This document shows positions 1 through 64,000 of a DNA stretch of 64,000 nt, one piece after another. Each line of letters begins with the position of its first letter. Position 1 is the first letter of the stretch. The DNA is from Gammaproteobacteria bacterium (GTDB taxonomy: Bacteria; Pseudomonadota; Gammaproteobacteria; Natronospirales; REEB76): positions 8,143 through 72,142 of the forward strand of contig DASYCJ010000055.1 of the NCBI GenBank assembly GCA_036500225.1, in the 5' to 3' direction. Below the pieces are notes generated by a model. The model had not been told where the DNA came from and ran no database searches. It was given only the letters and a program-made list of their open reading frames with translations. Both the position numbers and the translations under genes were made by a program.

Positions 1-2373
1 ACGCAGGGCATTGGCGAACTCCATACCGGTCTGGAATCGCGCATCCGGACTCTTCTGCAGGGCCTTGTCCACCACCACCTTCACGGTGGCCGGGATGTCG
101 GGGCGCAGGAAGGTCACGTCCGGATGGGGTTCATTGGCGATCTTGAACATGAGGCCGGTCAGGGACGGTGCTTCGAAAGGTAGTTCGCCGCGCAACAACT
201 GGTACATGGTGATGCCCAGCGAATACAGGTCGCTACGCCCATCCAGCTTGTTGCCGGAGACCTGCTCCGGCGACATGTATAGAGGGCTGCCGAGGATGGT
301 GCCAGTCTTGGTCTTGCTCATGTCCGTGAGAGCGGCGATGCCGAAGTCGGTGATCTTCACCCGGCCCGAGCCCCGGTCATACATGATGTTGGCGGGTTTG
401 ATGTCGCGATGCACTACGTGGTGCTTGTGGGCGTAATCGAGGCCCTCCGCCACCTTCATGGCCACCGCCAGTGCCTCGCCCATGGGCAAGAGGGTCTGGG
501 AACTGGAGAACTTGGCCAGGGAATCGCCCTGCAGGAAGTCCATGGCGATGTAGGCCAGACCCTGGTCCTCACCCACATCATAGATGGTGACGATGTTGGC
601 ATGGTTGAGACGACCGGCAGTCTCCGCCTCACGGAAGAAACGCTCATGCACGTCCTTCAGGGTCTCACCGTCGAACTCGTCGGCCAGGGCCATGGTCTTG
701 ATGGCCACCTGGCGGCCGATCTTCGCGTCCTTGCCGAGATACACCACGCCCATGGCGCCGCGCCCCAGCTCCTGCACCAGCTCGTAGCGGCCGAGCATGG
801 GTTTTTGCAGACCACCGCTGGACAGCGCGCGCGATAGCGTGGCGGCGCTGCCGGTGCGGGTCATGGCAGGCGTGCTCTCCAACTGACGCAGGCGTTCCAG
901 CCGTTCGTTCAGGCCTTCGTAGGCCGGCGCGATCTTCTGGATGTAGGCGTAGACCTCGAGGGCCTGGGAGTAACGCCGACCTCGCTCGTGCTCTTGCCCC
1001 AGGTTCATGAGGTTGTCGCAGAGCAGCCGCGAAGGCAGGCACATCTGGAAGCGCAGGAAGCATTGGTCGAAGCGGCTCAAGGCCTGCAGGGCCAACGCGT
1101 ACTCGCGGTTGATCTCGGACATGGAACCACGGGACACGCCGCTACGCTCGCGCACGAAGCGTTGCGCGTCGAGGGCGAGATGCCCGAGTACCAGGAACAG
1201 GAATGGCAGCATCAGAGGCAGCAAGAGCGATTGCGACAGCAGAGGCACGCATTCACCGAGCAGCAACACCAGACCCAGCACGGCGCTCACGATGAGGCCC
1301 GCGAGGTGACTGAGCCGCGTCAACAGGAACATGAGATACAGCCCCACCAACAAGGTCAGCAGCGCACGTACGCCCCAGGCCCAGAACGGCGTGGACACGA
1401 GACCGCCATTCAGGAGACCTGAGACCAACGCCGCGGCACCCAGCACCGGCGCATCCTCACCATGGGCCACACGGCCGACGAGTACCGCCTTGCCGGCGAA
1501 CTTCTCCGCGGGTACGACGCCGGTGATCACATCCGAGAAGCTGTAGCGCGGTATCGACTGCACATCGCCATCGGTGAGCACTCGCGTGCCGCGGTCAGTG
1601 TGGATCTGTGTCTCGCCGAGAGTGATGCCGCCCAAGCTCTGCACGCCGATGCGACTGGTCTCGATATCCTGTTCGCGCGCAGCCACCAGAAGTGCCAGGG
1701 TCGGCACCACGTGGCCTGAGTACTGCACCAGGAGCGGTGTCGACAAGCTGCCGGTGTCCTGCTCCAGGAACCCGACGCCGCGGGCGGCGTTGGTGAGTTT
1801 GGAGAGGGGTGCGTCCAGAGTAACGGAAGGCGCGGCCGGTACGTCCAGCGGCAACGCGAAACTCGGACTGCCGCCCGCATCCGGCGGCGCCGATGCGGAA
1901 CTGAGGCGCGTGCCGCGCGCTGCCAGGAGCACCCGGCCGGAACGCACCATGCTCGCCATCAAGGCGCCGTCAGTATCGAGTGCGCCCTGCGCTTCCGTGA
2001 GCTTGGCGCCCATCGCGGCGTCGCCGCCAGTGAGCGGCTGGAGCTGAGCGAGATAATCGAGAGCCGCGGCATTCTGCGGCGCCGAGAGATCCTCGGTGAG
2101 CGCGATGACACTGGCCTTATCGTCACCCAGCACATCCACTAACTTCGCCAGGTAGTTGCGCGGCCAGGGCCATGCACCGTATTGCTTGAGGGCGGCCTCG
2201 TCGATGGCCACCACGACCACTTGAGGATTAGGCGCGCGCGCAGGAGCCAGGAGCTTGCCGAAACGGTAGCCGACCGATTCCGGCGCGGAAGCACCCTGCA
2301 AGAGGGCTAGCAGGGTCACGGCCGTGATCAGCAGGAGACCCCACAGCGTCTTGTTTTTGAGGAATGCGGGCAT
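1..2373 (-). CDS. CHASE2 sensor domain-containing Ser/Thr protein kinase (C-terminal end lies beyond the left edge)
   Basis: Absent from the ORF track because the frame is open to position 1. Reverse translation from the ATG (complement of 2371-2373) gives MPAFLKNKTLWGLLLITAVTLLAL...VVVVAIDEAALKQYGAWPWPRNYLAKLV, which is CHASE2-like. Hydrophobic helices follow, then a Hanks kinase core: GRGAMGVVYLGKD (about 750-800), HRDIKPANI (about 386-415), DFG (about 333-350) and GSPLYMSPEQ (about 260-295). The start codon and the activation-loop segment are in the same frame. Confidence 0.85.
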   Translation of the reverse strand, partial: MPAFLKNKTLWGLLLITAVTLLALLQGASAPESVGYRFGKLLAPARAPNPQVVVVAIDEAALKQYGAWPWPRNYLAKLVDVLGDDKASVIALTEDLSAPQNAAALDYLAQLQPLTGGDAAMGAKLTEAQGALDTDGALMASMVRSGRVLLAARGTRLSSASAPPDAGGSPSFALPLDVPAAPSVTLDAPLSKLTNAARGVGFLEQDTGSLSTPLLVQYSGHVVPTLALLVAAREQDIETSRIGVQSLGGITLGETQIHTDRGTRVLTDGDVQSIPRYSFSDVITGVVPAEKFAGKAVLVGRVAHGEDAPVLGAAALVSGLLNGGLVSTPFWAWGVRALLTLLVGLYLMFLLTRLSHLAGLIVSAVLGLVLLLGECVPLLSQSLLLPLMLPFLFLVLGHLALDAQRFVRERSGVSRGSMSEINREYALALQALSRFDQCFLRFQMCLPSRLLCDNLMNLGQEHERGRRYSQALEVYAYIQKIAPAYEGLNERLERLRQLESTPAMTRTGSAATLSRALSSGGLQKPMLGRYELVQELGRGAMGVVYLGKDAKIGRQVAIKTMALADEFDGETLKDVHERFFREAETAGRLNHANIVTIYDVGEDQGLAYIAMDFLQGDSLAKFSSSQTLLPMGEALAVAMKVAEGLDYAHKHHVVHRDIKPANIMYDRGSGRVKITDFGIAALTDMSKTKTGTILGSPLYMSPEQVSGNKLDGRSDLYSLGITMYQLLRGELPFEAPSLTGLMFKIANEPHPDVTFLRPDIPATVKVVVDKALQKSPDARFQTGMEFANALR

Positions 2374-2509
2374 GCGTCAGCGCGCCTTGCAGGATCTTTA
2401 AGGTGTCACCCCGGGCCCGATTTGGCACCCGTGCCGCGGGTTTTCCATAACCGGATTTGACCCAAGAGTAACTTAATTTCCCAAATCCCACACTAAGGAA
2501 ATGACTCGG

Positions 2510-2941
2510 TCAGCCCTCGGCACGGGTCTTGAAGGCAGCATTCATGGCCTCGAAACCCTCGCGGGTGGCGGGTTCCACGCTCCGCCACAGGAGCGGCACC
2601 AGGAAGCCCTGGAAGGTCTCACGTTGCAGGAGGCGGGTACCGCCCTGCTCCGGCTGAAGCTCGAAATCATGCTCGCCGTCGAACAGGCCCGGCACACCGA
2701 CGCGACCCAGCCAACGCAGACGCGTGGGCGCGGTAGCCTGCAGCACCAGCGGCCGGAAGCGATGTTCCTTGCCGTCGCCTGTGCGTATCCGAACCGCGAG
2801 ACGCTCGCCCCATTCCGCCTTACCCGCGAGAGACACGATGAAGGGGTTCCAGTCGGGATAGGAAGCGAAATCCGTGAGCACACTCCACACACGTGTCGGC
2901 GGCGCCTGGATCAGGATCTCGGTATCGATATGCCGGGTCAT
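2510..2941 (-). CDS. SRPBCC (START/polyketide-cyclase-like) family protein, 143 aa
   Basis: This is the C-terminal part of track ORF 2510..3394. I moved the start to the ATG at 2941 (MTRHIDTEILIQAPPTRVWSVLTDFASYPDWNPF...), a typical SRPBCC N-terminus. It overlaps the upstream gene stop by 4 nt (ATGA). Confidence 0.75.
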   Translation of the reverse strand: MTRHIDTEILIQAPPTRVWSVLTDFASYPDWNPFIVSLAGKAEWGERLAVRIRTGDGKEHRFRPLVLQATAPTRLRWLGRVGVPGLFDGEHDFELQPEQGGTRLLQRETFQGFLVPLLWRSVEPATREGFEAMNAAFKTRAEG

Positions 2942-3336
2942 GGGCGGGTCCGCAGCCATTCGCAGAGGTTGCGGCCTGCGTCTGCCGCGATCAGCAGCGC
3001 GAACCCGGCGAAGCTGTCGAAGCTCTTGGCCACGGCCACCAGCAGCAGGGTGAGCAGGGTCACCACCACCGGCACCGCCAGCGTCGCGTATACCAACAAC
3101 GAACGGCGCTCCGCGTGGGTCTCCGCCGTCAGGCTCGCGCGACGCGGCGCCATCAGGAACACCACGCCGGCCACAGGCACCACGCACGCGACCAGCATCA
3201 GCACCCGGTGATCTGCCTCGGCCACAGGGACGAAGAACCAGGCTTGCAGCAACACCGACGCGAGGCCAATGAGGTCCAGGAGCGCGGCGATGCCGTGCAG
3301 GCGTGAAAGACGGATGAGCGCGGTGTCTTCGGTCAC
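2938..3336 (-). CDS. small integral membrane protein, 132 aa, unknown function
   Basis: Track ORF with about four hydrophobic helices. ATGA overlaps on both sides place it in a three-gene operon with 3333..3680 and 2510..2941. Confidence 0.6.
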   Translation of the reverse strand: MTEDTALIRLSRLHGIAALLDLIGLASVLLQAWFFVPVAEADHRVLMLVACVVPVAGVVFLMAPRRASLTAETHAERRSLLVYATLAVPVVVTLLTLLLVAVAKSFDSFAGFALLIAADAGRNLCEWLRTRP

Positions 3337-3680
3337 TGCATCCTCGACCAGCCGGCGAATAGCAGCGTGAGCCCCGCCAATGCGAATAGCGCATGCAGCA
3401 CTACCACGGCCAGAGGCAGGCGCTGCTTGGAGGCGCGGAAAGCAAACAGCAGGAGTCCACCCAGAGTCGTGAGCATGAAGATCACGACGGCTATGTTCAC
3501 GGGATGGTTGCCGGGATGAGCGATGGCCTGCATCACCAACCAGACGATGGCAGCCACACCCAGCACACCATGGAGCACGCTGATCTTGAGCGGCAGGCGC
3601 GGCTCGCGCCGCTCACGGATGGCGAGAGCGACACCGCCCGCCATCACCAACACGAACAACCCCAACAGATAAGTGAACAT
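3333..3680 (-). CDS. small integral membrane protein with an internal 2+2 helix duplication, 115 aa
   Basis: Track ORF. The two halves share the motif RLPL-x3-VLH-x-(V/L)-x-(A)-x-A (PRLPLKISVLHGVLGVAAIVWLV versus QRLPLAVVVLHALFALAGLTLLF). A GAAGG sits 9 nt upstream of the ATG. Confidence 0.6.
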   Translation of the reverse strand: MFTYLLGLFVLVMAGGVALAIRERREPRLPLKISVLHGVLGVAAIVWLVMQAIAHPGNHPVNIAVVIFMLTTLGGLLLFAFRASKQRLPLAVVVLHALFALAGLTLLFAGWSRMQ

Positions 3681-3847
3681 GGAGGACCGCCTTCAAATAG
3701 GCGGCCATGATACCCAAATGCGATGACACTAAAAAAGAACCAGCTAAATGAGAAGCGCGTTCCCGCTCGGCGTATCCGCCTCGCCCTGCCGTCCCGGGAC
3801 GTTAGGCCATCCTGTCCGTCACATCGCCGGAGGGTAAATGATCTGTC

Positions 3848-5116
3848 TTAGGGCTGGCCGGTGTAGACGACCTTCCAGATTCGGCCTTTCTGGGTGTCAC
3901 CTATATATAGAGAGCCGTCCGGCCCTTCCGCGAGACCCATGGGCCGATAGCGGGCGTCGTTGGAACCTACGATCTTGTCGGTGCCGGCGAAACCATCGGC
4001 GAAGGTCTGATAGGTGCCAGCCTTGCCATCTTTGAAGGGCAGGAACACCACCTTGTAGCCGGCCTGGGGCAGAGGCGCACGGTTCCAGGAACCGTGGAAG
4101 CTCACGAACAAGCCGCCCTGATACGCCGCCGGGAATTGCTTGCCTTCATACAGCAATAAGGCTTCCGGCGCCCAGTGGCCCGGGAAAGCCGCGAGCGGTT
4201 GCCCGTACTTGGCGCAATCACCCAGCTTCTTGCCGTCGCCGCCGTATTCCGGCGCCTGCACTTTCTTGCCCTGGACCTGGTCGTAGTAGCAGTAGGGCCA
4301 ACCGAAGTTGCTGCCCCGCTCCACCTTGAACAGTTCCTCGCCGGGCAGCTCCGCGCTCTGCTCGTCGTTGAAGTACTTCGGCCAGTTGTCACCCAACTGG
4401 TCGCGACCCATCTGCAAGACGTACAAGCTCTTCAGCGGCGTGAGCCAGCTGATAGCCACGGCGTTGCGGATGCCGGTAGCGTAACGTTCGCCATCCTTGG
4501 GGAAATGCTGGCCGGTCTTATCGGCGTCGAAACGCCAGATGCCGCCATGTTCGTCGAGCAACTTACAAGGCATCTCACCGGGTGAGCCCGCCGACCGGTC
4601 ATCCTTCTGGCAGGCGTTGGATGGCGCGCCCACGTTCACATACAGGTGGCCCGCGTCATCGACGGCGACGCTCTTGGCGGCGTGTTCGTCCTGCGTCGGG
4701 AAACCGGCCACCACGGTCTCGGGTTTCGAGTCTGCCGCCACTGGCAGCTTGTAGCGCAGCACCGAAGTGGGTGTGGCGAAATAGACGTAGCCGCCGTGCA
4801 GGGCTAGGCCGCTGCCGCCCTCGGTGCCGAAGTGCACGATCTGGTCCGCGTGGCCGCTGCCTTTGCTGTCACGTAAGGCTACGATGCTGCCGCCCTTGTT
4901 CTCCGACTGCAATGCCACGTAGAGCACGCCGTCCTGTGCCACCGCCATGTGGCGGGCTGTGCCGAGGTCATCCGCGAACACCGTGGCGCAGAAACCTTTG
5001 GGCAAGGTGATGCCGGTATCGCTATCGCAGGCAGGGGGCTTGTCCGCCGCGGCGACGCCACCGGCGAATAGCAGGATCACGAGGCTCGAGAGCAATTTCA
5101 GTCGCAGGGTGTTCAT
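3848..5116 (-). CDS. secreted PQQ-dependent sugar (glucose/sorbosone) dehydrogenase-like beta-propeller protein
   Basis: Signal peptide MNTLRLKLLSSLVILLFAGGVAAA. Motifs typical of the soluble GSDH/sorbosone dehydrogenase family are present: ATGIRNAVAI, GWPYCYYD and PMGLAEGPDGSLYIGD. Confidence 0.75.
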   Translation of the reverse strand: MNTLRLKLLSSLVILLFAGGVAAADKPPACDSDTGITLPKGFCATVFADDLGTARHMAVAQDGVLYVALQSENKGGSIVALRDSKGSGHADQIVHFGTEGGSGLALHGGYVYFATPTSVLRYKLPVAADSKPETVVAGFPTQDEHAAKSVAVDDAGHLYVNVGAPSNACQKDDRSAGSPGEMPCKLLDEHGGIWRFDADKTGQHFPKDGERYATGIRNAVAISWLTPLKSLYVLQMGRDQLGDNWPKYFNDEQSAELPGEELFKVERGSNFGWPYCYYDQVQGKKVQAPEYGGDGKKLGDCAKYGQPLAAFPGHWAPEALLLYEGKQFPAAYQGGLFVSFHGSWNRAPLPQAGYKVVFLPFKDGKAGTYQTFADGFAGTDKIVGSNDARYRPMGLAEGPDGSLYIGDTQKGRIWKVVYTGQP

Positions 5117-5733
5117 GGCGTCACCGGAGTGATGGTGATGGGAGCCAGGGTGGATATATAGACAGTGGGGAACATCTGTTTGGAAGTGGGCACGCCTTCC
5201 GCCATGGAACTGCCGTTGTCGGCGGCGTTACCGGGGCCAGTGGTGTTGTACACCGTGAAGCCGCCGAACACCTCGTAGTTACCGATCGCAAGCTTGTTGC
5301 CGTTGTTGTCCAGGCCATCCCAGGTGAATGTGATGCCCTGGGACTGGAAAGCAGCTAGGTTGATCTGGGTGAAACCGTTGCCGCTGGTGGAAGTGACGTT
5401 CGGAGCGGTACCTTCCGTGCAGGCAGTGTTGGTGTCGTTGTCGCAATTCCAGACCACCGTGGCGGTACCGGCATCCACCGCCGCGAGGTTCGCCGCCTCG
5501 CTGCTGTTGAAATACAGCGTCTGCTGGGCGTCGGTGCGATTGCGGATGGTCAGCACCAGTGTGATGGGATCGCCCTGCACGAAACTGGTGGAGGCCAGGT
5601 TGCCGGAGTCTTCCACCTGCAGGGTGGTCACGAACTGCGGCGCATCCGAGTTGCTGGTCTGGGCGCAGTTGGAGGCGCCCAACAACCACAGGGCGATGCT
5701 GATACCGCCGACCAGACGAAAGACACGTTGCAT
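5113..5733 (-). CDS. secreted hypothetical protein, 206 aa, Thr/Asn/Gly-rich (probably an Ig-like beta-sandwich)
   Basis: Track ORF with an N-terminal signal sequence (ISIALWLLGASNCAQT). Its stop overlaps the start of the dehydrogenase gene (ATGA at 5113-5116). I recognise no catalytic motif. Confidence 0.55.
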   Translation of the reverse strand: MQRVFRLVGGISIALWLLGASNCAQTSNSDAPQFVTTLQVEDSGNLASTSFVQGDPITLVLTIRNRTDAQQTLYFNSSEAANLAAVDAGTATVVWNCDNDTNTACTEGTAPNVTSTSGNGFTQINLAAFQSQGITFTWDGLDNNGNKLAIGNYEVFGGFTVYNTTGPGNAADNGSSMAEGVPTSKQMFPTVYISTLAPITITPVTP

Positions 5734-5827
5734 GAGGACCCTGCCCTGGGTTTGAAGATTCCCGGGCAGTATAGCGCTGACACCACGGCAGGGTTGACGC
5801 CCTGCCGCGGTGTCACACCTTGTTACA

Positions 5828-7120
5828 TCAGTCGCCGGTCGGATAAGCCGGCGGCATGCCCGGCGGATTCGACTTTATGTAAGGCATGTAGCGGTCACGC
5901 AGTTCCGTCTGCCGGCTCTGCATGGGTATCGCCTTGCCGCGGATGAATACCGAATCGGCGAAGGTGGTGAGCTCCAGAGGATCGCCGCTCCATACCACGA
6001 GGTCCGCGTCCTTGCCGACTTCGAGCGTACCCACGCTCTTGTCCAGACCATAGATGCGCGCCGGGTTGAGGGTGATGGCCGCCAGGGCGTCGTTCCAGCT
6101 CAGGCCGTTAGCCACTGCATTGCCGGCGTACTGCTTCACGTTCCAGGACTTGTGGCTGTCGCCCACTTCGAAGGCGATCAACACACCAGCCTTCTGCAAC
6201 AGTGCCGCATCGTCCTGGCGCGCACCCAAGGACTCGAAGGCCTCCGGCAGATCACGCATGGGATTCAGGATCACCGGCACCTTGGCTTTCGCGAGTTCAC
6301 TCGCCACTACCCAGGCTTCGGCGCCGCCGGATATGACGAGCTTCAACTTGAACTCGGCGGCGAGGCCCATGGCTGCTTCGATGTCGCTGGCCCGGTCCAC
6401 CTGCATCACCACCGGCATCTCCCCTTTCAGCATCGGCTGCAGGGCTTCCAGGTCGGGACGCGACAAGGAGTAAGCACGCCGGGCTGCTTTGTCGTAAGCA
6501 GCACGGTTGGCGGCGTAGTCCTTGGCATCCTGAAAGGCTTCACGCAGGCTCTCCAGTGCGCCAGCACGGGCGCCGCCGGCGATCTTCTGCCCGGCTTCAC
6601 CCAAGGTCACGAACAAGGCCACCGGATCTTTCAACACGTAGCCCTGCACGCCGTCGAGGGAGATCACGCTGCCACGCCCGGCGATGATGCCGCTGCCGGC
6701 CGCCGCGACCACCGCACGAGTCACACCTTCGATCCGGTTGATGGGGATCAGCATAGAACGCGGGTTGATGCCCTCGGTGGGATCGAAGGCCGCGGTGTAG
6801 TGGGTGCTGGTCAGTGTCGCATCCTGGGTCTGGGTGACCTGGTCCACCTCATCCAGGCCGAACACACTCTCCGGGTCGATGATGCCCGGCGTCACCATCT
6901 TGCCGCTGGCATCGATGCGCTTGGCATCTGCCGGGATCGCCACGTTGGCACCCACTGCGGTGATCTTGCCGTCCTTGATGATGACGGTGCCGTGCTCGAT
7001 CTTGCCGGCAGAGCCTAAGGTGACCACCGTGCCGCCGGTGATGGCGTAGGTGTCGGCGAAGGCCGGGGCCGCGAAGACGGCGCCGCAGGCCAGAGCGATA
7101 TATAGAGTGCGGTACTTCAC
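5828..7120 (-). CDS. amidohydrolase-fold protein lacking the canonical metal ligands (probable non-catalytic paralog)
   Basis: Signal peptide, then the amidohydrolase N-terminal barrel pattern (GKITAVG...IDASGKMVTPGIID). The HxH position reads DPES, and the mature protein has only three His in total. It ends with a typical ...VGKDADLVVWSGDPLE segment. Confidence 0.7.
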   Translation of the reverse strand: MKYRTLYIALACGAVFAAPAFADTYAITGGTVVTLGSAGKIEHGTVIIKDGKITAVGANVAIPADAKRIDASGKMVTPGIIDPESVFGLDEVDQVTQTQDATLTSTHYTAAFDPTEGINPRSMLIPINRIEGVTRAVVAAAGSGIIAGRGSVISLDGVQGYVLKDPVALFVTLGEAGQKIAGGARAGALESLREAFQDAKDYAANRAAYDKAARRAYSLSRPDLEALQPMLKGEMPVVMQVDRASDIEAAMGLAAEFKLKLVISGGAEAWVVASELAKAKVPVILNPMRDLPEAFESLGARQDDAALLQKAGVLIAFEVGDSHKSWNVKQYAGNAVANGLSWNDALAAITLNPARIYGLDKSVGTLEVGKDADLVVWSGDPLELTTFADSVFIRGKAIPMQSRQTELRDRYMPYIKSNPPGMPPAYPTGD

Positions 7121-8547
7121 AGGGCACCTCCCTGACCCATCATGCCGATCTGGAAGTCGGAATGGGCCTGATGTTTGGGATCGTCCCGGTCATAGACCAG
7201 GGCACCGTCCACGAATACCTTCTCGGCCTTGGAATAGACGCTGAAGGGATTACCGGTCCACAGCACCAAGTCACCCATCTTGCCGGTCTCGAGGGAACCG
7301 GTCTTGTCGTCGATACCGAGCACCTTCGCGGGGTTCAGGGTCATCCACATGATGGCGTGGGCTTCGCTGATCTTGAGTCCGGCGTGGTTGCCGGCGGCCC
7401 AGGCCTTGGCGGTCTCCTGGTTGAGCCTTTGTATACCGTTCTGATCGTCGGAGTGGATGGTGGCGCAGGCACCGCCCGCATCCACCATCGGGATGTTCTC
7501 GCGGATGCCGTCCCAGGCTTCCATCTTGAAGCCCCACCAATCGGCCCACATCACGGCGCAGGTGCCGTTGGCAGCCAGTAGCGCCGGGATCTTGTAAGCC
7601 TCCACTGCGTGGTGGAAGGCGGCGATGTGATAGTGGAACTCCTTGGCCACATCCAGCATGTCGGCCATCTCGTTGGCGCGGTAGCAGTGCATCTGCACCC
7701 GCACCCGTCCGTTCAGTACCTCGGCCAGGGTCTCCATCTTGAGATCGCGGGCCGGCGGCGGACCTTTCTTGTCCTTGACCCAGGCTTTCCACTGGATGTC
7801 ATAGGCCTGTGCGTCGGCCCAGGCCTGGCGATAGCCGGCTACATCACCCATCAGCGTAGAGGGGAACTGGCCATGGCTGCCGTATACGCGTTTCGGATTC
7901 TCGCCGCAGGCCATCTTCAGGCCGAACGGCGCGTCCGGGAACTTCATACCTTCGGTGGTCACGGCGGGCACGTTCTTCAGCACTACGGAGCGGCCACCGA
8001 ACAGGTTGCCGGAACCAGGCAGGATCTCGAGGGTGGTGACGCCGCCGGCACGGGCGGTGTTGAAGCCCGGGTCTTGGGGCCACACCGAGTTCTCGGCGCG
8101 CACGTTGGCGGTGTCGGGATTGGTGAGTTCATTGCCGTCCGAGAGAGCATCCACGCCCGGCGAGGGATACACCCCGAGATGGGAGTGCACGTCGATGATG
8201 CCCGGGGTCACGTACTTGCCGGTGCCGTCGATCACGGTCACGCCGGGATCGGCGTTCAGACCTTTGCCCACCGCCGCCACCTTACCGTCCTTCAACAGCA
8301 CGTCGCCGTCATCTATCTCCGTGCCGGTGCCGGTATACACCGTCACGTGCCGAATCAGGGTGGGCGTCGAGGGCAGCGGATGATAGGTGGAGGGGAAGGG
8401 GTCCGGCGGGAACTCGCTCGCAGATGAATAGTCGGGTTGGGGATTGGCCGTCGGGCTGTCGGCGAAAGCCGGCAGCGCGAGCGCGATAACCGCCGCCGAA
8501 CAGGCGGCCGGCAGGAGCTGGCGTAAGGACATACGTGTGTTCCTCAT
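7117..8547 (-). CDS. secreted metal-dependent amidohydrolase
   Basis: GKVAAVG...IDGTGKYVTPGIIDVHSHLG carries the HxH motif. Later His and Asp ligands are also present (QMHCY, AFHHAVEAY, ATIHSDD). Its stop overlaps the downstream paralog's start by 4 nt (7117-7120). Confidence 0.8.
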   Translation of the reverse strand: MRNTRMSLRQLLPAACSAAVIALALPAFADSPTANPQPDYSSASEFPPDPFPSTYHPLPSTPTLIRHVTVYTGTGTEIDDGDVLLKDGKVAAVGKGLNADPGVTVIDGTGKYVTPGIIDVHSHLGVYPSPGVDALSDGNELTNPDTANVRAENSVWPQDPGFNTARAGGVTTLEILPGSGNLFGGRSVVLKNVPAVTTEGMKFPDAPFGLKMACGENPKRVYGSHGQFPSTLMGDVAGYRQAWADAQAYDIQWKAWVKDKKGPPPARDLKMETLAEVLNGRVRVQMHCYRANEMADMLDVAKEFHYHIAAFHHAVEAYKIPALLAANGTCAVMWADWWGFKMEAWDGIRENIPMVDAGGACATIHSDDQNGIQRLNQETAKAWAAGNHAGLKISEAHAIMWMTLNPAKVLGIDDKTGSLETGKMGDLVLWTGNPFSVYSKAEKVFVDGALVYDRDDPKHQAHSDFQIGMMGQGGAL

Positions 8548-8684
8548 TGTTGGATACCCCGGAAGAGCGACAGCTTAGCCCCTATTGGATTGCGCCCGGG
8601 CAGATTGGTTCGCCCCCGAAGCGGCCGGAACTGCGGTTTTTAGCTATGATGCAAGTCATTGATCGGATTGGGGTGTCATAAACA

Positions 8685-10712
8685 ATGGAACACACGACCC
8701 TGCGTTCCATCCTGATCCTCATGGGGGTCGCGGTGTTCGTGGTGGCGGCCCTGCGCCGCCTGCACTTGCCTGCGGTCCTGGCCTACCTGGTGACGGGCTT
8801 TCTGGTGGGGCCCCACGGCATCGGCCTCATCCCCGACAGCGCCGATACCCGGGAACTGGCCGAGTTCGGCGTGGTGTTCCTGCTCTTCACCTTGGGGCTC
8901 GAGTTCTCGGTGCCGCGCTTCTGGGTGATGCGCAAGTCCGTGTTCGTGTTGGGCGGCGCCCAGGTACTGTTCACGACCCTGGGCACGGTAGCCGCGGCCC
9001 GGATCATGGGTAGCAGCACGCCGGTGGCCATCGTGCTGGGCGGCGCCTTCGCTATGTCTTCCACCGCCATCGTCGCCAAGCAACTCACGGAACAGAACGA
9101 GATCGGCCTGCAACACGGCCGCTCTGCGGTCGCGGTGCTGCTGTTCCAGGATCTCGCGGTCATCCCCTTCCTGATCCTGATCCCCGCTCTCGCGAAGGGC
9201 GTGGGCAGCGCCATCGCCGGCGACATGCTGTGGGCCTTCGGCAAGGGCGCACTCGCGGTGGTGGTGATCCTCGCCGCCGGTCGCTGGTTGCTGCGTCCCT
9301 TGTTCCATCAGGTGGCGAGCGCCCGCTCCGCGGAACTCTTCACGCTTACGGCACTACTAGTCACCATGGCCTCGGCCTTCGGTACTGCTTATCTCGGCCT
9401 ATCTCTCGCGCTCGGCGGTTTCCTCGCGGGCATGATGCTGGCCGAGACCGAGTATCGGCATCAGGTGGAGGCGGACATCCGCCCCTTCCGCGACGTGCTC
9501 TTGGGCTTGTTCTTCATCACCGTCGGCATGCTGCTCAATCCCGCCATCGTGGCCCGGCATTGGGCGCTGGTGCTGGCAGCAGTGGTGGGCATCTCTTTGT
9601 TCAAGCTCGGACTGATTGCAGTCCTAAGTCACCGCCTCGGCTCCGACAACAATGCCTCGCTGCGCACTGGCCTGGTACTGGCCCAAGGCGGCGAGTTCGG
9701 ATTCGCCTTGCTCTCGCTTGGCTTGGCGCAAGGCATCATGCGTCCCCAGCTCGCGGAGCTCGGCCTCGCGGTGATCGTCATCAGCATGCTCATGGGCCCG
9801 TTCCTGATCCGTTACAACCGCAAGCTGGCGGACCGGATCTTCCCCGAGAGCGAACTCGAGGACCACGACCGCCTGCAGCACGACATCGGCCGGCATCAGG
9901 TACACCTTGAGAACCACGTGATCATCATCGGCTACGGCCGTGTGGGCCAGAACGTGGCGCGCTTGATCGAACCGGAAGGTTTCGAGTTCGTGGCCTTGGA
10001 CTTGGATCCCCTGCGGGTGCGCCATGCCCGCGAAGCAGGCGACCCGGTGTACTACGGCGACGGCACCAACAGAGACGTACTGCGCGCTGCCGGTATCGAA
10101 AGGGCCCGGGTACTGGTGATCAGCTACTTCAAGGTCTCTACGGCGCTGAAGATATTGGGACACGTGAAGAAGATGCGACCGGATATCCCGGTGCTGGTAC
10201 GCACCCGCGACGACGCGGAATTGGAACGCCTGCAGGCAGCCGGCGCCACGGAGATCATTCCCGAGACCCTGGAGTCCAGCCTGATGCTGGCGTCGCATCT
10301 CCTACATGTACTGCATGTGCCCATGTCCCACATCCTGCGCAAGATCCAGGAAGTGCGTACCCACCGTTATAGCCTGCTGCGTAGCGTGTTCCGCGGCCAG
10401 GACGCGGTGCCCATCGATCCTTCCCATGCTTTCCGCGAACAACTGCACACCGTGACCTTGGATAAGGGCGCCAGCAGCGTGCGCCGTACCTTGGCGGACA
10501 TCGACCTTAAGTCCCTAGGTGTGGTGGTGACGGCCCTACGCCGCGAAGGCGTGGTGGGCCGCCAGCCCCCGGGCGTCACCGTGCTCAAGGAAGGGGACGT
10601 GGTGGTGCTATGGGGCACGCCCGAGAAACTGCAGGACGCCGAAGAGCGTCTGCTGCGCGGTGACAACCGCGTGAAGAATCCGAGACCTGCGACTGGAGTA
10701 TCTGATGCTTGA
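8685..10712 (+). CDS. CPA2-family monovalent cation:proton antiporter (Kef/YbaL type) with TrkA-N and TrkA-C domains
   Basis: About 12 hydrophobic helices are followed by a Rossmann segment ([18 protein letters not shown]) and a C-terminal TrkA-C-like segment. Confidence 0.85.
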
Positions 10713-11886
10713 GTTAGGCACGCCCCTCACTGCCAATGCCCTGCGCGTGATGCTCTTGGGCTCAGGAGAGCTCGGCAAGGAAGTGGTGATCGAACTGCAA
10801 CGCTTCGGCGTAGAGACCATCGCCGTGGATCGCTATGCCAGGGCGCCGGCCATGCAGGTGGCGCATCGCAGCCATGTCATCGACATGCTGGATGGCAAGG
10901 AGATACGCCGCCTGGTGGAGATGGAGAGACCCCACTACATCGTGCCGGAGATCGAGGCCATCGCCACGCCGACACTCCTGGAACTGGAACAGGAAGGCTG
11001 GACCGTGATTCCCACGGCACGCACCGCGCGCCTCACCATGGACCGGGAAGGCATCCGCCGTCTGGCCGCCGAGACCCTCAAGGTCCCCACTTCCCCTTAC
11101 AAGTTCGCTGACACGCTGGAGGATTTCCGCGCCGCCGTGCGAAGCATCGGCATGCCCTGCGTAGTAAAACCGGTGATGAGTTCTTCCGGCAAGGGCCAAA
11201 GCGTGGTGAAAGACGAACCCGACATCCAACACGCCTGGGAATACGGCCAGGCGGGCGGCCGCACCGGCAAGGGCCGCATGATCGTGGAAGGCTTCGTGGA
11301 CTTCGACTACGAAATCACCCTGCTCACGGTGCGGCATAGCGCAGGGACTAGCTTCTGCGCGCCCATCGGCCACCGCCAAGAGGACGGTGATTACCGGGAA
11401 TCCTGGCAGCCCCAGCCCATGAGCGAGAAGGCGCTCGTCGAGTCCCAGCACATGGCCAAACTGATATCCGACGACCTGGGTGGGCGCGGCATCTTCGGCA
11501 TGGAGTTCTTCATCAAGGGCGACCAAGTGTGGTTCAGCGAGGTCTCACCGCGCCCCCATGACACCGGCCTGGTGACGCTCATCTCCCAGGACCTCTCGGA
11601 GTTCGCCCTGCATGCCCGGGCTATCCTGGGACTGCCCACCCCGGTGATCCGCCAGTTGGGTCCCTCTGCCTCAGCGGTGATCTTACCCCACGGGGACTCC
11701 GACGCACCTCTGTATAGGGGTGTGGACGCAGCCCTCACGGAACCGGATACCATGTTGCGGCTCTTCGGCAAGCCGGAGATCCGCGGCCACCGCCGCATGG
11801 GGGTGGCCCTGGCGCGGGACGTATCCATAGAAGCCGCCACGGCCAAGGCGCTACGCGCCGCCGCGGCCATCCACGTGAAGATGTAG
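10705..11886 (+). CDS. purT: formate-dependent phosphoribosylglycinamide formyltransferase (GAR transformylase 2)
   Basis: [51 protein letters not shown] is near-identical to the E. coli PurT N-terminus. The length is 393 aa. Confidence 0.95.
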
Positions 11887-11895
11887 GAGCCAGAC

Positions 11896-12381
11896 ATGCC
11901 TTCTTTCGACGCCGTCTCCAAGGTCGACACCGCCGAACTCACCAACGCAGTGGACCAGGCCAGCCGCGAGATAGGCCAGCGCTATGACTTCAAGGGTTCC
12001 TCCGCCGCCATCGAACGCAGCGACGACCTGCTGACGCTGTTCGCCGACAGTGAGTTCCAGCTCAAGCAGGTGATGGACATCCTGTACGGCAAGGCTGCCA
12101 AGCGCGGCATCGACGTCTCCAGTTTCGACCCGCAGAAGATCGAAGCCATCAGCGGCGACAAGGCCAAGCAGGCCATCAAGGTGAAACAGGGTATCGAGAA
12201 GGAACTGGCGAAGAAGATGGTGAAGTTGGTCAAGGACAGCGGCCTCAAGATCCAGGCCGCCATCCAGGGGGACGAGCTGCGGGTCTCCGGCAAGAAGCGC
12301 GACGACCTGCAAGCCTGCATGGCGCTGTTCCGTGGTGCGAAATTCGAACAGCCCATCCAATTCACGAATTTCCGGGATTGA
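11896..12381 (+). CDS. yajQ: YajQ family nucleotide/cyclic-di-GMP-binding protein (UPF0234)
   Basis: MPSFDAVSKVD...RYDFKGS...IQGDELRVSGKKRDDLQ...FTNFRD is collinear with E. coli YajQ (about 160 aa). Confidence 0.95.
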   Translation: MPSFDAVSKVDTAELTNAVDQASREIGQRYDFKGSSAAIERSDDLLTLFADSEFQLKQVMDILYGKAAKRGIDVSSFDPQKIEAISGDKAKQAIKVKQGIEKELAKKMVKLVKDSGLKIQAAIQGDELRVSGKKRDDLQACMALFRGAKFEQPIQFTNFRD

Positions 12382-12389
12382 TCCTCAGT

Positions 12390-13289
12390 CTATTCAGCTG
12401 GACTCACATCCAACGTCATGTCGTGAAAATCTAAAGTCAGCAGGGTTCCCGCGAAGAACTCATTGCCCACCGTGCCCTGGAAGCGCTCCTGATAGGGCTG
12501 ATGCACCTTGATGGTGGGGAAATACACCGTGGCCGGATGCGACAGCACCGTGCCAGCGAAACCGGTGGAATCCACTTGTACTCCCAGCATATCCACGCCG
12601 CCGTCGGTGATGGGGAAGTTGCGCACGATGGCGTGCTCAGTAGCCTTCTCGAAACCGAAGCTCTTCTCAGCGCCGCTGAAGATGAGCAGCGAACCGGTAT
12701 AGCTGGTATCGATCTGGGCCTCCAAGGACTTACCGTCTACGGTGAAGGGTCCACCCACCACGATGGGCGGACCCCAATCATGGAAGTCCACCAGCTTTAG
12801 CACACCCTTCCCCGGCTTCGGGTGTTCATCGGGTCTCAGGAGCTGTGACACCCGGATCAGGTGACGCTTGTAATCGATCTGCAGCACCCGGTCCTTGAAG
12901 AAGGTGTAATCCAGGGTGCCGGTATATTTGGCCAGCACGCCCATCTGGTCCGGAGACATCGCCAGGAAATCGGCACTGCCCTGAGCTCCGGCGAACTCAG
13001 CGGGCTTGGGCCCATCCGTGAGGAACAGGCCGGCCACGACCTGGTTCTGGGATTTATAGGGAGTGAGCTTCCAGCCCAAGGCGCGCGCCACGTTCTCCGA
13101 TATGGAGGAGTGGTTGTAGCTGGTGTCCAGCAGGAAGGTGTGGGGCTTGTGATCGGAGAGCGTCACCTGGATACAGATGGCGCCATCGCAGGGCCTGAAG
13201 GGTACCGCGGTGCCGTATTCCACGGTACCGCCCTGGGCGGCACCTGAAGCGAGTAGGGCCAGCGCCGCCGATGCTATCCGTCCGTACAT
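12390..13289 (-). CDS. secreted protein with two tandem retropepsin-like (clan AA aspartic-protease-like) lobes carrying D-T-S motifs
   Basis: I moved the start to the ATG at 13289 (MYGRIASAALALLASGAAQG signal peptide, GGGAG about 6 nt upstream). Each half has the retropepsin-like layout: ...TFLLDTSYNHSSIS...GTLDYTFFKDRVLQIDY and ...EAQIDTSYTGSLLIF...GTVGNEFFAGTLLTLDF. Confidence 0.55.
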   Translation of the reverse strand: MYGRIASAALALLASGAAQGGTVEYGTAVPFRPCDGAICIQVTLSDHKPHTFLLDTSYNHSSISENVARALGWKLTPYKSQNQVVAGLFLTDGPKPAEFAGAQGSADFLAMSPDQMGVLAKYTGTLDYTFFKDRVLQIDYKRHLIRVSQLLRPDEHPKPGKGVLKLVDFHDWGPPIVVGGPFTVDGKSLEAQIDTSYTGSLLIFSGAEKSFGFEKATEHAIVRNFPITDGGVDMLGVQVDSTGFAGTVLSHPATVYFPTIKVHQPYQERFQGTVGNEFFAGTLLTLDFHDMTLDVSPAE

Positions 13290-13381
13290 GGAACACTCCC
13301 GCCTGCGCCGAGCTGGCAGCATTGGGAGTGTCTGAATGGAAGGAAGTTCCCTGGCCTTAAGGTCAGACCGGAAACCGGCTG

Positions 13382-14197
13382 TCAGTGCTTGTCGTCCTTG
13401 AAGATATCACGACGCACTTCATTGTCGCCCAGCGGCCCGAAGCGCAGGTCAGCGAGCCCGGCGGTGACTTTCAGGTCCACGTCGTCCTTGCCCTTACCCT
13501 GCTGGGTGACACTGTTGCCGAGCATGTGCAGGTGACTCAGGAAACCATCGTTCTTCTCCGGCGGCGGGCCGTAGTACTGCCCATCCAGACTGAGGACCGC
13601 CAGGCCGAAGGTACTCTTGATCGTGACGTCCCGCGGCTCGTCAGCATCGGAGATCACATGCAACCGGCCGGCACTGAGACGGCCATAGATGGCACCGCTG
13701 GGGACGTGGATCACCACTTCGCCCGCCGCGAGCTGTGCTTTCACGCCGCCCTTCACGCCATCGATGGCCATGCGTCCTTCCCCCATGGAGGCATCCACGC
13801 CGAAGCGCTCCGGCACTTGCACGGTCCACTCCTGTTTCACATCGCTGTTATGATCGTCGCCGGACGGGAAGATCACCGACAAGGTCAGGGTATCGCCCTT
13901 GTGGACCTGGCCTATCTTGGCGCCTTCGGTATCACGCAGGGTTGCTTCGGTGGATAAGGCGATGCCGAGCACATGCCGCTCCTCCTGTTGCATCACCAAC
14001 GTCACGTGTACTGCATCGTCCGGCGATACGCTGATGCTGGTCTCGCCGGCGGTACCTTTGAGCGAGAGGAACTGGAGCCCAGCGGCCGGGATGTCAGTCT
14101 TGAGAGTCACGGGTTCGCTACCAGAATCCCGCACGCTGCAACCCGTGAGGGCCAGGGCCGCTGCGAGCGTGCCGAATACGATGAGATGACGTGTCAT
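13382..14197 (-). CDS. lipoprotein with C-terminal short beta-strand repeats (DUF4097/LiaG-like), paralog of 14194..15024
   Basis: Lipobox LALTGC. It shares collinear motifs with the upstream gene product (DIPAAGL/DIEAAGL, DDAVHVTL/DDEVHVQL, VKQEWTVQVP/VKQEWDVQVP). Confidence 0.65.
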   Translation of the reverse strand: MTRHLIVFGTLAAALALTGCSVRDSGSEPVTLKTDIPAAGLQFLSLKGTAGETSISVSPDDAVHVTLVMQQEERHVLGIALSTEATLRDTEGAKIGQVHKGDTLTLSVIFPSGDDHNSDVKQEWTVQVPERFGVDASMGEGRMAIDGVKGGVKAQLAAGEVVIHVPSGAIYGRLSAGRLHVISDADEPRDVTIKSTFGLAVLSLDGQYYGPPPEKNDGFLSHLHMLGNSVTQQGKGKDDVDLKVTAGLADLRFGPLGDNEVRRDIFKDDKH

Positions 14198-15024
14198 TTC
14201 CCTGCTCCCTTGTGGGCGGCGTCCGCTGACGTGAGGTGCAGGGTCACCTGGCCGATGTTGAGTCTGAGATCCATACTGTCCGGGCCGTCACCGTCCATGG
14301 AGACCTTGTTGCCCAGGCCGCCGTGCTCGTGCACACCCGATTCAGCGCCCTGGAACAATAGGGTCGCATCGCCGATGTTGCTGGCGAGCTGGATGCGGCC
14401 ATGGTGGCTGCTGGCAGACTTGGCGCGGATCTCACCCACGTTCACGTCTGCATCGATGCTGCCCTGGGGCACGTCGATCTCGAGTTCACCCACGTCGAGC
14501 TTGGCACCGACACCGCCGGCCACGTCGGCGATGTCCATCTCGCCCACGTTCATGACCGAATCGAGCTTGAGGCGCACCGGCACCTGCACGTCCCATTCCT
14601 GCTTGACCTCGTCCTGGTCATGGCCGTCGAGGTCCAGAGACAGAGTCAGGCGCTTGTCCTTGCGATCCTGATGGATCGAGGCAGCGGAGATGTCGTGGGA
14701 CAAGCCGCCGGACCAATGCAGGAAACCCAGGAAGGAGCGCTCCTTGGGACGCAGCGTCAGCTGCACATGCACTTCATCATCATGGGATGCCGTCACGCGC
14801 AGCTCGCCGACACGGACCTGCAGCCCCAAGGTATCGAGACCGGCAGCCTCGATATCCGCATTCAGGGTGCGAGGACCGACATGCCGGCTGTCCTCACCGA
14901 CGACACCCTGCTCGGTGTCGTCACGCATCTCGGAACTGCGGTCGGGATGCTTGGCCGCGTACCAAGCGAAACTGCCGACCAACAGGACGATGATGGCGAC
15001 CAGGACTGCAGTGGTCTTGTTCAT
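14194..15024 (-). CDS. membrane-anchored protein with beta-strand repeats (DUF4097/LiaG-like), paralog of 13382..14197
   Basis: N-terminal transmembrane anchor (TAVLVAIIVLLVGSFAWYAA). Repeats of the V-G-E-x-x-I type follow (VGEMDIADV, VGELEIDV, VGEIRAKS). ATGA overlap with the downstream paralog. Confidence 0.65.
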   Translation of the reverse strand: MNKTTAVLVAIIVLLVGSFAWYAAKHPDRSSEMRDDTEQGVVGEDSRHVGPRTLNADIEAAGLDTLGLQVRVGELRVTASHDDEVHVQLTLRPKERSFLGFLHWSGGLSHDISAASIHQDRKDKRLTLSLDLDGHDQDEVKQEWDVQVPVRLKLDSVMNVGEMDIADVAGGVGAKLDVGELEIDVPQGSIDADVNVGEIRAKSASSHHGRIQLASNIGDATLLFQGAESGVHEHGGLGNKVSMDGDGPDSMDLRLNIGQVTLHLTSADAAHKGAGK

Positions 15025-15046
15025 CTTGAAAGGCCTCCAAGGCCCC

Positions 15047-15376
15047 CTAGCGGATCACGTTGATGTGGCAGTGCACGCTAGTGGTATCCGGGTTGGCGAG
15101 GGCGATCTGCACCGCCTTCTCCAGGGTCTCAGGGGCATGTACTGTGCCTGACAGGTATACACGGCCGTCAGCGGTCGCCACGCTCAAGTCCGCCTCATGG
15201 GTGGCGGGATCGGCATCGAGGCCGGTGCGGATGGCCTTGGCCAGGGTCGTGTCGTGATGGCTGGACGAATCCCAGGTGGAATCGCCGTCCCCCACGCCGT
15301 TGCCGAGGGCCAGCACACAGCCACCGAGGTTGGCCATGGCGGCACACAGGGTCAGGGTCACCAATACACGTCGCAT
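15047..15376 (-). CDS. BON domain lipoprotein, 109 aa
   Basis: I moved the start to the ATG at 15376 (MRRVLVTLTLCAAMANLGGC lipobox, GGAG 8 nt upstream). The BON-like core is ...LSVATADGRVYLSGTVHAPETLEKAVQIA. Confidence 0.7.
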   Translation of the reverse strand: MRRVLVTLTLCAAMANLGGCVLALGNGVGDGDSTWDSSSHHDTTLAKAIRTGLDADPATHEADLSVATADGRVYLSGTVHAPETLEKAVQIALANPDTTSVHCHINVIR

Positions 15377-15413
15377 GTCTTCGCTCCAGATGAAGGTTGA
15401 TAGAGCCCGGGGG

Positions 15414-16373
15414 TTAGATCTCGGTGCGCTTGCGGCGCAGCCAGATGGCACCGTAGATGAAGGCTGTCGCCACCACCAGGCCTATCCACAGGCTCGGGCT
15501 GGCGATGATCTGGCCGATGTTGCTGAGGCCCATCACCGGACCGGACAGGTCCATGTGCTTCCAGCTCTGCATCTCGATGGGGTCGAGGTTGAAAGCCAGT
15601 TGCAGCCAGTGCAGCTTGTAGGCGAGCAGCATGCGGGCGAAGCTGCCGGTGTGGAACACCCACAGCTCGGCGAACATGACGCCCGCCGGCACCAAGAGGG
15701 CCCACAGGAACGGCACCTTCTTGGCCCAGCTGGAGGCCAGCATGTACCAGGCGTAGAAGGGCAGGTACCAGATGGCCTGCACGATGAGGCCATAGGCCAG
15801 CAGCGACCAGGCACCGATGAAGGAGCCGGGATGCGCCAGCAGCACCCAGGGATGAGTCCCCACGGCCGCGCCCATGATCATGAGCAACAGCAGCAGTATC
15901 AACTCGAACGCCACGGTCACCGCGAAACTCACGGCAGTGACGCTGATAAGCGCCGTGCCAAGCTTGGCCAGCACGGTGCGTGCATCCGATACCGGCATGG
16001 ATCTCCAGAACAGCACGCTGCGGTCACGGCGCTCCGCATACAGGCTATCCAGGAGATAGAAGAACACCACGATCTGCATAAGCAGGTTGAAAAGCCAGCC
16101 CAAGCTGAAGGTCACCGCGCGGATGAACATCCTGATGCCGTCGTCGTCCGCATCGCGGAAGTCCGGCAGGTTGTCCAGCTGGAAATGGGTGCCGTTGGAG
16201 AATTCCACATTGTTGATGGTCTGGTTGTGGCCGATCAGTACCGCCACCAGCATGTACAGGGACAGCACCGTGAGCACGCCGGCCACCACCGTGGGCACCA
16301 TCCACAGCGAGCGGTTCTCCCAGAACTCGCGACGGATGAGTGTCTTGTTCACGCGCATGTCGGCGGCGTTCAT
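15414..16373 (-). CDS. ABC-2-type transporter permease, 319 aa
   Basis: About six hydrophobic helices, with a large loop after the first. Its start overlaps the ATPase stop (ATGA, 16370-16373). Confidence 0.7.
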   Translation of the reverse strand: MNAADMRVNKTLIRREFWENRSLWMVPTVVAGVLTVLSLYMLVAVLIGHNQTINNVEFSNGTHFQLDNLPDFRDADDDGIRMFIRAVTFSLGWLFNLLMQIVVFFYLLDSLYAERRDRSVLFWRSMPVSDARTVLAKLGTALISVTAVSFAVTVAFELILLLLLMIMGAAVGTHPWVLLAHPGSFIGAWSLLAYGLIVQAIWYLPFYAWYMLASSWAKKVPFLWALLVPAGVMFAELWVFHTGSFARMLLAYKLHWLQLAFNLDPIEMQSWKHMDLSGPVMGLSNIGQIIASPSLWIGLVVATAFIYGAIWLRRKRTEI

Positions 16374-17227
16374 TGCATGCCTCCTTTGACCTTGGCGACG
16401 AAGATGTCGGCCACGCTTGGAGTGTGGATCTCGCCGAGCTTGCTGAGCTCGTCGCGGGACACGCCCTCGTATAGATAGAGTTTCTTACCGAACACCTCAC
16501 GCTCATACAGGGGCTTCAGCCCTTGGGCCGCGGCAGCCTTGTCCGGGGCGACCAGCACTTCCGTATATTCCTCGGCCACCTGGTCCATGGAGCGGTCCAG
16601 GGTGACCCGGCCGCCGTCGATGAACATCAGGTGGGTGAGGATCTTCTCGATCTCCTCCACCTGGTGGGTGGTGACGATGATGGTGCGCTGCGCGTCGAAG
16701 TAGTCGTTGAGCAGGCTGGTGTAGAACTCCTTCCTATATAGGATGTCCAGACCGAGGGTCGGCTCATCCAGCACCAGGAGCTTGGCGTCGATGGCCATAA
16801 TCAGCGCCAGATGCAGCTGCGTGACCATGCCCTTGGACAGCTCGCCGACCCTGCTCTTTTGCTTGATCTTGGTCTTCTCCAGGAAATGCATGGCGCGCTC
16901 GCGGCTGAAGCCGGGGTGCACCGCTTCCACGTATTCCACGGCGTTGTGCACACGCAGCCAGCGCGGCAGCACCGCCACGTCGGCGATGAAGCACACGTCA
17001 CGCATCAGGTTATGGCGAGCCTGCCGCGGGTCATGGCCGAGCACGTCCAACTCGCCCTCGAAATCCGTGAGTCCGAGGATGGCCTTGAGCGCGGTGGTCT
17101 TGCCGGCGCCGTTGGGGCCAATTAGACCGACGATGCGGCCCTCCTCGATCTCGAAGTCCACCTTGTCCAGCGCGCGGGTGGCGCCGTACTGCTTGCTCAA
17201 GCCGCGGGCCTTGACCAGGGTCGTCAT
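16370..17227 (-). CDS. ABC transporter ATP-binding protein
   Basis: Walker A GPNGAGKTT, Walker B LLVLDEPTLGLD, and an atypical signature LSKGM in place of LSGGQ. A C-terminal extension of about 70 aa is present. Confidence 0.9.
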   Translation of the reverse strand: MTTLVKARGLSKQYGATRALDKVDFEIEEGRIVGLIGPNGAGKTTALKAILGLTDFEGELDVLGHDPRQARHNLMRDVCFIADVAVLPRWLRVHNAVEYVEAVHPGFSRERAMHFLEKTKIKQKSRVGELSKGMVTQLHLALIMAIDAKLLVLDEPTLGLDILYRKEFYTSLLNDYFDAQRTIIVTTHQVEEIEKILTHLMFIDGGRVTLDRSMDQVAEEYTEVLVAPDKAAAAQGLKPLYEREVFGKKLYLYEGVSRDELSKLGEIHTPSVADIFVAKVKGGMQ

Positions 17228-17598
17228 GACTTGCTTCCTTTTTCGCCTTCACGGGCCAGTTCCATCAGGTCCAGACCCAACCTCTGTACGCGCTGCAGGA
17301 TCAGCGGCCATTCGCTCTTCAGGAACTGCTCGCGCTCGTTCTTCATCAGGCTGCGACGCGCGCCTTCCTTGACGAACATGCCCAGGCCGCGGCGCTTCTC
17401 CACCAGGCCCTCGTCCACCAGTGACTGGTAGCCCTTGAGCACGGTGAGGGGGTTGATCTGGTATTCGGCGGCTACCGAGCGTACCGAGGGAAGCGGATCA
17501 CCCTCCTTGAGGGTGTCTTCCAGGATCATGGCGACCACCCGATCCCGCAACTGGCGGTAGATCGGTTGGTTGTCGCTCCAGGTGGGTTCCATGTCCAT
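17224..17598 (-). CDS. GntR-family transcriptional regulator, YtrA-like subfamily (short, no classical effector domain)
   Basis: Winged HTH PLPSVRSVAAEYQINPLTVLKGYQSLVDEGLVEKRRGLGMFV, followed by only about 50 further residues. ATGA overlap with the ABC ATPase gene. Confidence 0.85.
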   Translation of the reverse strand: MDMEPTWSDNQPIYRQLRDRVVAMILEDTLKEGDPLPSVRSVAAEYQINPLTVLKGYQSLVDEGLVEKRRGLGMFVKEGARRSLMKNEREQFLKSEWPLILQRVQRLGLDLMELAREGEKGSKS

Positions 17599-17613
17599 TG
17601 GCCTCTCGCTGCT

Positions 17614-17645
17614 GTAGCCGGATAGTCGACTAGTGCTGCGGCTAC
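17614..17645 (-). promoter_or_regulatory. hairpin/palindrome between the 150-aa ORF and the GntR gene
   Basis: GTAGCCG ... CGGCTAC (7-bp stem) enclosing the perfect 10-bp palindrome TAGTCGACTA (17623-17632). Confidence 0.3.
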
Positions 17646-17646
17646 C

Positions 17647-18099
17647 TTAGCCGCCCGTCCGCCCAAAGACCAGCGCACCGACCATCGTCAGCAGGCTGCG
17701 GGAACCGGTGGAATCCGCCATCGCTAAGAGCGAACCGATTACCGGCAACTTGCCGTTGTGCGCTTTGACCTGCACCGTGCCGAGATAGACCGCACCGGAC
17801 TGCTGGGCGGCGCTCACTGCATAGCGGACGTCACTGGAGTCGGACGGGGTCACCCGGATGGTGCCCAGGTAGGCAGTGCCGTAGCCGGGCTTGGCCGCAT
17901 GGGTACCCGCCACATCGGCAGGGGTGACCTCGATGGTGCCCAAGTGGATGACCTTGCCGCTGGCATGGCTCACGCCACTACCCTGTGACCGGGCGGCCTT
18001 CACGGCCGGCTGGGCGCTGGCGGCTTCGGCAGCTAGGTTCATGCCCATCAGGCTCAAACCCAAAACGACCGCAGTGCTGATCTTGGTGATGCTGTTCAT
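17647..18099 (-). CDS. secreted protein with three (Y/H)LGT(I/V)-x-V repeats, 150 aa
   Basis: Signal peptide MNSITKISTAVVLGLSLMGMNLAAEAASA. Repeats: VIHLGTIEVTPADVAG, TAYLGTIRVTPSDSSD, AVYLGTVQVKAHNG. The C-terminus is hydrophobic (LLTMVGALVFGRTGG). Confidence 0.55.
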   Translation of the reverse strand: MNSITKISTAVVLGLSLMGMNLAAEAASAQPAVKAARSQGSGVSHASGKVIHLGTIEVTPADVAGTHAAKPGYGTAYLGTIRVTPSDSSDVRYAVSAAQQSGAVYLGTVQVKAHNGKLPVIGSLLAMADSTGSRSLLTMVGALVFGRTGG

Positions 18100-18148
18100 G
18101 GTCTTCTCCTTCTGTTCCTGCGAGCTCCGGGGGAGCCCGTTCCGTAGT

Positions 18149-18172
18149 GGTGTTGTAGCTAACTATAACACC
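18149..18172. promoter_or_regulatory. inverted repeat GGTGTTGTAG-CTAA-CTATAACACC, candidate operator
   Basis: 9 of 10 positions are complementary. It lies 50-73 nt upstream of the start of the 150-aa ORF that heads the GntR/ABC operon. Confidence 0.45.
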
Positions 18173-18309
18173 AAACAAGAGGAAAGCAAGGGGTATGGAG
18201 CATTTTTCTCCATGTGCATATAACTCTTTATTAATCAATAAGTTGTAAATATAACAAGTTGGCAAAACTGACAAGAGCCCAAGCTGGATGAGGGCTCTGC
18301 GCAGCCCCG

Positions 18310-18330
18310 CTATAACACCCCTATAACACC
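18310..18330. repeat. tandem direct repeat CTATAACACC-C-CTATAACACC (11-bp period)
   Basis: Two exact copies of the same 10-mer that forms the right arm of the 18149-18172 inverted repeat. It lies about 120 nt upstream of the mdh start. Confidence 0.45.
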
Positions 18331-18449
18331 GGCCATGACATCCCGGCTCTTCTGCGGCGGCGGGCTGTCATGGGGCGGGTGCTAAAATCGCGTCCCTTTA
18401 GCCGCGCTTGCCGCGGCTCCTGCCACCTTCGAGAACACGGAGTTCCTCC

Positions 18450-19439
18450 ATGGCAAATAAGAAACCCGTCCGGGTCGCCGTCACCGGCGCCGCCGGCCAG
18501 ATCGGCTACCAGCTCATTTTCCGCATCGCCGCCGGCGACATGCTGGGCCCGAAGCAGCCAATCATCCTACAGCTCCTGGAAGTGACGCCTGCCCTGCCGG
18601 GCCTGAACGGCGTGGTGATGGAACTGAACGACTGTGCTTTCCCCTTGCTGGCCGGCATCGTCGCCACCGACAACGCGGAAGTCGCGTTCAAGGACGCGGA
18701 CTACGCGCTGCTGGTGGGCGCGCGCCCGCGCGGCCCCGGCATGGAGCGCAAGGACCTGCTCACGGAGAACGCCAAGATCTTCTCGGTACAGGGCAAGGCA
18801 CTGAACGCCACTGCCAAGAAGAACGTGAAAGTGCTGGTGGTGGGCAACCCGGCCAACACCAACGCACTGATCGCTGCGGAGAACGCGCCGCGCATCCCAC
18901 GCAAGAACTTCACCGCCATGATGCGCCTGGACCACAACCGCGCCATGGGCCAGCTCGCCGCCAAGACCGGTAAGCACGTCACCGACATCAAACGTATGAC
19001 CGTGTGGGGAAACCATTCCTCCACCCAGTATCCCGACATCAACGCCTGCACGGTGAAGGGCAAGCCCGCCGCGAAGCTGGTGGATGAGTCCTGGTTCGCC
19101 AACGACTTCATCTCCACCATCCAGCAGCGAGGCGCGGCCATCATCAAGGCTCGCGGCGCCTCCTCGGCTGCTTCCGCCGCCTCTGCCGCCATCGACCACA
19201 TGCGCGACTGGGCACTCGGCACTGCCAAGGGCGACTGGGTGAGCATGGCTGTCGCCTCCGACGGCAGCTACGGCATCAAGAAGGGCATCATGTACGGCTA
19301 CCCGGTGACCTGCAGCAAGGGCCAGTGGAAGATCGTGAAGGGCCTGAAAGTCGGCAACTTCTCCCAGGAGCGTATGGCGGCCACCGAGAAGGAACTGCGC
19401 GAAGAGCGGGACGGGGTCAAAGACCTCTTGCCGGTTTGA
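18450..19439 (+). CDS. mdh: malate dehydrogenase (LDH-like, about 329 aa type)
   Basis: I moved the start to the ATG at 18450 ([22 protein letters not shown]..., ACGGAG upstream). The NAD-binding GAAGQIG and the catalytic-region MRLDHNR are present. Confidence 0.95.
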
Positions 19440-19458
19440 GTCAGTAGTCCATACAGTG

Positions 19459-19480
19459 AGGCCGCACCCAGTGCGGCCTT
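19459..19480 (+). terminator. hairpin downstream of mdh
   Basis: AGGCCGCAC-CCA-GTGCGGCCT: 9-bp GC-rich stem, 3-nt loop, 20 nt after the mdh stop. The T-tract is poor (TTACTCT). Confidence 0.55.
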
Positions 19481-19494
19481 ACTCTATATAAGGA

Positions 19495-19920
19495 GTGCCC
19501 ATGCCCCGCGTGGAGATAGACCTGCCGGAACGCTTCGCCTTCTCCACGGATCTGGAGGTGCGGGTCTCAGACCTCAACTACGGCAACCATGTCGGTAACG
19601 ACGGGGTGCTCACCCTGATCCACGAGGCCCGCCGGCGTTACCTGCGGTCCCTGGGTGAAGACGAGATCGGCAAGGATGGCCTTGGCTTCGTCATCGCCGA
19701 CGCGGCCCTGGTATATCGGTCCCAGGCTTTCTATGGCGACCGGCTCACGGTGCAGGTAGCGGCGGGCGAATTCCAGAGCCGCAGCTGCACCTTCTATTAC
19801 CGGGTCAGCAAGGGCGAGGTGACAGTGGCCGAAGCCCGCACTGGAGTGGTGTGCTTCGACTTCAAAGCACAGAAGGCCATGGCCATGGCGCCCAACCTGC
19901 TCGCCAAACTCGGCGGCTGA
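19495..19920 (+). CDS. hotdog-fold acyl-CoA thioesterase (4HBT/YbgC-like)
   Basis: 141 aa. The ...VRVSDLNYGNHVGNDGVLTLIHEARRRYL... pattern is typical of 4HBT thioesterases. AAGGAG lies upstream. Confidence 0.7.
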   Translation: MPMPRVEIDLPERFAFSTDLEVRVSDLNYGNHVGNDGVLTLIHEARRRYLRSLGEDEIGKDGLGFVIADAALVYRSQAFYGDRLTVQVAAGEFQSRSCTFYYRVSKGEVTVAEARTGVVCFDFKAQKAMAMAPNLLAKLGG

Positions 19921-20000
19921 ACTTACGGCGCCCGGCGCGGCCGGAGTATATTGGACACAGTCTTCAGGCCTGATCCACGCCGACGCTACGAGAACCCCCC

Positions 20001-22454
20001 ATGCTGATCTCACTGCTCTGGCTCCTGGTGTTCATCGGCGGCAGCCTGGCGCTGACCTATAACCGGGTCCCGCTGCTCATCTCGAGCCTGGCCTACGCGG
20101 CTTTCCTCATCGTCTATACCGTGGCCGGCGCCGGCCCGGATTGGCTGAAGCTGCTGTTCTGGGTGATCTTCCTGGGTGTAGCCATCCCGCTGAACGTGCC
20201 GGCCTTGCGTCGCGCCTGGATCTCGAAGCCATTGCTGGACGTGTTTCGCAAGATCATGCCGGAGATGTCCCAAACCGAAGCCGATGCACTCGAAGCGGGC
20301 AGCGTGTGGTGGGACGGTGAACTCTTCAGTGGCCGCCCCAACTGGACGCGCCTGCTCAACACTCCGGTGCCGAAGATCAGCGCCGAAGAGCAGGCCTTCC
20401 TCGATAACGAGGTGGTGGAACTCTGCGGCATGCTGGACGAGTGGAAGATCACCCACGAGTGGTGCGACCTGCCGCCGGAAGCCTGGGCTTACCTGAAGAA
20501 GAAAGGCTTCTTCGCCATGATCATCCCCAAGCGCTACGGCGGGCGGGAGTTCTCGGCGCTCGCCAACTCAGAAGTGCTAGCCAAGATCGCCACCCACAGC
20601 GCCACCTGCGCCTCCATCGTGGCGGTACCGAACTCGCTCGGACCGGCGGAACTCCTGCTGCGCTATGGCACCGAAGAACAGAAGAACCACTACCTGCCGC
20701 GCCTCGCCGACGGCACCGACGTGCCCTGTTTCGCGCTCACGGCCCCCAATGCCGGTTCCGACGCCGCCGCCATCAAGGACAGCGGCGTGGTGTGCAAGGG
20801 CACCTGGGAAGGCAAAGAGATCATCGGCATGCGCCTCAACTGGGACAAGCGTTACATCACGCTCGCGCCCATCGCCACGGTGCTGGGCCTTGCATTCAAG
20901 CTCTACGATCCTGAACACCTGATCGGCGACAAGGACGAATACGGAATCACCTGCGCCCTCATCCCGCCGCATCTAACGGGCATCACCATCGGCCGCCGGC
21001 ACTTCCCCTTGAACCTGCCGTTCCAGAACGGACCCACCCAGGGCAAGGACGTGTTCGTGCCCCTGGACTTCATCATCGGCGGCACCAAGATGGCCGGCCA
21101 CGGCTGGCGCATGTTGATGGAGTGCTTGGGCGCGGGCCGCGCCATCTCCCTGCCCTCCAACACCACCGGCGCCTCGCGCCTCGGGGTGTACACCACCGGC
21201 GCCTACGCGCGCATTCGCAAGCAATTCCGCCTGCCCATCGCCCGCTTCGACGGCGTGGATGAGGTGCTGGGCCGCATGGGCGGCACACTCTATGCCATGG
21301 AGTCGGTGCGCATCATGACCGCCGGCGCCATCGACCAGGGCGAGGCCCCGGCGGTGTGCGCCGCCATCTCCAAACTCCACGTCACCGAGATGGCGCGGCA
21401 CGTGGGCAACGACGCCATGGACATCCACGGCGGCAAGGGCATCCAGCTCGGCCCCAAGAACTATCTCGGTCGCGGTTACCAGTCCATACCCATCGCCATC
21501 ACCGTGGAAGGCGCGAACATCCTGACCCGCAACCTGATGGTCTACGGCCAGGGCGCAATCCGCTCGCATCCTTTCGTGTTGAAAGAGATGCGTGCTGCGG
21601 CGGACCAGGACCGTCATCGCGCTCTTGTCGACTTCGACCAGGCCCTGTTCGGTCACATGGGCCTGGCCTTCAGCAACGCGGCACGCTCCTTGTGGATGGC
21701 GCTCACCAGCGCCAAGTTCACCCGCGTGCCCGTGTCCACTCCCACCGAGCGCTACTACCAGCATATCAATCGCTTCAGTGCCTCGTTCGTGCTGGCCTCC
21801 GATGCGGCCATGCTGACTTTGGGCGGCGCACTGAAGAAGAAGGAGAAGCTCTCGGCGCGCCTGGGAGACATGCTGAGCTACATGTACATCGCCTCGGCGG
21901 CCCTGAAGCGCTTCGAGGACCAGAACCGCCCGGCGGAGGACCTGCCGCTCGTCGAATACGCCTGCCGCGATGCCCTGTACCGCTTCCAGGAATCCATGCA
22001 CGGTTTCCTGCGCAACTTCCCCAACCGCTTCGTGGCGGCGGTGCTGCGCTTCCTCATCTTCCCGCGGGGCCGCAGTTACTCCGCTCCCAGCGACCATCTC
22101 GGCCATGAGATCGCAGAACTGATCTCGACCCCGGGACCGGGTCGTGACCGGCTGACCCGCAACACCTATACCGGCGACTTGAGCGGTCCGGTGGGTATCT
22201 TCGGTGAAGCCCTGGAACTCGCCACCCGTCTCGAAGTGGTGGAGCACCGTATCCGCGACGCGGAGAAGGCGGGCAAGCTCAAGCTCGGCCGCGGCGCCAA
22301 CCCGGCACTGGTGGCGGAGGAAGCCGGCATCATCACGGCGGATGAGAGCCGCGCGCTGCTACGCCTCGATGAACTCACCGCCAAGATCGTGGCGGTGGAC
22401 GACTTCGACCCCATGGATCTGGGTACGCATCCGTTCAAACCTATCAAGGCATGA
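20001..22454 (+). CDS. fadE: large acyl-CoA dehydrogenase, FadE type
   Basis: 817 aa. N-terminal transmembrane helices are followed by the ACAD core (FALTAPNAGSDAAAIKD, ...GANILTRNLMVYGQGAIRSHP) and the C-terminal extension typical of E. coli FadE. Confidence 0.9.
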   Translation: MLISLLWLLVFIGGSLALTYNRVPLLISSLAYAAFLIVYTVAGAGPDWLKLLFWVIFLGVAIPLNVPALRRAWISKPLLDVFRKIMPEMSQTEADALEAGSVWWDGELFSGRPNWTRLLNTPVPKISAEEQAFLDNEVVELCGMLDEWKITHEWCDLPPEAWAYLKKKGFFAMIIPKRYGGREFSALANSEVLAKIATHSATCASIVAVPNSLGPAELLLRYGTEEQKNHYLPRLADGTDVPCFALTAPNAGSDAAAIKDSGVVCKGTWEGKEIIGMRLNWDKRYITLAPIATVLGLAFKLYDPEHLIGDKDEYGITCALIPPHLTGITIGRRHFPLNLPFQNGPTQGKDVFVPLDFIIGGTKMAGHGWRMLMECLGAGRAISLPSNTTGASRLGVYTTGAYARIRKQFRLPIARFDGVDEVLGRMGGTLYAMESVRIMTAGAIDQGEAPAVCAAISKLHVTEMARHVGNDAMDIHGGKGIQLGPKNYLGRGYQSIPIAITVEGANILTRNLMVYGQGAIRSHPFVLKEMRAAADQDRHRALVDFDQALFGHMGLAFSNAARSLWMALTSAKFTRVPVSTPTERYYQHINRFSASFVLASDAAMLTLGGALKKKEKLSARLGDMLSYMYIASAALKRFEDQNRPAEDLPLVEYACRDALYRFQESMHGFLRNFPNRFVAAVLRFLIFPRGRSYSAPSDHLGHEIAELISTPGPGRDRLTRNTYTGDLSGPVGIFGEALELATRLEVVEHRIRDAEKAGKLKLGRGANPALVAEEAGIITADESRALLRLDELTAKIVAVDDFDPMDLGTHPFKPIKA

Positions 22455-23941
22455 GCACCCCCCTCGTCTACGAAGTCACGCTCGACATCGACGCCGGCGC
22501 GGTCTCGGAGTTCGACGCCTGGCTAAAAGACCACGTCCGCGAGATGCTGGCGCTGCCGGGCTTCCACGACGCGCGCATCCTCAAGCCCGAGAGTACCGAA
22601 GCCGGCAGCGAGCGGCGGGTGGTGCAGTACACCCTGGGCAGCCGCGCTGAACTCGACCATTATCTGGCTGAGCACGCGCCGCGCATGCGCGCCGATGGCG
22701 TGCAACGCTTCGGCGACAAGATGAAAGCCAGCCGCCGGATCTTCGACCTGGACGTGCCGGCCACCGGCACATTGGCGCTGCCTGGGCTGGTGCTGCCACC
22801 GGAAGGCCCGCGCTGCCGCAACTGCGGGACGCCGCTCACCGGCAAGTTCTGCATGGAATGTGGACAGAAGAACCACACCTATATGGCGCCGCTGTGGACC
22901 GTGCTGCACGACTTCGCCGCGACCCATTTCGGCTTCGATACCAAGTTCTTCCATAGCATCGTGCCGCTGTTGTTCCGGCCGGGCTTCCTCAGCCGCGAGT
23001 TCTGCCTCGGCCACGAGGAACGCTACGTCAAGCCGTTCCGCATGTACCTGTTCACCAGCATCGTGTTCTTCTTCCTGGCGGCGATCTTCTGGCCGCAGCT
23101 AGGCGTGAACAACAACCCCAACAACGGCGACCTAAACAGCAAGCTCGAACATGGGGTCGCGACGAAGCCCGATCCGGGCATGACCCGCGCCGCCATCGAC
23201 AAGGCTCTCCAGCAGATCGATGCTCAACCCATCGATCCAGAACGCAAGGCTTTCGCCAAGTCCATCCTGCTGGATGAACTCGCGGCCCTGGACGTGCCGC
23301 CGCCTATCAGCAAAGACAAGCCTACGGCCGCGGCCGGTACCCGGGCCGTCGCCTCGGCGGCGACCAAAGGCGGAACTCGGCCCGTGGTCACCGATTCCTT
23401 CGACATCGAGACCGGCGACTCGGCTCCCGCTCCTGGCGTCCACGTGAACACCACGTCGGGAGCGGACCAGGACGCGGACAATCGTTTCACCGCGCTGTTC
23501 CTGGCGGTGAAGAAGAATCCGGATGAGTTCACCAAGCGTTTCATGCAGAACCTGCCGAAGCTGATGTTCGTGCTGATGCCGCTGATCGCCCTGTTCCTGA
23601 AACTGTTCTACATCGGTTCCAAACGCTATCTCACCGAGCACTTCGTCTTCACTCTGCACTTCCATGCCATGGTATTCGTGGTGCTGCTGCTGGTGATGCT
23701 GGCCGGTTCCTTGAGTCACCACTACATCTGGGCCGCGCCGCTCAAGTCCGCCGGCAAATTGGCCTGGTGGTACATCATGGTGTATCTGTTCCTGGCGCTG
23801 CGCTTCTTCTACAAGCAGGGTTGGTTCATGACCGGCCTCAAGTTCTTCATGCTGTTCATCAGCTACAGCATCGCCTTCGGTCTGACCTTCGCCGCCGGAG
23901 CCGTGGTCGCCGCCGCCGAGATAGGCGCCCCCGTAAGCTGA
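22451..23941 (+). CDS. fusion protein: DUF4286-like N-terminal domain + zinc ribbon + DUF3667-like membrane domain
   Basis: N-terminus VYEVTLDID...FDAWLKDHVREML..VVQYTLGSRAELDHYLAEHAPRMR. Then CRNCGTPLTGKFCMECGQ. Then LFRPGFLSREFCLGHEERYVKPFRMYLF and several helices. The start overlaps the fadE stop (ATGA). Confidence 0.6.
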   Translation: MSTPLVYEVTLDIDAGAVSEFDAWLKDHVREMLALPGFHDARILKPESTEAGSERRVVQYTLGSRAELDHYLAEHAPRMRADGVQRFGDKMKASRRIFDLDVPATGTLALPGLVLPPEGPRCRNCGTPLTGKFCMECGQKNHTYMAPLWTVLHDFAATHFGFDTKFFHSIVPLLFRPGFLSREFCLGHEERYVKPFRMYLFTSIVFFFLAAIFWPQLGVNNNPNNGDLNSKLEHGVATKPDPGMTRAAIDKALQQIDAQPIDPERKAFAKSILLDELAALDVPPPISKDKPTAAAGTRAVASAATKGGTRPVVTDSFDIETGDSAPAPGVHVNTTSGADQDADNRFTALFLAVKKNPDEFTKRFMQNLPKLMFVLMPLIALFLKLFYIGSKRYLTEHFVFTLHFHAMVFVVLLLVMLAGSLSHHYIWAAPLKSAGKLAWWYIMVYLFLALRFFYKQGWFMTGLKFFMLFISYSIAFGLTFAAGAVVAAAEIGAPVS

Positions 23942-24186
23942 AAGCCTATTCCGTGGGATTCACGGACCTCTAAGACGAGCTCTGATCCTAAGGTGGTTTC
24001 TAGCATCCTCGGCTAAGATGATTAGTCATGGACTGTTTTCAATAAAAGTCATCGATGCGACCTATCTAGCGGTAGGCAGAACGTGCGATTGGGCCTAAAT
24101 TAACTTAATACAGGATTGACCCCCCTCCTTCCGGAGACGGGCCGACGCAGGAAGCGAACTCTTACAAGACGCGACCCAGACGGCAG

Positions 24187-27100
24187 GTGCCAGGCGTGAA
24201 GCTCGCCAGTGCGTTCAACGGTTCCTCCAGCCTCGTGGCCCTGACCCGGCTCGCGGACGGCTGCTTCGTCGACGTGAACGACAGCTTCGAGCGAGCGCTC
24301 GCCTACGCCCGTGAAGATCTCATCGGCAAGACCTCGGTGGAACTCGGCATCTGGGACGAGCACAAGCGTGAGCAGTTCGTCCAGGAACTGGTCGAACAGC
24401 GCCATATCACGACCCGGCCCATGACCTACCGGCGCCAGGACGGCAGCGAGTTCGAGAGTCTACTCATCGCCGCTGTGGTGACTGTGGACGGCGAGCACTA
24501 CGTACTGGGCATCCTGGAGGACGTGCGCGAGCGGCAAGCCGGTCACGCCGCCCAGCGCCGCGCCGAAGCCCGCTATCGCAGCATCTTCGACCACGCGGTG
24601 GAGGCCATCTACCAGAGCACTCCCGATGGGCGTTTCCTGGATGTGAACCCGGCGCTGGCGCGGATGCTCGGCTATGCCTCAGCCCAGGAACTCATGAAGA
24701 GTGTGCAGGACCTGAACCAGGACCTGTACGCGGATCCCTGCTCACGCGCGGAACTCACCGCGCTGCTGCAGCGCGAAGGCCGCTTCGAGAACCGTCAGCT
24801 GGAAGTGCGGCGCCATGACGGCAGCTTGATGTGGGTGTCAGAGACCGCCCACGTGGTGAAGGGCGAAGCCGGCGAGTTGCTCTACTACGAAGGCAGCTTC
24901 GTCGACATCAGTGCGCGCCATGCGACGGAACTGGCCCTGCAAGTCTCCGAGGAGAAGTATCGCACCCTGGTGGATCATAGCCAGGACGGCGTGTTCATCA
25001 CCCAGGAAGGCAACTACACCTACGTGAACCAGGCCTACGCAGCGATGCTCGGTTATAGCGTCGCGGAAATGGTGGGCACGCCCTACATGCGTTTCATCGC
25101 GCCGGAGGACCGGCCATTCCTGGACGATCTCTGGCGTAAGCGCCGCGCCGGACAGTGGGAGCAGGATACCTACGAGGTGCACCTGTTGGAGAAGGATGGC
25201 GAGACCCGCATCCTGGCCTCGGTACGCTCCGGCCCCATCACCCTGGGCGGTCAGCTCGCCAGCACCGGCACCATCCGCGACATCACCGAGGAGCGCCGTA
25301 CCCAGGAGGCGCTGCTGGCCGCGGAGCAGAAGTTCCGTGCCATCTTCGAGAACGCGGTGATCGGCATGTATCAGAGCACGCCGGCCGGCCAGTATCTGCG
25401 CGCCAACCAGGCGCTGGCGGACATCTTCGGCTACACGGGGCCGGAAGCCCTGCTCACCAGCATCAAGAACATCGGCGAACTCTACGACCATCCGGATGCG
25501 CGGCGCTTGGTCAACACCGACCTGGAACGGGATGGCCGGGTCACCGGCCGCGAGGTGCAGATGCGCCGGCGCGACGGCCAGAGCATCTGGGTATCCCTGA
25601 GCGCGCGAGTGGTGCGCGCTGCGGATGGCTCAGTGGCCTACTACGAAGGTTCGCTGCACGACATCACCGCCCGCAAACGCGTCGAGACCGCCCTACAGGG
25701 TTCCGAACAGCGTTACCGCATGCTGGTGGACCATGCGCAGGTGGGCGTGTTCATCAACGAGAACGGCTACTACACCTACGTGAACCACGCCTTCGCCGAT
25801 ATGCTGGGCTACACCGAGGCGGAGCTCACCGGCATGAGCTATCGCGACATCTTCCCGCCGGAGGAAGTGGCCGCCGCCGATGAGCGCTTCCGTCGCCGCC
25901 AGCGCGGCGAGGAAGTGGCCAACGACTACGAGTCCGAGCTGCTGCACAAGGATCGCAAGACCCGCATCCACGTCACCCATAGCATCGGCACCATCGACCA
26001 TGACGGCCGGCGCCTGATGATCGGTACAGTCCGCAACGTCACCGAACAGAAGCGTTTCGAGTCCCAGCTCCGGCACAACGCCACCCACGATCCGCTCACG
26101 GGACTGCCCAACCGCACCCTCTTCATCGAGCGCCTGGCACGGGCCATGGAGCGCAGCCGGCCGCAGGGCGCACCGGGTTACGCGGTACTGTTCATCGATT
26201 TAGACAGCTTCAAGGTGGTGAATGACAGCTTGGGACATGCCGCCGGCGACGAACTGCTGGTGGAAGTCTCGCGACGCCTCAAACGCTGCCTCGGGCCCTG
26301 GGACACCCTGGCCCGCCACGGCGGCGACGAGTTCACAGTGCTGGTGGGCCAGACCCAGGATCCGGACGATGCGGTGGAAGTGGCTGAGCAAGTACTGGCG
26401 GAGCTGGTGCAGCCGGTGCGCCTCGGCGACAACGAGATCTACACCAACGCCAGCATCGGCATCGCACCCGGTCACGCCGACTACGCCAACACCGATGAGT
26501 TGCTGCGTGACGCGGACACCGCCATGTACCGGGCCAAGGCCGCCGGCAAGGCGAGCTACGTGGTATTCGACCAGGACATGTATGCCCGGGCCCGCTCGCG
26601 CTTGCGGGTCGAGACCGAATTCCGCCAGGCGGTGGATAACAAGGAACTACGCATCCACTACCAGCCCATCGTAGCCCTGGCCAGCGGCAAGCTCCTGGGG
26701 TTCGAGGCCCTGATGCGCTGGCAGCATCCGAGTCGCGGCCTCTTGGGACCGGATGAATTCCTGCACGTGGCCGAGGAGACGGGTCTCATACTGCCGGCAG
26801 GCTGGTGGCTCCTGGATGAAGCCTGCCGCCAACTGCATGCCTGGCGCCTGGGGCATCCCCAGGCCCGCGACCTCACGGTAGCCGTGAACCTGGCCCATAA
26901 GCAGTTCATGTACACCGGCCTGCCGCAGCGTGTGAACGCAGCTTTATTGGAGAGTGGCCTGCCGGCGGAAGGCCTGCACCTCGAGATAACCGAGACCGTA
27001 TTCCTGGAGAACCCCAAGGCTGCCGAGCACACCCTGCGCCGACTGCGTGGACTGGGCGTGGCGCTGCATTTGGACGACTTCGGCACCGGTTTCTCGTCCT

Positions 27101-27456
27101 TGAACTACCTCTCGGCCTTGCCCCTGGACACCCTGAAGATCGATCGCAGCTTCGTCACGGACATGGAGCGGAACCCCAAGCACGCCGCTATCGTGCGCAC
27201 CATCATCGATCTTGCCCGGGAACTCGGCATGCAGACGGTGGCGGAAGGCGTGGAGACCCAGGGCCAGCTGCATCTGCTGGACAGCTTAGGCTGTCGTTCG
27301 GCTCAGGGTAACCTGTTCGCTCCGGCACTGGACGTGAAGCGTGCCGACGCTCTGTTCCAGCGCGAGTCGCTATCCTTGATGCCGGGGGATGAGGCAGAGG
27401 GCATGGTGGCTGCGAACCTGTTCAGGCGCACACGCGATTTCTTCCGCCGCGTTTAG
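24187..27456 (+). CDS. multi-PAS (about five) GGDEF-EAL signalling protein
   Basis: Repeated PAS/PAC modules (e.g. GILEDVRERQ, GTIRDITEERRTQEAL, GSLHDITARKRVE, GTVRNVTEQKRFE). GGDEF is intact (ARHGGDEFTVLV), with no RxxD five residues upstream (GPWD). EAL is intact (FEALMRW, DDFGTGFSSLNYL). The GTG start at 24187 is uncertain. Confidence 0.9.
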   Translation: MPGVKLASAFNGSSSLVALTRLADGCFVDVNDSFERALAYAREDLIGKTSVELGIWDEHKREQFVQELVEQRHITTRPMTYRRQDGSEFESLLIAAVVTVDGEHYVLGILEDVRERQAGHAAQRRAEARYRSIFDHAVEAIYQSTPDGRFLDVNPALARMLGYASAQELMKSVQDLNQDLYADPCSRAELTALLQREGRFENRQLEVRRHDGSLMWVSETAHVVKGEAGELLYYEGSFVDISARHATELALQVSEEKYRTLVDHSQDGVFITQEGNYTYVNQAYAAMLGYSVAEMVGTPYMRFIAPEDRPFLDDLWRKRRAGQWEQDTYEVHLLEKDGETRILASVRSGPITLGGQLASTGTIRDITEERRTQEALLAAEQKFRAIFENAVIGMYQSTPAGQYLRANQALADIFGYTGPEALLTSIKNIGELYDHPDARRLVNTDLERDGRVTGREVQMRRRDGQSIWVSLSARVVRAADGSVAYYEGSLHDITARKRVETALQGSEQRYRMLVDHAQVGVFINENGYYTYVNHAFADMLGYTEAELTGMSYRDIFPPEEVAAADERFRRRQRGEEVANDYESELLHKDRKTRIHVTHSIGTIDHDGRRLMIGTVRNVTEQKRFESQLRHNATHDPLTGLPNRTLFIERLARAMERSRPQGAPGYAVLFIDLDSFKVVNDSLGHAAGDELLVEVSRRLKRCLGPWDTLARHGGDEFTVLVGQTQDPDDAVEVAEQVLAELVQPVRLGDNEIYTNASIGIAPGHADYANTDELLRDADTAMYRAKAAGKASYVVFDQDMYARARSRLRVETEFRQAVDNKELRIHYQPIVALASGKLLGFEALMRWQHPSRGLLGPDEFLHVAEETGLILPAGWWLLDEACRQLHAWRLGHPQARDLTVAVNLAHKQFMYTGLPQRVNAALLESGLPAEGLHLEITETVFLENPKAAEHTLRRLRGLGVALHLDDFGTGFSSLNYLSALPLDTLKIDRSFVTDMERNPKHAAIVRTIIDLARELGMQTVAEGVETQGQLHLLDSLGCRSAQGNLFAPALDVKRADALFQRESLSLMPGDEAEGMVAANLFRRTRDFFRRV

Positions 27457-29287
27457 CCTCGTAGAGCTTCTCGTCTGCCGCCGCGATCAATGCATCCACG
27501 TCGTATGACGGCGGTCCCGCCGCCACACCCACACTCAAGGTGACCGTGAGGCCAGGCTGCAGCTTGGCCCAGTCGTATTCTTCGACCTGTTTGCGGATCT
27601 TCTCGCATACCGCCAGGGCGTTCTCCTTGGCGGTCTCCGGGAAGCACAGCAGAAACTCCTCACCGCCGTAGCGGGCGATGATGTCGATGGAGCGGCATTG
27701 GGTGCGCAGGATGTTGGCGATGGTGCGCAGCACATCGTCACCCACCATATGCGAGTGCTGGTCGTTGACGCCCTTGAAACGGTCGACGTCTGCCATGGCG
27801 AGTGCGATCTGGCGGTTGTAGCGTTCGGCGCGCTTCACCTCGAAGTCCAGACGGCTGTCGAGATAACGACGGTTATAGAGGCCGGTCAGACCATCCTCGC
27901 GGCTCTGGCGTTCCAGCTCCGAGGCTTGCTGCTGCAAGCGGCCCAGCAACTCCTCCTTCTCGCGGTTGGCGCTACGCAGTGATTCCGTGAGGGCGTGCAG
28001 CTCGTCTTTCTGCAGCGCCAGATCGTGGGTGCGTTCCACCACGCGCCGTTCCAGCTCGTTGCGGCCCTGGTCCAGTTCCTGGAACAAGCGCGCATTGGCG
28101 ATGGCCACTGCCACTTGGCCCGCGAAGGTCAGCACCAGCTCGAACTGGGAGTCGCTGAACATGTAGGGGATGTAGCCCTGCACCGAGAGCACGCCCAGCA
28201 CCCGCTCCCGGTAGGTGATGGGCACGGCGATGAAGGATTGGGTCTGGGGCGTATCGCCGATGTGAATCATCATGCTCTTGAACTCGCTTTCGTCCGAGTT
28301 CCAATCGCGGATGAACACCGGTTTGTTGCTGGACACCACCCAACTCAGCACGCCCTCGCCCAGGCGGCGGCGGCGAGCGGTCTGCCGACCGCTGCGGTTG
28401 TGGTGCAGACGGATATCCAGCTCGCGAGTGGATTCATCATAGAGCGCGAGCATGAAGGAATCTGATTCCAGCAGGCCCTTGCTCTCGCGGAAGATCAGTT
28501 CGATGAGATCGTCCAGCACCAATGCGCCGGATACGGCGCGGCCCACGCGATTCAGGGCCTCCAGTTCGTCCCTCTTCACGGCCAGGGTGGTCTGGGTGTC
28601 GGCGATGTGCTTGACGATCCAGATGATGAGGAACAACACCACCAGGAACAGCCAGAACACCGGCGTCTCGAGCCGGTTGTAGACCAGCGCCGTGAACACC
28701 GCCAGCGGCACCGCAGCGATGTCCACCGCGAAACTGAACACACCGAAGGCCTTGCGCCAATCGAAGCCTTCCATCCAGGCGATCACCGCCACGAAGCAGG
28801 TGTTGAGTCCCTGCATCATGAACGCCAGCACCAGCAGGATCAGCGCATCGTGCAGGTCGAGTTGAGTCAAGGGCACGTGACCGCCGAACTCCTGATACAG
28901 GCCGCCGGTGATCAGCATCAGGATGATGATCATCCCGGAATTGTGGAAGGCGCGCAGGAACGTGAGGCGCATGTCCTGGCCGCGGTTCGCGCCCCACGGG
29001 AGGAACGGCCAGATCACGGAAGAGATGCCGGCGATCCAGGCGGCCGGCAGTGTGCCGAAGATGAGGATGCTGGAAATCTGTACCACCCGGTCCAGCGACA
29101 CGTGACCCACGTGCGGCGCCGGGAAACCGAACAACACCACCACGATGCCGAAAAGGGTGAAGCCCACCACCGCCGCCACATTGCCGATCTCAAGTTGTGC
29201 GTGCACCGACAGATAGATGAGCAAGCCGAAGCCCGTTGCAGCAAGCAGCAATGCGTAAACCACCGAGACTTGGCGTGCGTTCTTCAT
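27422..29287 (-). CDS. membrane-bound GAF-GGDEF diguanylate cyclase
   Basis: The N-terminal ~230 aa are polytopic. A GAF-like region follows (FIAVPITYRERVLGVLSV), then a coiled coil, then GGDEF with an I-site (RSIDIIARYGGEEF). Confidence 0.85.
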   Translation of the reverse strand: MKNARQVSVVYALLLAATGFGLLIYLSVHAQLEIGNVAAVVGFTLFGIVVVLFGFPAPHVGHVSLDRVVQISSILIFGTLPAAWIAGISSVIWPFLPWGANRGQDMRLTFLRAFHNSGMIIILMLITGGLYQEFGGHVPLTQLDLHDALILLVLAFMMQGLNTCFVAVIAWMEGFDWRKAFGVFSFAVDIAAVPLAVFTALVYNRLETPVFWLFLVVLFLIIWIVKHIADTQTTLAVKRDELEALNRVGRAVSGALVLDDLIELIFRESKGLLESDSFMLALYDESTRELDIRLHHNRSGRQTARRRRLGEGVLSWVVSSNKPVFIRDWNSDESEFKSMMIHIGDTPQTQSFIAVPITYRERVLGVLSVQGYIPYMFSDSQFELVLTFAGQVAVAIANARLFQELDQGRNELERRVVERTHDLALQKDELHALTESLRSANREKEELLGRLQQQASELERQSREDGLTGLYNRRYLDSRLDFEVKRAERYNRQIALAMADVDRFKGVNDQHSHMVGDDVLRTIANILRTQCRSIDIIARYGGEEFLLCFPETAKENALAVCEKIRKQVEEYDWAKLQPGLTVTLSVGVAAGPPSYDVDALIAAADEKLYEAKRGGRNRVCA

Positions 29288-29355
29288 GTGAGGCGTGAAG
29301 TTCGTCCTATTGGAGCCCAGTTTTCACATAGCGCCGGATGGGGTGCAAGATATTG

Positions 29356-29367
29356 TTTGTATACAAA
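29356..29367. promoter_or_regulatory. perfect 12-bp palindrome TTTGTATACAAA in a divergent promoter region
   Basis: It sits in the AT-rich gap between the GAF-GGDEF gene (start 29287, minus strand) and the DUF4136-like gene (start 29436, plus strand). Confidence 0.35.
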
Positions 29368-29435
29368 ATGTATTCATGGGAAGTACCCTGATTCTCCCAT
29401 GCTAGACTCAAATTCAAGCTGCGAGGCACCCCGCT

Positions 29436-30008
29436 ATGTCCCTTGATTCCAAAGGCTTTTTCCATAAATTCCTGTTACCAATAATCTCCGGTGCCCTTCT
29501 GCTCAGCGCCTGTTCCCCCCGGATCTACACGGACCAGGACCCGGACGCCAAGCTTGGCGCCTATCACCGCTTCGCCTGGCTCTCGCCACCCCCCTCGCCG
29601 GTGCGGGACCCCATCCTCGACAGCCAGATCCTGGATGGCCGGGTGCATAAGGCCGTGAGCGCCGACCTCAAGAACCGCGGCTACGAAGAAGTGGCGCCGG
29701 ATGCCAATCCGGATTTCCTGGTCACCTACCACACCAGCTCCAAGCAGACCCTGCAGAGCACCGGGCCCAGTTTCAGCTTCGGCTTCGTGGACGCTTTCCC
29801 CCGCGGCTTCGGCGCCGTGGGCTTCCCGGTGGGTCCCGACGTGCAGTCCCGCGACGAGGCCACCTTGATGCTGGACGTGCTGGATGGCCAGAGCAAGCGC
29901 CTGGTATGGCGCGGCTGGACCACACAGCTCCTTAACCAAGATAACTACAGCGATTCTTCTGTGACCAGCGCAGTCAAGGACATCTTCGACAAGCTCCCCG
30001 CGCACTGA
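29436..30008 (+). CDS. DUF4136-like lipoprotein
   Basis: Lipobox LLSAC. About 170 aa mature protein with the pattern I associate with DUF4136 (YHRFAWLS..., LMLDVLDGQSKRLVWRGW). Confidence 0.55.
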   Translation: MSLDSKGFFHKFLLPIISGALLLSACSPRIYTDQDPDAKLGAYHRFAWLSPPPSPVRDPILDSQILDGRVHKAVSADLKNRGYEEVAPDANPDFLVTYHTSSKQTLQSTGPSFSFGFVDAFPRGFGAVGFPVGPDVQSRDEATLMLDVLDGQSKRLVWRGWTTQLLNQDNYSDSSVTSAVKDIFDKLPAH

Positions 30009-30027
30009 CGTCGCGTCGGATCGCCTT

Positions 30028-31197
30028 ATGCTGACCGAGCGCCTCATCGCCCACGTGGACATGGACGCCTTCTATGCGTCCGTCGAACAACACGACAACC
30101 CTGAGCTGAAAGGCAAAGCTGTCATCGTCGGCGGCATCGGCAACCGTGGCGTGGTGAGTGCCGCGAGCTACGAAGCGCGCAAGTTCGGGGTGCGTTCCGC
30201 CATGCCCATGTACGAGGCGCGCCGCCGTTGCCCCCAGGGCGTCTATATCCAGGTGCGCATGTCCCGTTACAAAGAAGTCTCGGGGCAGGTGTTCCAAGTG
30301 TTCGGCGACTTCACGCCCACCATCCAGGGACTATCCCTGGACGAAGCCTTCCTGGATCTCTCAGGGGCCATCGGCAGTGAGGATCCCGCAGCCTTGGGCC
30401 TGCGCATCAAACAGGCTATCCGCGAGGCCACCGGACTCACTGCCTCCATCGGCCTCGCACCCAACAAGCTGGTGGCCAAGATCGCCTCCCAGCACTGCAA
30501 GCCCGACGGCCTCTTGCACGTGCTACCGGATGCCGTGCAAGCCACCCTCGATCCCCTGCCGGTGACGTCCATCTGGGGCATCGGCCCCCGTAGCGGCGAG
30601 TCCCTGGCCAAGGCCAGGATCACCACCATTCGCGAACTGCGCCACGCTCCGGAAGCCATGCTCAAGGCCCTGTTCGGTTCCCAGGCCCTGCACTACAAGG
30701 CGCTGGCCGAAGGCCGCGATGACCGGCCGGTAGACGGCAGCGGCGGCGAACGCTCCGTGAGCCAGGAGACTACCTTTGAACGAGATCTAAGTGATATCCA
30801 GGACCTGGACCCAATCCTGCGCAGGCTCACAGAGGACCTCTGCCGCATCTTGCGCAAGAACGAGCTGAAGCCCCACACCCTGGTGGTGAAACTGCGGGAA
30901 GCAGACTTCACGCGACATACCCGCCAGCGGCGTTTCACCCCGGCAGACGCGAGTTACGGCGCCCTCTATCCCATCGCCCGGGGCCTCTTGGCCCGCTGGC
31001 TGGAAGAGCACCCGCACCGGCGATTGCGGCTCCTGGGCGTGGGCGCCCGGGACTTCGCCGGTGACGAGCAACAGGACCTGTTCGACGAAGGCCGGGCCCG
31101 CCGCGAGCGACTCGAGACCGCCGCCGACGCCGTGAGGCAGCGTTTCGGTGCCGAGGCCCTGCACAGAGGCGTATCCTTGGAAGACGACCCGGACTGA
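30028..31197 (+). CDS. dinB: DNA polymerase IV
   Basis: IAHVDMDAFYASVEQHDNPELKGKAVIVGG...SLDEAFLDL are Y-family polymerase catalytic motifs. Confidence 0.93.
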   Translation: MLTERLIAHVDMDAFYASVEQHDNPELKGKAVIVGGIGNRGVVSAASYEARKFGVRSAMPMYEARRRCPQGVYIQVRMSRYKEVSGQVFQVFGDFTPTIQGLSLDEAFLDLSGAIGSEDPAALGLRIKQAIREATGLTASIGLAPNKLVAKIASQHCKPDGLLHVLPDAVQATLDPLPVTSIWGIGPRSGESLAKARITTIRELRHAPEAMLKALFGSQALHYKALAEGRDDRPVDGSGGERSVSQETTFERDLSDIQDLDPILRRLTEDLCRILRKNELKPHTLVVKLREADFTRHTRQRRFTPADASYGALYPIARGLLARWLEEHPHRRLRLLGVGARDFAGDEQQDLFDEGRARRERLETAADAVRQRFGAEALHRGVSLEDDPD

Positions 31198-31208
31198 CTC
31201 CCACGCCC

Positions 31209-32786
31209 ATGTACGCCAGCTATTTCGGTCTCAACGACAATCCGTTCGCCATCACGCCGGACCCGCGCTTCCTGTTCCTGTCGGCGCGGCATACGGAAGC
31301 CCTGGCGCACCTCCTATATGGTGTCACCGAGAGCGGAGGCTTCATCCAGCTCACGGGCGAAGTGGGTACCGGCAAAACCACCCTAGTGCGTACCCTTCTG
31401 GAGAAGCTGCCGGACAATGTGGACGCGGCGCTGATCATCAACCCGCGCGTCTCAGTGCTGGAGTTCCTGCGTAGCATCTGCCGGGAACTGGACATCGATT
31501 GGAAGCAGGATCAGACCTCCCAGGACCTCATCGACACCCTCAACGCACACCTGCTGCAGGCCCACGAGAAGGGTCGGCGCGTGGTGCTGATCGTGGATGA
31601 GGCTCAAGGCCTGTCCGCAGAAGTACTCGAACAAGTGCGGCTCTTGACCAACCTCGAGACCCGCGAACAGAAACTCTTGCAGATCATCCTGGTGGGGCAG
31701 CCGGAATTGCGGGAACTCCTGGCACGCAACGAACTGCGCCAGCTCGCGCAACGCATCACCGGCCGTTATCATCTGACGCCTCTCTCCGCCGCCGAGACCG
31801 GTGCCTATGTAAACCATCGGCTCACGGTGTCCGGCGCGATGGCGCCGATCTTTACCCACGCGGCACTCAAGCGCCTGCAACGCATCAGTACCGGCATCCC
31901 GCGGCTCATCAACATCATCTGCGACCGGGCCCTGCTGGGTGCCTACACCCAGGAACTGCGCCAAGTGGACGCAGCTCTGGTGAAGCGCGCGGCCCACGAG
32001 GTACTGGGAGAGGCTCCGCGCCCGCATCGCTCCTGGCGTCCGGCTCTACTCATCGGTCTCGCGGTGCTGGCCGCCTCCGCCGCAGGTGCTGCGCTCTGGA
32101 CCTGGACGCCGACCACGGCAGCTGTCGCGGTACAGCCGCCCGCACCGGCCAAGCCCGCAGCTCCCGACCTCGCGACCTGGCTCAGCGATGCCGCCCACCG
32201 CAGCGACACGGACGCCGCTTTCGGCAGCCTGTTCTCCCTGTGGGGCGCCAGCTACAGCACCAGCGCGGACGGCAGTGCCTGCCGCGAGGCCGAGGATGCA
32301 GGCCTGCGCTGCTTATATAGACGCGGTACCTGGAACAACCTGCGGGGCTTCGACCTGCCGGCCATCGTCACCCTCACGGACGCCGGCGGTGCCGCCCATC
32401 AATTGGTCATGACTCATATAGATGACAGCAGCGTCACCCTCAAGGCCGGCTCCGCCAGTGCCCGATTCCCTTTAAGTGAAGTGGAACCCCTCTGGTACGG
32501 CGAGTTCCTGATCCTGTGGCGGCCTGATGCCCACGCCCAGCACCCCCTCGCCCCCGGTATGAGTGGCAGCGGGGTGATGTGGTTGCGCTCGCAGCTCGCG
32601 GCCCTACAGCTCATCCACGACTCCGGCAGCCCCCAGTACGACGCGGAACTCACCACGGCGGTGAAACGCTTCCAGGCACAGGAACACATGCAGGTGGATG
32701 GCATCGCAGGCGAAGAGACCCTGGTGCGGCTGTCCACGGCCCTGGCCACGCCCGGCACGCCGCTCCTGGCCTCGGGAGTGCGCTGA
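31209..32786 (+). CDS. gspA: ExeA/GspA-type AAA ATPase with a C-terminal peptidoglycan-binding domain
   Basis: MYASYFGLNDNPFAITPDPRFLF..., Walker A GEVGTGKTT, Walker B LIVDEAQ, one transmembrane helix, and a C-terminal PG_binding_1-like segment (AVKRFQAQEHMQVDGIAGEETLVRL). Confidence 0.85.
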   Translation: MYASYFGLNDNPFAITPDPRFLFLSARHTEALAHLLYGVTESGGFIQLTGEVGTGKTTLVRTLLEKLPDNVDAALIINPRVSVLEFLRSICRELDIDWKQDQTSQDLIDTLNAHLLQAHEKGRRVVLIVDEAQGLSAEVLEQVRLLTNLETREQKLLQIILVGQPELRELLARNELRQLAQRITGRYHLTPLSAAETGAYVNHRLTVSGAMAPIFTHAALKRLQRISTGIPRLINIICDRALLGAYTQELRQVDAALVKRAAHEVLGEAPRPHRSWRPALLIGLAVLAASAAGAALWTWTPTTAAVAVQPPAPAKPAAPDLATWLSDAAHRSDTDAAFGSLFSLWGASYSTSADGSACREAEDAGLRCLYRRGTWNNLRGFDLPAIVTLTDAGGAAHQLVMTHIDDSSVTLKAGSASARFPLSEVEPLWYGEFLILWRPDAHAQHPLAPGMSGSGVMWLRSQLAALQLIHDSGSPQYDAELTTAVKRFQAQEHMQVDGIAGEETLVRLSTALATPGTPLLASGVR

Positions 32787-33433
32787 TGTCGCTTATCCTC
32801 GACGCGCTGCGCAAATCCGAACGCACCCGGCAACAAAGCCTGACGGGACAGCTCGGCGTCGCCGAGACACCGACGGGTCCAGGTCGTGTGCCGGTGCCCT
32901 GGGTGACGCTCATCGGCATCTTACTGGCGGCGAATGCCCTGCTGCTTTACTTCGTCTGGCCCCGTACCCCGGCACCCGCGACCGCTGCAGTAGTGCCCGC
33001 CGCCGCGGCACCGGCAGCTACAGCGTACCGCCCGAGCGTGCGCCCGCTAGCGGAGGAAGCCGGCAGCGACATGGATGCTGCGGTACCCGCTCCAGTGCAG
33101 CCGCAAGCTTCAGCACCTACAGCAGCGGAGATCGGGACCCCGAGCGCCGCCATCGGTCCACCGGTGCAACTGCCGGCTCAGACGGCGGCGGCGGACACGT
33201 CGTCTTTCACCACCTTCGATGCCTTGCCCGCGGAAATACGCTCCGCCCTGCCGGCGCTGCATATGGACGTGCACGGTTACGTGGGGAATGCCAAGGACCG
33301 TTTCGTGGTCATAAACCTCAAGCAATACCACATCGGAGATGTCCTAGATGAGGGTCCGACCCTCAAAGACATCATTCCGCAGGGTGCGGTGCTGGTGTTC
33401 CGCGGCACCACTTTCCTGTTACCTGCTTACTAG
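32786..33433 (+). CDS. gspB: GspB/ExeB-like general secretion pathway protein B
   Basis: I moved the start to the ATG at 32786, overlapping the gspA stop (TGATG). N-terminus MSLILDALRKSE, one transmembrane helix, an Ala/Pro-rich linker, and a C-terminal domain LPALHMDVHGYVGNAKDRFVVINLKQYHIGDVL. Confidence 0.75.
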   Translation: MSLILDALRKSERTRQQSLTGQLGVAETPTGPGRVPVPWVTLIGILLAANALLLYFVWPRTPAPATAAVVPAAAAPAATAYRPSVRPLAEEAGSDMDAAVPAPVQPQASAPTAAEIGTPSAAIGPPVQLPAQTAAADTSSFTTFDALPAEIRSALPALHMDVHGYVGNAKDRFVVINLKQYHIGDVLDEGPTLKDIIPQGAVLVFRGTTFLLPAY

Positions 33434-33463
33434 AAAGACGACTCTCAACCGAAGGGGATCAGC

Positions 33464-35065
33464 ATGCGTACTTGCCTGACCGTGTTCCTGTTGACGACAC
33501 TGCCCTTGATGGCGTTCGCGGCAGCGACGCCGCAGTTCGACGAAGGCAACATCCGCTCCACCATCAAGACCCTGTCCTCGGACGAGTTCGGCGGCCGGGC
33601 ACCCGGCAGCCAGGGCGAACAGCTCACGACCGAGTACATCAGCGCTGAATACAAGAAGTACGGCCTCACGCCGGCCGCCGGCGATTCCTATCTGCAATCC
33701 GTGCCCATGAAGCAGATCACTGCCAATCCCCATACCGAACTCGACGTCAGCGGCGGTGCCACGCCCCTCAAGTTCGCCTACGGCGACGACATGGTGGTGA
33801 GCTCGCCGCGTACCGACGCGACCGTGACGCTCAAGGACAGCCCGCTGGTGTTCGTGGGTTACGGCATCGTGGCGCCGGAATACAAGTGGAACGATTACGC
33901 GGGCCTGGATGTGAAGGGCAAGACCGTGGTGGTACTGGTGAACGACCCCGGCCACGTGGACCCGAAGCTCTTCGATGGCAAGGCCATGACCTACTACGGC
34001 CGCTGGACCTATAAATACGAGGAAGCCGCGCGCCAGGGTGCCGCTGCGATCCTCATCGTGCATGACACCGAGCCCGCGGGTTATCCCTGGGAAGTGGTGC
34101 ACGGCAGCTGGACCGGCCCCCTCGAGGAGTTACAGCCGGAAGGCAGCTACCAGCTTGCCATCCAGGGTTGGGTCACCCACGATTCCGCCGAGAAGATGTT
34201 CGCTGCCGCTGGCATGAAGTTCGACGAAGCCATGGCCGCCGCGGCCAAGCCCGGCTTCAAGGCCATCCCCCTGAAACTCGACGCGAGCCTCGCCCTGCAT
34301 GACGTCGTGAAAGACATCGTCTCCCACAACGTGGTGGGACTGGTGAAAGGCAGCAGCCATCCCGAGAACGTGGTGGTCTACTCCGCTCACTGGGATCACT
34401 TAGGCATGCGCACCGGAGCTGACGGCAAGCCCGAGACCTTCCACGGTGCCATCGACAACGGTTCCGGCATCGCCGGCCTACTGGAGATCGCGCGGCTGAC
34501 GGCGCAGTCGAAGCCGCAACGCAGCGTACTGTTCCTCGCCACCACCTCTGAGGAACAAGGCTTGCTGGGTGCGGCGTACTACGTAGCCCATCCCCTGTTC
34601 AAACTCGGCCATACCGTGGCCGACCTCAACATGGATGTACTGGACACTTACGGCAAGACTCGCGACGTGACCGTGCGTGGGCGCTTCATGTCCGGCGTGG
34701 ACGACGTGTTCCAGGCCCAGGCCAAGAAACTCGGTCTGGCCGTGGAACAGGACTCGGATCCGGCCAAGGGCATGTACTTCCGTGCCGACCACTTCGAGTT
34801 CGCCAAGGCCGGCGTACCGGCCATGAGCATTGCCCTCGGCACCGACTATGTGGGTCATCCCGCCGGCTGGGGCCTGGAGCAGCAGCACGCCTACACCGCC
34901 AACCGCTATCACAAGCCCGCAGACGTGTATGAGCCGGGCTGGGACCTGGCCGGCATGCTGCAGCAACTGCAACTCATGTATCTCACCGGGCAGGCCCTGG
35001 CAGATGATGACCAGTGGCCTGCCTGGAAGCCCGGCGTGCCCTTCGCCGCCAAACGCGCCAATTGA
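33464..35065 (+). CDS. secreted M28-family aminopeptidase with a PA domain
   Basis: Signal peptide. Zinc-ligand motifs AHWDHLG, AIDNGSGIAGLLEIA, TSEEQGLLGAAYY and ADHFEF. Confidence 0.85.
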   Translation: MRTCLTVFLLTTLPLMAFAAATPQFDEGNIRSTIKTLSSDEFGGRAPGSQGEQLTTEYISAEYKKYGLTPAAGDSYLQSVPMKQITANPHTELDVSGGATPLKFAYGDDMVVSSPRTDATVTLKDSPLVFVGYGIVAPEYKWNDYAGLDVKGKTVVVLVNDPGHVDPKLFDGKAMTYYGRWTYKYEEAARQGAAAILIVHDTEPAGYPWEVVHGSWTGPLEELQPEGSYQLAIQGWVTHDSAEKMFAAAGMKFDEAMAAAAKPGFKAIPLKLDASLALHDVVKDIVSHNVVGLVKGSSHPENVVVYSAHWDHLGMRTGADGKPETFHGAIDNGSGIAGLLEIARLTAQSKPQRSVLFLATTSEEQGLLGAAYYVAHPLFKLGHTVADLNMDVLDTYGKTRDVTVRGRFMSGVDDVFQAQAKKLGLAVEQDSDPAKGMYFRADHFEFAKAGVPAMSIALGTDYVGHPAGWGLEQQHAYTANRYHKPADVYEPGWDLAGMLQQLQLMYLTGQALADDDQWPAWKPGVPFAAKRAN

Positions 35066-35072
35066 GGCAGCT

Positions 35073-35110
35073 TCGACCTCGGCGGCGGTACCGCCGCCGA
35101 GGTCGATTTT
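35073..35110 (+). terminator. rho-independent terminator after the M28 peptidase gene
   Basis: Perfect 34-nt palindrome TCGACCTCGGCGGCGGTACCGCCGCCGAGGTCGA, followed by TTTT. Confidence 0.85.
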
Positions 35111-35227
35111 GAGGCTGTTTACCGGCCTTTTCCGCCTGTGCTATCCCGCACCGCCAGCGATATGTAGAATCCGAACACACCGGCAGCCTCAGTCCGCTGT
35201 CCGAACTATTCCTATAACAAGCCGCCC

Positions 35228-36508
35228 ATGCACATCCTGATCGTCGATCACTCCAAGGTGGTGCGCACCGTCTGGAACAAGATGGTCGCCGACCTCGGGC
35301 ACCAGAGCCTGACCGTGGCCAGCGCCGAGGAAGCCATGGGCGTGGTGCAGGGCCAGGAAGTTGAGTTCATCTGCGCTTCGCTCTCGCTGCCCGGCGAGAA
35401 CGGCATCGACCTCTGCCGCCAGATCCGCGCCCTGCCCAAGCACCACAAGACACCCTTCATCCTGCTCACCTCGACCCAGGATAAGACCCTGCGCCAGGAA
35501 GCCTTCGAGGCCGGCGTCACCGAGATCCAAGAGAAGATGGACAAGGAACAGCTGGAGGCACGCCTCAAGCAGTACCTATCCGAGGAACAGCAGGAACTCA
35601 CCGGCCGGGTGCTGTACATCGAGGACAGCATGGTGGCGGCGCACATCATGATCAAGATCCTGCGTCATATGAACCTGCAGGTGGATCACTTCCGCAGCGC
35701 TGACGAGGCGCTGGCCTCCTTCGAGAAGTACGATTACGACCTGATCGTGAGCGACATCCTCTTGGAGGGCGTGATGAGCGGCGTGGGCCTGGTGAACCGG
35801 GTGCGCAGCTACCTCTCGGACAAGCGCCGCGTGCCGGTGCTGGCGCTTTCTGGCATGGACGAGACCTCACGGCGCATCGAACTCTTTCGCCTCGGCGTCA
35901 ACGACTACATCGCCAAGCCGCCGGTGGAGGAGGAAGTGCGCGCTCGCGTGCGCAACCTCATCTTCAGCAAGCAGCTCTTCGACCGGGTGCAGGCGCAGTC
36001 GCGTCAGCTCTACCAGCTCGCCATGCAGGACCCGCTCACCAGCCTCTACAACCGTACCGGCCTGAACGAGTTCGGCATGCGCTTCTTCACCGAGGCGAAC
36101 GAGCTCGATACGCCCTTGAGCCTGCTCATCATCGACCTGGACCACTTCAAGAATATCAACGACAGCCATGGCCATACCACCGGCGACCAAGCTTTGGCCA
36201 GGGTGGGCGAGATGCTGAAACAGTCCTGCCGCGAAGGCGACCTGGCAGCGCGGGTAGGTGGCGAGGAGTTCATCCTGATCCTGAGCGAGACCGGCGCCGA
36301 ACAGGCCACGAAGCAGGCAGAGAAGATCAGGAAAGATATCGAAAAACTCAAACCCGCCGGCATCGACGTGGCCGCCAGCATCGGTGTGACCTCACGGCCG
36401 CTGGGCAAACAGGTGACATTCGACGATCTCTTCAAGGTCGCAGACCGCGCCGTCTATGAAGCCAAGAACCAGGGTCGCAACCGCGTGGTGACGATGCTCT
36501 TCTCTTGA
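35228..36508 (+). CDS. REC-REC-GGDEF response regulator diguanylate cyclase (PleD-like architecture)
   Basis: REC1 lacks the acceptor Asp (FICASLSLPGENG). REC2 is canonical (YIEDS...DLIVSDILLEG...LALSG...DYIAKP). GGDEF has an I-site (REGDLAARVGGEEF). Confidence 0.88.
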   Translation: MHILIVDHSKVVRTVWNKMVADLGHQSLTVASAEEAMGVVQGQEVEFICASLSLPGENGIDLCRQIRALPKHHKTPFILLTSTQDKTLRQEAFEAGVTEIQEKMDKEQLEARLKQYLSEEQQELTGRVLYIEDSMVAAHIMIKILRHMNLQVDHFRSADEALASFEKYDYDLIVSDILLEGVMSGVGLVNRVRSYLSDKRRVPVLALSGMDETSRRIELFRLGVNDYIAKPPVEEEVRARVRNLIFSKQLFDRVQAQSRQLYQLAMQDPLTSLYNRTGLNEFGMRFFTEANELDTPLSLLIIDLDHFKNINDSHGHTTGDQALARVGEMLKQSCREGDLAARVGGEEFILILSETGAEQATKQAEKIRKDIEKLKPAGIDVAASIGVTSRPLGKQVTFDDLFKVADRAVYEAKNQGRNRVVTMLFS

Positions 36509-36576
36509 TCTTTGGCTCAAGCCATCCTGGCTTGAGCTACTCGGCGAGTCCGGCGCATATCCAGACTCGCCTCCGT

Positions 36577-36610
36577 CGAACCGAGCACTGGAAGTGCTCG
36601 GTTCGCGTTT
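36577..36610 (+). terminator. 12-bp-stem hairpin between the PleD-like gene and the trans-sulfuration gene
   Basis: CGAACCGAGCAC-TGGAA-GTGCTCGGTTCG followed by CGTTTGG. It is the third of three consecutive hairpins (the others are 36515-36537 and 36543-36571). Confidence 0.5.
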
Positions 36611-36653
36611 GGTATGTCCCTGTACCAAAGTCTATATAGATAGTGAGGAAGCG

Positions 36654-37784
36654 ATGTCCGATAAATCTGCCCATTTCGAAACCACTTGCGTCCATGCCGG
36701 TCGCCATATCGATCCGGCCACCGGCGCCGTAGCACCGCCCATCCATCTCTCCACCACCTTCGAGCGTAAATCCGACTACGCGGCGGAAGGCTATATCTAT
36801 AGTCGCAGCGCCAATCCCAACCGCGAGCAACTGGAAACCTGTCTCGCGGCCCTGGAGGGAGGTACCTCTGCCATGGCCTTCGCCTCCGGCAGCGCAGCTG
36901 CCACCACGGTGTTCCAGGCACTCAAGCCCGGCGACCACGTGGTCTGCACCCGCGATGCTTATCACGGGGTGCTGCGCATCCTGCGCGAGATCATGAGCGG
37001 CTGGTCCCTGAAGGTGAGTTACGTGGACGCGAGTGATCTCGACGCGCTTGAGGCCGCGGTGACCAAGGACACGCGTCTCATCTGGATCGAGAGCCCCTCC
37101 AACCCGCTCTTGAAACTCACGGACATAGCCGCGGTGGCGGATATCGCCCGTAAGACGAATGCCTACTCGGTGTGTGACAGCACCTTCGCCACCCCGGCGC
37201 TGCAGCATCCCTTGAAGCTCGGCATGGACCTGGTGATGCACAGCGCCACCAAATATCTCGGCGGCCATAGCGACGTGGTGGGCGGCGCGTTAGTGGCGCG
37301 GGAGGACGGCCCGCTGGCGGAGCGCCTGCGCTTCCTGCAGGGCGCCGGCGGCGCCATCCCCTCGCCCTTCGATTGCTGGCTGCTGCTGCGGGGCACTGCC
37401 ACCCTCGACGTGCGGGTCCGGGCCCAGTGCGCCAATGCGCTCAAGATCGCCCGATACTTGGAGAAGCATCCCAAGGTTGAGCAAGTCTTCCACCCGGGCC
37501 TCGAATCCCACCCCCAGCACGCCCTAGCCAAGCGCCAGATGAGCGATTTCGGCGCCATGCTATCGTTCTGCGTCCGTGGCGGCGAAGCCGCTGCCAAACA
37601 GATGACCGGCAGGGTGAAACTTTTCACCCGTGCCACCAGTCTAGGAGGGGTGGAGAGCCTGATCGAGCACCGGGCCTCGGTGGAAGGCCCCGAGAGTCCC
37701 ACCCCCAAGAACCTGATACGCATCTCCGCCGGGCTGGAACATCCTGATGACCTGATGAACGATCTCGACCAGGCTCTCGCCTGA
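36654..37784 (+). CDS. PLP-dependent trans-sulfuration enzyme (cystathionine gamma-synthase / beta-lyase family)
   Basis: I moved the start to the ATG at 36654 (GAGGAA upstream). The PLP-lysine motif HSATKYLGGHSDVVGG and the C-terminal SLGGVESLIEH are present. Confidence 0.88.
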   Translation: MSDKSAHFETTCVHAGRHIDPATGAVAPPIHLSTTFERKSDYAAEGYIYSRSANPNREQLETCLAALEGGTSAMAFASGSAAATTVFQALKPGDHVVCTRDAYHGVLRILREIMSGWSLKVSYVDASDLDALEAAVTKDTRLIWIESPSNPLLKLTDIAAVADIARKTNAYSVCDSTFATPALQHPLKLGMDLVMHSATKYLGGHSDVVGGALVAREDGPLAERLRFLQGAGGAIPSPFDCWLLLRGTATLDVRVRAQCANALKIARYLEKHPKVEQVFHPGLESHPQHALAKRQMSDFGAMLSFCVRGGEAAAKQMTGRVKLFTRATSLGGVESLIEHRASVEGPESPTPKNLIRISAGLEHPDDLMNDLDQALA

Positions 37785-37811
37785 TAACGCCATCTCTAAA
37801 GGGAAAACGTC

Positions 37812-40280
37812 ATGTCGCATCGCACCCTCGCCTTCCTCGCCGGCGCCCTCGCGGCGCTGCCCGTCCTGGCCAGCGCGGCTCCGGCTGCGCCTGTTGCCAG
37901 CGGCGTCACTTTGGAACAAATCATGGCGGACCGGGACTGGCTCGGGAACCCGCCGGAGGCCGGGTACTGGAGCTATGACAGCAAGAGCGTGCTGTACCGG
38001 GTGAAGCGCGAGGGCAGTGCTCTCTATGACTTGTACCAGGCAGACGTGGCCGGCACCTCACCCCACAAGCTCGCAGACAGCGAACTCGCCAATGCTTCCG
38101 CGCCGGACGGTGGCTGGAACCGCGACCACAGCATGCATGTCTTCGTGAGCGACGATAACGTGTTCGTGCGCAGTGTGCTCGCCGGCCGTTTGCGCCAGCT
38201 CACCAAGTACAGGGGACATAAGGACTCGGCGTCCTTCATGGCCGACGGCAGTCATGTGCAGTGGCACGAGGACAACGACATCTATGTCTACGACCTGGAT
38301 TCAGGCGTGACCGCCGAAGCCGCGGATGTGCGCACCACGGAAGACCCGGACAAGGCGCCGGCTCCGCAGAACTACCTACAGGCGGAACAGCCGCGCCTGT
38401 TCGATGCCTTAAGCACCAAGGCAGCCAACAAGCAGGCCCGCGACCAGCAGAAGGCCGCGCAGCAGAGCGCGGATCCCAGCCGCGCACCGGCACCGTTCTA
38501 CCTCGGCAAGGGCGTGGACATCGCCGCCACGGCCCTGTCACCGGACGGACGCTGGCTCGCGGTGGTGACCCAGCCCAAGGCTTATGAGGCAGGTGAACCT
38601 GGCATCATGCCCAACTACATCACCGACAGTGGCTATGTGGAGACCAGCAAGGAACACACCTACGTCGGTCATAACCCACCGGCGGCTCAGCAGGTGAAGA
38701 TCCTGGACCTGCAGAACCATAGCTCGTTCGATCTGGATCTCACCCAGCTGCCCGGCATCAAGGACGACCCGCTCGCCAAGCAGCGCAAGGACGCGGTGGA
38801 ATGGGACGTGAAGCACGGCATGTCCAAGGCTGCCGCCGAAGACTCAGTGAAAGCGCCGGCCGTGCGTGAGGTCTCGGTGAACAATCTGGCCTTTAGCGAC
38901 GACGGCTCGGGCCTCGCGGTGCAGTTCATCGCCAACGACTTCAAGGACCGTTGGCTGGCCACGGTGGATTTCGGCAAGAAGTCCCTGGTCACCCAGGAGC
39001 GGTTGACCAACCAGGCCTGGGTCAACTGGACCTTCAATGACATGGGCTGGATGCACGATAGCCGCAGCCTCTGGTACCTGTCCGAGGCTGATGGCTGGTC
39101 GCAGTTGTACGTGAAGGATACGGGCTCCAAGAGCGCCAAACAGCTCACGAAGGGCCAGTTCGAGATTAACCCGAACCTATTCCTGACCCGCGACGACAAG
39201 TACTTCTACGTCAGCGCCAACAAGACCGCGCCCGGCACCTGGGAGATCTATCGCATCGACGCCGCCAATGGCGACATGCAGGCAGTCACCAACCTGGGCG
39301 GCATCAACGGCGCGCAGCCGGCCATGCACGACAACGAGAGCTTCACGCTCTCGCCGGACGAGAGCAAGTTGATGGTGTATCACAGCACCAGCAACCGGCC
39401 GCCGGAGATCTACGTGGTGGACGCGAGCCCCAACGGCAAGGCCACCCGCGTAACCTACACCGTGTCCAGCGCCTTCAGCAACGTGGATTGGGTACAGCCG
39501 CAGATCGTGCAGGTGCCCTCGACACACGGTGCGGCACACGGCATCTACGCACGCCTGTATCTGCCCAAGGACTACTCAGCCTCGAAGAGCTATCCGGCGA
39601 TCTTCTTCATACACGGTGCGGGCTACCTGCAGGACGCCCACAGCGGCTGGTCCTACTACTACCACGAGTTCATGTTCGCCACCTTCCTCACCCAGCACGG
39701 CTATCTGGTGATGGACATGGACTACCGCGGTTCGGCGGGTTACGGCCGCGACTGGCGTACCACCATCTACCGGCAGATGGGTCACCCGGAAGTGGAGGAC
39801 GTCACCGACGGCGCCCATTGGCTGGAGCAGAACTATCACGCTGACCCGAAGCGTCTTGGTGAGTGGGGTGGTTCCTACGGTGGCTTCATGACCTACATGA
39901 TGATGTTCCGCCAGCCAGATCTGTTCCAGGCCGGCGCGGCGTTGCGCCCGGTGGGCGATTGGGCCGACTACAACGACGGCTACACCGCCGCCATCCTCAA
40001 TCGCCCGGACGTGGATCCGCAGGCCTACTTCGACAGCTCGCCCATCAACTATGCGGGCCAGTTGAAGCATCACCTGCTGATCATGCAGGGCATGGAGGAT
40101 GACAACGTATTCTTCATCGACACGGTGCACATGACCCAGAAGCTCATCGAACTGCGTAATCCGAACTTCGACGTCATGTTCTATCCCGTGGAACACCATG
40201 ACTTCCACGATCCTGCCAGCTGGCTGGACGAATACCGCCGCATCTGGCGTGAATTCAACACCTACGTGGATCCACAATGA
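37812..40280 (+). CDS. secreted S9-family serine peptidase (DPP IV / prolyl oligopeptidase-like, N-terminal beta-propeller)
   Basis: Signal peptide. The C-terminal hydrolase domain has the nucleophile elbow GGSYGGFM, and later GMEDDNV and VEHHDF. Confidence 0.85.
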   Translation: MSHRTLAFLAGALAALPVLASAAPAAPVASGVTLEQIMADRDWLGNPPEAGYWSYDSKSVLYRVKREGSALYDLYQADVAGTSPHKLADSELANASAPDGGWNRDHSMHVFVSDDNVFVRSVLAGRLRQLTKYRGHKDSASFMADGSHVQWHEDNDIYVYDLDSGVTAEAADVRTTEDPDKAPAPQNYLQAEQPRLFDALSTKAANKQARDQQKAAQQSADPSRAPAPFYLGKGVDIAATALSPDGRWLAVVTQPKAYEAGEPGIMPNYITDSGYVETSKEHTYVGHNPPAAQQVKILDLQNHSSFDLDLTQLPGIKDDPLAKQRKDAVEWDVKHGMSKAAAEDSVKAPAVREVSVNNLAFSDDGSGLAVQFIANDFKDRWLATVDFGKKSLVTQERLTNQAWVNWTFNDMGWMHDSRSLWYLSEADGWSQLYVKDTGSKSAKQLTKGQFEINPNLFLTRDDKYFYVSANKTAPGTWEIYRIDAANGDMQAVTNLGGINGAQPAMHDNESFTLSPDESKLMVYHSTSNRPPEIYVVDASPNGKATRVTYTVSSAFSNVDWVQPQIVQVPSTHGAAHGIYARLYLPKDYSASKSYPAIFFIHGAGYLQDAHSGWSYYYHEFMFATFLTQHGYLVMDMDYRGSAGYGRDWRTTIYRQMGHPEVEDVTDGAHWLEQNYHADPKRLGEWGGSYGGFMTYMMMFRQPDLFQAGAALRPVGDWADYNDGYTAAILNRPDVDPQAYFDSSPINYAGQLKHHLLIMQGMEDDNVFFIDTVHMTQKLIELRNPNFDVMFYPVEHHDFHDPASWLDEYRRIWREFNTYVDPQ

Positions 40281-40307
40281 GTCAGTACAACTAGGTACTG
40301 CTAATAT

Positions 40308-40337
40308 GAACCCCGCCAACAGGCGGGGTTCGTTTTA
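40308..40337 (+). terminator. rho-independent terminator after the S9 peptidase gene, abutting the next start codon
   Basis: GAACCCCGCC-AACA-GGCGGGGTTC followed by GTTTTA. The final A is the first base of the ATG at 40337. Confidence 0.75.
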
Positions 40338-42490
40338 TGGCCACCAAGACTTTCACCAAGCCGGAAGACTGTGTCGAAGCCATCCTCGCCAAGGTGGGGC
40401 CACGGCTGGTGGTGGGCGCTCCGCTCGGTATCGGCAAGCCCAACCACCTCGTGAACGCGCTGTTCAGGCGCGTGGCCGCGGACCCCAAGCTCTCCATGCG
40501 TCTGGTCACCGCCCTGTCCCTGGAACGGCCCGTGGCCAAGAGCGATATCGAGAAGCGCTTCCTCGATCCCTTCGCTGCCCGGGTGTTCGGCGACTATCCG
40601 GAGCTGGAATACATGCAGGCCCTGCGGGAGCATCGGCTGCCGGCCAACGTCGAACTCTCGGAGTTCTACTTCAAGTCCGGCGCCATGCTGGGAGTGAAGT
40701 CGGCCCAGCAGAACTACATCAGCAGCAACTACACCCACGTGGCGCGGGACATGCTGTCGGCCGGGGCCAACGTGGTGTTGCAGGCGGTGGCCGTGCAGCC
40801 TGGGCCCCGCTACAGCCTCGCCTCCAATCCTGACGTGACACTCGACATCTATCCGGGCCTGCGTGCTGCCGAGAAGGCCGGCCGGCCTGTGGCTGTCGCC
40901 GGCATGGTGAACCGCAAGCTGCCCTACATGTTCGGCGGCGCCGAGGTGCCTTCGGACTTCTTCGATTTCATGGTGGACGACCCGGCTCTCGACCATACGC
41001 TCTTCTCCGTGCCCAACATGCCCATCGACCCGGCCGCCCACATGATCGGGCTGCACGCGAGCGCGCTGGTACGGGACGGCGGCACCATCCAGGTGGGCAT
41101 CGGTTCCCTGGGGGATGCCTGCATCCATGCCACACGCCTGCGACACGGGGATAACGCCGGATACCGTCGGGCTCTGGAACAGGCCGGTGTGCTGGAACGC
41201 TGCAAGGAGGTGATCGAAGCCGTGGGCGGTGCCGGCAGCTATCGCCAGGGCCTCTATGCCGGTAGCGAGATGTTCGGCGACGGCCTCCTGCAACTCTATG
41301 AAGCTGGCGTGCTGAAACGCCGGGTCTACGACCACAGGGGCCTGCAAAGCCTCCTGGAACTCGGTCGCATATCGGAACAGGTGAGCGAAGACACACTATT
41401 GGCCCTGAGAGAAGCCGATCTGATCGGTGCCAAACTCAGCGCTGAAGACGTGGCCTTCCTGAAACAGTTCGGCATCTTCCGGCCGGATGTGGGCTACTCA
41501 GACGGCGCACTCGCCCTGCCGGACGGTGGTCATGTGGCGGCAGATCTGGACGACCGTGCAGCTCTGAGACGCATCGCCGACACGGCCCTGGGCGCGAGCC
41601 TGCAGGGCGGCGTATTGGTCCACGGCGCGTTCTTCCTCGGTAGCCGCTGGTTCTACGAGACCCTGCATCGCATGCCTGAGCTTGAGCGACGCCAGTTCGC
41701 CATGGAAGCGGTTTCCATGGTCAACGAGCTCTTCAGCGACGTGGATCTGGAGAAGCTGCAGCACAAGCAGGCGCGCTTCATCAACATCTGCATGAAGGTG
41801 ACCTTGCTCGGGTCCACCGTCTCGGACTCTCTGGATGAAGGCCGCGTGGTGAGCGGCGTGGGCGGCCAGTACAACTTCGTGGCCATGGCGCATGCGCTGC
41901 GGCAAGCCCGCTCCATCCTGCTCCTACGCAGCACTCATAGGAGCCGTGGCAAGCTCGAATCCAACATCGTCTGGGAATATGCCCACTCTACCGTGCCACG
42001 ACATCTGCGTGACATGGTGGTGACGGAATACGGTATCGCTGACCTGCGCGGCAAGCGCGACTGGGAAGTGATCGCCGCCATGCTGAACCTGGCCGACTCG
42101 CGTTTCCAGCCTGGTCTCTTGGCCCGGGCCAAACGTGCCGGCAAGTTGCCGGACGACTACCAGATCCCCGAAGCTTTCCGGCACAACATCCCGGAAGCCG
42201 TGCGCCAGAGGCTCGCGCCCCTGCAAGCCGCAGGTCTGTTCCCGGAACTTCCCTTCGGTTCCGACTTCACGCCGGAAGAGCTCAAGCTCGGCAAGGCGCT
42301 GAAATATCTGCAGGCCAAGAGCGGCAGCCTCAGCGGCATGTTGAGCTTGGGACTCTCCATACTGCGTGCGCCGCGTCCGGAGACGGCTACCTGCTTGGCG
42401 CGCATGGATCTCGCCGCTCCGCGCGGCTTGAAGCAGGTGGCGCTGGCACGACTGGTGGCTGCTGCGCTGGTGGACAGCGGGGCCCTCTAG
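40337..42490 (+). CDS. acetyl-CoA hydrolase/transferase family protein (long form)
   Basis: 717 aa. The N-terminus (PEDCVEAILAKVGPRLVVGAPLGIGKPNHLVNAL) and the later GVGGQYNFV motif resemble the acetyl-CoA hydrolase/CoA-transferase fold. Confidence 0.6.
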   Translation: MATKTFTKPEDCVEAILAKVGPRLVVGAPLGIGKPNHLVNALFRRVAADPKLSMRLVTALSLERPVAKSDIEKRFLDPFAARVFGDYPELEYMQALREHRLPANVELSEFYFKSGAMLGVKSAQQNYISSNYTHVARDMLSAGANVVLQAVAVQPGPRYSLASNPDVTLDIYPGLRAAEKAGRPVAVAGMVNRKLPYMFGGAEVPSDFFDFMVDDPALDHTLFSVPNMPIDPAAHMIGLHASALVRDGGTIQVGIGSLGDACIHATRLRHGDNAGYRRALEQAGVLERCKEVIEAVGGAGSYRQGLYAGSEMFGDGLLQLYEAGVLKRRVYDHRGLQSLLELGRISEQVSEDTLLALREADLIGAKLSAEDVAFLKQFGIFRPDVGYSDGALALPDGGHVAADLDDRAALRRIADTALGASLQGGVLVHGAFFLGSRWFYETLHRMPELERRQFAMEAVSMVNELFSDVDLEKLQHKQARFINICMKVTLLGSTVSDSLDEGRVVSGVGGQYNFVAMAHALRQARSILLLRSTHRSRGKLESNIVWEYAHSTVPRHLRDMVVTEYGIADLRGKRDWEVIAAMLNLADSRFQPGLLARAKRAGKLPDDYQIPEAFRHNIPEAVRQRLAPLQAAGLFPELPFGSDFTPEELKLGKALKYLQAKSGSLSGMLSLGLSILRAPRPETATCLARMDLAAPRGLKQVALARLVAAALVDSGAL

Positions 42491-42494
42491 AGGC

Positions 42495-43196
42495 TCAACG
42501 GTTCAGGGCCCAACCGGTGATGGCATAGCGCGGTCGTGGTGCGGCATCGCTCACCTTGCTGACGAAGTGCCCCATGGGCACGCGGAACAGGGCCAGGGAG
42601 TTGAAGCGCGGCAGATAGCGCTCGCTGACCCGGCCCTCGGGGTCACTGAAATTCAGGGTGCCGCCCCAGTCCTCCTCCCAATCCCGCGTCAGGTTCAGCA
42701 CGTAGGCGATCTCGCGGTCAGTACCGCGTTGATCGTTGTGATACGTGAGGAAATGCCCGGGCAGGTAGCGCGTCGCCTGCGCATTGGCCTTGACCAGCGT
42801 GCGGCTGCCCGAGATGGCGCCCAGCAAGCCGATGAAGATACGCGTGTTCAGGAATTCGACGAAGCTATGCAGCAGCAAGCCCGGGTCGCGCCGTTCCCGG
42901 TATGCACTCACCATCATGTAGGTGCCATACAGGAAAGCGAAGCCCCGTCCCGCATCGCTCTCGGCGCGCTGGCGGATGCGGGCCAGGTCCCCGGGACCCC
43001 AGCTGCGCAGCGTCTCCGCCTGGGCGATGACAGGTTGTCCTTGCTCCATATACGTCAGCCCCCAGGGCACGGCTTGGTCGAGGCAGGTATGCAGAGCTTG
43101 AGCCGCATCCTGGGACAGGAAATCCGCGATGAGCACGCGGCCATCGCGGCGGAAGTCCGCGGCGGCACGCTCGACGTCCAGCTCCGGGTTCAGCAT
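42495..43196 (-). CDS. 2OG-Fe(II) oxygenase (prolyl-hydroxylase-like) family protein
   Basis: ATRYLPGHFLTYHNDQ (HxD) ... IAYVLNLTRDWEEDWGGTL ... PRFNSLALFRVPMGHFVSKV (distal His) ... RYAITGW. Confidence 0.7.
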   Translation of the reverse strand: MLNPELDVERAAADFRRDGRVLIADFLSQDAAQALHTCLDQAVPWGLTYMEQGQPVIAQAETLRSWGPGDLARIRQRAESDAGRGFAFLYGTYMMVSAYRERRDPGLLLHSFVEFLNTRIFIGLLGAISGSRTLVKANAQATRYLPGHFLTYHNDQRGTDREIAYVLNLTRDWEEDWGGTLNFSDPEGRVSERYLPRFNSLALFRVPMGHFVSKVSDAAPRPRYAITGWALNR

Positions 43197-43236
43197 CTCG
43201 AGACCATGCAGGCCGGACCCGCCATCACGGCCGGGT

Positions 43237-45864
43237 CTAAGCCAGACCGGTCCGGCGACGCCTGCGCAACCCCAGGAACAAGCCCAATAGCGGCAGCATC
43301 GGCAGCCAGAAGGCGCCCAGGAAGGAATGTCCGCCGCCGCTATCCCCCACCGGGTTCTTCTGCACGTTGATGGGGATGGTCGCGATGTTCGAGAGCTTGA
43401 CGCCGTCGCTCACCTGGAAGGACATGGTATCCAGGCCGGTGACTCCGGTATTGGCCTGATAGTTGAAGATCCCGGTAGTGGTCCCGTAACTCAGGGTGCC
43501 ATCCAGGGGCAGCGTAGTCACGACGTAGGTCAGGGTATCGCCGTCCACGTCGAGGGCCGGGAAGAAGCTGATAGCCGGTTGCCGGCCATCGGGTATCACC
43601 AGGGCCGTGGGCAGGGCGCGCGGCGCCTGATCCGCGGCCACCACGCCGTGGATCTCGGTCATCACGTTCACGTCGTCGCTGTCGCCGTTGACTACCGCCA
43701 GATCCGGCTGGCCGTCCTCATCGAAGTCGCCGATGGCGACGCCGCGCGGTCCGATCTCGGTCGCGTAGGGCGAACTCAGGAAGCCGCCTTTGCCGTTGCC
43801 GAGCATTACGCCCACCGCGCTGCTGCCGGAACAGCTCACCACCACGTCGGGATCGCTGTCCGCATTCAAGTCTGCCACCGTAATACTACGAGGGTTGGCG
43901 CAGGTAGGGAATGGGGACGGCACGGTGGCAAAGAAGCCCTTGCCGTTACCTGTCATCACTACCAGTTCGCTGTCGCTGGAATCAGCGATGAGTATGTCCA
44001 AGTGATGATTGTTGTTCACGTCCGCCAGGCTGACGCGCACGCCGACGGCGCCGTAGATGTCCACGCTGGTACCGCTGTGGTTTAGGGTCGGCGTGATCAA
44101 GCCTCCCTTATGGTCGTTCTTCAATACTGCGACGTTTCCGCCCACAGTTACCACATCGGGGAAACCGTCTTGTTCCACATCACCTACCGCCAGACCGTTT
44201 ATCTGGGTCGAGGAGGGATAACTGACGCGTGCCCGGAAGGTGCCGTCGCCGTTGCCGCGCAGGATACTGACGGTATTGACCACTGCGTTGGCCACCACCA
44301 GGTCTAGCTTGCCATCGTGGTCCATGTCGGCGATGCCGATATCCACGGCATTGGAGCCGGCTTCGAAGTCATGCGCCGCACCGAAACCGCCGAGGCCATC
44401 GCCGAGCAGCACGCTGACACTGTTGTCGCCGGAGTTGACGGTGACGGCGTCCAGGATACCGTCACCATTCAGGTCTGCCAGCAATACGCGTTGCGGGTTG
44501 GCGCCCACCTTGAAAGTCTGCTGTACCTGGAAAGTGCCGTCTCCATTGCCGAGACGCACGCTCAGGGTATTGTCCGCAGAATCGGTCTCCACCAAATCCA
44601 AATGACCGTCGCCGTTCAGATCCGCAGTCTGCACATCGCTGGGTGTATTGCCGGTGGTATAGGAGTTCTGCAGATGGAAATGACCGGTGCCGTCGTTGTA
44701 CAACAGCTGCATGAGACTGGCGTCCGCGTTGACGACCGCGATGTCCGGTTTGCCCGTACCTCTGAAGTCGGCGACCGTGAGACCCTGCACTTCCAGGGCG
44801 CCGGCGATGCCGTTGGCTGGATAGTCGACTCCGGAACCGAACCCCCCGTTGCTGTTACCGCGTAGCACCCGCACCGTGCCATTGGCGAGACTGCCGGCGA
44901 TCAGATCCTGCAAGCCGTCTCCGTCCACATCGGCCACGGCCAAGTAGGTGCTCTGCAAGCCGGTCTCAATGAAGTGCCCCGGTTTGAATCTTCCGTCGCC
45001 CAGGCCGGGGAGATATATCACCGAATCCCCATTCACATCGGTGGAGGTGGTGATCACGTCCTGCTTGCCGTCGCGATTGAAGTCGCCGACTACCATCATC
45101 TGTAACTGCGAGGTCGGGAGCTGGGGACCCAGTCGGGTGGTAGTCATGGCCTTGAAGGCTCCGCCCCCCGCGTTGAGTAGGACGCCGATGTTGTCGTCCA
45201 GGTTGTTGTTAACCAGGATGTCGGGCTTGCCATCGTTGTTCATGTCGGCGACGGCGACGAATATCGGGCCGACGCCCACTGGGACCACCTCTTCCGGCTT
45301 GAGGGTGCCATCGCCCCTGCCGATGAGCACGCTCAGGGTGTTGTCGTTGAAGTTGGCCGTGATCACGTCGGGCACGCCGTCTCCGTTCAGGTCAGCGATG
45401 GTAATCGCTACCGGATCCAGGCCCGTCGGGTAGGTCGGGACCGGCGTGCCGACGCTGTTGGCGGCCTGGTCGGCGGTCTGGGCCTTGAAGGTGCCGTCAC
45501 CAACACCTAACAACACACTGATGTTGTTATCGGTGCTGTCGACCACTACGATATCCACGTTGCCATCGCGGTTGAGGTCAGCCACCGCCAGCGCCTCAGG
45601 CTGGGTGCCAGCGACGTAATAGGCGATAGGGCTCTTGAAGGTACCGTCGCCGTTGTTGATGAGCACAGCGATGGTCTGATCGGTGCCGATCTCGACCAAG
45701 TCCAGCTTACCGTCCCCGTTGACGTCCGCATTCACCACTGCTGCGGGGCCGTTGAGCGTGGAGAAGAACTGGGTCGGATAGAGGCCCTTGGCGGACACGA
45801 CGCCGCAATAGGCGAGAGCCGCTAGCCCCAGGGCATAGCCGGGCAGGAGTCGTCTGCTGTGCAT
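43237..45864 (-). CDS. secreted FG-GAP/VCBS repeat protein (14 blades) with a cadherin-like domain and a GlyGly-CTERM-type sorting tail
   Basis: There are 14 D-x-(N/D)-x-D-G-x-x-D loops, some degenerate (DVNGDGKLD ... DFDEDGQPD). The C-terminus is DSGGGHSFLGAFWLPMLPLLGLFLGLRRRRRT. Confidence 0.85.
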   Translation of the reverse strand: MHSRRLLPGYALGLAALAYCGVVSAKGLYPTQFFSTLNGPAAVVNADVNGDGKLDLVEIGTDQTIAVLINNGDGTFKSPIAYYVAGTQPEALAVADLNRDGNVDIVVVDSTDNNISVLLGVGDGTFKAQTADQAANSVGTPVPTYPTGLDPVAITIADLNGDGVPDVITANFNDNTLSVLIGRGDGTLKPEEVVPVGVGPIFVAVADMNNDGKPDILVNNNLDDNIGVLLNAGGGAFKAMTTTRLGPQLPTSQLQMMVVGDFNRDGKQDVITTSTDVNGDSVIYLPGLGDGRFKPGHFIETGLQSTYLAVADVDGDGLQDLIAGSLANGTVRVLRGNSNGGFGSGVDYPANGIAGALEVQGLTVADFRGTGKPDIAVVNADASLMQLLYNDGTGHFHLQNSYTTGNTPSDVQTADLNGDGHLDLVETDSADNTLSVRLGNGDGTFQVQQTFKVGANPQRVLLADLNGDGILDAVTVNSGDNSVSVLLGDGLGGFGAAHDFEAGSNAVDIGIADMDHDGKLDLVVANAVVNTVSILRGNGDGTFRARVSYPSSTQINGLAVGDVEQDGFPDVVTVGGNVAVLKNDHKGGLITPTLNHSGTSVDIYGAVGVRVSLADVNNNHHLDILIADSSDSELVVMTGNGKGFFATVPSPFPTCANPRSITVADLNADSDPDVVVSCSGSSAVGVMLGNGKGGFLSSPYATEIGPRGVAIGDFDEDGQPDLAVVNGDSDDVNVMTEIHGVVAADQAPRALPTALVIPDGRQPAISFFPALDVDGDTLTYVVTTLPLDGTLSYGTTTGIFNYQANTGVTGLDTMSFQVSDGVKLSNIATIPINVQKNPVGDSGGGHSFLGAFWLPMLPLLGLFLGLRRRRRTGLA

Positions 45865-45941
45865 GCTGTTCCTCTAAAGACGAAGGGCCGGGTACCGAGG
45901 GGATCAACCCAGGAGAGCAGCGGCCGAGGGGTCCGGCCGCC

Positions 45942-45947
45942 ATTATA
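45942..45947 (-). promoter_or_regulatory. candidate -10 box (TATAAT on the minus strand) upstream of the FG-GAP gene
   Basis: Plus-strand ATTATA at 45942-45947 is a perfect TATAAT on the coding strand, about 78 nt upstream of the FG-GAP start. I found no convincing -35 element. Confidence 0.25.
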
Positions 45948-45999
45948 CCCATGAACCCACGCGCACCCCCGTAATACTGGGGGTGACGCGGCTGCGGGA

Positions 46000-47403
46000 T
46001 CAGGGTTTACCGGTCCCCGACTGGTCCGGGGTGAAGGCGCCGGCCGCCCCCGGGAACACCACCGGGCTCTCGAAACCATCCTGCGAGACGGCGGCTACGC
46101 CGAAGAACCAGTCATCGATGCTCACATCCTTCAGCAGGTAATGCTGCACCGGTCCGACGTAGTGGCCGGCGTTCCAGCGCGGGTCGATGGTGGCCCGCCA
46201 GTGCAAACGGTAGCCGGCCGCACCAGCCGAGGGCTTCCAGTCGAACACCGTGTCGGTGCCGCCGGACAGGCCAGGAGCAGGATCGGAAGCGATGCTGACG
46301 CCCGAGGGCGGTGCCGGCGCCCAGGCCATGCCGGCCAGGGCGATGGCATTGGTCGCCGCCACCTTGGCGAGGTAGGGGAAGTCCACTCCGGAGAGCACAT
46401 CACCGTAATGTATGCCACCCTCGACCCTCACGTCCTGGTGCTGGTGCGTGAAGTCTTCGTGGGACTCGGTGAAGCGTACCGCCGGATAGCCCAGCTCATT
46501 GAAAGCCACTTGGTCCCCGCCACGTCCATAACGGTCGGTGCGATACACCATCATCACGTGCCAGTTAGGGATGTAACGCTCCGCCTGCAAGGCATAGCGC
46601 GCCACGTTTCGCGAAGGTGAGTCCACTTCGCCGCCGTGATAACGCCGTTCGTTGGCTTCCTTGGGCGTCTCCAGGGCGCGCGTGCCCTCCGAGAAGACCC
46701 GCACAGTGGTGTTGTCGGTGACGCCGTTCTGGCCATGGCTGTTGCCGACGATGTCGTTGTTGAGATCTGCCTCCACCTGCCACTGGTGGTTATGGGCGTA
46801 CTGGGCGATGACCTTACCACCGTACAGGCCCTGCTCCTCACCGCTGTCCACCGAGTAGACGATGCTGGCGGCGAACTTATACTTGCTGAGCACCCGCGCG
46901 GTCTCCAGCACCGCCGCCACACCGGAACCGTCATCGTCGGCACCGGGCGCATCGGATTTGGCATCCATCACGTCGCGCACCCGCGAGTCCAGGTGCCCGG
47001 TCATCACCAGGTAACGGTCGGGATCAGTGGCGCCCCTCTGGATGGCCACGATGTCCATGACATCGACCCCGTCTTTGGGCGTGCGCTCGCCGGTGAAGAC
47101 CTGCGAAGGTGTGATGACCTCGAGACAGCCGCCGCAGTCCTTTGATATCTGCTTGAAGCGGGACTGCACCCAGCGTCGTGCCGCGCCGATGCCACGCTTG
47201 TCCGATTTGGTATCGGAGAGAGTGCTGCGGGTGCCGAAGCCCACCAGGGTGCTGAGGGTGGACTGGAGCTGGGCCGGGTCCATGGCCTCTGCGATCTCAC
47301 CGAACACCGGATGCTCGTCCGGGGGCGGCGGCGCCATGTCGCCGGCGAAAGCCACGGCGGTGAGGAGGCTTGAGAGCAGTACAGGCAGGACGCGCAAGCG
47401 CAT
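46000..47403 (-). CDS. secreted M28-family metallopeptidase with a C-terminal FN3-like domain
   Basis: I moved the start to the ATG at 47403 (MRLRVLPVLLSSLLTAVAFA signal peptide). Motifs: TGHLDSRV, GADDDGSGVAAVLETA, SGEEQGLYGG. Confidence 0.85.
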   Translation of the reverse strand: MRLRVLPVLLSSLLTAVAFAGDMAPPPPDEHPVFGEIAEAMDPAQLQSTLSTLVGFGTRSTLSDTKSDKRGIGAARRWVQSRFKQISKDCGGCLEVITPSQVFTGERTPKDGVDVMDIVAIQRGATDPDRYLVMTGHLDSRVRDVMDAKSDAPGADDDGSGVAAVLETARVLSKYKFAASIVYSVDSGEEQGLYGGKVIAQYAHNHQWQVEADLNNDIVGNSHGQNGVTDNTTVRVFSEGTRALETPKEANERRYHGGEVDSPSRNVARYALQAERYIPNWHVMMVYRTDRYGRGGDQVAFNELGYPAVRFTESHEDFTHQHQDVRVEGGIHYGDVLSGVDFPYLAKVAATNAIALAGMAWAPAPPSGVSIASDPAPGLSGGTDTVFDWKPSAGAAGYRLHWRATIDPRWNAGHYVGPVQHYLLKDVSIDDWFFGVAAVSQDGFESPVVFPGAAGAFTPDQSGTGKP

Positions 47404-47605
47404 GGCTTCATCTCCCGAGAGCAGCCGGCGAGTGAGGGCCGGCTGGCTATTCTGCGACCGGCCGGGGCCCGGTGGAAGCCTGCGCATGTGTCGAACTGTA
47501 ACGGCACCCGGCTTAGCGTTGCGGTATAAAGTGGCGGAGCTGTACACTCGGCCGCCGCTGCCGCGCTATAGCCAGGCAAGCTGCTCTCCAACCAGGGCCT
47601 CTCCC

Positions 47606-48517
47606 ATGCGCAAACCCTCCCGGATCCTGAACCTCGTCCTCTTGCTGACTGCACTGGTCGCCCAGTCCGGTTGTGGGGGCGGAAGCAGCAGCAATACCAC
47701 CCCTGGCGAGTTCACCATCGCTGTGCTTCCCACCAGCGCCTCGGTACCGGTCGGCAGTGACCGCCAGTTCACCGCTGAAGCCCGCGATTCCACCGGCGAC
47801 GTGCTCACCGGCGTGACCTTCACCTGGCACTCCTCCGACACCCGCATCGCCATCCCCGTCGGCGGCGGCAGCTTCCGCGGCATCGCGGTGGGCGTGGCCA
47901 ACATCACCGCCAGCGCCAGCATCGTGATCAAGGCCGGCCAGGGCATCACCAACATCGTCAGTCCCGCCGTGCCTCTCTCGGTGATCAGCGGCGTTGAAGG
48001 CACCGCCGCCCGGGGCGCGCCCCTGGCTGACGCGAGCGTGAGCCTGCGAGATGCCGAAGGCCAATATGCTGCAACCAGCGCCGATGCGAATGGACATTTC
48101 CAGATCGAGACGGCCGGCATGACCGGTCCCTTCCTGCTCAAGGCCACGACACCGGACGGCCGCGTGCTCTACGGAATGGCCGCGGACGTGGGCACTGCCA
48201 ACGTAGACCCCTACACCGACGTGTTGGTGCGTAACTGGTACGCCGCTCACGGCGCCGATCCGGACCAAGCCTTCGCCGGCCAGGCAGCCCTGCCCCAGAT
48301 CCATGACCTGCAGGTATCGGACCAGAGCCTGGTGAAACAGTTGGGCCCAGAACTCACGGCCCATGGTCTGGACGCGGCCCACTTCAGCCTGCTCAACACG
48401 CCTTTCACCGCGGATCATTCGGGCTTCGACGCGGTCGTGGACCAGAGCCGGATTAACCCCGCTTCCCGTAGCATCCAGGTGGAGGGCAAGAGCCTCCAGC
48501 TGGCGGCGAGCCCCTGA
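47606..48517 (+). CDS. lipoprotein with a Big_2 Ig-like domain and a carboxypeptidase-regulatory-like domain
   Basis: I moved the start to the ATG at 47606 (MRKPSRILNLVLLLTALVAQSGC lipobox). Big_2-like: VPVGSDRQFTAEARDSTGDVLTGVTFTWHSSD. CarboxypepD_reg-like: GAPLADASVSLRDAEGQYAATSADANGHFQIE. Confidence 0.7.
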   Translation: MRKPSRILNLVLLLTALVAQSGCGGGSSSNTTPGEFTIAVLPTSASVPVGSDRQFTAEARDSTGDVLTGVTFTWHSSDTRIAIPVGGGSFRGIAVGVANITASASIVIKAGQGITNIVSPAVPLSVISGVEGTAARGAPLADASVSLRDAEGQYAATSADANGHFQIETAGMTGPFLLKATTPDGRVLYGMAADVGTANVDPYTDVLVRNWYAAHGADPDQAFAGQAALPQIHDLQVSDQSLVKQLGPELTAHGLDAAHFSLLNTPFTADHSGFDAVVDQSRINPASRSIQVEGKSLQLAASP

Positions 48518-48711
48518 TACCTCCTTAGGGTCGGCCATCCGGCTGGCCCCTATTTAGCGCCGGTCTCTAAACCCTGGCTATGCTCAACCCGTCCAATCAG
48601 GTAACCGGATCCTAAGTTTTGGGGCGCCGGGGGCCTTGAAATTCCTTAGGCCTGTGTTATAGTCAGATAATACACCAGTACGCCTAGGGCGTATCGAATC
48701 AGGAGCCGCCT

Positions 48712-49935
48712 ATGTCCACCCGCACCATCAGCCTCTTCTGCCTCGCCGCCCTGGCAGGCTTGGCCGCCGGACCGGCCTTCGCCACTCAGAGTGCCGAGAA
48801 GGCCGACACCTACAAGAACCCCGCCATCAAGGCCGGGGGCAGCTTGGACCTCACCAACATGCTGGGTCACGTGGACGTGGTCGCCGCCACAGATGGGGTG
48901 CTGGCGGTCGACAGCAAGATCGAAGCAGCCGCGGGCAGCGATGCCGATGCCCAGGCCCTGCTCGGCAAGGTGAAGATCGAGACCAATGTAAGCGGTAACA
49001 AGGTGACCATCGACACCAAGTACCCGCTCGACCAGTACGACGAGTACTTCTACAACGACAAGCGCCATCAGGCCTTCATCGGCATCGGCACCAACAACAC
49101 CACCACCACCTACGACGGCGAACGGGTGCGCATCAACAGCGGCACTTTCGGTTCCGGCGTGAACCTACACGTGGACTACGTGGTGCACGTGCCGAAGGGC
49201 GTGCGTGTGGTGGTGGACAACAAGGTCGGCATGATCGAGGCTGCAGGCGTGGACGCTCCCCTGACCCTGGAGAGCGCCTCCGGCGACATCAAGTCCAGCA
49301 AGGGTGGCGACAGCCTGGTGGCCGATACCGGCAGCGGCGACGTGACGGTCGAGGACCAGACCGGCTCGGTGCAGATGGATAGCGGTTCCGGAGATCTCGA
49401 GGTGAGCAACCAGAAGGGTGGCGACGTCAAGATCAAGACCGGCTCCGGCGACGTGAAGCTCGAAGAGGTAGCCAGCGCTGTGACCGGCAGCACCGGTTCC
49501 GGCGACGTGGAACTGCGTAAGTTCACCGGCAGCGGCGCCGATCTCGATACCGGTTCCGGCGACATCACCCTGCAAGACGTTAGCGGTTCCCTGAACCTGC
49601 GCGCCGGCTCGGGTGACATCCGCGGCAGCGGCCTCAAGTCCACCACCGTCATCGAGAGCCACTCCGGCAGCGGCGACGTGACCTTAAGCGGCGATCTGGG
49701 TGACCTGGTGCGCCTCACTGCCGATACTGGCAGTGGCGACATCATGATCACGACCAGCCGCGTGCCCTCCTTGCACATCGAAGCCAGCTCGGAGTCGGGC
49801 GACCTCACCGTGGACCTTCCGGGCATGCAGAACGTCTCCAGCCGCCACCATGAGTTCCGCGGCGACGTGAACGGCGGCAAGGGCTCAGCGCAGTTGGACG
49901 CGGGCTCCGGCGACGTGAGCTTCACCAAGAGCTGA
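48712..49935 (+). CDS. secreted DUF4097-like beta-helix repeat protein ('putative adhesin')
   Basis: Signal peptide. At least nine exact GSGD repeats at a period of about 17-20 aa (TGSGDVTVEDQ, SGSGDLEVSNQ, TGSGDVKLEEV ...). AGGAG lies upstream. Confidence 0.8.
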   Translation: MSTRTISLFCLAALAGLAAGPAFATQSAEKADTYKNPAIKAGGSLDLTNMLGHVDVVAATDGVLAVDSKIEAAAGSDADAQALLGKVKIETNVSGNKVTIDTKYPLDQYDEYFYNDKRHQAFIGIGTNNTTTTYDGERVRINSGTFGSGVNLHVDYVVHVPKGVRVVVDNKVGMIEAAGVDAPLTLESASGDIKSSKGGDSLVADTGSGDVTVEDQTGSVQMDSGSGDLEVSNQKGGDVKIKTGSGDVKLEEVASAVTGSTGSGDVELRKFTGSGADLDTGSGDITLQDVSGSLNLRAGSGDIRGSGLKSTTVIESHSGSGDVTLSGDLGDLVRLTADTGSGDIMITTSRVPSLHIEASSESGDLTVDLPGMQNVSSRHHEFRGDVNGGKGSAQLDAGSGDVSFTKS

Positions 49936-49959
49936 CGCACCCACCAGTGCAGGTCAGTC

Positions 49960-49991
49960 ACGGGCCCGCTGAATGCGGGCCCGTCTTTTTT
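49960..49991 (+). terminator. rho-independent terminator after the DUF4097-like gene
   Basis: ACGGGCCCGC-TGAAT-GCGGGCCCGT followed by CTTTTTTGT. Confidence 0.9.
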
Positions 49992-50040
49992 GTGATGACG
50001 GAATCTTGACGCTGTAAGGCGCCCGGTCCAGATTGGACCC

Positions 50041-50730
50041 ATGGCGCCGCTCCCCCCATATATAAGTATCGCCGAGGCCCGCGCCCGCCAGGAGAAGATG
50101 CGCGGACAGGTCGTGCGCAGTGGCGCACCGGAAGACGTGCGTTATGTGGCCGGCGTAGACTGCGGTTTTCCTGGCATACATGAAGGCAAGGTGACTCGCG
50201 CCGCCGTGGCAGTACTCGCCTGGCCCAGCCTCGAACTCCATGAAAGATCCGTCATCGAACGGCCCACGGACTTCCCCTATATCCCGGGCTACTTGTCTTT
50301 CCGGGAAGCACCGGCGGTATTGGAGGTGCTCGGCCGCCTCAAGACCCAGCCGGACCTGCTCATCGTGGACGGCCAAGGTTACGCCCACCCACGCGGTTTT
50401 GGCATCGCCTGCCACATCGGCGTGGAGACCGGCATCCCCAGCATCGGCGCCGGCAAGTCCCTGTTGGTGGGTGAATACACCATGCCGGCCGAGAAAGCCG
50501 GTTCCCGGCAGCCGCTTCGTTACAAGGGCGAGACCGTGGGCACGGTACTGCGTACCCGCGATGGCGTGGCGCCGCTGTTCGTCTCCGTCGGCCACAAGAT
50601 GGGGCTCGATGCCGCCGTGGACTGGGTACTGGCCTGCACGCGGGGCTATCGCCTGCCGGAGACCACCCGCTGGGCGGATGGCCTGGCGGGAGATCCGGAG
50701 TTCCAGCTCAAGTCCCGTCGCAAGCGGTAA
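50041..50730 (+). CDS. nfi: endonuclease V
   Basis: VAGVDCGF...YIPGYLSFREAP...LLIVDGQGYAHPRGFGIACHIGV... is collinear with E. coli Nfi. Confidence 0.92.
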   Translation: MAPLPPYISIAEARARQEKMRGQVVRSGAPEDVRYVAGVDCGFPGIHEGKVTRAAVAVLAWPSLELHERSVIERPTDFPYIPGYLSFREAPAVLEVLGRLKTQPDLLIVDGQGYAHPRGFGIACHIGVETGIPSIGAGKSLLVGEYTMPAEKAGSRQPLRYKGETVGTVLRTRDGVAPLFVSVGHKMGLDAAVDWVLACTRGYRLPETTRWADGLAGDPEFQLKSRRKR

Positions 50731-50763
50731 GATGCCTGCAGGGGTTCCATAAGAAGTAGGCAG

Positions 50764-52650
50764 ATGGGGTCAGACCGTATCCGATTCGTACTGGATTTCG
50801 ACAGCACCCTGGTGCGGGTCGAGACCCTGGAAGTCATGGCCGACCTGGTGCCGGAAGCGGCCAAGATGCGCGCCAAGGTGCGCGAGCTCACCGATGCCGC
50901 CATGGGCGGGCGCATGCACTTCCAGGATGCCCTGCGCGAACGCCTGAAACTCATCCGCATGCACCGCGACCTCTTGCCGCAGTTGGGCGCCCAGCTGCGC
51001 GAGGAAGTGACTCCCTCCTTCAAACGCAACCGCGCCTTCCTCGCCGCTCACGCTGAGGACATCTACGTGGTGAGCAGCGGTTTCCGTGAGGTGATCCTGT
51101 CGGTTGCCAAGAGCCTGGGGCTCAAACCCGAGCAGGTGTTCGCCAATACCCTGCGCTTCGACGTAGACGGGTATATAGAGGGCTGTGACTGGCAGAACCC
51201 CCTGGCCGCGGACGGCGGCAAGGTGAAAGTGGTGCGGGACCTCAAGCTGGATGGCGAAGTGGTGATGGTGGGTGACGGCTGGAGCGACTACGAGGTCTTC
51301 GCCGCCGGTGCCGCCAAACGCTTCTATGCCTTCACCGAGAACGTGCAACGCCCCGAGGTGATCCAATCGCGGGACGCACGCCCGGCCCCCTCCTTCGACG
51401 AAGTGCTGTACGACTGCGGCTTCAAGGGCGCCGTGTCATATCCCAAGAACCGGCTCAAGGTCCTGCTGCTGGAGAACATCCATCCGGAAGCGGTGGCCGC
51501 TTTCGAGCGCGAAGGCTATATGGTGGAATCCCTGCGCAGCAGTCCGCCGGCCCAGGAACTGGCTGAGCGGCTGCAGGACGTGTCCATACTCGGTATCCGC
51601 TCCAAGACCCAGCTGGACGAGAACATCCTCATCAACGCGCGCCGCCTGCTGGCCGTGGGCGCCTTCTGCATCGGCACCAACCAGATCGACCTAGCCGCCT
51701 GCGACCGTCGCGGTGTAGCCGCGTTCAACGCGCCGTTCAGCAACACCCGCTCGGTGGTGGAGCTGGCCCTGGCCGAGATGATCATGCTCATGCGCGGCAT
51801 CCCCGCCAAGATGCGGCTCATGGACCACGGCAACTGGGATAAGTCTGCCGCGGGCTCCCATGAGGTGCGTGGCAAGCGCCTCGGCATCGTCGGCTACGGC
51901 AACATCGGCGTGCAGCTCTCGGTGCTGGCCGAATCAATGGGCATGCAGGTGTGCTTCTACGACGTGGCAGAGAAGCTGGCTCTCGGCACCGCCCAGCGCT
52001 GTGCCAGCCTCGATGAGCTGCTGCAGAACAGCGACGCGGTGACGGTACACGTGGATGGCCGCAAGGAGAACACCAACCTCATCGGCGCCCGCGAGTTCAA
52101 CCTGATGAAGGAAGGCGCGGTATTCCTGAACCTGTCCCGCGGCCACGTGGTGGACCTGCATTCCCTGCGCAGCCATCTCAAGTCCGGCCACCTGGCGGGC
52201 GCGGCGGTGGACGTATTCCCGGAGGAACCCCATGGCAACGGCGAGCGTTTCGAGCATCCGCTGCGCGACGCGCCGGAGGCTATCCTCACGCCCCACGTAG
52301 GCGGCAGCACCTTGGAAGCACAGCAGGACATCGGCCGCTTCGTCAGCCACCGCATCGTGGACTACATCAACACCGGCAGTACCGAGAACAGCGTGAATTT
52401 CCCCGCCATCCGCCTGCCGCCCCAGGCCCAGGCGCACCGTCTCATCCACCTGCATGAGAACGTGCCCGGCATCCTGGCGCGCATCAACCAGGCGCTGGCG
52501 ACCCACGGCGCGAACATCACCGGCCAGTACCTGAAGACCCAGGAACGCCTGGGTTACGTGATCACGGACATCGAAGGCAACTATTCCGACGCGCTGCTGG
52601 ATGACATACGTCGCATCCCCAATACGCTTCGGTTCCGCGTTCTCTACTAA
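50764..52650 (+). CDS. serA: fusion of a HAD-IB phosphoserine-phosphatase-like domain and D-3-phosphoglycerate dehydrogenase (with ACT domain)
   Basis: Residues 1 to ~210 carry HAD motifs (FVLDFDST, VVSSG, GDGWSD). The remaining ~410 aa are collinear with E. coli SerA (CIGTNQIDL, FNAPFSNTRSVVELA, LGIVGYGNIG, LTPHVGGST, and the ACT tail HLHENVPGILARIN). Confidence 0.88.
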   Translation: MGSDRIRFVLDFDSTLVRVETLEVMADLVPEAAKMRAKVRELTDAAMGGRMHFQDALRERLKLIRMHRDLLPQLGAQLREEVTPSFKRNRAFLAAHAEDIYVVSSGFREVILSVAKSLGLKPEQVFANTLRFDVDGYIEGCDWQNPLAADGGKVKVVRDLKLDGEVVMVGDGWSDYEVFAAGAAKRFYAFTENVQRPEVIQSRDARPAPSFDEVLYDCGFKGAVSYPKNRLKVLLLENIHPEAVAAFEREGYMVESLRSSPPAQELAERLQDVSILGIRSKTQLDENILINARRLLAVGAFCIGTNQIDLAACDRRGVAAFNAPFSNTRSVVELALAEMIMLMRGIPAKMRLMDHGNWDKSAAGSHEVRGKRLGIVGYGNIGVQLSVLAESMGMQVCFYDVAEKLALGTAQRCASLDELLQNSDAVTVHVDGRKENTNLIGAREFNLMKEGAVFLNLSRGHVVDLHSLRSHLKSGHLAGAAVDVFPEEPHGNGERFEHPLRDAPEAILTPHVGGSTLEAQQDIGRFVSHRIVDYINTGSTENSVNFPAIRLPPQAQAHRLIHLHENVPGILARINQALATHGANITGQYLKTQERLGYVITDIEGNYSDALLDDIRRIPNTLRFRVLY

Positions 52651-52842
52651 AAGCTTAATAGTTGCGCACTCGCCACCCTGCTTTTTGCGGGGTCTTTGGG
52701 CGACTTCGCCGCGACACGCGTTCGGTAGCGACGGGCCCTAGATGCTGTACTGATGCATGCCCGGGAGTATGCTGGGAGTCGCAGGAGGCATCGGCTCTAC
52801 AGGGGGAATCATGGATCTGCTGCGTCGCGCGTCGCCCCGTTG

Positions 52843-53880
52843 ATGGAAGAGAACACCGGCTCCGTCACCTGTTTCCTGCTGCGCGATGCGCCGCTGGATA
52901 ACCGTAACACCTTCCGGGTACCGGCCCGCGCCGCCCGCTACAGCGAGCTGCGGGAAGCCGCCGGCCTGCCCGAACTCCTGCAACGCCGCGAGCTCAAGAC
53001 CATGCCCCTGCTGGTGCTCGGCGCCGGCAGCAACCTGCTCTTCACCAAGGACTTCGACGGCCTGGTATTGCGCATAGCCAACCGCGGCGTACAGATGCTG
53101 GAAGGCGGCGAGACCGCACGGGTGAGGGTCGCCGCCGGCGAGAACTGGCACGGTTTCGTATATTGGACTCTGGAGCATGGTCTCGCGGGCTTAGAGAACC
53201 TGGCGCTGATCCCCGGCACCGTGGGCGCGGCACCCATCCAGAACATCGGCGCCTACGGTGCCGAAGTCGGCGAGTTCGTGACCATGGTGGAGGCTTTCGA
53301 TCGGCAGCGGGACGAGTTCGTACAGCTTGATAACGCCGCCTGCGCCTTCGCTTACCGCGACTCAGTGTTCAAACGTGAGCCGGCGCGCTTCATCGTTACC
53401 GCCGTGGACTTCGCCCTGCCGCGCCGCCATCAGCTCAAGCTCGATTACGCCGGTGTGCGGGAAGAACTCGCGGCCATGGGCGTGAAGCAGCCGCAGCCTC
53501 TGGACGTGGCTCAGGCTGTCGAAGCTCTGCGCCGACGCAAGTTGCCGGACCCGGCCATCACCGGCAACGCTGGCAGCTTCTTCAAGAATCCGCTGCTGGA
53601 AGCGGAGCGCGCCAAGGCGCTTTTGGCCGCCCATCCCAAACTCCCGAACTGGCCCACGGCCAACGACCGGGTGAAGGTCTCTGCTGCGTGGCTCATCGAG
53701 ACCTGCGGCTTCAAGGGCGTGCGCGATGGCGATGCGGCGGTCTCCGACAAACACTCATTGGTGCTCATCAACTGCGGCCATGCCACCGGCGCACAGATAT
53801 GGGGCCTGGCCACCCGCATCCGTGACGCGGTCAACAGCCGCTTCGGCATCGCCCTCGAACCCGAACCGATCATCCTGTGA
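52843..53880 (+). CDS. murB: UDP-N-acetylenolpyruvoylglucosamine reductase
   Basis: I moved the start to the ATG at 52843. Motifs: NTFRVPARA...LLVLGAGSNLLF, ENLALIPGTVGAAPIQNIGAYG, GSFFKNP. The exact start is uncertain. Confidence 0.9.
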   Translation: MEENTGSVTCFLLRDAPLDNRNTFRVPARAARYSELREAAGLPELLQRRELKTMPLLVLGAGSNLLFTKDFDGLVLRIANRGVQMLEGGETARVRVAAGENWHGFVYWTLEHGLAGLENLALIPGTVGAAPIQNIGAYGAEVGEFVTMVEAFDRQRDEFVQLDNAACAFAYRDSVFKREPARFIVTAVDFALPRRHQLKLDYAGVREELAAMGVKQPQPLDVAQAVEALRRRKLPDPAITGNAGSFFKNPLLEAERAKALLAAHPKLPNWPTANDRVKVSAAWLIETCGFKGVRDGDAAVSDKHSLVLINCGHATGAQIWGLATRIRDAVNSRFGIALEPEPIIL

Positions 53881-54425
53881 GCATCCCGACCCGTTTCGAA
53901 GTGGAGAGCCCGCGACTCTTCATCCGTCCCTGGCGTCCCGAAGATCGCCCGGTGTTCATGCAGAGGTTCGTCAACGACCCGGACATGATGCTGTACATCA
54001 ACGACAGCCGGCCCTGGGAAGAAGCCAAGGTGGATGCGTACTTCGATCGTCAGCGCAAGTTCCTCGGGGCCTGCGGCTGCTGCGTGGGAGCCGTGGTGCT
54101 GAAGGAAGGCCAGATGGTGGTCGGCGGTGCCGGCATCCAGCCTCAGGACCTGTCCGGCGATTTCGAGTTCGCTTGGTCCATCTGGAAAGAGCATTGGGGT
54201 CGGGGCCTGGCCACGGAGGCCGCGGCCGCACTCAAGGACTACGCATTCCGTGCTATGCGTCTGCAACGCATCGTGGCCATCGCCGATGTGCCTAACCTCG
54301 CCTCCATCCGCATCATGCAGAAAATCGGCATGCGCCATGACGGCGTGATGAACGCCCATGACCTGGCGGAGCGGTACCCCGATGTGCAAGTGGTGCGTTA
54401 CATACTGGACAACCCCCTGGTCTGA
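53877..54425 (+). CDS. GNAT N-acetyltransferase (RimJ/RimL-like)
   Basis: The GTG start overlaps the murB stop (GTGA). Motifs: LFIRPWRPEDRPVF ... WKEHWGRGLATEAAAAL. Confidence 0.8.
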   Translation: MSIPTRFEVESPRLFIRPWRPEDRPVFMQRFVNDPDMMLYINDSRPWEEAKVDAYFDRQRKFLGACGCCVGAVVLKEGQMVVGGAGIQPQDLSGDFEFAWSIWKEHWGRGLATEAAAALKDYAFRAMRLQRIVAIADVPNLASIRIMQKIGMRHDGVMNAHDLAERYPDVQVVRYILDNPLV

Positions 54426-54434
54426 AGCGAATCT

Positions 54435-54980
54435 ATGCCTCTGCATACCGCGCCGTTCCGGCTCGACACCTCCCGGCTCCTGATCCGCCCCTGGCAAGCC
54501 GAGGACCGGGTGGCCTTCAGCCGCTTCGTCGGCGATACGGAGATGATGCGCTACATCAGCCCGGGCACCCTCTGGGACGATGCGCGCATAAATGCCACCC
54601 TGGATCGCCAGGCACGTCAAGTGGCAGAACACGACTGCTGCTTCGCGGCGGCGACGCTGAAGGAGACCGGTGCGGTGATTGGCGTCGGCGGCATCCAGCC
54701 CCTGGGCGAGACCGGTGAATACGAGATTGGCTGGTGGATATGGAAGGAATACTGGAATCGCGGCCTCGCCAGCGAGATCGCCGGAGCCGCTAAACGGCAC
54801 GCTTTCGAGAGTATGAGGCTGCCACGGGTGGTGGCCATCGTCCACCCCGATAACACAGCTTCCATCCGTGTCATGCAGAAGATCGGCATGCGATACGAAG
54901 GGCTGCGCAATGCCCGCCAACTCGCGGCACGACTCCAGGATATCGATGTGGCTTACTATAGCCTGGATAACCCAGGCTGA
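54435..54980 (+). CDS. GNAT N-acetyltransferase (RimJ/RimL-like), tandem paralog
   Basis: LLIRPWQAEDRVAF ... WKEYWNRGLASEIAGAA ... IRVMQKIGMRYEG is collinear with the preceding gene product. Confidence 0.8.
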   Translation: MPLHTAPFRLDTSRLLIRPWQAEDRVAFSRFVGDTEMMRYISPGTLWDDARINATLDRQARQVAEHDCCFAAATLKETGAVIGVGGIQPLGETGEYEIGWWIWKEYWNRGLASEIAGAAKRHAFESMRLPRVVAIVHPDNTASIRVMQKIGMRYEGLRNARQLAARLQDIDVAYYSLDNPG

Positions 54981-55064
54981 CGGACTCGGTCCATCACGGT
55001 CTGTTACACAAGGATACGGTGTGGCTTGCTAAACTCAGCCCTCTTCCCCAAGAAGTCGAACCCC

Positions 55065-55865
55065 ATGCGCCATGTTCTTGCCTATGCCTTGCTCGTCTGT
55101 GCGGTCGCTGGCCTTCCTCGCCATGCCTGGGCCGCCGATGAGGATCCCCAGGAGCAGCTCGCTAAAGCGGCGGCCACCGATACCGGCTCCGGTTGGATCT
55201 TCGGTGCCGGCGTGGCGGTGACCAATCCCGGTTATGTGGGTTACTCGCGCCAGATCACGCCCCTGCCTCTCATCTTCTATCACTACGGACGCTGGTTCTT
55301 CGCGGGCTTCAGCGGCGGTTACCTGCTCTCTAACGGCACGCATTACCGCCTGGCGCTGGTGGTGCAGCCGACCCTGAACCGCCTGAACTCCGACGATTCA
55401 CCGGAACTGGCTGGCATCCAAAGCCGTCAGTGGTCCCTGGCCGGCGGCGCCAACCTGGAGACCTTCGGTGACTGGGGGCACCTCAACATTGGTGTGTTCC
55501 ACGATCTCTTGGGCCGCAACGACGGCACCAGCGCGAACCTGGGATACCGTTTCCCATTCCATCTGGGTGACTGGACCTTGAGCCCTGGCATCGGTCTGCG
55601 TTGGGAAGATTCGAACCTGACGAACTACTACTACGGTGTCAGCCCGGCGGAATCCCGGCCCGGTCGCCCGGCCTATTCACCGGGCAGCGACACCAGTCCC
55701 TACGTGAGTTTCGGCGTGTCCACGGCCATCAGCGAACACTGGCAGTTCCGCGGTGACATCAGCTACCAGCGGTTTGGCGGCGCCATCCATGACAGCCCCA
55801 TCGTGGACCGTTCCGGCAGCCCGACCATCTTCATCGGCTTCATCTACAACCCGCGCGACAAATGA
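55065..55865 (+). CDS. mipA: MipA/OmpV family outer-membrane protein
   Basis: I moved the start to the ATG at 55065 (signal peptide MRHVLAYALLVCAVAGLPRHAWA). Alternating beta-strand pattern, with a terminal aromatic-rich strand (IFIGFIYNP). Confidence 0.75.
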   Translation: MRHVLAYALLVCAVAGLPRHAWAADEDPQEQLAKAAATDTGSGWIFGAGVAVTNPGYVGYSRQITPLPLIFYHYGRWFFAGFSGGYLLSNGTHYRLALVVQPTLNRLNSDDSPELAGIQSRQWSLAGGANLETFGDWGHLNIGVFHDLLGRNDGTSANLGYRFPFHLGDWTLSPGIGLRWEDSNLTNYYYGVSPAESRPGRPAYSPGSDTSPYVSFGVSTAISEHWQFRGDISYQRFGGAIHDSPIVDRSGSPTIFIGFIYNPRDK

Positions 55866-55871
55866 CCACAG

Positions 55872-55918
55872 AGCTTCTGCACTGATATATAGCCAAGTCG
55901 GAACGCAGCAGCTTTTTT
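55872..55918 (+). terminator. possible terminator after mipA
   Basis: AGCTTCTGC ... GCAGCAGCT: 9-bp stem with one mismatch and a large loop, followed by TTTTTT. The T-tract overlaps the stop codon of the convergent esterase gene. Confidence 0.3.
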
Positions 55919-56834
55919 AAGGTTTGGAATGCTCGGCGAAGAACCGCCATATCTCTGATGTGGCATTCAGGGCGGTGCTCGGCGGATCCAGGATGCGGCT
56001 GATGCGCTGGCCGCCGGGCCAGGAGTGGCCGCCGTCCTGGATCAGGAAGTAGCTGACTTCGCTGCCGCCCTGGCAACCACCATAGTTGGTCATGAGCACC
56101 CCCGGCTCCTGGGAATGCACGGTCACGCCGCAGCCGTCCTGTTTCACCCAGAAATCGATCGTGTCCTGCACCGGCTTGCGATCTTCCTTCTCGATGGCTT
56201 TCTTGCCGACGCCTCCGGCCACGGGCACGTTCTCATCCTTGGCGCCATGGATGTGGAACACCGAGATGGGCTGGGCGGGTTTGCAAGGCTGGTACTCCAA
56301 TACCGCCGAGACCGGCGCGATGGCCGCGAACACGTCGCTGGCTTCGCAAGCCAGGCGATAAGCCATCATCCCGCCGTTTGAGATACCGGTGGCATAGACC
56401 CGTTTCGGATCCGCGGCGTTGTCCTTGAGCACCTGTGTCACCACCGCGCGCAGGAAACCCACGTCATCGATGTTGTTTTCCCTGGCGAAGCCGCAGCAGG
56501 TGCCAGCGTTCCAGGTGAGCAGGGATCTGCCCAAGAGGTTCATTAACGGACGGCTCTCATCGGTGCCGTTCGGATACACCACGATGAAACCCTGTTTATC
56601 CGCCTCCGCATCGAAGCCGGTCTGTTTGGCCATGCTCTCGGCGTTGCCACCACCGCCGTGCAAAACCAGCACCACCGCCGGCGGCGTCGCTGGCGTGGGG
56701 TTCGGCAGATGCAGGAGATAGCTCCGGTCCAGGCCGCCGTACTCGATCTCAAGTTTAGGATCGCCGGCCGCCTGCGCCAGGAGCGGCGTCAGCAGCAGCA
56801 ACAGGGACCAGAGGATGCGTTTCATGCGGGCCAT
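55917..56834 (-). CDS. secreted PHB-depolymerase-family esterase (LpqC-like)
   Basis: Signal peptide. Motifs: VLVLHGGGGNAESM, the nucleophile elbow GISNGGMM, and HGAKDENVP. Confidence 0.8.
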   Translation of the reverse strand: MARMKRILWSLLLLLTPLLAQAAGDPKLEIEYGGLDRSYLLHLPNPTPATPPAVVLVLHGGGGNAESMAKQTGFDAEADKQGFIVVYPNGTDESRPLMNLLGRSLLTWNAGTCCGFARENNIDDVGFLRAVVTQVLKDNAADPKRVYATGISNGGMMAYRLACEASDVFAAIAPVSAVLEYQPCKPAQPISVFHIHGAKDENVPVAGGVGKKAIEKEDRKPVQDTIDFWVKQDGCGVTVHSQEPGVLMTNYGGCQGGSEVSYFLIQDGGHSWPGGQRISRILDPPSTALNATSEIWRFFAEHSKP

Positions 56835-56932
56835 CTCCGCGCCGGGGATATTTAGATTAACGCAGCCAAGGCAGTGGGGGTGACAGGATGGGCTAAGCTT
56901 AGGCAGCTTAAGGGGCGGGAGATGACAATAAG

Positions 56933-58033
56933 ATGTTTGGATTCCTGAGACGCGAGCCTTTCCTGGCTGTGAGCCTGTTGAGCGCGGCCCTGTTCATGGC
57001 CTTCGGCGGCAGCTGGCTCGCGGACCTGACGAACCCCGCCTGGTTCGGCTTCATGTTCGCCTGGCTGTTCCTGGCCATCCTCTCCTCGGCCTTCGCCGTG
57101 GTGCGACATGCGGAGGGCCTCGCGATCCTCCTGGGTGAACCTTTGGGGACCCTGGTGCTGACCCTGTCGGTGACAGGCATCGAAGTCATGGTCATCGCCG
57201 CAGTCATGTATACGGGCCCGGAAGGTTCTACCCTGGCCCGAGACTCCATGTTCGCGGTGGTGATGATCGTACTGAACGGCATGGTCGGCCTCTCGCTCCT
57301 GCTCGGCGGCCTCAAACACCGGGAGCAGACTTATAACTTACAGGGAGCTAATGCCTTCCTCGCGGTCATCCTGCCTCTCGCGGTCTTGAGCCTGATCCTG
57401 CCCAACTTCGCCCATGCGGACCTGGGACCGGTGTTCTCCACGCCGGAGGCCGTGTTCCTGGTCATCATGTCCATCGGCTTGTACACGGTGTTCCTGAGCA
57501 TCCAGAACGTACGGCACAAGCATTACTTCACGGCGCCTAAGGCAGAGCAGGCGGAATCAGAACACCATGGCGTGGAGGCTCGGTCGCTCCCCTATCACTT
57601 CATCCTGCTGGCTCTCTATCTCTTGCCGTTGGTGGTGCTGGCCAAGAAACTGGCTCTGCCCATCGACCACGGCATCCGGGTGTTGGGCGCGCCCACCGCC
57701 ATCGGCGGCTTCCTGGTAGCGGTACTGATCCTGTCCCCGGAATCCCTGGGCGCCGGCCGCGCGGCTCTCGCCAACCAGCTGCAGCGCTCCATCAACATCC
57801 TCCTGGGCTCGGTGCTCGCCACCATCAGCCTCACGGTGCCGGCGGTGCTGCTGATCGGCTTCATGACTCATCAGGACATCGCGCTGGGCTTGAGCCCCTT
57901 GAACAGCATCCTTCTGGCGCTGACTCTGGCCTTGAGCATGGTCACATTCTCCAATGCCAAGACCACCGTCCTCCACGGTGCGGTACATCTGCTCTTGTTC
58001 CTCGCCTACCTGATGCTGATATTCGAGCGCTAG
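56933..58033 (+). CDS. chaA: calcium/proton antiporter (CaCA family, ChaA type)
   Basis: 366 aa, about 11 helices. Two alpha-repeat-like segments are present (GEPLGTLVLTLSVTGIEV and SPESLGAGRAAL). Confidence 0.8.
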   Translation: MFGFLRREPFLAVSLLSAALFMAFGGSWLADLTNPAWFGFMFAWLFLAILSSAFAVVRHAEGLAILLGEPLGTLVLTLSVTGIEVMVIAAVMYTGPEGSTLARDSMFAVVMIVLNGMVGLSLLLGGLKHREQTYNLQGANAFLAVILPLAVLSLILPNFAHADLGPVFSTPEAVFLVIMSIGLYTVFLSIQNVRHKHYFTAPKAEQAESEHHGVEARSLPYHFILLALYLLPLVVLAKKLALPIDHGIRVLGAPTAIGGFLVAVLILSPESLGAGRAALANQLQRSINILLGSVLATISLTVPAVLLIGFMTHQDIALGLSPLNSILLALTLALSMVTFSNAKTTVLHGAVHLLLFLAYLMLIFER

Positions 58034-58068
58034 GCCGCGGTTCCAGGGACTTGCGTTTGCGTCTTTCT

Positions 58069-58089
58069 CATGTATACACTGTATACATG
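58069..58089. promoter_or_regulatory. perfect 21-bp palindrome CATGTATACA-C-TGTATACATG, candidate TetR operator
   Basis: 10-bp arms around a single central base. The right arm ends with the ATG (58087-58089) of the TetR gene. Confidence 0.6.
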
Positions 58090-58668
58090 GCTACTGCCAC
58101 TACTGCCCAGAGGATCCACGCCGCCGCCCGCAAACTCCTGGACAAGGAGGGGATGGAGGCGGTGACCATGCGCCGAGTGGCGGAGAAAGTGGGTATCACG
58201 CCCATGGCCATCTACCGGCATTATCCGGATCGGGCGGCGCTACTGAACTCACTGGCGGATGAAGGCTTCCGGGAACTGACGGCATGGCTGGCGGAACAAC
58301 GTTTGACGGGCGACGTGGAACAACGTCTCTACAAGATGGGCGACCTCTATCTCGATCATGCGCTGGCACACCCCAAGCTCTTCGAACTCATGTTCCTGAA
58401 GCCTCGCGAGGGCGCACGCCAATACCCGCGCGACTTCAAGGCCGGCAAGTCGCCCACCGGCAACCTCATGGCTGAGACCTTGCGACTGGCCATGGACAGC
58501 GGTCATTTCAAGGAAGACGACATCTGGGAGATCACCTTCGAGATGGGCGCCCTCTCCCATGGCCTCATCATGCTTTACTTAGGCGGCCGCCTCTCTACCT
58601 CGGTGGCTGATTTTCGCGCCCTGTACCGGCGTTCTTTCCGGAGATACATCCATGGCATCCGCAATTGA
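58087..58668 (+). CDS. TetR/AcrR family transcriptional regulator
   Basis: I moved the start to the ATG at 58087. HTH: VTMRRVAEKVGITPMAIYRHYPDRAALL. The start codon lies inside a perfect 21-bp palindrome. Confidence 0.85.
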   Translation: MATATTAQRIHAAARKLLDKEGMEAVTMRRVAEKVGITPMAIYRHYPDRAALLNSLADEGFRELTAWLAEQRLTGDVEQRLYKMGDLYLDHALAHPKLFELMFLKPREGARQYPRDFKAGKSPTGNLMAETLRLAMDSGHFKEDDIWEITFEMGALSHGLIMLYLGGRLSTSVADFRALYRRSFRRYIHGIRN

Positions 58669-60112
58669 CATGAAGCGCCTGGGGCTCGGCATCGTTGCCG
58701 TGCTTGTGACGGCCGTACTGGTCTTCTTCGGCACCGGGCTCGACCCCTTCTGGCCGCTCATGTGGTTCGCGCCGCTACCGGTGCTGTTGTTCGCCGGCCG
58801 CGCGTCCTGGTGGGGTGCTGCCCTGGCGGCGGCCTTAGGCGTGATGTTGGGCTTCCTGAACCTGTGGCCGGTGATGCACGGTCTGCTGCACATGCCGCTG
58901 CCGATCCTGGCGCAGATCTATCTCAGTGAAGGCATCGCCTACGCCCTCGCTATCTGCCTGTACCGTGGCCTGTTGCGACGCGGCGCCTACTGGATGGCGC
59001 TCTTGGCCTTCCCGGCGGTGATCGTCGCGTTCGAATATTTCCTGAACGTGACCTCACCCCACGGCACCTCTGGCTCCCTCGCTTACTCACAATTGCATTT
59101 CCTGCCCTTCCTGCAGCTGGCCACGGTCACCGGCCCCTGGGGCATGAGCTTCCTGTTGCTGAGTTTCTCCACGGCCATCGCCATCGGCTTGCATCTTTAT
59201 CCCACCGCACCGACCCAGGCCCTGCGTATCGGCGGCGCCGTCGCCGCGGTCCTGGTCTTGGTGCTGGCCCTCGGTGCCTGGCGCGTGCACACGCCTCAGT
59301 CAGGTACCCAGGTGAAGGTGGGGCTGGTGGCCTCGGACGGAGCGCATGGTGAGTACGACCAGGTATTGGACCCCGGCGCCCCGGCGGACAAACTCTTCGC
59401 TCAATACTCTGATTCAGTGCAGGTTCTCGCGGCCCAGGGTGTACGGGTGGTGGTATTGCCGGAGAAGCTCGCCGTGGTGGTGGCTGAGACCCTGCAATCC
59501 ACCGACGATTCCTTCCAGAGACTGGCTGACCACACCGGTGTCGTCATCGTGGTGGGCATGATCCGCTCGGCAGACGGCAAGGCATACAACGAAGCCCGTG
59601 TGTACATGCCGGGCAGGCCGCCCCAGAACTACGACAAGGAGCACATGCTGCCGCCCTTCGAGTCCGACCTCACGCCGGGCACCGCACTCACCGTATTGTC
59701 ACGCGCCGACGCGGTATGGGGCGTGGAGATCTGCAAGGACATGGACTTCACGCTGCTCTCGGCGGACTACGGCAATAAGAAGGTGGGCCTGATGCTGGTG
59801 CCGGGCTGGGATTTCGTGGCCGATTGGCTCTTCCACGGGCATATGGCCATTATGCGCGGCGTGGAATCGGGCTTCAGCGTCGTGCGCTCGGCCAAGCAGG
59901 GCTCGCTGTACGTGAGCGACGACCGGGGGCGGGTGCTGGCGGAAGTGAAGTCCAACTCGGCGCCCTTCGCCACCCTCACCGCCACGGTGCGGACAGGCCA
60001 CGACGACACGTTCTATGACACCATGGGTGACTGGTTCGCCTTCCTCAGCATCCTGGTGCTGGTAGGCGCGCTGGCGCGGCTGTGGATGCTGTGGAAAAGG
60101 CCGGTGGCCTGA
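58652..60112 (+). CDS. Lnt-like (apolipoprotein N-acyltransferase family) polytopic CN-hydrolase
   Basis: The N-terminal ~230 aa are polytopic. A CN-hydrolase domain follows with an E/K/C triad context like Lnt (VVVLPEK, YDKEHMLPPFE, VEICKDM). A final transmembrane helix is present. An alternative start at 58670 lies 1 nt after the tetR stop. Confidence 0.7.
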   Translation: MASAIDMKRLGLGIVAVLVTAVLVFFGTGLDPFWPLMWFAPLPVLLFAGRASWWGAALAAALGVMLGFLNLWPVMHGLLHMPLPILAQIYLSEGIAYALAICLYRGLLRRGAYWMALLAFPAVIVAFEYFLNVTSPHGTSGSLAYSQLHFLPFLQLATVTGPWGMSFLLLSFSTAIAIGLHLYPTAPTQALRIGGAVAAVLVLVLALGAWRVHTPQSGTQVKVGLVASDGAHGEYDQVLDPGAPADKLFAQYSDSVQVLAAQGVRVVVLPEKLAVVVAETLQSTDDSFQRLADHTGVVIVVGMIRSADGKAYNEARVYMPGRPPQNYDKEHMLPPFESDLTPGTALTVLSRADAVWGVEICKDMDFTLLSADYGNKKVGLMLVPGWDFVADWLFHGHMAIMRGVESGFSVVRSAKQGSLYVSDDRGRVLAEVKSNSAPFATLTATVRTGHDDTFYDTMGDWFAFLSILVLVGALARLWMLWKRPVA

Positions 60113-60243
60113 GCCCCGGGGATGGCAGGCGCGGGCTCAGGTGAATCCCTTCTACATAAAGGGGTTTAACCCGGATAGGCACTCTGTGGACTACGACAGA
60201 TAATCACCTATGCCTCATGGACTGAGGCCAAACAGGTGAATCC

Positions 60244-60567
60244 ATGACCCCGCTTCCCGCACCAGCCCCCTGCCCCCTGACCAACATCTCCAGCTCCGCC
60301 GACCTGGAACTGCGCGCCCGCCTGCTGACGGCAGCCCGGCAGCGATTCCTGCGCTTCAGCCACGAGAACACGAGCCTCGAGGACTTGGCCCGCGCCGCCG
60401 GCCTGAAACTCAGCCAGGTGCATAAGCATTTCAAGGATGTATATGCAGTGATGGTGGCCCTGGAACGGGCCCTCGTGGTGGGTTCCGTGGCGCCCCGCGG
60501 GCCCCGTCCCCTGCCACGAGGCCTGCAGAGACACGTGGCCGCAACGCGTCACCAGGGCGAACGCTAA
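60244..60567 (+). CDS. short TetR-like HTH-only ORF (possible gene remnant)
   Basis: Residues ~25-65 look like a TetR N-terminal HTH (LLTAARQRFLRFSHENTSLEDLARAAGLKLSQVHKHFKD). The rest is Arg/Pro-rich, and the ORF stops at 107 aa, just before a strong terminator. Confidence 0.35.
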   Translation: MTPLPAPAPCPLTNISSSADLELRARLLTAARQRFLRFSHENTSLEDLARAAGLKLSQVHKHFKDVYAVMVALERALVVGSVAPRGPRPLPRGLQRHVAATRHQGER

Positions 60568-60582
60568 GTCCTTCAGATAGTG

Positions 60583-60612
60583 AAAAGGCCGCTCTATGGG
60601 CGGCCTTTTCAT
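60583..60612. terminator. bidirectional rho-independent terminator
   Basis: AAAAGGCCGC-TCTATGG-GCGGCCTTTT. The flanking A-tract and T-tract give a U-tract on either strand. Confidence 0.8.
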
Positions 60613-60798
60613 TTATAGAAAACCTTCATCGCAAAAGCGTCATGAACGAAGGCGCATCGCATGCCATACACGGGTAGGCAGGATGCCGCCCAGCAGTTCG
60701 CGAAGCAGGGATTGCGTAGCGAAATGGGACGAGGCGGCGGTCCCGCTCCCGCACATCCCTGTGCTCCGCGGCACGTACGCATCCTGCTACAGACGAAG

Positions 60799-63075
60799 TT
60801 ATACCGAGCGCAGAAGTTTTTGCGCAGCTGTGTAGATCTCGTCTTCGCTGAGTAGGACTAAATTAGCTGCGGAAGCCAGTGGGATGTAAGAATCTTTGCC
60901 GGCCACGCGCCGCTTCTTCACACCCGGCGCATGTTCTTCCAGGTGCGTGAAGATCTCTTCGGCGATGCCGCCGGTCTCGCGCCCTTCGTCCACCACCAGC
61001 ACCTTGCCGCAGTCCTTGGCGTGCGCGGCCATCAAAGCCGCGTTCATGGGCTTGAGCCAACGCAGGTCCAGCACGCGGATCTTCTTGCCGGTCTCTTTCT
61101 CCAGCTTCTTGGCCACACGCAGGGACATCAGCACGCCGTTGCCGTAGCTGATGATCAACAGGTCCTTGGCGTTCGACTCATAGATGCGTCCCTCACCGAC
61201 CGGTATGGCGCGGTCCGGCGCCGGGTACTCGAACAACCACTGGCTGTCCTTCGGCTCGTGCAGGTCCTTGGTCATGTATAGGGCGATGGGCTCGAGCCAG
61301 GCCACCACCCGTCCATCCACTTTCCCCAAGGCCGCGCAGGTGCGCAGCATCATGGCCGCATCGTCGCCGCGACTGGGGCAGGCGATCACCAGACCCGGAA
61401 TGTCCCGCAGCGCCGTGAAACTGTTGTCGTTGTGGAAGTGGCCGCCAAAGCCCTTCTGGTAACCCAGGGAGGCGATGCGCGCCACCATGGGATTGCGATA
61501 CTGGGCGTTGGAGAAGAACTGCAGCGAGGCCGCTTCACCGCGTATCTGGTCGCAGGCATTGTGGAAGTACGCGAGATACTGGATCTCCGGAAAAGGCAGC
61601 ATGCCCATATAGGCCGCGCCCTGGGCCATGCCGAGGATGGTCTGCTCGTCCAGGATGGTGTTGAACACCCGATGGGACTTGAAGGTCTTATATAAGCCGG
61701 AGGTGACGGTATACACGCCACCTTTCTGGGCCACGTCTTCGCCGAAGATGGTCATCTCCGGATACTTGGCCATGAGATCAAACAAAGCCCGGTTGATCTG
61801 GATGGAGAGATGCTTGGGCGCACTCTTCTCTGGCAATGCTTCCTCGGAACCGAAAGCGGCGACGCGAGCCTCATGCTTCGCGGCGCGGGCCGCTTCCGCG
61901 TTAACCTTATCGGCGTGATAGGGCGCCAGGGGCGCCATGACCTGTTCCGCGGTGGTGAGCTTGGGTCGCGTGGCGGCCATCTTCGACGCCGCCTGCACGC
62001 GGGCGCGGCAGGCTTCGTACTTATCCAGCAACTCGTTGGGCGTGAGCAATCCGGTCTCCATGGCCGTCTCGGCGGACATGAGCAGCGGATCGCGTGCCTC
62101 GGAGGACTCAAGTTCCTGAGCGGTCTTGTACTCCGTCTCCGCGTCAGTGCCGGCGTGGCCCAAGAGCCGCACCAACTTCAGGTGCAGGAAGGTGGGCTGA
62201 CGGGTGCGGCGGCAGTGGTCCACCGCCTCGCGGGTCTTGTCCCAGGTGTCTATCAGGTCGAGACCATCCGCCTGCACGTAGTGCAGACCGGGCCGGTGCT
62301 TGAAGTTCGCTTCAACCCAACCTTCCGGCGTGCGCACCGAGATACCGATGGAGTTGTCCTCGCAGACGAACAGCACCGGGCAGGGCAGCTTCTGGTGGGA
62401 GGTCCACTGGGCGGCGTTGAAAGCACCCAAGGCCGTGGAATGGTTCGAGCTCGCATCGCCGAAGCTGCACACCACCACGCTGTCATCAGGGATGGGGGCC
62501 GTCAGCCCCAAGCGCTTCGCCTGGGCTAGGGCCGCAGCGGTACCCACTGCCTTGGGCAGATGGCTGGCGATGGTCGAAGTCTGGGGTGGTACCCACAGGG
62601 GCACCGAGCCCCACACCTTGTGACGGCCGCCGGATATGGGGTCTTCGCTGGACGCGGCGAGAGACAGGGCCGTGTCATACACCATGTCGATGTCGAGCTT
62701 CCGGGCGCGCTCCTGCATGAAGGCGCCGCTGCGGTAATGCAGGAAGGCGATGTCCGTGTGGCGCGTGACACGGCCCACCACGGCGTTGATCTCATGGCCA
62801 GAGCTGCCGATGGTGTAGAAGCCTTCGTTGCGGGCGCGCATGGCACGGGCTTCGATGTCCTGGTGCCGCGAGAGCATCTGGGACTCGAAGAGTTCCAGGA
62901 AATCTCGGCCGGTGAGGGCATGGCCGTGGCGCAAAGGTGCGTCCAGGTCCGGGCGCGGCGGATTGTCGACCCAGCTCTTCACGAACTGGATGAAGTTATT
63001 GTCCACGATCTCCGAGCGGTTGATGCTGCGGGTGGCGGCTTTGGCGAGACCGGTCGCTTTGGGTTCAGTGCTCAT
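60799..63075 (-). CDS. fused alpha/beta E1 component of a 2-oxoacid dehydrogenase (ThDP-dependent)
   Basis: 758 aa. The N-terminal half is E1-alpha-like (YRSGAFM..., SFGDASSNHS). The C-terminal half is E1-beta/transketolase-like (IFGEDVAQKGGVY, PFPEIQYLAY, LVIACPSRGDDAA). Confidence 0.85.
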   Translation of the reverse strand: MSTEPKATGLAKAATRSINRSEIVDNNFIQFVKSWVDNPPRPDLDAPLRHGHALTGRDFLELFESQMLSRHQDIEARAMRARNEGFYTIGSSGHEINAVVGRVTRHTDIAFLHYRSGAFMQERARKLDIDMVYDTALSLAASSEDPISGGRHKVWGSVPLWVPPQTSTIASHLPKAVGTAAALAQAKRLGLTAPIPDDSVVVCSFGDASSNHSTALGAFNAAQWTSHQKLPCPVLFVCEDNSIGISVRTPEGWVEANFKHRPGLHYVQADGLDLIDTWDKTREAVDHCRRTRQPTFLHLKLVRLLGHAGTDAETEYKTAQELESSEARDPLLMSAETAMETGLLTPNELLDKYEACRARVQAASKMAATRPKLTTAEQVMAPLAPYHADKVNAEAARAAKHEARVAAFGSEEALPEKSAPKHLSIQINRALFDLMAKYPEMTIFGEDVAQKGGVYTVTSGLYKTFKSHRVFNTILDEQTILGMAQGAAYMGMLPFPEIQYLAYFHNACDQIRGEAASLQFFSNAQYRNPMVARIASLGYQKGFGGHFHNDNSFTALRDIPGLVIACPSRGDDAAMMLRTCAALGKVDGRVVAWLEPIALYMTKDLHEPKDSQWLFEYPAPDRAIPVGEGRIYESNAKDLLIISYGNGVLMSLRVAKKLEKETGKKIRVLDLRWLKPMNAALMAAHAKDCGKVLVVDEGRETGGIAEEIFTHLEEHAPGVKKRRVAGKDSYIPLASAANLVLLSEDEIYTAAQKLLRSV

Positions 63076-63090
63076 GCGGCTCTCTCAGGA

Positions 63091-63819
63091 TCAGGCGGCG
63101 CGGGTCAGGACTTGGTGCGCCGCGGCGAAGTCATACATGCTGTTGAAACGGAAGTCCGGCTGCACCTTCTCGTCCGGCGCTCGTGTAGCGCCGTGGCCCT
63201 GTTTGTCGTGCCGCCGGTTTATCCAGGCCGTCGATAGCCCGAGCTTCTTGGCGGGGATGTGGTCGTGATACAGGCTCTCAGCCACGTGCAGGATGCGAGA
63301 AGGCAGGAAGCCCTCGTCCTCCAGGTGCGAAAGCAGGTATTGGAAGTTCTCCATATCCGGCTTATAGCTGCCGATGTCCTGGGCCGTGTACACGTGATCG
63401 AATTCCACGCCTAGCTTGGCGTTGGAGTAGCTGAAGGACTCCCGGTCCACGTTGGAAAGGATCACCAATTTGAAATGCTGCTTGAGGTAAGCGAGCGCCA
63501 GGGGCGAATCCTGGAATGCAGGCCAGTTGCCCACGGAGCGGCTGAAGCTCTTCAAGTCTTCCGGGGTGGTGAACACGCCCCAGCCCGCCGCCATGCGCTT
63601 CAAGACCCGCTTCAGGATCTCGGGGTAGAGCATCCCTGAGTTCTCTTCCTGCTCTTCCCACTCGTAGCGGCCGAAGGCCTCCACGAAACCATCGTCGCTG
63701 ACTTGGATATTCTCGCGGCGGCGCCAGGGGGCGAGCGCGGTGCGGATGCCCGTCTCCCAGTCGATGAGAGTGCCGTAGCAGTCGAAGCTCAGGACGTCGA
63801 AGTCGGTTAGGCGCGGCAT
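63091..63819 (-). CDS. HAD-superfamily hydrolase, haloacid dehalogenase type II-like
   Basis: VLSFDCYGTLIDWETG (DxYGT nucleophile motif), ILSNVD, and SYKPD. Confidence 0.8.
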   Translation of the reverse strand: MPRLTDFDVLSFDCYGTLIDWETGIRTALAPWRRRENIQVSDDGFVEAFGRYEWEEQEENSGMLYPEILKRVLKRMAAGWGVFTTPEDLKSFSRSVGNWPAFQDSPLALAYLKQHFKLVILSNVDRESFSYSNAKLGVEFDHVYTAQDIGSYKPDMENFQYLLSHLEDEGFLPSRILHVAESLYHDHIPAKKLGLSTAWINRRHDKQGHGATRAPDEKVQPDFRFNSMYDFAAAHQVLTRAA

Positions 63820-63820
63820 A

Positions 63821-64000
63821 TCAGAAGGCGTTGACGCCGGTGAGTTCCTTGCCGATCACCAACTGATGCACGCTCTCGGTGCCTTCATAGGTGATGACCG
63901 ATTCCAGGTTGAGGGCGTGGCGGATGGGGCAGAACTCGGTAGTGATCCCCGCGCCTCCCAAGAGATCGCGCGCGTCGCGGGCGATGTCCATGGCCATACG
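63821..64000 (-). CDS. acyl-CoA dehydrogenase, glutaryl-CoA-dehydrogenase-like (C-terminal 59 codons only)
   Basis: Not in the ORF track. Reverse translation gives ...RMAMDIARDARDLLGGAGITTEFCPIRHALNLESVITYEGTESVHQLVIGKELTGVNAF*, the conserved ACAD/GcdH C-terminus. The stop lies 1 nt from the HAD start. Confidence 0.8.
   Translation of the reverse strand, partial: RMAMDIARDARDLLGGAGITTEFCPIRHALNLESVITYEGTESVHQLVIGKELTGVNAF

What the first reader, a model, noticed from the sequence alone, without database searches (positions are those of the whole stretch)
13382..18099. Seven-gene YtrA-type GntR / ABC exporter / BON / paralogous beta-repeat envelope operon: best candidate for an uncharacterised system
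Seven consecutive minus-strand ORFs are separated by at most 50 nt or by ATGA overlaps (17224-17227, 16370-16373, 14194-14197). In order they encode: a secreted triple-repeat protein; a 124-aa GntR regulator with no classical effector domain (YtrA-like architecture); an ABC ATPase with a deviant LSKGM signature; a six-helix ABC-2-like permease; a BON lipoprotein; and two paralogs, one membrane-anchored and one a lipoprotein. The paralogs share DI(P/E)AAGL, DD(A/E)VHV and VKQEW(T/D)VQVP motifs and end in short beta-strand repeats of the DUF4097/LiaG kind. In Firmicutes, YtrA operons and LiaG-type proteins belong to cell-envelope stress responses. I do not know of a described proteobacterial module that combines these parts with a BON lipoprotein. 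The composition suggests an envelope-facing export or stress-sensing machine whose substrate is unknown.
Basis: partly seen in the sequence, partly recalled or inferred. Interest (0 to 1): 0.65.

Follow-up and report, generated by a model that had tools for sequence, protein, structure and literature searches.

The report
Autoregulated GntR–ABC envelope operon variant
The seven genes form a real operon (a small repressor, an ABC pump and several periplasmic helper proteins), and it is a local variant of a very widespread module of unknown function whose Xanthomonas regulator, HpaR1, controls virulence.

Summary
Seven tightly packed minus-strand genes (13382-18099) encode a secreted repeat protein, a 124-aa YtrA-type GntR, an ABC ATPase (LSKGM), an ABC-2-like permease, a BON lipoprotein and two paralogous beta-repeat proteins.

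The paralogs have the Toastrack (DUF4097-like) fold. This shows by structure and profile only; Pfam itself finds nothing.

The core GntR-ATPase-permease trio is not rare. Relatives occur in at least 595 species genomes across several phyla, always in the same order. Most sit behind one conserved 24-bp palindrome, GGTGTTATAGTTNNCTACAACACC, which covers the -10 box. In the window it lies at 18149-18172, upstream of the first gene.

The accessory genes after the permease vary: Toastrack, BON, DUF2884, DUF4386 or DUF2306.

The GntR/ABC/permease/Toastrack combination in Proteobacteria was already described computationally (Ravi et al. 2024, XAC1545 type). By synteny, its Xanthomonas regulator is HpaR1, and deleting hpaR1 derepresses the adjacent genes.

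New here are the BON plus duplicated-Toastrack variant, the leader protein, and the cross-phylum operator.

Most likely function: an autorepressed ABC-2 extruder or sensor for envelope stress with a periplasmic scaffold. Substrate unknown.

Verdict: new variant of a known, still uncharacterised kind; moderate interest.

The parts
18184..18189 (-). Candidate -35 hexamer TTGCTT
   Evidence: Read from the sequence. It lies 16 nt upstream of TATAGT. The same 16-nt spacing occurs in X. albilineans L089, where the -35 is TTGACA. The consensus scan missed it. Inferred.
18149..18172 (-). 24-bp palindromic operator GGTGTTATAGTTAGCTACAACACC. It contains the candidate -10 box TATAGT (18162-18167).
   Evidence: Unique in the 64-kb window, with 0 matches expected by chance. 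The same palindrome lies within 900 nt upstream of the GntR gene in 60 of 72 usable species loci, and only 2 matches lie elsewhere in 1.14 Mb. Binding by G2 is inferred.
18310..18330 (-). Two tandem extra half-sites GGTGTTATAG, about 150 nt upstream of the operator, facing the divergent mdh gene
   Evidence: Upstream half-sites of this kind also occur in L001, L005, L008, L011 and L016. Their role is unknown (auxiliary operator?).
17647..18099 (-). G1: secreted leader protein, 150 aa. It has a signal peptide, three LG(T)IxVT(P/A) repeats and the C-terminal tail ALVFGRTGG.
   Evidence: Homologues carry 2-5 repeats and the same tail. No Pfam or NCBIfam hit. It lies downstream of the operator, so it is inside the regulated unit.
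17224..17598 (-). G2: YtrA/HpaR1-type GntR repressor, 124 aa
   Evidence: Pfam GntR 5.6e-13. Best solved relatives are full-length YtrA-type regulators: 3tqn at 9e-39, then 3ic7, 6sbs, 3neu and 2ek5. It is 64% identical to the Xanthomonas albilineans orthologue.
16370..17227 (-). G3: ABC ATPase, 285 aa, DrrA/NodI/PmtA-like, signature LSKGM
   Evidence: ABC_tran 4.6e-22. Best NCBIfam hit is PmtA at 1.7e-37, below its cutoff. Nearest solved relatives are the ABCA nucleotide-binding domains and Rv1218c. Family conservation is shown.
15414..16373 (-). G4: ABC-2-like permease, 319 aa
   Evidence: No Pfam hit. Homologues are annotated 'ABC-2 type permease' and some carry PF13346. The AF2 model has pLDDT 81. 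Foldseek top hits are NosY, ABCH, PmtD and Rv1217c, with probability up to 1.0 but E about 0.03.
15047..15376 (-). G5: single-BON-domain lipoprotein, 109 aa (lipobox LGGC, +2 Val)
   Evidence: Pfam BON 1e-10. Start and lipobox are conserved in homologues. BON lipoproteins also follow the permease in the distant loci L015, L027, L032, L059, L071 and L077.
14194..15024 (-). G6: periplasmic Toastrack-fold protein, 276 aa, N-terminal transmembrane anchor (the ancestral copy)
   Evidence: Paralog of G7. The single Toastrack gene in L014, L017, L018 and L041 is 47% identical to G6 against 31-33% to G7. Homologues carry either a transmembrane anchor or a signal peptide.
13382..14197 (-). G7: Toastrack-fold lipoprotein, 271 aa (lipobox LTGC, +2 Ser), the lineage-specific duplicate
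   Evidence: AF2 model pLDDT 76. Foldseek against PDB gives 4qrk at E=2e-7, then 3pet, 3jx8 and 3ljy. The family profile reaches 4034 proteins. A broadened profile hits the DUF4097 proteins of Stenotrophomonas operons.

Best explanation
This is an autorepressed operon of the HpaR1/YtrA-ABC-2 family.

Regulation. A sigma-70-type promoter has its -10 box inside a 24-bp palindrome. The 124-aa GntR dimer (G2) binds the palindrome and shuts off G1 through G7, including its own gene.

Transporter. G3 and G4 form a homodimeric ABC-2 (type V) transporter in the inner membrane with no substrate-binding protein. By analogy with MbrAB, PmtABCD and LanFEG, it expels membrane-active amphipathic molecules (peptides or lipid-like compounds) from the inner membrane.

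Sensing. G2 has no effector domain. Induction most likely works through the transporter: when the pump is engaged, its ATP-bound ATPase captures the repressor and frees the promoter.

Accessory proteins. The BON lipoprotein (G5), the anchored Toastrack (G6) and the Toastrack lipoprotein (G7) are periplasmic add-ons. They most likely form a scaffold on or above the permease that receives, sequesters or senses what the pump handles. G1 is a secreted leader protein, either a partner or a substrate.

Shown here: gene content, homologies, folds, operator conservation, co-occurrence.
Shown in an orthologue (literature): repression of the downstream genes.
Inferred: operator binding, capture of the repressor by the ATPase, substrate class, the scaffold role.
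For: Tight gene coupling, read from the sequence.

G2 is YtrA-type.

The palindrome is unique in the window. It lies upstream of the GntR gene in 60 of 72 species loci, against 2 matches elsewhere in 1.14 Mb. It overlaps TATAGT with the same 16-nt spacing to a -35 as in X. albilineans.

The trio GntR-ATPase-permease is present in the same order in every locus with enough flank, out of at least 595 species genomes.

The permease has an ABC-2 fold. The ATPase is nearest to PmtA, DrrA, NodI and lantibiotic-protection ATPases.

Toastrack genes follow the permease in two different genomic contexts: the mdh slot, and the btuE/fumarase context of Lysobacteraceae. BON lipoproteins follow it in lineages whose permease is only 31-36% identical.

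Every accessory product has a signal peptide, lipobox or transmembrane anchor.

Literature:
- In Xcc, deleting hpaR1 (XC_2736, YtrA subfamily, autorepressor) puts XC_2737 (nodI) and XC_2738-2741 on the list of changed genes, among the entries that appear to be the induced ones; XC_2740 is explicitly up 13.8-fold (PMC4730234; PMC6430473 Tables S1 and S3).
- The gene order matches X. albilineans.
- Capture of a YtrA repressor by its ABC ATPase was shown for MbrR/MbrAB (bioRxiv 10.64898/2026.02.18.706565).
Against: No experiment exists for this lineage.

The capture mechanism has been shown only in Bacillota.

Most trio loci lack BON and Toastrack, so these are not essential to the core.

All BON-containing loci whose flanks could be placed lie in or near the same chromosomal slot (mdh and/or purT present). 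Their association could therefore be inherited rather than repeatedly selected.

Pfam does not recognise G4, G6 or G7. The fold match of G4 has weak E-values (0.03) and TM-scores of 0.3-0.45.

No terminator was found after G7, so the 3' end of the unit is uncertain.

ppGpp has been reported to modulate DNA binding by HpaR1, which is a different input from transporter capture.
Confidence: 0.55

Rival explanations
1. Two or three unrelated units share one transcript. The GntR-ATPase-permease trio is a self-contained drug or peptide extruder. G5-G7 are an independent envelope-stress set, and G1 is an independent secreted protein. They merely sit next to the trio in one chromosomal slot.
For: Most of the 80 trio loci lack BON and Toastrack, and carry DUF4386, DUF2306, ferritin-like or no downstream genes instead. 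All BON-containing loci whose flanks could be placed lie near mdh and/or purT.
Against: The genes are linked by ATGA overlaps and gaps of at most 48 nt, with no terminator inside the cluster. Toastrack follows the permease in a second, unrelated genomic context, the Lysobacteraceae. In Xcc, XC_2737-2741 are all on the list of genes changed in the hpaR1 deletion mutant, and XC_2740 is up 13.8-fold. Ravi et al. found the same linkage independently.
Confidence: 0.15
2. A mechanotransducing ABC machine rather than an exporter. As in NosDFYL, ATP hydrolysis in the ABC-2 dimer drives conformational changes in a periplasmic beta-helix-like protein (here Toastrack). That protein, together with the lipoproteins, matures, inserts or repairs an envelope component.
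For: The best structural matches of the permease are NosY chains of NosDFY(L), with probability 0.90-1.0. NosDFYL also combines an ABC-2 permease, a periplasmic beta-helix protein and a lipoprotein (established knowledge). Toastrack is a beta-helix-like fold. All the accessory proteins are periplasmic.
Against: The fold match is generic to ABC-2 permeases: PmtD, ABCH and ABCG also appear. There is no sequence relation between Toastrack and NosD. Many trio loci work without any such partner.
Confidence: 0.15
3. A producer-immunity module. G1 (and the leader proteins of other lineages) is a secreted toxic or signalling protein. The ABC-2 pump and the lipoproteins protect the producer, as LanFEG/LanI or Pmt do. 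The repressor senses the load of G1.
For: The first gene after the operator is, in many lineages, a small, fast-evolving secreted or membrane protein. The ATPase resembles PSM-export and lantibiotic-protection ATPases.
Against: G1 has an ordinary Sec signal peptide. There is no double-glycine leader and there are no modification or processing genes. Many loci have no leader ORF, with the operator 20-200 nt from the GntR gene. The leader sequences fall into unrelated groups.
Confidence: 0.1

Closest known systems
GNTR-HTH -> ABC-ATPase -> permease -> TM+Toastrack -> SIG+DUF2884 operon (XAC1545 type), described computationally by Ravi et al. 2024, mSystems (PMC11237479)
   Same: Same order of regulator, ATPase, permease and Toastrack. 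The core is homologous: GntR 64% identical, permease 33%, and the Toastrack is linked by profile. The operator palindrome is the same. A lipoprotein is encoded after the permease.
   Different: Here a BON lipoprotein stands between permease and Toastrack, and there is no DUF2884. The Toastrack is duplicated into an anchored copy and a lipoprotein copy. The leader protein is of a different type. The genomic context is different.
HpaR1 (XC_2736) of Xanthomonas campestris pv. campestris
   Same: A YtrA-subfamily GntR and an autorepressor (PMC4730234). It lies between btuE and a nodI-like ATPase followed by four hypothetical genes, which appear among the genes changed in the deletion mutant; XC_2740 is up 13.8-fold. 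The X. albilineans locus has the same layout.
   Different: Orthology to Xcc HpaR1 rests on synteny and on a sister species. The Xcc sequence itself was not compared here. HpaR1 is also reported as a global activator (gum, engXCA, hrp), and nothing of that kind can be inferred for this MAG.
MbrR/MbrAB (Streptococcus salivarius), PmtR/PmtABCD (Staphylococcus aureus), YtrGABCDEF (Bacillus subtilis)
   Same: A YtrA-type repressor encoded with an ABC-2-type transporter. The operon is autoregulated through a palindrome. The Ytr operon also starts with a small membrane protein, YtrG. These systems give the working model for sensing through the transporter.
   Different: They are Gram-positive systems without periplasmic partners. 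Pmt and Ytr have two ATPases and two permeases. The NCBIfam scores for PmtR and PmtA are far below their cutoffs (52 vs 200; 129 vs 350). Substrates there are known or suspected; here none is.
NosDFYL
   Same: An ABC-2 permease fold (best PDB match) combined with a periplasmic beta-helical protein and a lipoprotein.
   Different: There is no sequence homology among the accessory proteins, no nos genes nearby, and a different regulator.
LiaG/LiaF and PspC-Toastrack proteins; OsmY/DolP BON proteins
   Same: The Toastrack fold and the BON domain, both from envelope-stress contexts.
   Different: The LiaG model scores 13.6 bits against a cutoff of 285. The OsmY and DolP models score 17-23 bits against cutoffs of 174-184. 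There is a single BON domain rather than two. No lia or psp genes are nearby.

Membership tests
YtrA subfamily of GntR regulators | N-terminal GntR winged helix-turn-helix domain | tested here: met
   Pfam PF00392, E=5.6e-13, residues 14-76.
YtrA subfamily of GntR regulators | Short C-terminal part of about 50 aa (two helices) with no effector-binding domain; total length about 120-130 aa | tested here: met
   G2 is 124 aa. The best solved matches align over nearly its full length to YtrA-type proteins of 113-129 aa: 3tqn, 3ic7, 6sbs, 3neu, 2du9/2ek5, 4r1h.
YtrA subfamily of GntR regulators | Encoded in one operon with an ABC transporter behind a long palindromic site | tested here: met
   ATGA overlap with the ATPase gene. 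The conserved 24-bp palindrome lies upstream. DNA binding itself cannot be tested with these tools.
ABC-2 / type V ABC exporters | Separate nucleotide-binding protein with Walker A, signature, Walker B and H-loop | tested here: met
   ABC_tran 4.6e-22. GPNGAGKTT, LSKGM, LLVLDEP and TTHQ are conserved across 84 homologues. The Q-loop position appears to read FIADVA; this was judged by eye only.
ABC-2 / type V ABC exporters | Six-helix permease with the ABC-2 fold and no substrate-binding protein | tested here: inconclusive
Toastrack (DUF4097 / DUF2807 / LiaG-type) | Match to the Pfam or NCBIfam sequence models | tested here: not met
   No Pfam family at E<=0.1 for G6 or G7. NCBIfam LiaG gives 0.028, 13.6 bits, against a cutoff of 285.
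Toastrack (DUF4097 / DUF2807 / LiaG-type) | Beta-helix-like 'toast rack' fold; homology reachable through intermediate sequences | tested here: met
   AF2 model pLDDT 76. Foldseek gives 4qrk at E=2e-7 and probability 1.0, then the DUF2807-type structures. A broadened family profile hits the downstream proteins of Stenotrophomonas operons (E 1e-6 to 1e-11). One of these scores DUF4097 at 3e-9 in Pfam, and the L027 protein scores 1.2e-27.
XAC1545-type GntR/ABC/Toastrack/DUF2884 operon (Ravi et al. 2024) | GNTR-HTH, ABC ATPase, permease and membrane or periplasmic Toastrack, in this order | tested here: met
   Direct comparison with X. albilineans L089.
XAC1545-type GntR/ABC/Toastrack/DUF2884 operon (Ravi et al. 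2024) | DUF2884 lipoprotein encoded after the Toastrack gene | tested here: not met
   No DUF2884 hit in any window protein, whereas L076, L082 and L089 have it. A BON lipoprotein and a Toastrack lipoprotein are present instead.
Pmt phenol-soluble-modulin export system | PmtR, PmtA/C and PmtB/D equivalogs; two ATPases and two permeases | tested here: not met
   PmtR scores 52.3 bits (cutoff 200) and PmtA 129.3 bits (cutoff 350). There is no PmtB or PmtD hit. The cluster has one ATPase and one permease.
OsmY / DolP BON proteins | Two BON domains; equivalog score | tested here: not met
   One BON domain. OsmY scores 22.7 bits (cutoff 174) and the DolP-type model 17 bits (cutoff 184).
Known anti-phage defence systems (PADLOC) | Match of the specific components | tested here: not met
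   Only generic P-loop hits for the ATPase, and nothing for the other six proteins.

The most novel reading that the evidence does not exclude
The seven products build an envelope-spanning machine of a kind not yet described. An inner-membrane ABC-2 motor would be coupled through a periplasmic Toastrack (G6) to lipoproteins G7 and G5, which may be outer-membrane anchored. The secreted G1 would act as connector or cargo through its 3-5 beta-strand repeats LGTIxVT(P/A); these look like TonB boxes, a resemblance from memory that was not tested.

In parallel, control of a YtrA repressor by capture at its ABC ATPase would extend to Gram-negative bacteria. That would explain what the Xanthomonas virulence regulator HpaR1 senses.
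Probability: 0.12. Interest if true: 0.8.

Novelty: new variant of a known kind. Interest (0 to 1): 0.5.

Why it matters
The core trio is one of the most widespread uncharacterised regulator-transporter modules in Gram-negative bacteria. Relatives occur in at least 595 species genomes, and the regulator and operator are far more conserved than the pump itself.

No substrate or signal is known for it. How effector-less YtrA regulators sense anything is an open question outside the Firmicutes.

The link made here has three parts: the same operator across phyla, the same operon as next to hpaR1, and the hpaR1-adjacent genes changed in the deletion mutant (XC_2740 up 13.8-fold). This makes one idea directly testable in a tractable organism: that the phenotypes of the HpaR1 'global virulence regulator' run through, or are sensed by, the adjacent ABC/Toastrack system.

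The BON plus double-Toastrack variant and the leader proteins give natural handles, in the form of gene gain and loss, for finding what the periplasmic parts do.

Tried and rejected
- Direct Pfam and NCBIfam scans give nothing for G1, G4, G6 and G7. Profiles and structure models were needed instead.
- The consensus promoter/terminator scan found neither the promoter nor a terminator for the unit. The promoter was read by hand and supported by comparison with L089.
- Rfam finds no RNA family in 12000-19000.
- PADLOC gives only generic ATPase similarity, so this is not a known defence system.
- The 2026 Acinetobacter 'GntR-ABC efflux system' paper describes an unrelated locus: a classical GntR, dehydrogenase genes and an SBP-type ABC transporter.
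- Suvorova et al. 2015 supplements: no match to the operator strings searched in the stored text. One file was cut when stored, so absence is not proven.
- Attempts to confirm the orthology by locus tags (XAC1542, XCC1500) found no papers. Orthology to HpaR1 was instead argued from the RNA-seq tables and from X. albilineans synteny.
- The downstream gene 12390-13322 (Asp_protease_2-like) was considered as an eighth member. It was rejected because it is absent or displaced in relatives.

Full report
**Observation**

The region 13382-18099 holds seven consecutive minus-strand ORFs exactly as described. Reading the strand confirms the ATGA start/stop overlaps at 17224-17227 (G2/G3), 16370-16373 (G3/G4) and 14194-14197 (G6/G7). 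The remaining gaps are 48, 37 and 22 nt.

The only correction concerns the BON gene. Its real start is almost certainly ATG 15376, giving 109 aa that begin MRRVLVTLTLCAAMANLGGC. The GTG at 15451 from the mechanical ORF list would overlap the permease gene. Homologues start at the equivalent Met.

Base composition is uniform across the region, so nothing suggests recent import. No Rfam family matches.

**What the proteins are**

- G2 is a GntR-family protein of 124 aa (Pfam 5.6e-13). Its closest solved relatives are all full-length YtrA-type regulators of 113-129 aa: 3tqn at 9e-39, then 3ic7, Sulfolobus YtrA 6sbs, 3neu, 2du9/2ek5 and 4r1h.
- G3 is an ABC ATPase (4.6e-22). It is nearest to the PmtA, DrrA, NodI and lantibiotic-protection models, all below their cutoffs, and to the ABCA and Rv1218c nucleotide-binding domains among solved structures. 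The 'deviant' LSKGM signature is invariant in 80 of 84 homologues. It is therefore a family trait and not decay.
- G4 has no Pfam hit. Its 1519 detectable relatives are called ABC-2 permeases by JGI, and a few carry PF13346. An AF2 model (pLDDT 81) shows six long membrane helices. Its best PDB matches are NosY of NosDFY(L), ABCH, PmtD and Rv1217c, with probability up to 1.0 but E about 0.03 and TM-scores of 0.3-0.45.
- G5 is a single-BON-domain lipoprotein (1e-10).
- G6 and G7 are paralogs: 37% identity, E=3e-35. Pfam finds nothing, and the LiaG model gives only 13.6 bits.
  - The AF2 model of G7 (pLDDT 76) matches the DUF4097-type structure 4qrk at E=2e-7, followed by the DUF2807 'putative adhesin' structures.
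  - A family profile finds 4034 proteins in 1.84 billion representatives.
  - A broadened profile reaches proteins that Pfam does call DUF4097.
- G1 is a secreted protein with three LGTIxVT(P/A) repeats and a conserved tail, ALVFGRTGG. Homologues carry two to five repeats.

**Regulatory region**

A 24-bp palindrome, GGTGTTATAGTTAGCTACAACACC, lies at 18149-18172, 49-74 nt upstream of the G1 start codon. It is unique in the window, with none expected by chance.

It contains TATAGT (18162-18167). Sixteen nt upstream of that lies TTGCTT. In X. albilineans the same arrangement reads TTGACA-16 nt-TATAGT. I therefore read the palindrome as an operator covering the -10 box of the operon promoter.

Among the 80 species-representative loci retrieved with the permease, 72 have enough upstream sequence. 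Of these, 60 carry the palindrome (at most 3 mismatches in 18 specified positions) within 900 nt upstream of the GntR gene. Only two matches lie anywhere else in 1.14 Mb.

The loci include Gammaproteobacteria, Acidobacteriota, Verrucomicrobiota, Alphaproteobacteria and Gemmatimonadota. In keeping with this, G2 is 64% identical to the Xanthomonas protein, while the permease is only 33% identical.

**Conservation of the neighbourhood**

The full seven-gene form recurs in relatives whose G7 is 41-73% identical. It always sits between mdh and yajQ/purT. The gene after G7 varies, which sets the 3' limit of the conserved block.

A scan of one genome per species found relatives of the permease in at least 595 genomes. 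In every retrieved locus with enough flank the order is GntR, ATPase, permease.

What follows the permease changes from lineage to lineage:

- a single G6-like Toastrack (L014, L017, L018, L041; 47% identical to G6);
- a BON lipoprotein plus a long DUF4097 protein (L027 and L071, Pfam 1.2e-27 in L027; L059 by my own profiles only);
- BON alone (L015, L032, L077);
- DUF4097 plus a DUF2884 lipoprotein in Stenotrophomonas, Luteimonas and Xanthomonas (L076, L089 and others);
- DUF2884 alone (Rudaea);
- DUF4386 or DUF2306 membrane proteins in Acidobacteriota, Verrucomicrobiota and Caulobacterales;
- nothing.

All BON and Toastrack products carry signal peptides, lipoboxes or an N-terminal anchor. 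They are therefore periplasmic.

G6 is the ancestral Toastrack copy, and G7 is a lipoprotein duplicate confined to the window's lineage.

Many gammaproteobacterial loci share the mdh slot. The BON association may therefore be inherited from one ancestor. The Toastrack association, in contrast, also holds in the unrelated Lysobacteraceae context.

**Leader genes**

Where the operator lies more than about 250 nt from the GntR gene, the space holds a small ORF for a secreted or membrane protein.

- One group (the window's lineage, L014, L016, L018, and partly L023, L046 and L082) has the LGxIxVT(P/A) repeats and the tail ALVFxRxGG.
- The Lysobacteraceae, Rhodanobacter and Rudaea group ends in (L/M)PY(F/Y)SF(A/G).

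In X. albilineans this 80-aa ORF stops 2 nt before the GntR start codon and is not among the called genes.

**What is already known**

Ravi et al. [quoted passage not shown] The window's core is homologous to that type.

The X. albilineans locus reads btuE | GntR-ATPase-permease-DUF4097-DUF2884-147 aa. In X. campestris 8004, XC_2735 appears to be btuE and XC_2737 appears to be nodI (both read from the position of the names in the flattened table), XC_2736 is HpaR1, and XC_2738-2741 are hypothetical.

XC_2737-2741 are all in the table of genes changed in the hpaR1 deletion mutant, among the entries that appear to be the induced ones. XC_2740 is explicitly up 13.84-fold (PMC6430473 Tables S1 and S3).

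HpaR1 is a YtrA-subfamily autorepressor and a global regulator of virulence, xanthan, motility and stress tolerance (PMC4730234). I conclude by synteny that G2 is an HpaR1 orthologue. I could not align the Xcc sequence itself.

For the mechanism of sensing, a 2026 preprint shows that the streptococcal YtrA-type repressor MbrR is captured by the ATP-bound ATPase of its cognate ABC extruder when bacteriocins engage the pump. It proposes this as general for Bacillota.

The B. subtilis ytrGABCDEF operon also starts with a small membrane protein and responds to lipid II-cycle inhibitors (PMC12772383 abstract).

**Most likely mechanism**

The operon is an autorepressed ABC-2 extruder or sensor module for the cell envelope. 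G2 sits on the -10 palindrome. G3 and G4 handle a membrane-active amphipathic compound. The engaged transporter relieves repression. G5, G6 and G7 form a lineage-specific periplasmic scaffold that takes over, sequesters or senses the substrate. G1 is a partner or a substrate.

Confidence differs by step. Repression and the unity of the core are well supported, by the conserved operator and the Xcc data. Capture at the ATPase, the substrate class and the scaffold role are inference only.

Three rivals remain open:

- accidental co-transcription of separate units;
- a NosDFYL-like mechanotransducer;
- a producer-immunity module for the leader protein.

**Novelty and interest**

This is not a new category. 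It is a new variant of a known but experimentally untouched operon type: BON lipoprotein, duplicated Toastrack and repeat leader.

As far as the held literature shows, three things are not described: the cross-phylum operator overlapping the -10 box, the frequent unannotated leader ORF, and the connection of the Ravi et al. operon with HpaR1.

Interest is moderate (0.5). A specialist would not be very surprised by the parts. However, the system is very widespread, it is linked to a virulence regulator, and the open question of how YtrA regulators sense signals in Gram-negative bacteria becomes directly testable.

**Limits**

- No multimer modelling and no transcript data were available.
- The TonB-box resemblance of the G1 repeats and the apparent Q-loop substitution (FIADVA) rest on my memory of canonical motifs and were not tested.

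Noticed in passing
L089 5756-5998 (X. albilineans); similar ORFs in L024, L034, L054, L065, L076, L078, L080, L053, L084, L082, L086: A small ORF (80-165 aa) lies between the operator and the hpaR1-type GntR gene. It is missing from the called genes in L089, the only locus with a gene list. It has an N-terminal signal or transmembrane segment and a conserved C-terminal motif (L/M)PY(F/Y)SF(A/G). In L089 it ends 2 nt before the GntR ATG. B. subtilis YtrG, a small membrane protein encoded first in the ytr operon, may be a parallel.
   Followed up: partly
window 17647-18099 (G1 repeats at residues 53-60, 78-85, 106-113): The repeat LGTIxVT(P/A)xD resembles the TonB box of TonB-dependent receptors (D-T-I-x-V-T-A). 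This comparison is from memory and was not tested. The number of repeats varies from 2 to 5 between homologues.
   Followed up: no
window 18310-18330: Two tandem extra copies of the operator half-site GGTGTTATAG lie about 150 nt upstream of the main palindrome, close to the divergent malate dehydrogenase gene. Upstream half-sites of this kind recur in L001, L005, L008, L011 and L016. They could be an auxiliary operator or a link to mdh expression.
   Followed up: partly
window 18333-18373: A 13-nt inverted repeat (92% complementary, 15-nt loop), CCATGACATCCCG/CGGGCTGTCATGG, lies in the same intergenic region between the operon and mdh.
   Followed up: no
window 16370-17227 (G3) and 84 homologues: Besides the invariant LSKGM signature, the family has a conserved FIADVA(V/I)LP segment where the Q-loop glutamine of canonical ABC ATPases would be expected. 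This was judged by eye and not by a formal alignment to reference domains.
   Followed up: partly
window 17224-17598 vs 15414-16373; L089: The regulator is far more conserved than the transporter it controls: 64% against 33% identity to Xanthomonas. This matches the near-invariant operator across phyla.
   Followed up: yes
window 12390-13322: A secreted 310-aa protein with an Asp_protease_2-like segment (Pfam 1.6e-6) follows G7 on the same strand after 59 nt. It is a variable neighbour. In L001 and L008 a beta-lactamase-family protein of about 630 aa sits between G7 and its homologue; L009 and L010 have a comparably sized ORF (626-627 aa) that was not scanned and no G8 homologue. In L003 and L005 neither gene is present.
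   Followed up: partly
L013 / L008 (JBLNDO010000054.1): The contig is labelled 'Bacillota bacterium' MAG but carries the full gammaproteobacterial seven-gene cluster with the same mdh/yajQ/purT synteny. It is probably mis-binned or mislabelled.
   Followed up: no
L030, L031, L035, L044, L049, L058, L064, L072: In Acidobacteriota-type loci and L044 (Gemmatimonadota), the gene between operator and GntR is instead a conserved secreted protein of 164-223 aa (motifs HYCDAGNRPRM and HMHHAVFT). It was not identified.
   Followed up: no

Follow-up and report, generated by a model that had tools for sequence, protein, structure and literature searches.

A predicted tandem FG-GAP propeller protein with a C-terminal membrane tail and its neighbouring 2OG-Fe(II) oxygenase in a gammaproteobacterial locus

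On the minus strand of the window, the 64-kb stretch of DNA analysed here, the gene of a large FG-GAP repeat protein is followed at a short distance by the gene of a 2OG-Fe(II) oxygenase (Table 1). This arrangement raises the question whether the tail of the repeat protein is a GlyGly-CTERM sorting signal and whether the oxygenase modifies its neighbour, as a sequence-only reading of the locus had proposed. Based on our analysis we favour a Sec-exported double-propeller envelope protein with a C-terminal stop-transfer tail, encoded beside an unrelated cytosolic oxygenase. To this joint reading we assign a probability of about 0.6.

Table 1. Features of the FG-GAP/oxygenase locus (positions in the window)
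Feature	Positions	Strand	Basis
Acetyl-CoA hydrolase/transferase-family gene, convergent	40337..42490	+	Pfam AcetylCoA_hyd_C 5.7e-39
Single-domain 2OG-Fe(II) oxygenase, 233 aa, prolyl-hydroxylase (Tpa1/OGFOD1/PPHD/PHD) clade	42495..43196	-	Pfam, profile search, AF2/Foldseek
Spacer between FG-GAP gene and oxygenase gene, 40 nt	43197..43236	-	Sequence
FG-GAP/VCBS repeat gene, 875 aa, stop codon included	43237..45864	-	ORF and Pfam; NCBI name 'FG-GAP-like repeat-containing protein', HEY4127698.1
Tripartite C-terminal tail, residues 841-875	43240..43344	-	Sequence; ortholog tails
Big_9 bacterial Ig/cadherin-like beta-sandwich, residues 746-832	43369..43629	-	Pfam PF17963 E=6.5e-9
Repeats 8-14 (calcium loops residues 415-713), predicted second seven-bladed propeller	43654..44664	-	Motif positions, AF2, Foldseek
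Repeats 1-7 (calcium loops residues 47-366), predicted first seven-bladed propeller	44665..45762	-	Motif positions, AF2
Sec-type signal peptide, residues 1-26 (MHSRRLLPGYALGLAALAYCGVVSA, followed by KG)	45787..45864	-	Read off sequence
M28 peptidase, upstream, probably 467 aa with own signal peptide	46000..47403	-	Pfam Peptidase_M28 1.6e-20; gene call

The repeat architecture given in the sequence-only reading was borne out. Pfam matched the protein with FG-GAP_3 (E=2.5e-106, 12 stretches) and FG-GAP (E=1.9e-33), and all 14 calcium loops of the DxNxDGxxD type were located. The first seven start at residues 47, 96, 158, 207, 261, 312 and 366 and the last seven at residues 415, 464, 513, 562, 615, 665 and 713; 12 loops are strict and two are degenerate (DFRGTGKPD and DVEQDGFPD). 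The protein has the at least seven consecutive repeats with Ca2+-binding DxDxDG loops that mark an integrin-type FG-GAP beta-propeller. Fourteen blades are consistent with the two seven-bladed propellers suggested before, the boundary between which is one that we infer. The cadherin-like module was recovered as the Big_9 domain, and one ortholog, L093, gave weak matches to Cadherin_4 and Cadherin_5 as well.

The AF2 model of the protein (pLDDT 76.7, pTM 0.56) was all-beta between residues 43 and 735, with blades of four strands, and the regular strand groups matched the 14 repeats. A beta-sandwich followed at residues 746-836 and the tail was disordered. Foldseek returned as best matches the tandem seven-bladed propeller proteins DDB1, CPSF160 and SF3B3 with TM values of 0.25-0.44, and a phmmer search against PDB sequences gave no match at 1e-3. 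Bacterial integrin-type propellers with 14 tandem repeats have been described previously (Chouhan et al. 2011, PMC3192720). The protein shares with these the Ca2+-binding DxNxDG loop in each blade and the 14-repeat tandem form. However, the examples described there are without a transmembrane segment, whereas the protein analysed here has, beyond its blades, a stalk of Ig/cadherin type, a transmembrane helix and a basic tail, and these additions would give it an integrin-alpha-like topology.

Its signal peptide appears to consist of a basic n-region, a hydrophobic core and an AxA-type site, the latter being conserved in the orthologs. A lipoprotein signal was considered as well and rejected, as the cysteine of this region is missing from P0208 and hence not conserved, and the residue preceding it is non-canonical. 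Full-length collinear orthologs were rare, with two among the best 150 of 131,981 FG-GAP matches. When the C-terminal 186 aa were used as query, four ortholog fragments and nothing else were found, so the ortholog family is a rare one.

The protein ends in the sequence ...DSGGGHSFLGAFWLPMLPLLGLFLGLRRRRRTGLA. It is composed of the Ser/Gly-rich stretch DSGGGHS, the Gly/Pro-containing hydrophobic segment FLGAFWLPMLPLLGLFLGL and finally RRRRR followed by TGLA. The tail quoted in the sequence-only reading was correct in its sequence, to which three further residues are added here, and in its tripartite design; the tail had no match to the GlyGly-CTERM model TIGR03501. The Ser/Gly-rich stretch, the hydrophobic segment and the Arg cluster were kept in all 14 ortholog tails examined, and the motif (F/L)LG(G/A)F(W/G)(L/F)P was present in 11 of them, L093 and P0271 having the Leu/Phe variant LLGAFWFP. 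The helix-destabilising Gly and Pro residues, the conserved FLGGFWLP sequence and the Ser/Gly stretch ahead of it are features one would expect in a cleaved sorting signal more than in a plain anchor.

The best surviving alternative to a stop-transfer anchor, which we nevertheless consider rather unlikely, is that the tail is a true, if divergent, GlyGly-CTERM signal which a rhombosortase from another part of the genome cleaves after the Gly/Ser motif, with the oxygenase still being unrelated. The new C-terminus would then be placed on a glycerophosphoethanolamine lipid and the double propeller displayed on the cell surface, with the type II secretion system as the probable route. In its favour, residues 841-875 show what the loose curation of GlyGly-CTERM proteins asks for (PMC3237569), namely the tripartite design and a Cys-free motif on a protein with a signal peptide, with only TGLA beyond the Arg cluster. 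The constancy of this design among the orthologs speaks for it too, and the Gly and Pro inside the hydrophobic segment resemble those of rhomboid substrates. Known substrates such as VesB of Vibrio cholerae likewise carry a Cys-free Gly/Ser motif, a hydrophobic helix and a basic cluster at the extreme C-terminus of a protein with a Sec signal peptide.

In contrast to such substrates, the window tail fails the curated HMM: TIGR03501 (cutoff 15.5 bits) gave no match at E<=10, either in the whole protein or in three isolated tail fragments. Among the 13 other ortholog tails only that of L001 passed the cutoff (16.0 bits); P0272 scored 8.2 bits and the remainder gave nothing. The authors of the model state that it misses true cases and accept lower-scoring tails that are homologous to a trusted one (PMC3237569). 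However, L001 fits Synerg-CTERM better than GlyGly-CTERM. The 12 ortholog tails below the cutoff match the MYXO-, PEF- or Synerg-CTERM models just as weakly, a sign of no more than a generic similarity of a transmembrane segment followed by RRR. Of all curated sorting-domain models none was passed by the window tail, and among the orthologs L001 alone passed one, marginally. Membership in MYXO-CTERM, PEF-CTERM, PEP-CTERM and Synerg-CTERM was rejected, as no score reached its threshold and the residues that mark these classes (Cys, PEF, PEP) are absent. Furthermore, Gly-Gly is not present in all orthologs, the motif preceding the transmembrane segment in L088 being SSSSHS.

The immediate genomic context also differs from that of known GlyGly-CTERM systems. 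In genomes with a single target the rhombosortase is usually encoded adjacent to it (PMC3237569). Here, a scan of nine window ORFs, either multi-TM or close by, yielded no rhomboid, exosortase or CPBP gene, and no rhomboid or sortase-type Pfam family was annotated on the genes adjoining the ortholog in the clade loci with gene calls. Paralogous tails were not seen either: no second ORF with such a tail was present in the 64-kb window, nor any other in 96 related loci (about 1.3 Mb). A degenerate DNA pattern for FLG[GA]F[WG]LP-11aa-RRR had seven matches in the metagenome contigs, six of them chance matches out of context and the seventh the ortholog L088, so that the pattern was confined to an ortholog and no paralogous tail family emerged. 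A tail-only profile search of a 5.8-billion-protein database gave no match at E<=10, since short low-complexity tails cannot reach significance in a database of this size. The list of lineages with the GlyGly-CTERM system does not include this one, and a literature search for a link between rhombosortase and Xanthomonadales or Lysobacter found no such paper.

Alternatively, the tail could be an undescribed signal specific to this family, its FLGGFWLP segment being recognised by another envelope protease or by a partner membrane protein. In favour of this, no curated C-terminal sorting model fits, and the transmembrane core is about as conserved among the orthologs as the folded domains (pairwise identity 56%, compared with 54% for the propellers and 45% for Big_9), a figure inflated by its low-complexity Leu/Gly/Pro composition. 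We consider this improbable, as no other protein family was found to carry the motif and the neighbourhood contains no candidate enzyme. Irrespective of its class, be it a divergent branch of GlyGly-CTERM or one of its own, it is doubtful that the tail is a real sorting signal by which an intramembrane protease encoded elsewhere lipid-anchors the double propeller at the surface. If true, this uncultured soil gammaproteobacterial lineage would provide the first case in which such a signal belongs to one rare orthologous family and has no sortase gene beside it.

The second gene of the pair encodes, as the sequence-only reading had stated, a prolyl-hydroxylase-like oxygenase with an HxD...H motif, 40 nt downstream on the same strand. 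It was matched by the Pfam families 2OG-FeII_Oxy_4 (8.6e-21) and 2OG-FeII_Oxy_3 (1.6e-16), and H153, D155 and H210 of the triad together with R223 were invariant across 20 homologues. A profile search against the PDB returned OGFOD1 (4e-13), Tpa1 (1e-8) and PPHD (6e-6). The AF2 model (pLDDT 95.3) had Tpa1, OGFOD1, PPHD and PHD2 as top Foldseek matches at E~1e-10. The DSBH fold, the triad and a basic 2OG-binding residue place the oxygenase in the prolyl-hydroxylase clade (PF13640/PF13661). Its sole NCBIfam match, YhhC, reached 22.5 bits against a cutoff of 150.

Fold, HxD...H motif and 2OG-binding Arg are shared with Tpa1 and OGFOD1, the prolyl 3-hydroxylases of uS12, and with PPHD of Pseudomonas, the prolyl hydroxylase of EF-Tu. 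However, the oxygenase is only 17-20% identical to these and has a single domain, whereas Tpa1 and OGFOD1 carry a second DSBH domain. The AspH-type EGF hydroxylases (PF05118) and the collagen prolyl 4-hydroxylases, to which the sequence-only reading drew the analogy, are 2OG oxygenases with secreted calcium-binding or repeat proteins as their substrates. They are located in the compartment of these substrates, whereas a signal peptide is absent from the oxygenase, its conserved N-terminus MLNP.LD not being of signal type. Neither a PF05118 match of the oxygenase nor any other PF05118 protein was found in the window, and collagen prolyl 4-hydroxylases were absent from the top 50 structural matches.

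To compare the arrangement of the two genes we analysed the loci of both families. The FG-GAP gene lies in a syntenic clade of nine members, the window and eight ortholog loci. In six of these (the window and five loci) the oxygenase gene is located beside it on the same strand, with spacers ranging from 27 to 173 nt among the orthologs. The M28 peptidase gene adjoins in every syntenic ortholog locus whose contig reaches it, and was not seen in L002 and L093. In L088, L095 and L096 the M28 peptidase, FG-GAP and CoA-transferase genes are present with no oxygenase between them, the acetyl-CoA hydrolase/transferase gene directly abutting the FG-GAP gene. According to the trees L095 is the outgroup, and L088 and L096 are nested among oxygenase-bearing lineages. 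The genomes without the oxygenase at this locus may carry it elsewhere.

From the side of the oxygenase, 468 homologues and 300 genome loci were obtained, of which 80 loci were kept for analysis. The FG-GAP gene was present in two of these (L001 and L002), and any single neighbour was common to at most 21 of the 80. The closest oxygenase orthologs outside the clade are located beside sucAB in a Sel1-P4H/TPR-AspH/2OG-FeII_Oxy_5 cluster. In other genomes, a PF05118 protein neighbours orthologs of the oxygenase. Adjacency conserved across both families, as expected of a dedicated substrate/modifier pair, was not found. Since the syntenic block extends over at least 15 kb, the adjacency within the clade carries little information. 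No promoter or terminator consensus was detected in the intergenic spacers of the window, L001, L002 and L091, a result uninformative on co-transcription. Given the retained common orientation, the short spacers and the negative terminator scans, the two genes may be co-transcribed in the six members, or have an opportunistic functional link in this lineage.

The proposed hydroxylation of the repeat protein at Pro, Asp or Asn by the oxygenase draws on this same-strand arrangement, its retention in six clade members and the intact catalytic triad, but is very improbable given an adjacency confined to two of 80 oxygenase loci and one syntenic block, the loss of the oxygenase in three of nine clade members with FG-GAP gene and tail intact, a substrate exported unfolded via Sec past an enzyme without signal peptide, close relatives acting on the cytosolic or nuclear proteins uS12, EF-Tu and HIF, the lack of the AspH domain that hydroxylates Asp/Asn of EGF, and outgroup orthologs that cluster with other hydroxylases instead of FG-GAP genes. 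The sequence-only reading had itself named a tail without a TIGR03501 match and a non-conserved adjacency among three kinds of observation that would refute it, and both of these were made.

In the favoured reading, the FG-GAP protein would be exported by Sec as a calcium-binding protein of the envelope, its 14 integrin-type blades forming two tandem seven-bladed propellers on the Ig/cadherin-like Big_9 stalk. The Ser/Gly-rich linker, the hydrophobic helix with its Gly and Pro residues and the Arg cluster at its end would at minimum act as a stop-transfer anchor, with the Arg cluster in the cytoplasm and the propellers outside the inner membrane, like in integrin alpha. Judging from the fold, ligand binding or adhesion in the envelope is the most likely role of the protein, and a sortase-type intramembrane protease may cleave its tail. 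The oxygenase would be a cytosolic enzyme of prolyl-hydroxylase fold from a broad gammaproteobacterial family, and would probably stand beside the FG-GAP gene by chance, in this lineage only, instead of serving it as a dedicated modifying enzyme.

If the oxygenase did modify its neighbour, this would be one of few instances in bacteria where a secreted calcium-binding repeat protein is hydroxylated in a 2OG-dependent manner; the comparative evidence argues against it. The FG-GAP protein and its neighbouring oxygenase are thus a largely ordinary finding that would not surprise a specialist. For the function of the oxygenase family, the hydroxylase cluster in other genomes is perhaps the better lead. 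What remains is a bacterial tandem integrin-type propeller to which a stalk, a transmembrane helix and a basic tail are joined. It is mildly relevant to prokaryotic integrin-alpha-like architectures, and its tail bears on the limits of the GlyGly-CTERM model.

The protein encoded by the FG-GAP ORF, named 'FG-GAP-like repeat-containing protein' at NCBI (HEY4127698.1), was matched by the Pfam families FG-GAP_3 (E=2.5e-106, 12 stretches) and FG-GAP (E=1.9e-33), and its residues 746-832 were matched by Big_9, a bacterial Ig/cadherin-like domain (E=6.5e-9). A motif scan located 14 calcium loops at residues 47, 96, 158, 207, 261, 312, 366, 415, 464, 513, 562, 615, 665 and 713; 12 of these follow the strict pattern DxNxDGxxD and two are degenerate. 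The 14 integrin-like repeats and the cadherin-like module described in the sequence-only reading were thus confirmed. The AlphaFold2 model (shallow alignment, pLDDT 76.7) was all-beta, with regular four-strand blades at residues 43-735 and a beta-sandwich at 746-836; its tail was unstructured. As proposed, the repeats are sufficient in number for two seven-bladed propellers. Their 7+7 partition is likely according to the model, since its top PDB matches were the tandem seven-bladed propeller proteins DDB1, CPSF160 and SF3B3, although with low TM-scores.

Locations of the genes discussed and of the oxygenase island
Feature	Position	Strand	Remarks
CHASE2-Ser/Thr kinase gene	window 1-2373	-	
DUF4286/DUF3667 protein gene	window 22451-23941	+	
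2OG oxygenase gene	window 42495-43196	-	ORF, 233 aa
FG-GAP protein gene	window 43237-45864	-	ORF, 875 aa
M28 peptidase gene	window 46000-47403	-	
Predicted lipoprotein gene	window 47606-48517	+	
2OG-oxygenase island	L003 (oxygenase locus outside the FG-GAP clade) 4056-14744		similar in L004-L016, L018, L021, L030, L033

Proteins with FG-GAP repeats occur in very large numbers (131,981 cluster representatives at E<=1e-3), and tandem-propeller proteins with 14 integrin-type repeats have been known from bacteria since 2011 (PMC3192720). Unlike the FG-GAP protein of the window, these have no transmembrane segment. The collinear architecture with Big_9 and tail is rare: two full-length collinear orthologs were present among the best 150 of the 131,981 matches, and only a handful of ortholog fragments were found.

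The N-terminus, MHSRRLLPGYALGLAALAYCGVVSA followed by KG, looks like a Sec signal peptide by its sequence, and the AxA-type site is conserved across the orthologs. The C-terminus is DSGGGHS-FLGAFWLPMLPLLGLFLGL-RRRRR-TGLA. We gathered 13 further ortholog tails, among them those of the syntenic loci L001, L002, L088, L091, L093 and L094 and of the ortholog proteins or fragments P0125, P0208 and P0271 to P0274. All of them kept the Ser/Gly-rich stretch, the Leu/Pro-rich hydrophobic segment and the RRR(R) cluster, so that the proposed tripartite, GlyGly-CTERM-like design is present and conserved. The motif (F/L)LG(G/A)F(W/G)(L/F)P was found in 10 of the 13 and was lacking in P0208 and P0274; L093 and P0271 carried the Leu/Phe variant LLGAFWFP. 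In L088 the motif preceding the transmembrane segment is SSSSHS, hence Gly-Gly is not conserved.

Assignment of the tail to GlyGly-CTERM failed at the profile level. TIGR03501, the HMM of this sorting domain, gave no match to the window protein (NCBIfam) and none to any of three tail fragments scanned separately (E<=10); its authors state that it fails to catch some true cases (PMC3237569). Among the 13 further tails only that of L001 reached the cutoff of 15.5 bits (16.0), and there Synerg-CTERM scored higher (20.7 bits). The window tail gave sub-threshold matches to MYXO-CTERM (10-11 bits, cutoff 20), PEP-CTERM (9-11 bits, cutoff 16) and PTPA-CTERM. The remaining ortholog tails showed weak MYXO-, PEF- or Synerg-CTERM matches or none. 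We rejected membership in MYXO-, PEF- or PEP-CTERM, as the scores are weak and the signature residues (Cys, PEF and PEP) are missing. The score pattern indicates a generic similarity of transmembrane segment plus Arg cluster and not membership of one family.

Other ORFs ending in such a tail were found neither in the window nor in ~1.3 Mb of fetched loci, and scanning a metagenome collection with a degenerate DNA pattern of the tail motif returned one further ortholog and six chance matches. Because of these results and the HMM failures, the tail appears to be a conserved trait of one rare orthologous family, built like a sorting signal yet falling outside the GlyGly-CTERM model.

The FG-GAP protein would be exported via Sec, after which the signal peptide would be removed. 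The two putative propellers and the Ig-like stalk would fold on the outer side of the inner membrane, with Ca2+ bound, and the hydrophobic segment would act as a stop-transfer anchor that leaves the Arg cluster in the cytoplasm. By analogy with FG-GAP propellers in general, ligand or surface binding is the likely role. In a real but less probable alternative, which the tail design would suit, a protease of rhombosortase type would later cut the tail, and the protein would be anchored to a lipid and displayed at the surface, as in the VesB pathway (PMC6219818, PMC13393428). In single-target genomes the rhombosortase usually adjoins its target (PMC3237569). The earlier statement that the window holds no rhombosortase gene stands for the nine multi-TM or nearby ORFs scanned, which included no rhomboid, exosortase or CPBP gene, and no such annotation was found beside the FG-GAP gene at those ortholog loci that were supplied with gene calls.

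The oxygenase ORF follows the FG-GAP ORF after a spacer of 40 nt. It was matched by 2OG-FeII_Oxy_4 and 2OG-FeII_Oxy_3 (Pfam), and in an alignment of 20 homologues H153, D155, H210 and R223 were invariant, confirming the HxD...H triad; the likewise conserved N-terminus MLNP.LD is no signal peptide. A profile search against PDB sequences ranked OGFOD1 (4e-13), Tpa1 (1e-8) and Pseudomonas PPHD (6e-6) before PHD2, and Foldseek returned the same order for the confident AF2 model (pLDDT 95.3). The label 'prolyl-hydroxylase-like' is therefore right, and the enzyme is an uncharacterised member of a known superfamily. The targets of its nearest characterised relatives are cytosolic or nuclear (uS12, EF-Tu, HIF). 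EGF Asp/Asn residues are hydroxylated by AspH-type enzymes (PF05118), a family without a Pfam match in the window oxygenase.

Genes of the nine-member syntenic clade are arranged as M28 peptidase, FG-GAP, oxygenase where present, convergent CoA-transferase, S9 peptidase and Cys/Met PLP enzyme. Of the nine, the window, L001, L002, L091, L093 and L094 have the oxygenase. L088, L095 and L096 lack it at this locus, and there the FG-GAP gene abuts the CoA-transferase (4-nt overlap to ~64 nt). In neighbour-joining trees, whether built from the CoA-transferase or from the FG-GAP protein, L095 was the outgroup and L088 and L096 were nested among the oxygenase-bearing lineages. The simplest history would be a single insertion at the FG-GAP/CoA-transferase junction and one or two later losses, with the FG-GAP gene and its tail retained throughout.

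In the window, 135 nt separate the FG-GAP gene from the same-strand gene just upstream, which encodes the secreted M28 peptidase. This upstream gene adjoins the FG-GAP gene at all syntenic ortholog loci whose contig reaches that far (L001, L088, L091, L094, L095 and L096), including the three without oxygenase. The FG-GAP gene keeps this neighbour more stably than it keeps the oxygenase, albeit within a block that is syntenic as a whole. A predicted lipoprotein of 303 aa (LVAQSGC lipobox; weak matches to Big_2 and CarboxypepD_reg) is encoded divergently to the M28 peptidase; at this place GC3-based gene picking wrongly favoured an overlapping antisense ORF. The L001 contig (JBLNDO010000054.1) is labelled 'MAG: Bacillota bacterium' but is probably mis-binned or misclassified, since roughly 18 kb of it run collinear with the gammaproteobacterial window at 54-87% protein identity.

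Outside this clade the pairing was not conserved. We found 468 oxygenase homologues at E<=1e-5, mostly annotated as Gammaproteobacteria or Lysobacterales, confirmed 300 loci in species-representative genomes and retained 80 with 10-kb flanks. By tblastn with the window proteins, an FG-GAP ortholog adjoined the oxygenase in only two of the 80, L001 and L002, whose entire neighbourhood is syntenic with the window; clustering of the flanking ORFs revealed no neighbour common to more than 21 of the 80. No terminator or promoter consensus was present in the FG-GAP/oxygenase spacers examined, so co-transcription is possible, which by itself says little. A dedicated pair of FG-GAP substrate and oxygenase modifier is highly improbable, because of the locus history and because the compartments do not match, the enzyme being cytosolic and the proposed substrate exported by Sec. 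The proposed hydroxylation of the repeat protein, by an enzyme that is not of AspH type, does not hold, and the functional coupling is refuted on two of the three tests named for it, the tail HMM and the adjacency.

Two further window genes encode a fusion of a CHASE2 sensor domain with a Ser/Thr protein kinase (~5 TM segments, at least 791 aa, running past the window start) and a 496-aa membrane protein with DUF4286, double zinc ribbon and DUF3667.

For the closest non-syntenic oxygenase orthologs (46-50% identity) the commonest neighbours were other oxygenases, none of which occurs in the window. In ~20 genomes that do not belong to the FG-GAP clade, the ortholog lies in an island of genes for a Sel1-repeat plus 2OG-FeII_Oxy_3 protein (445 aa), a 352-aa protein without Pfam match, a TPR plus Asp_Arg_Hydrox protein (494 aa) and a 2OG-FeII_Oxy_5 protein (252 aa). 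This island adjoins sucA/sucB, the 2-oxoglutarate dehydrogenase E1/E2 genes, and may hold a clue to what the oxygenase family actually does.
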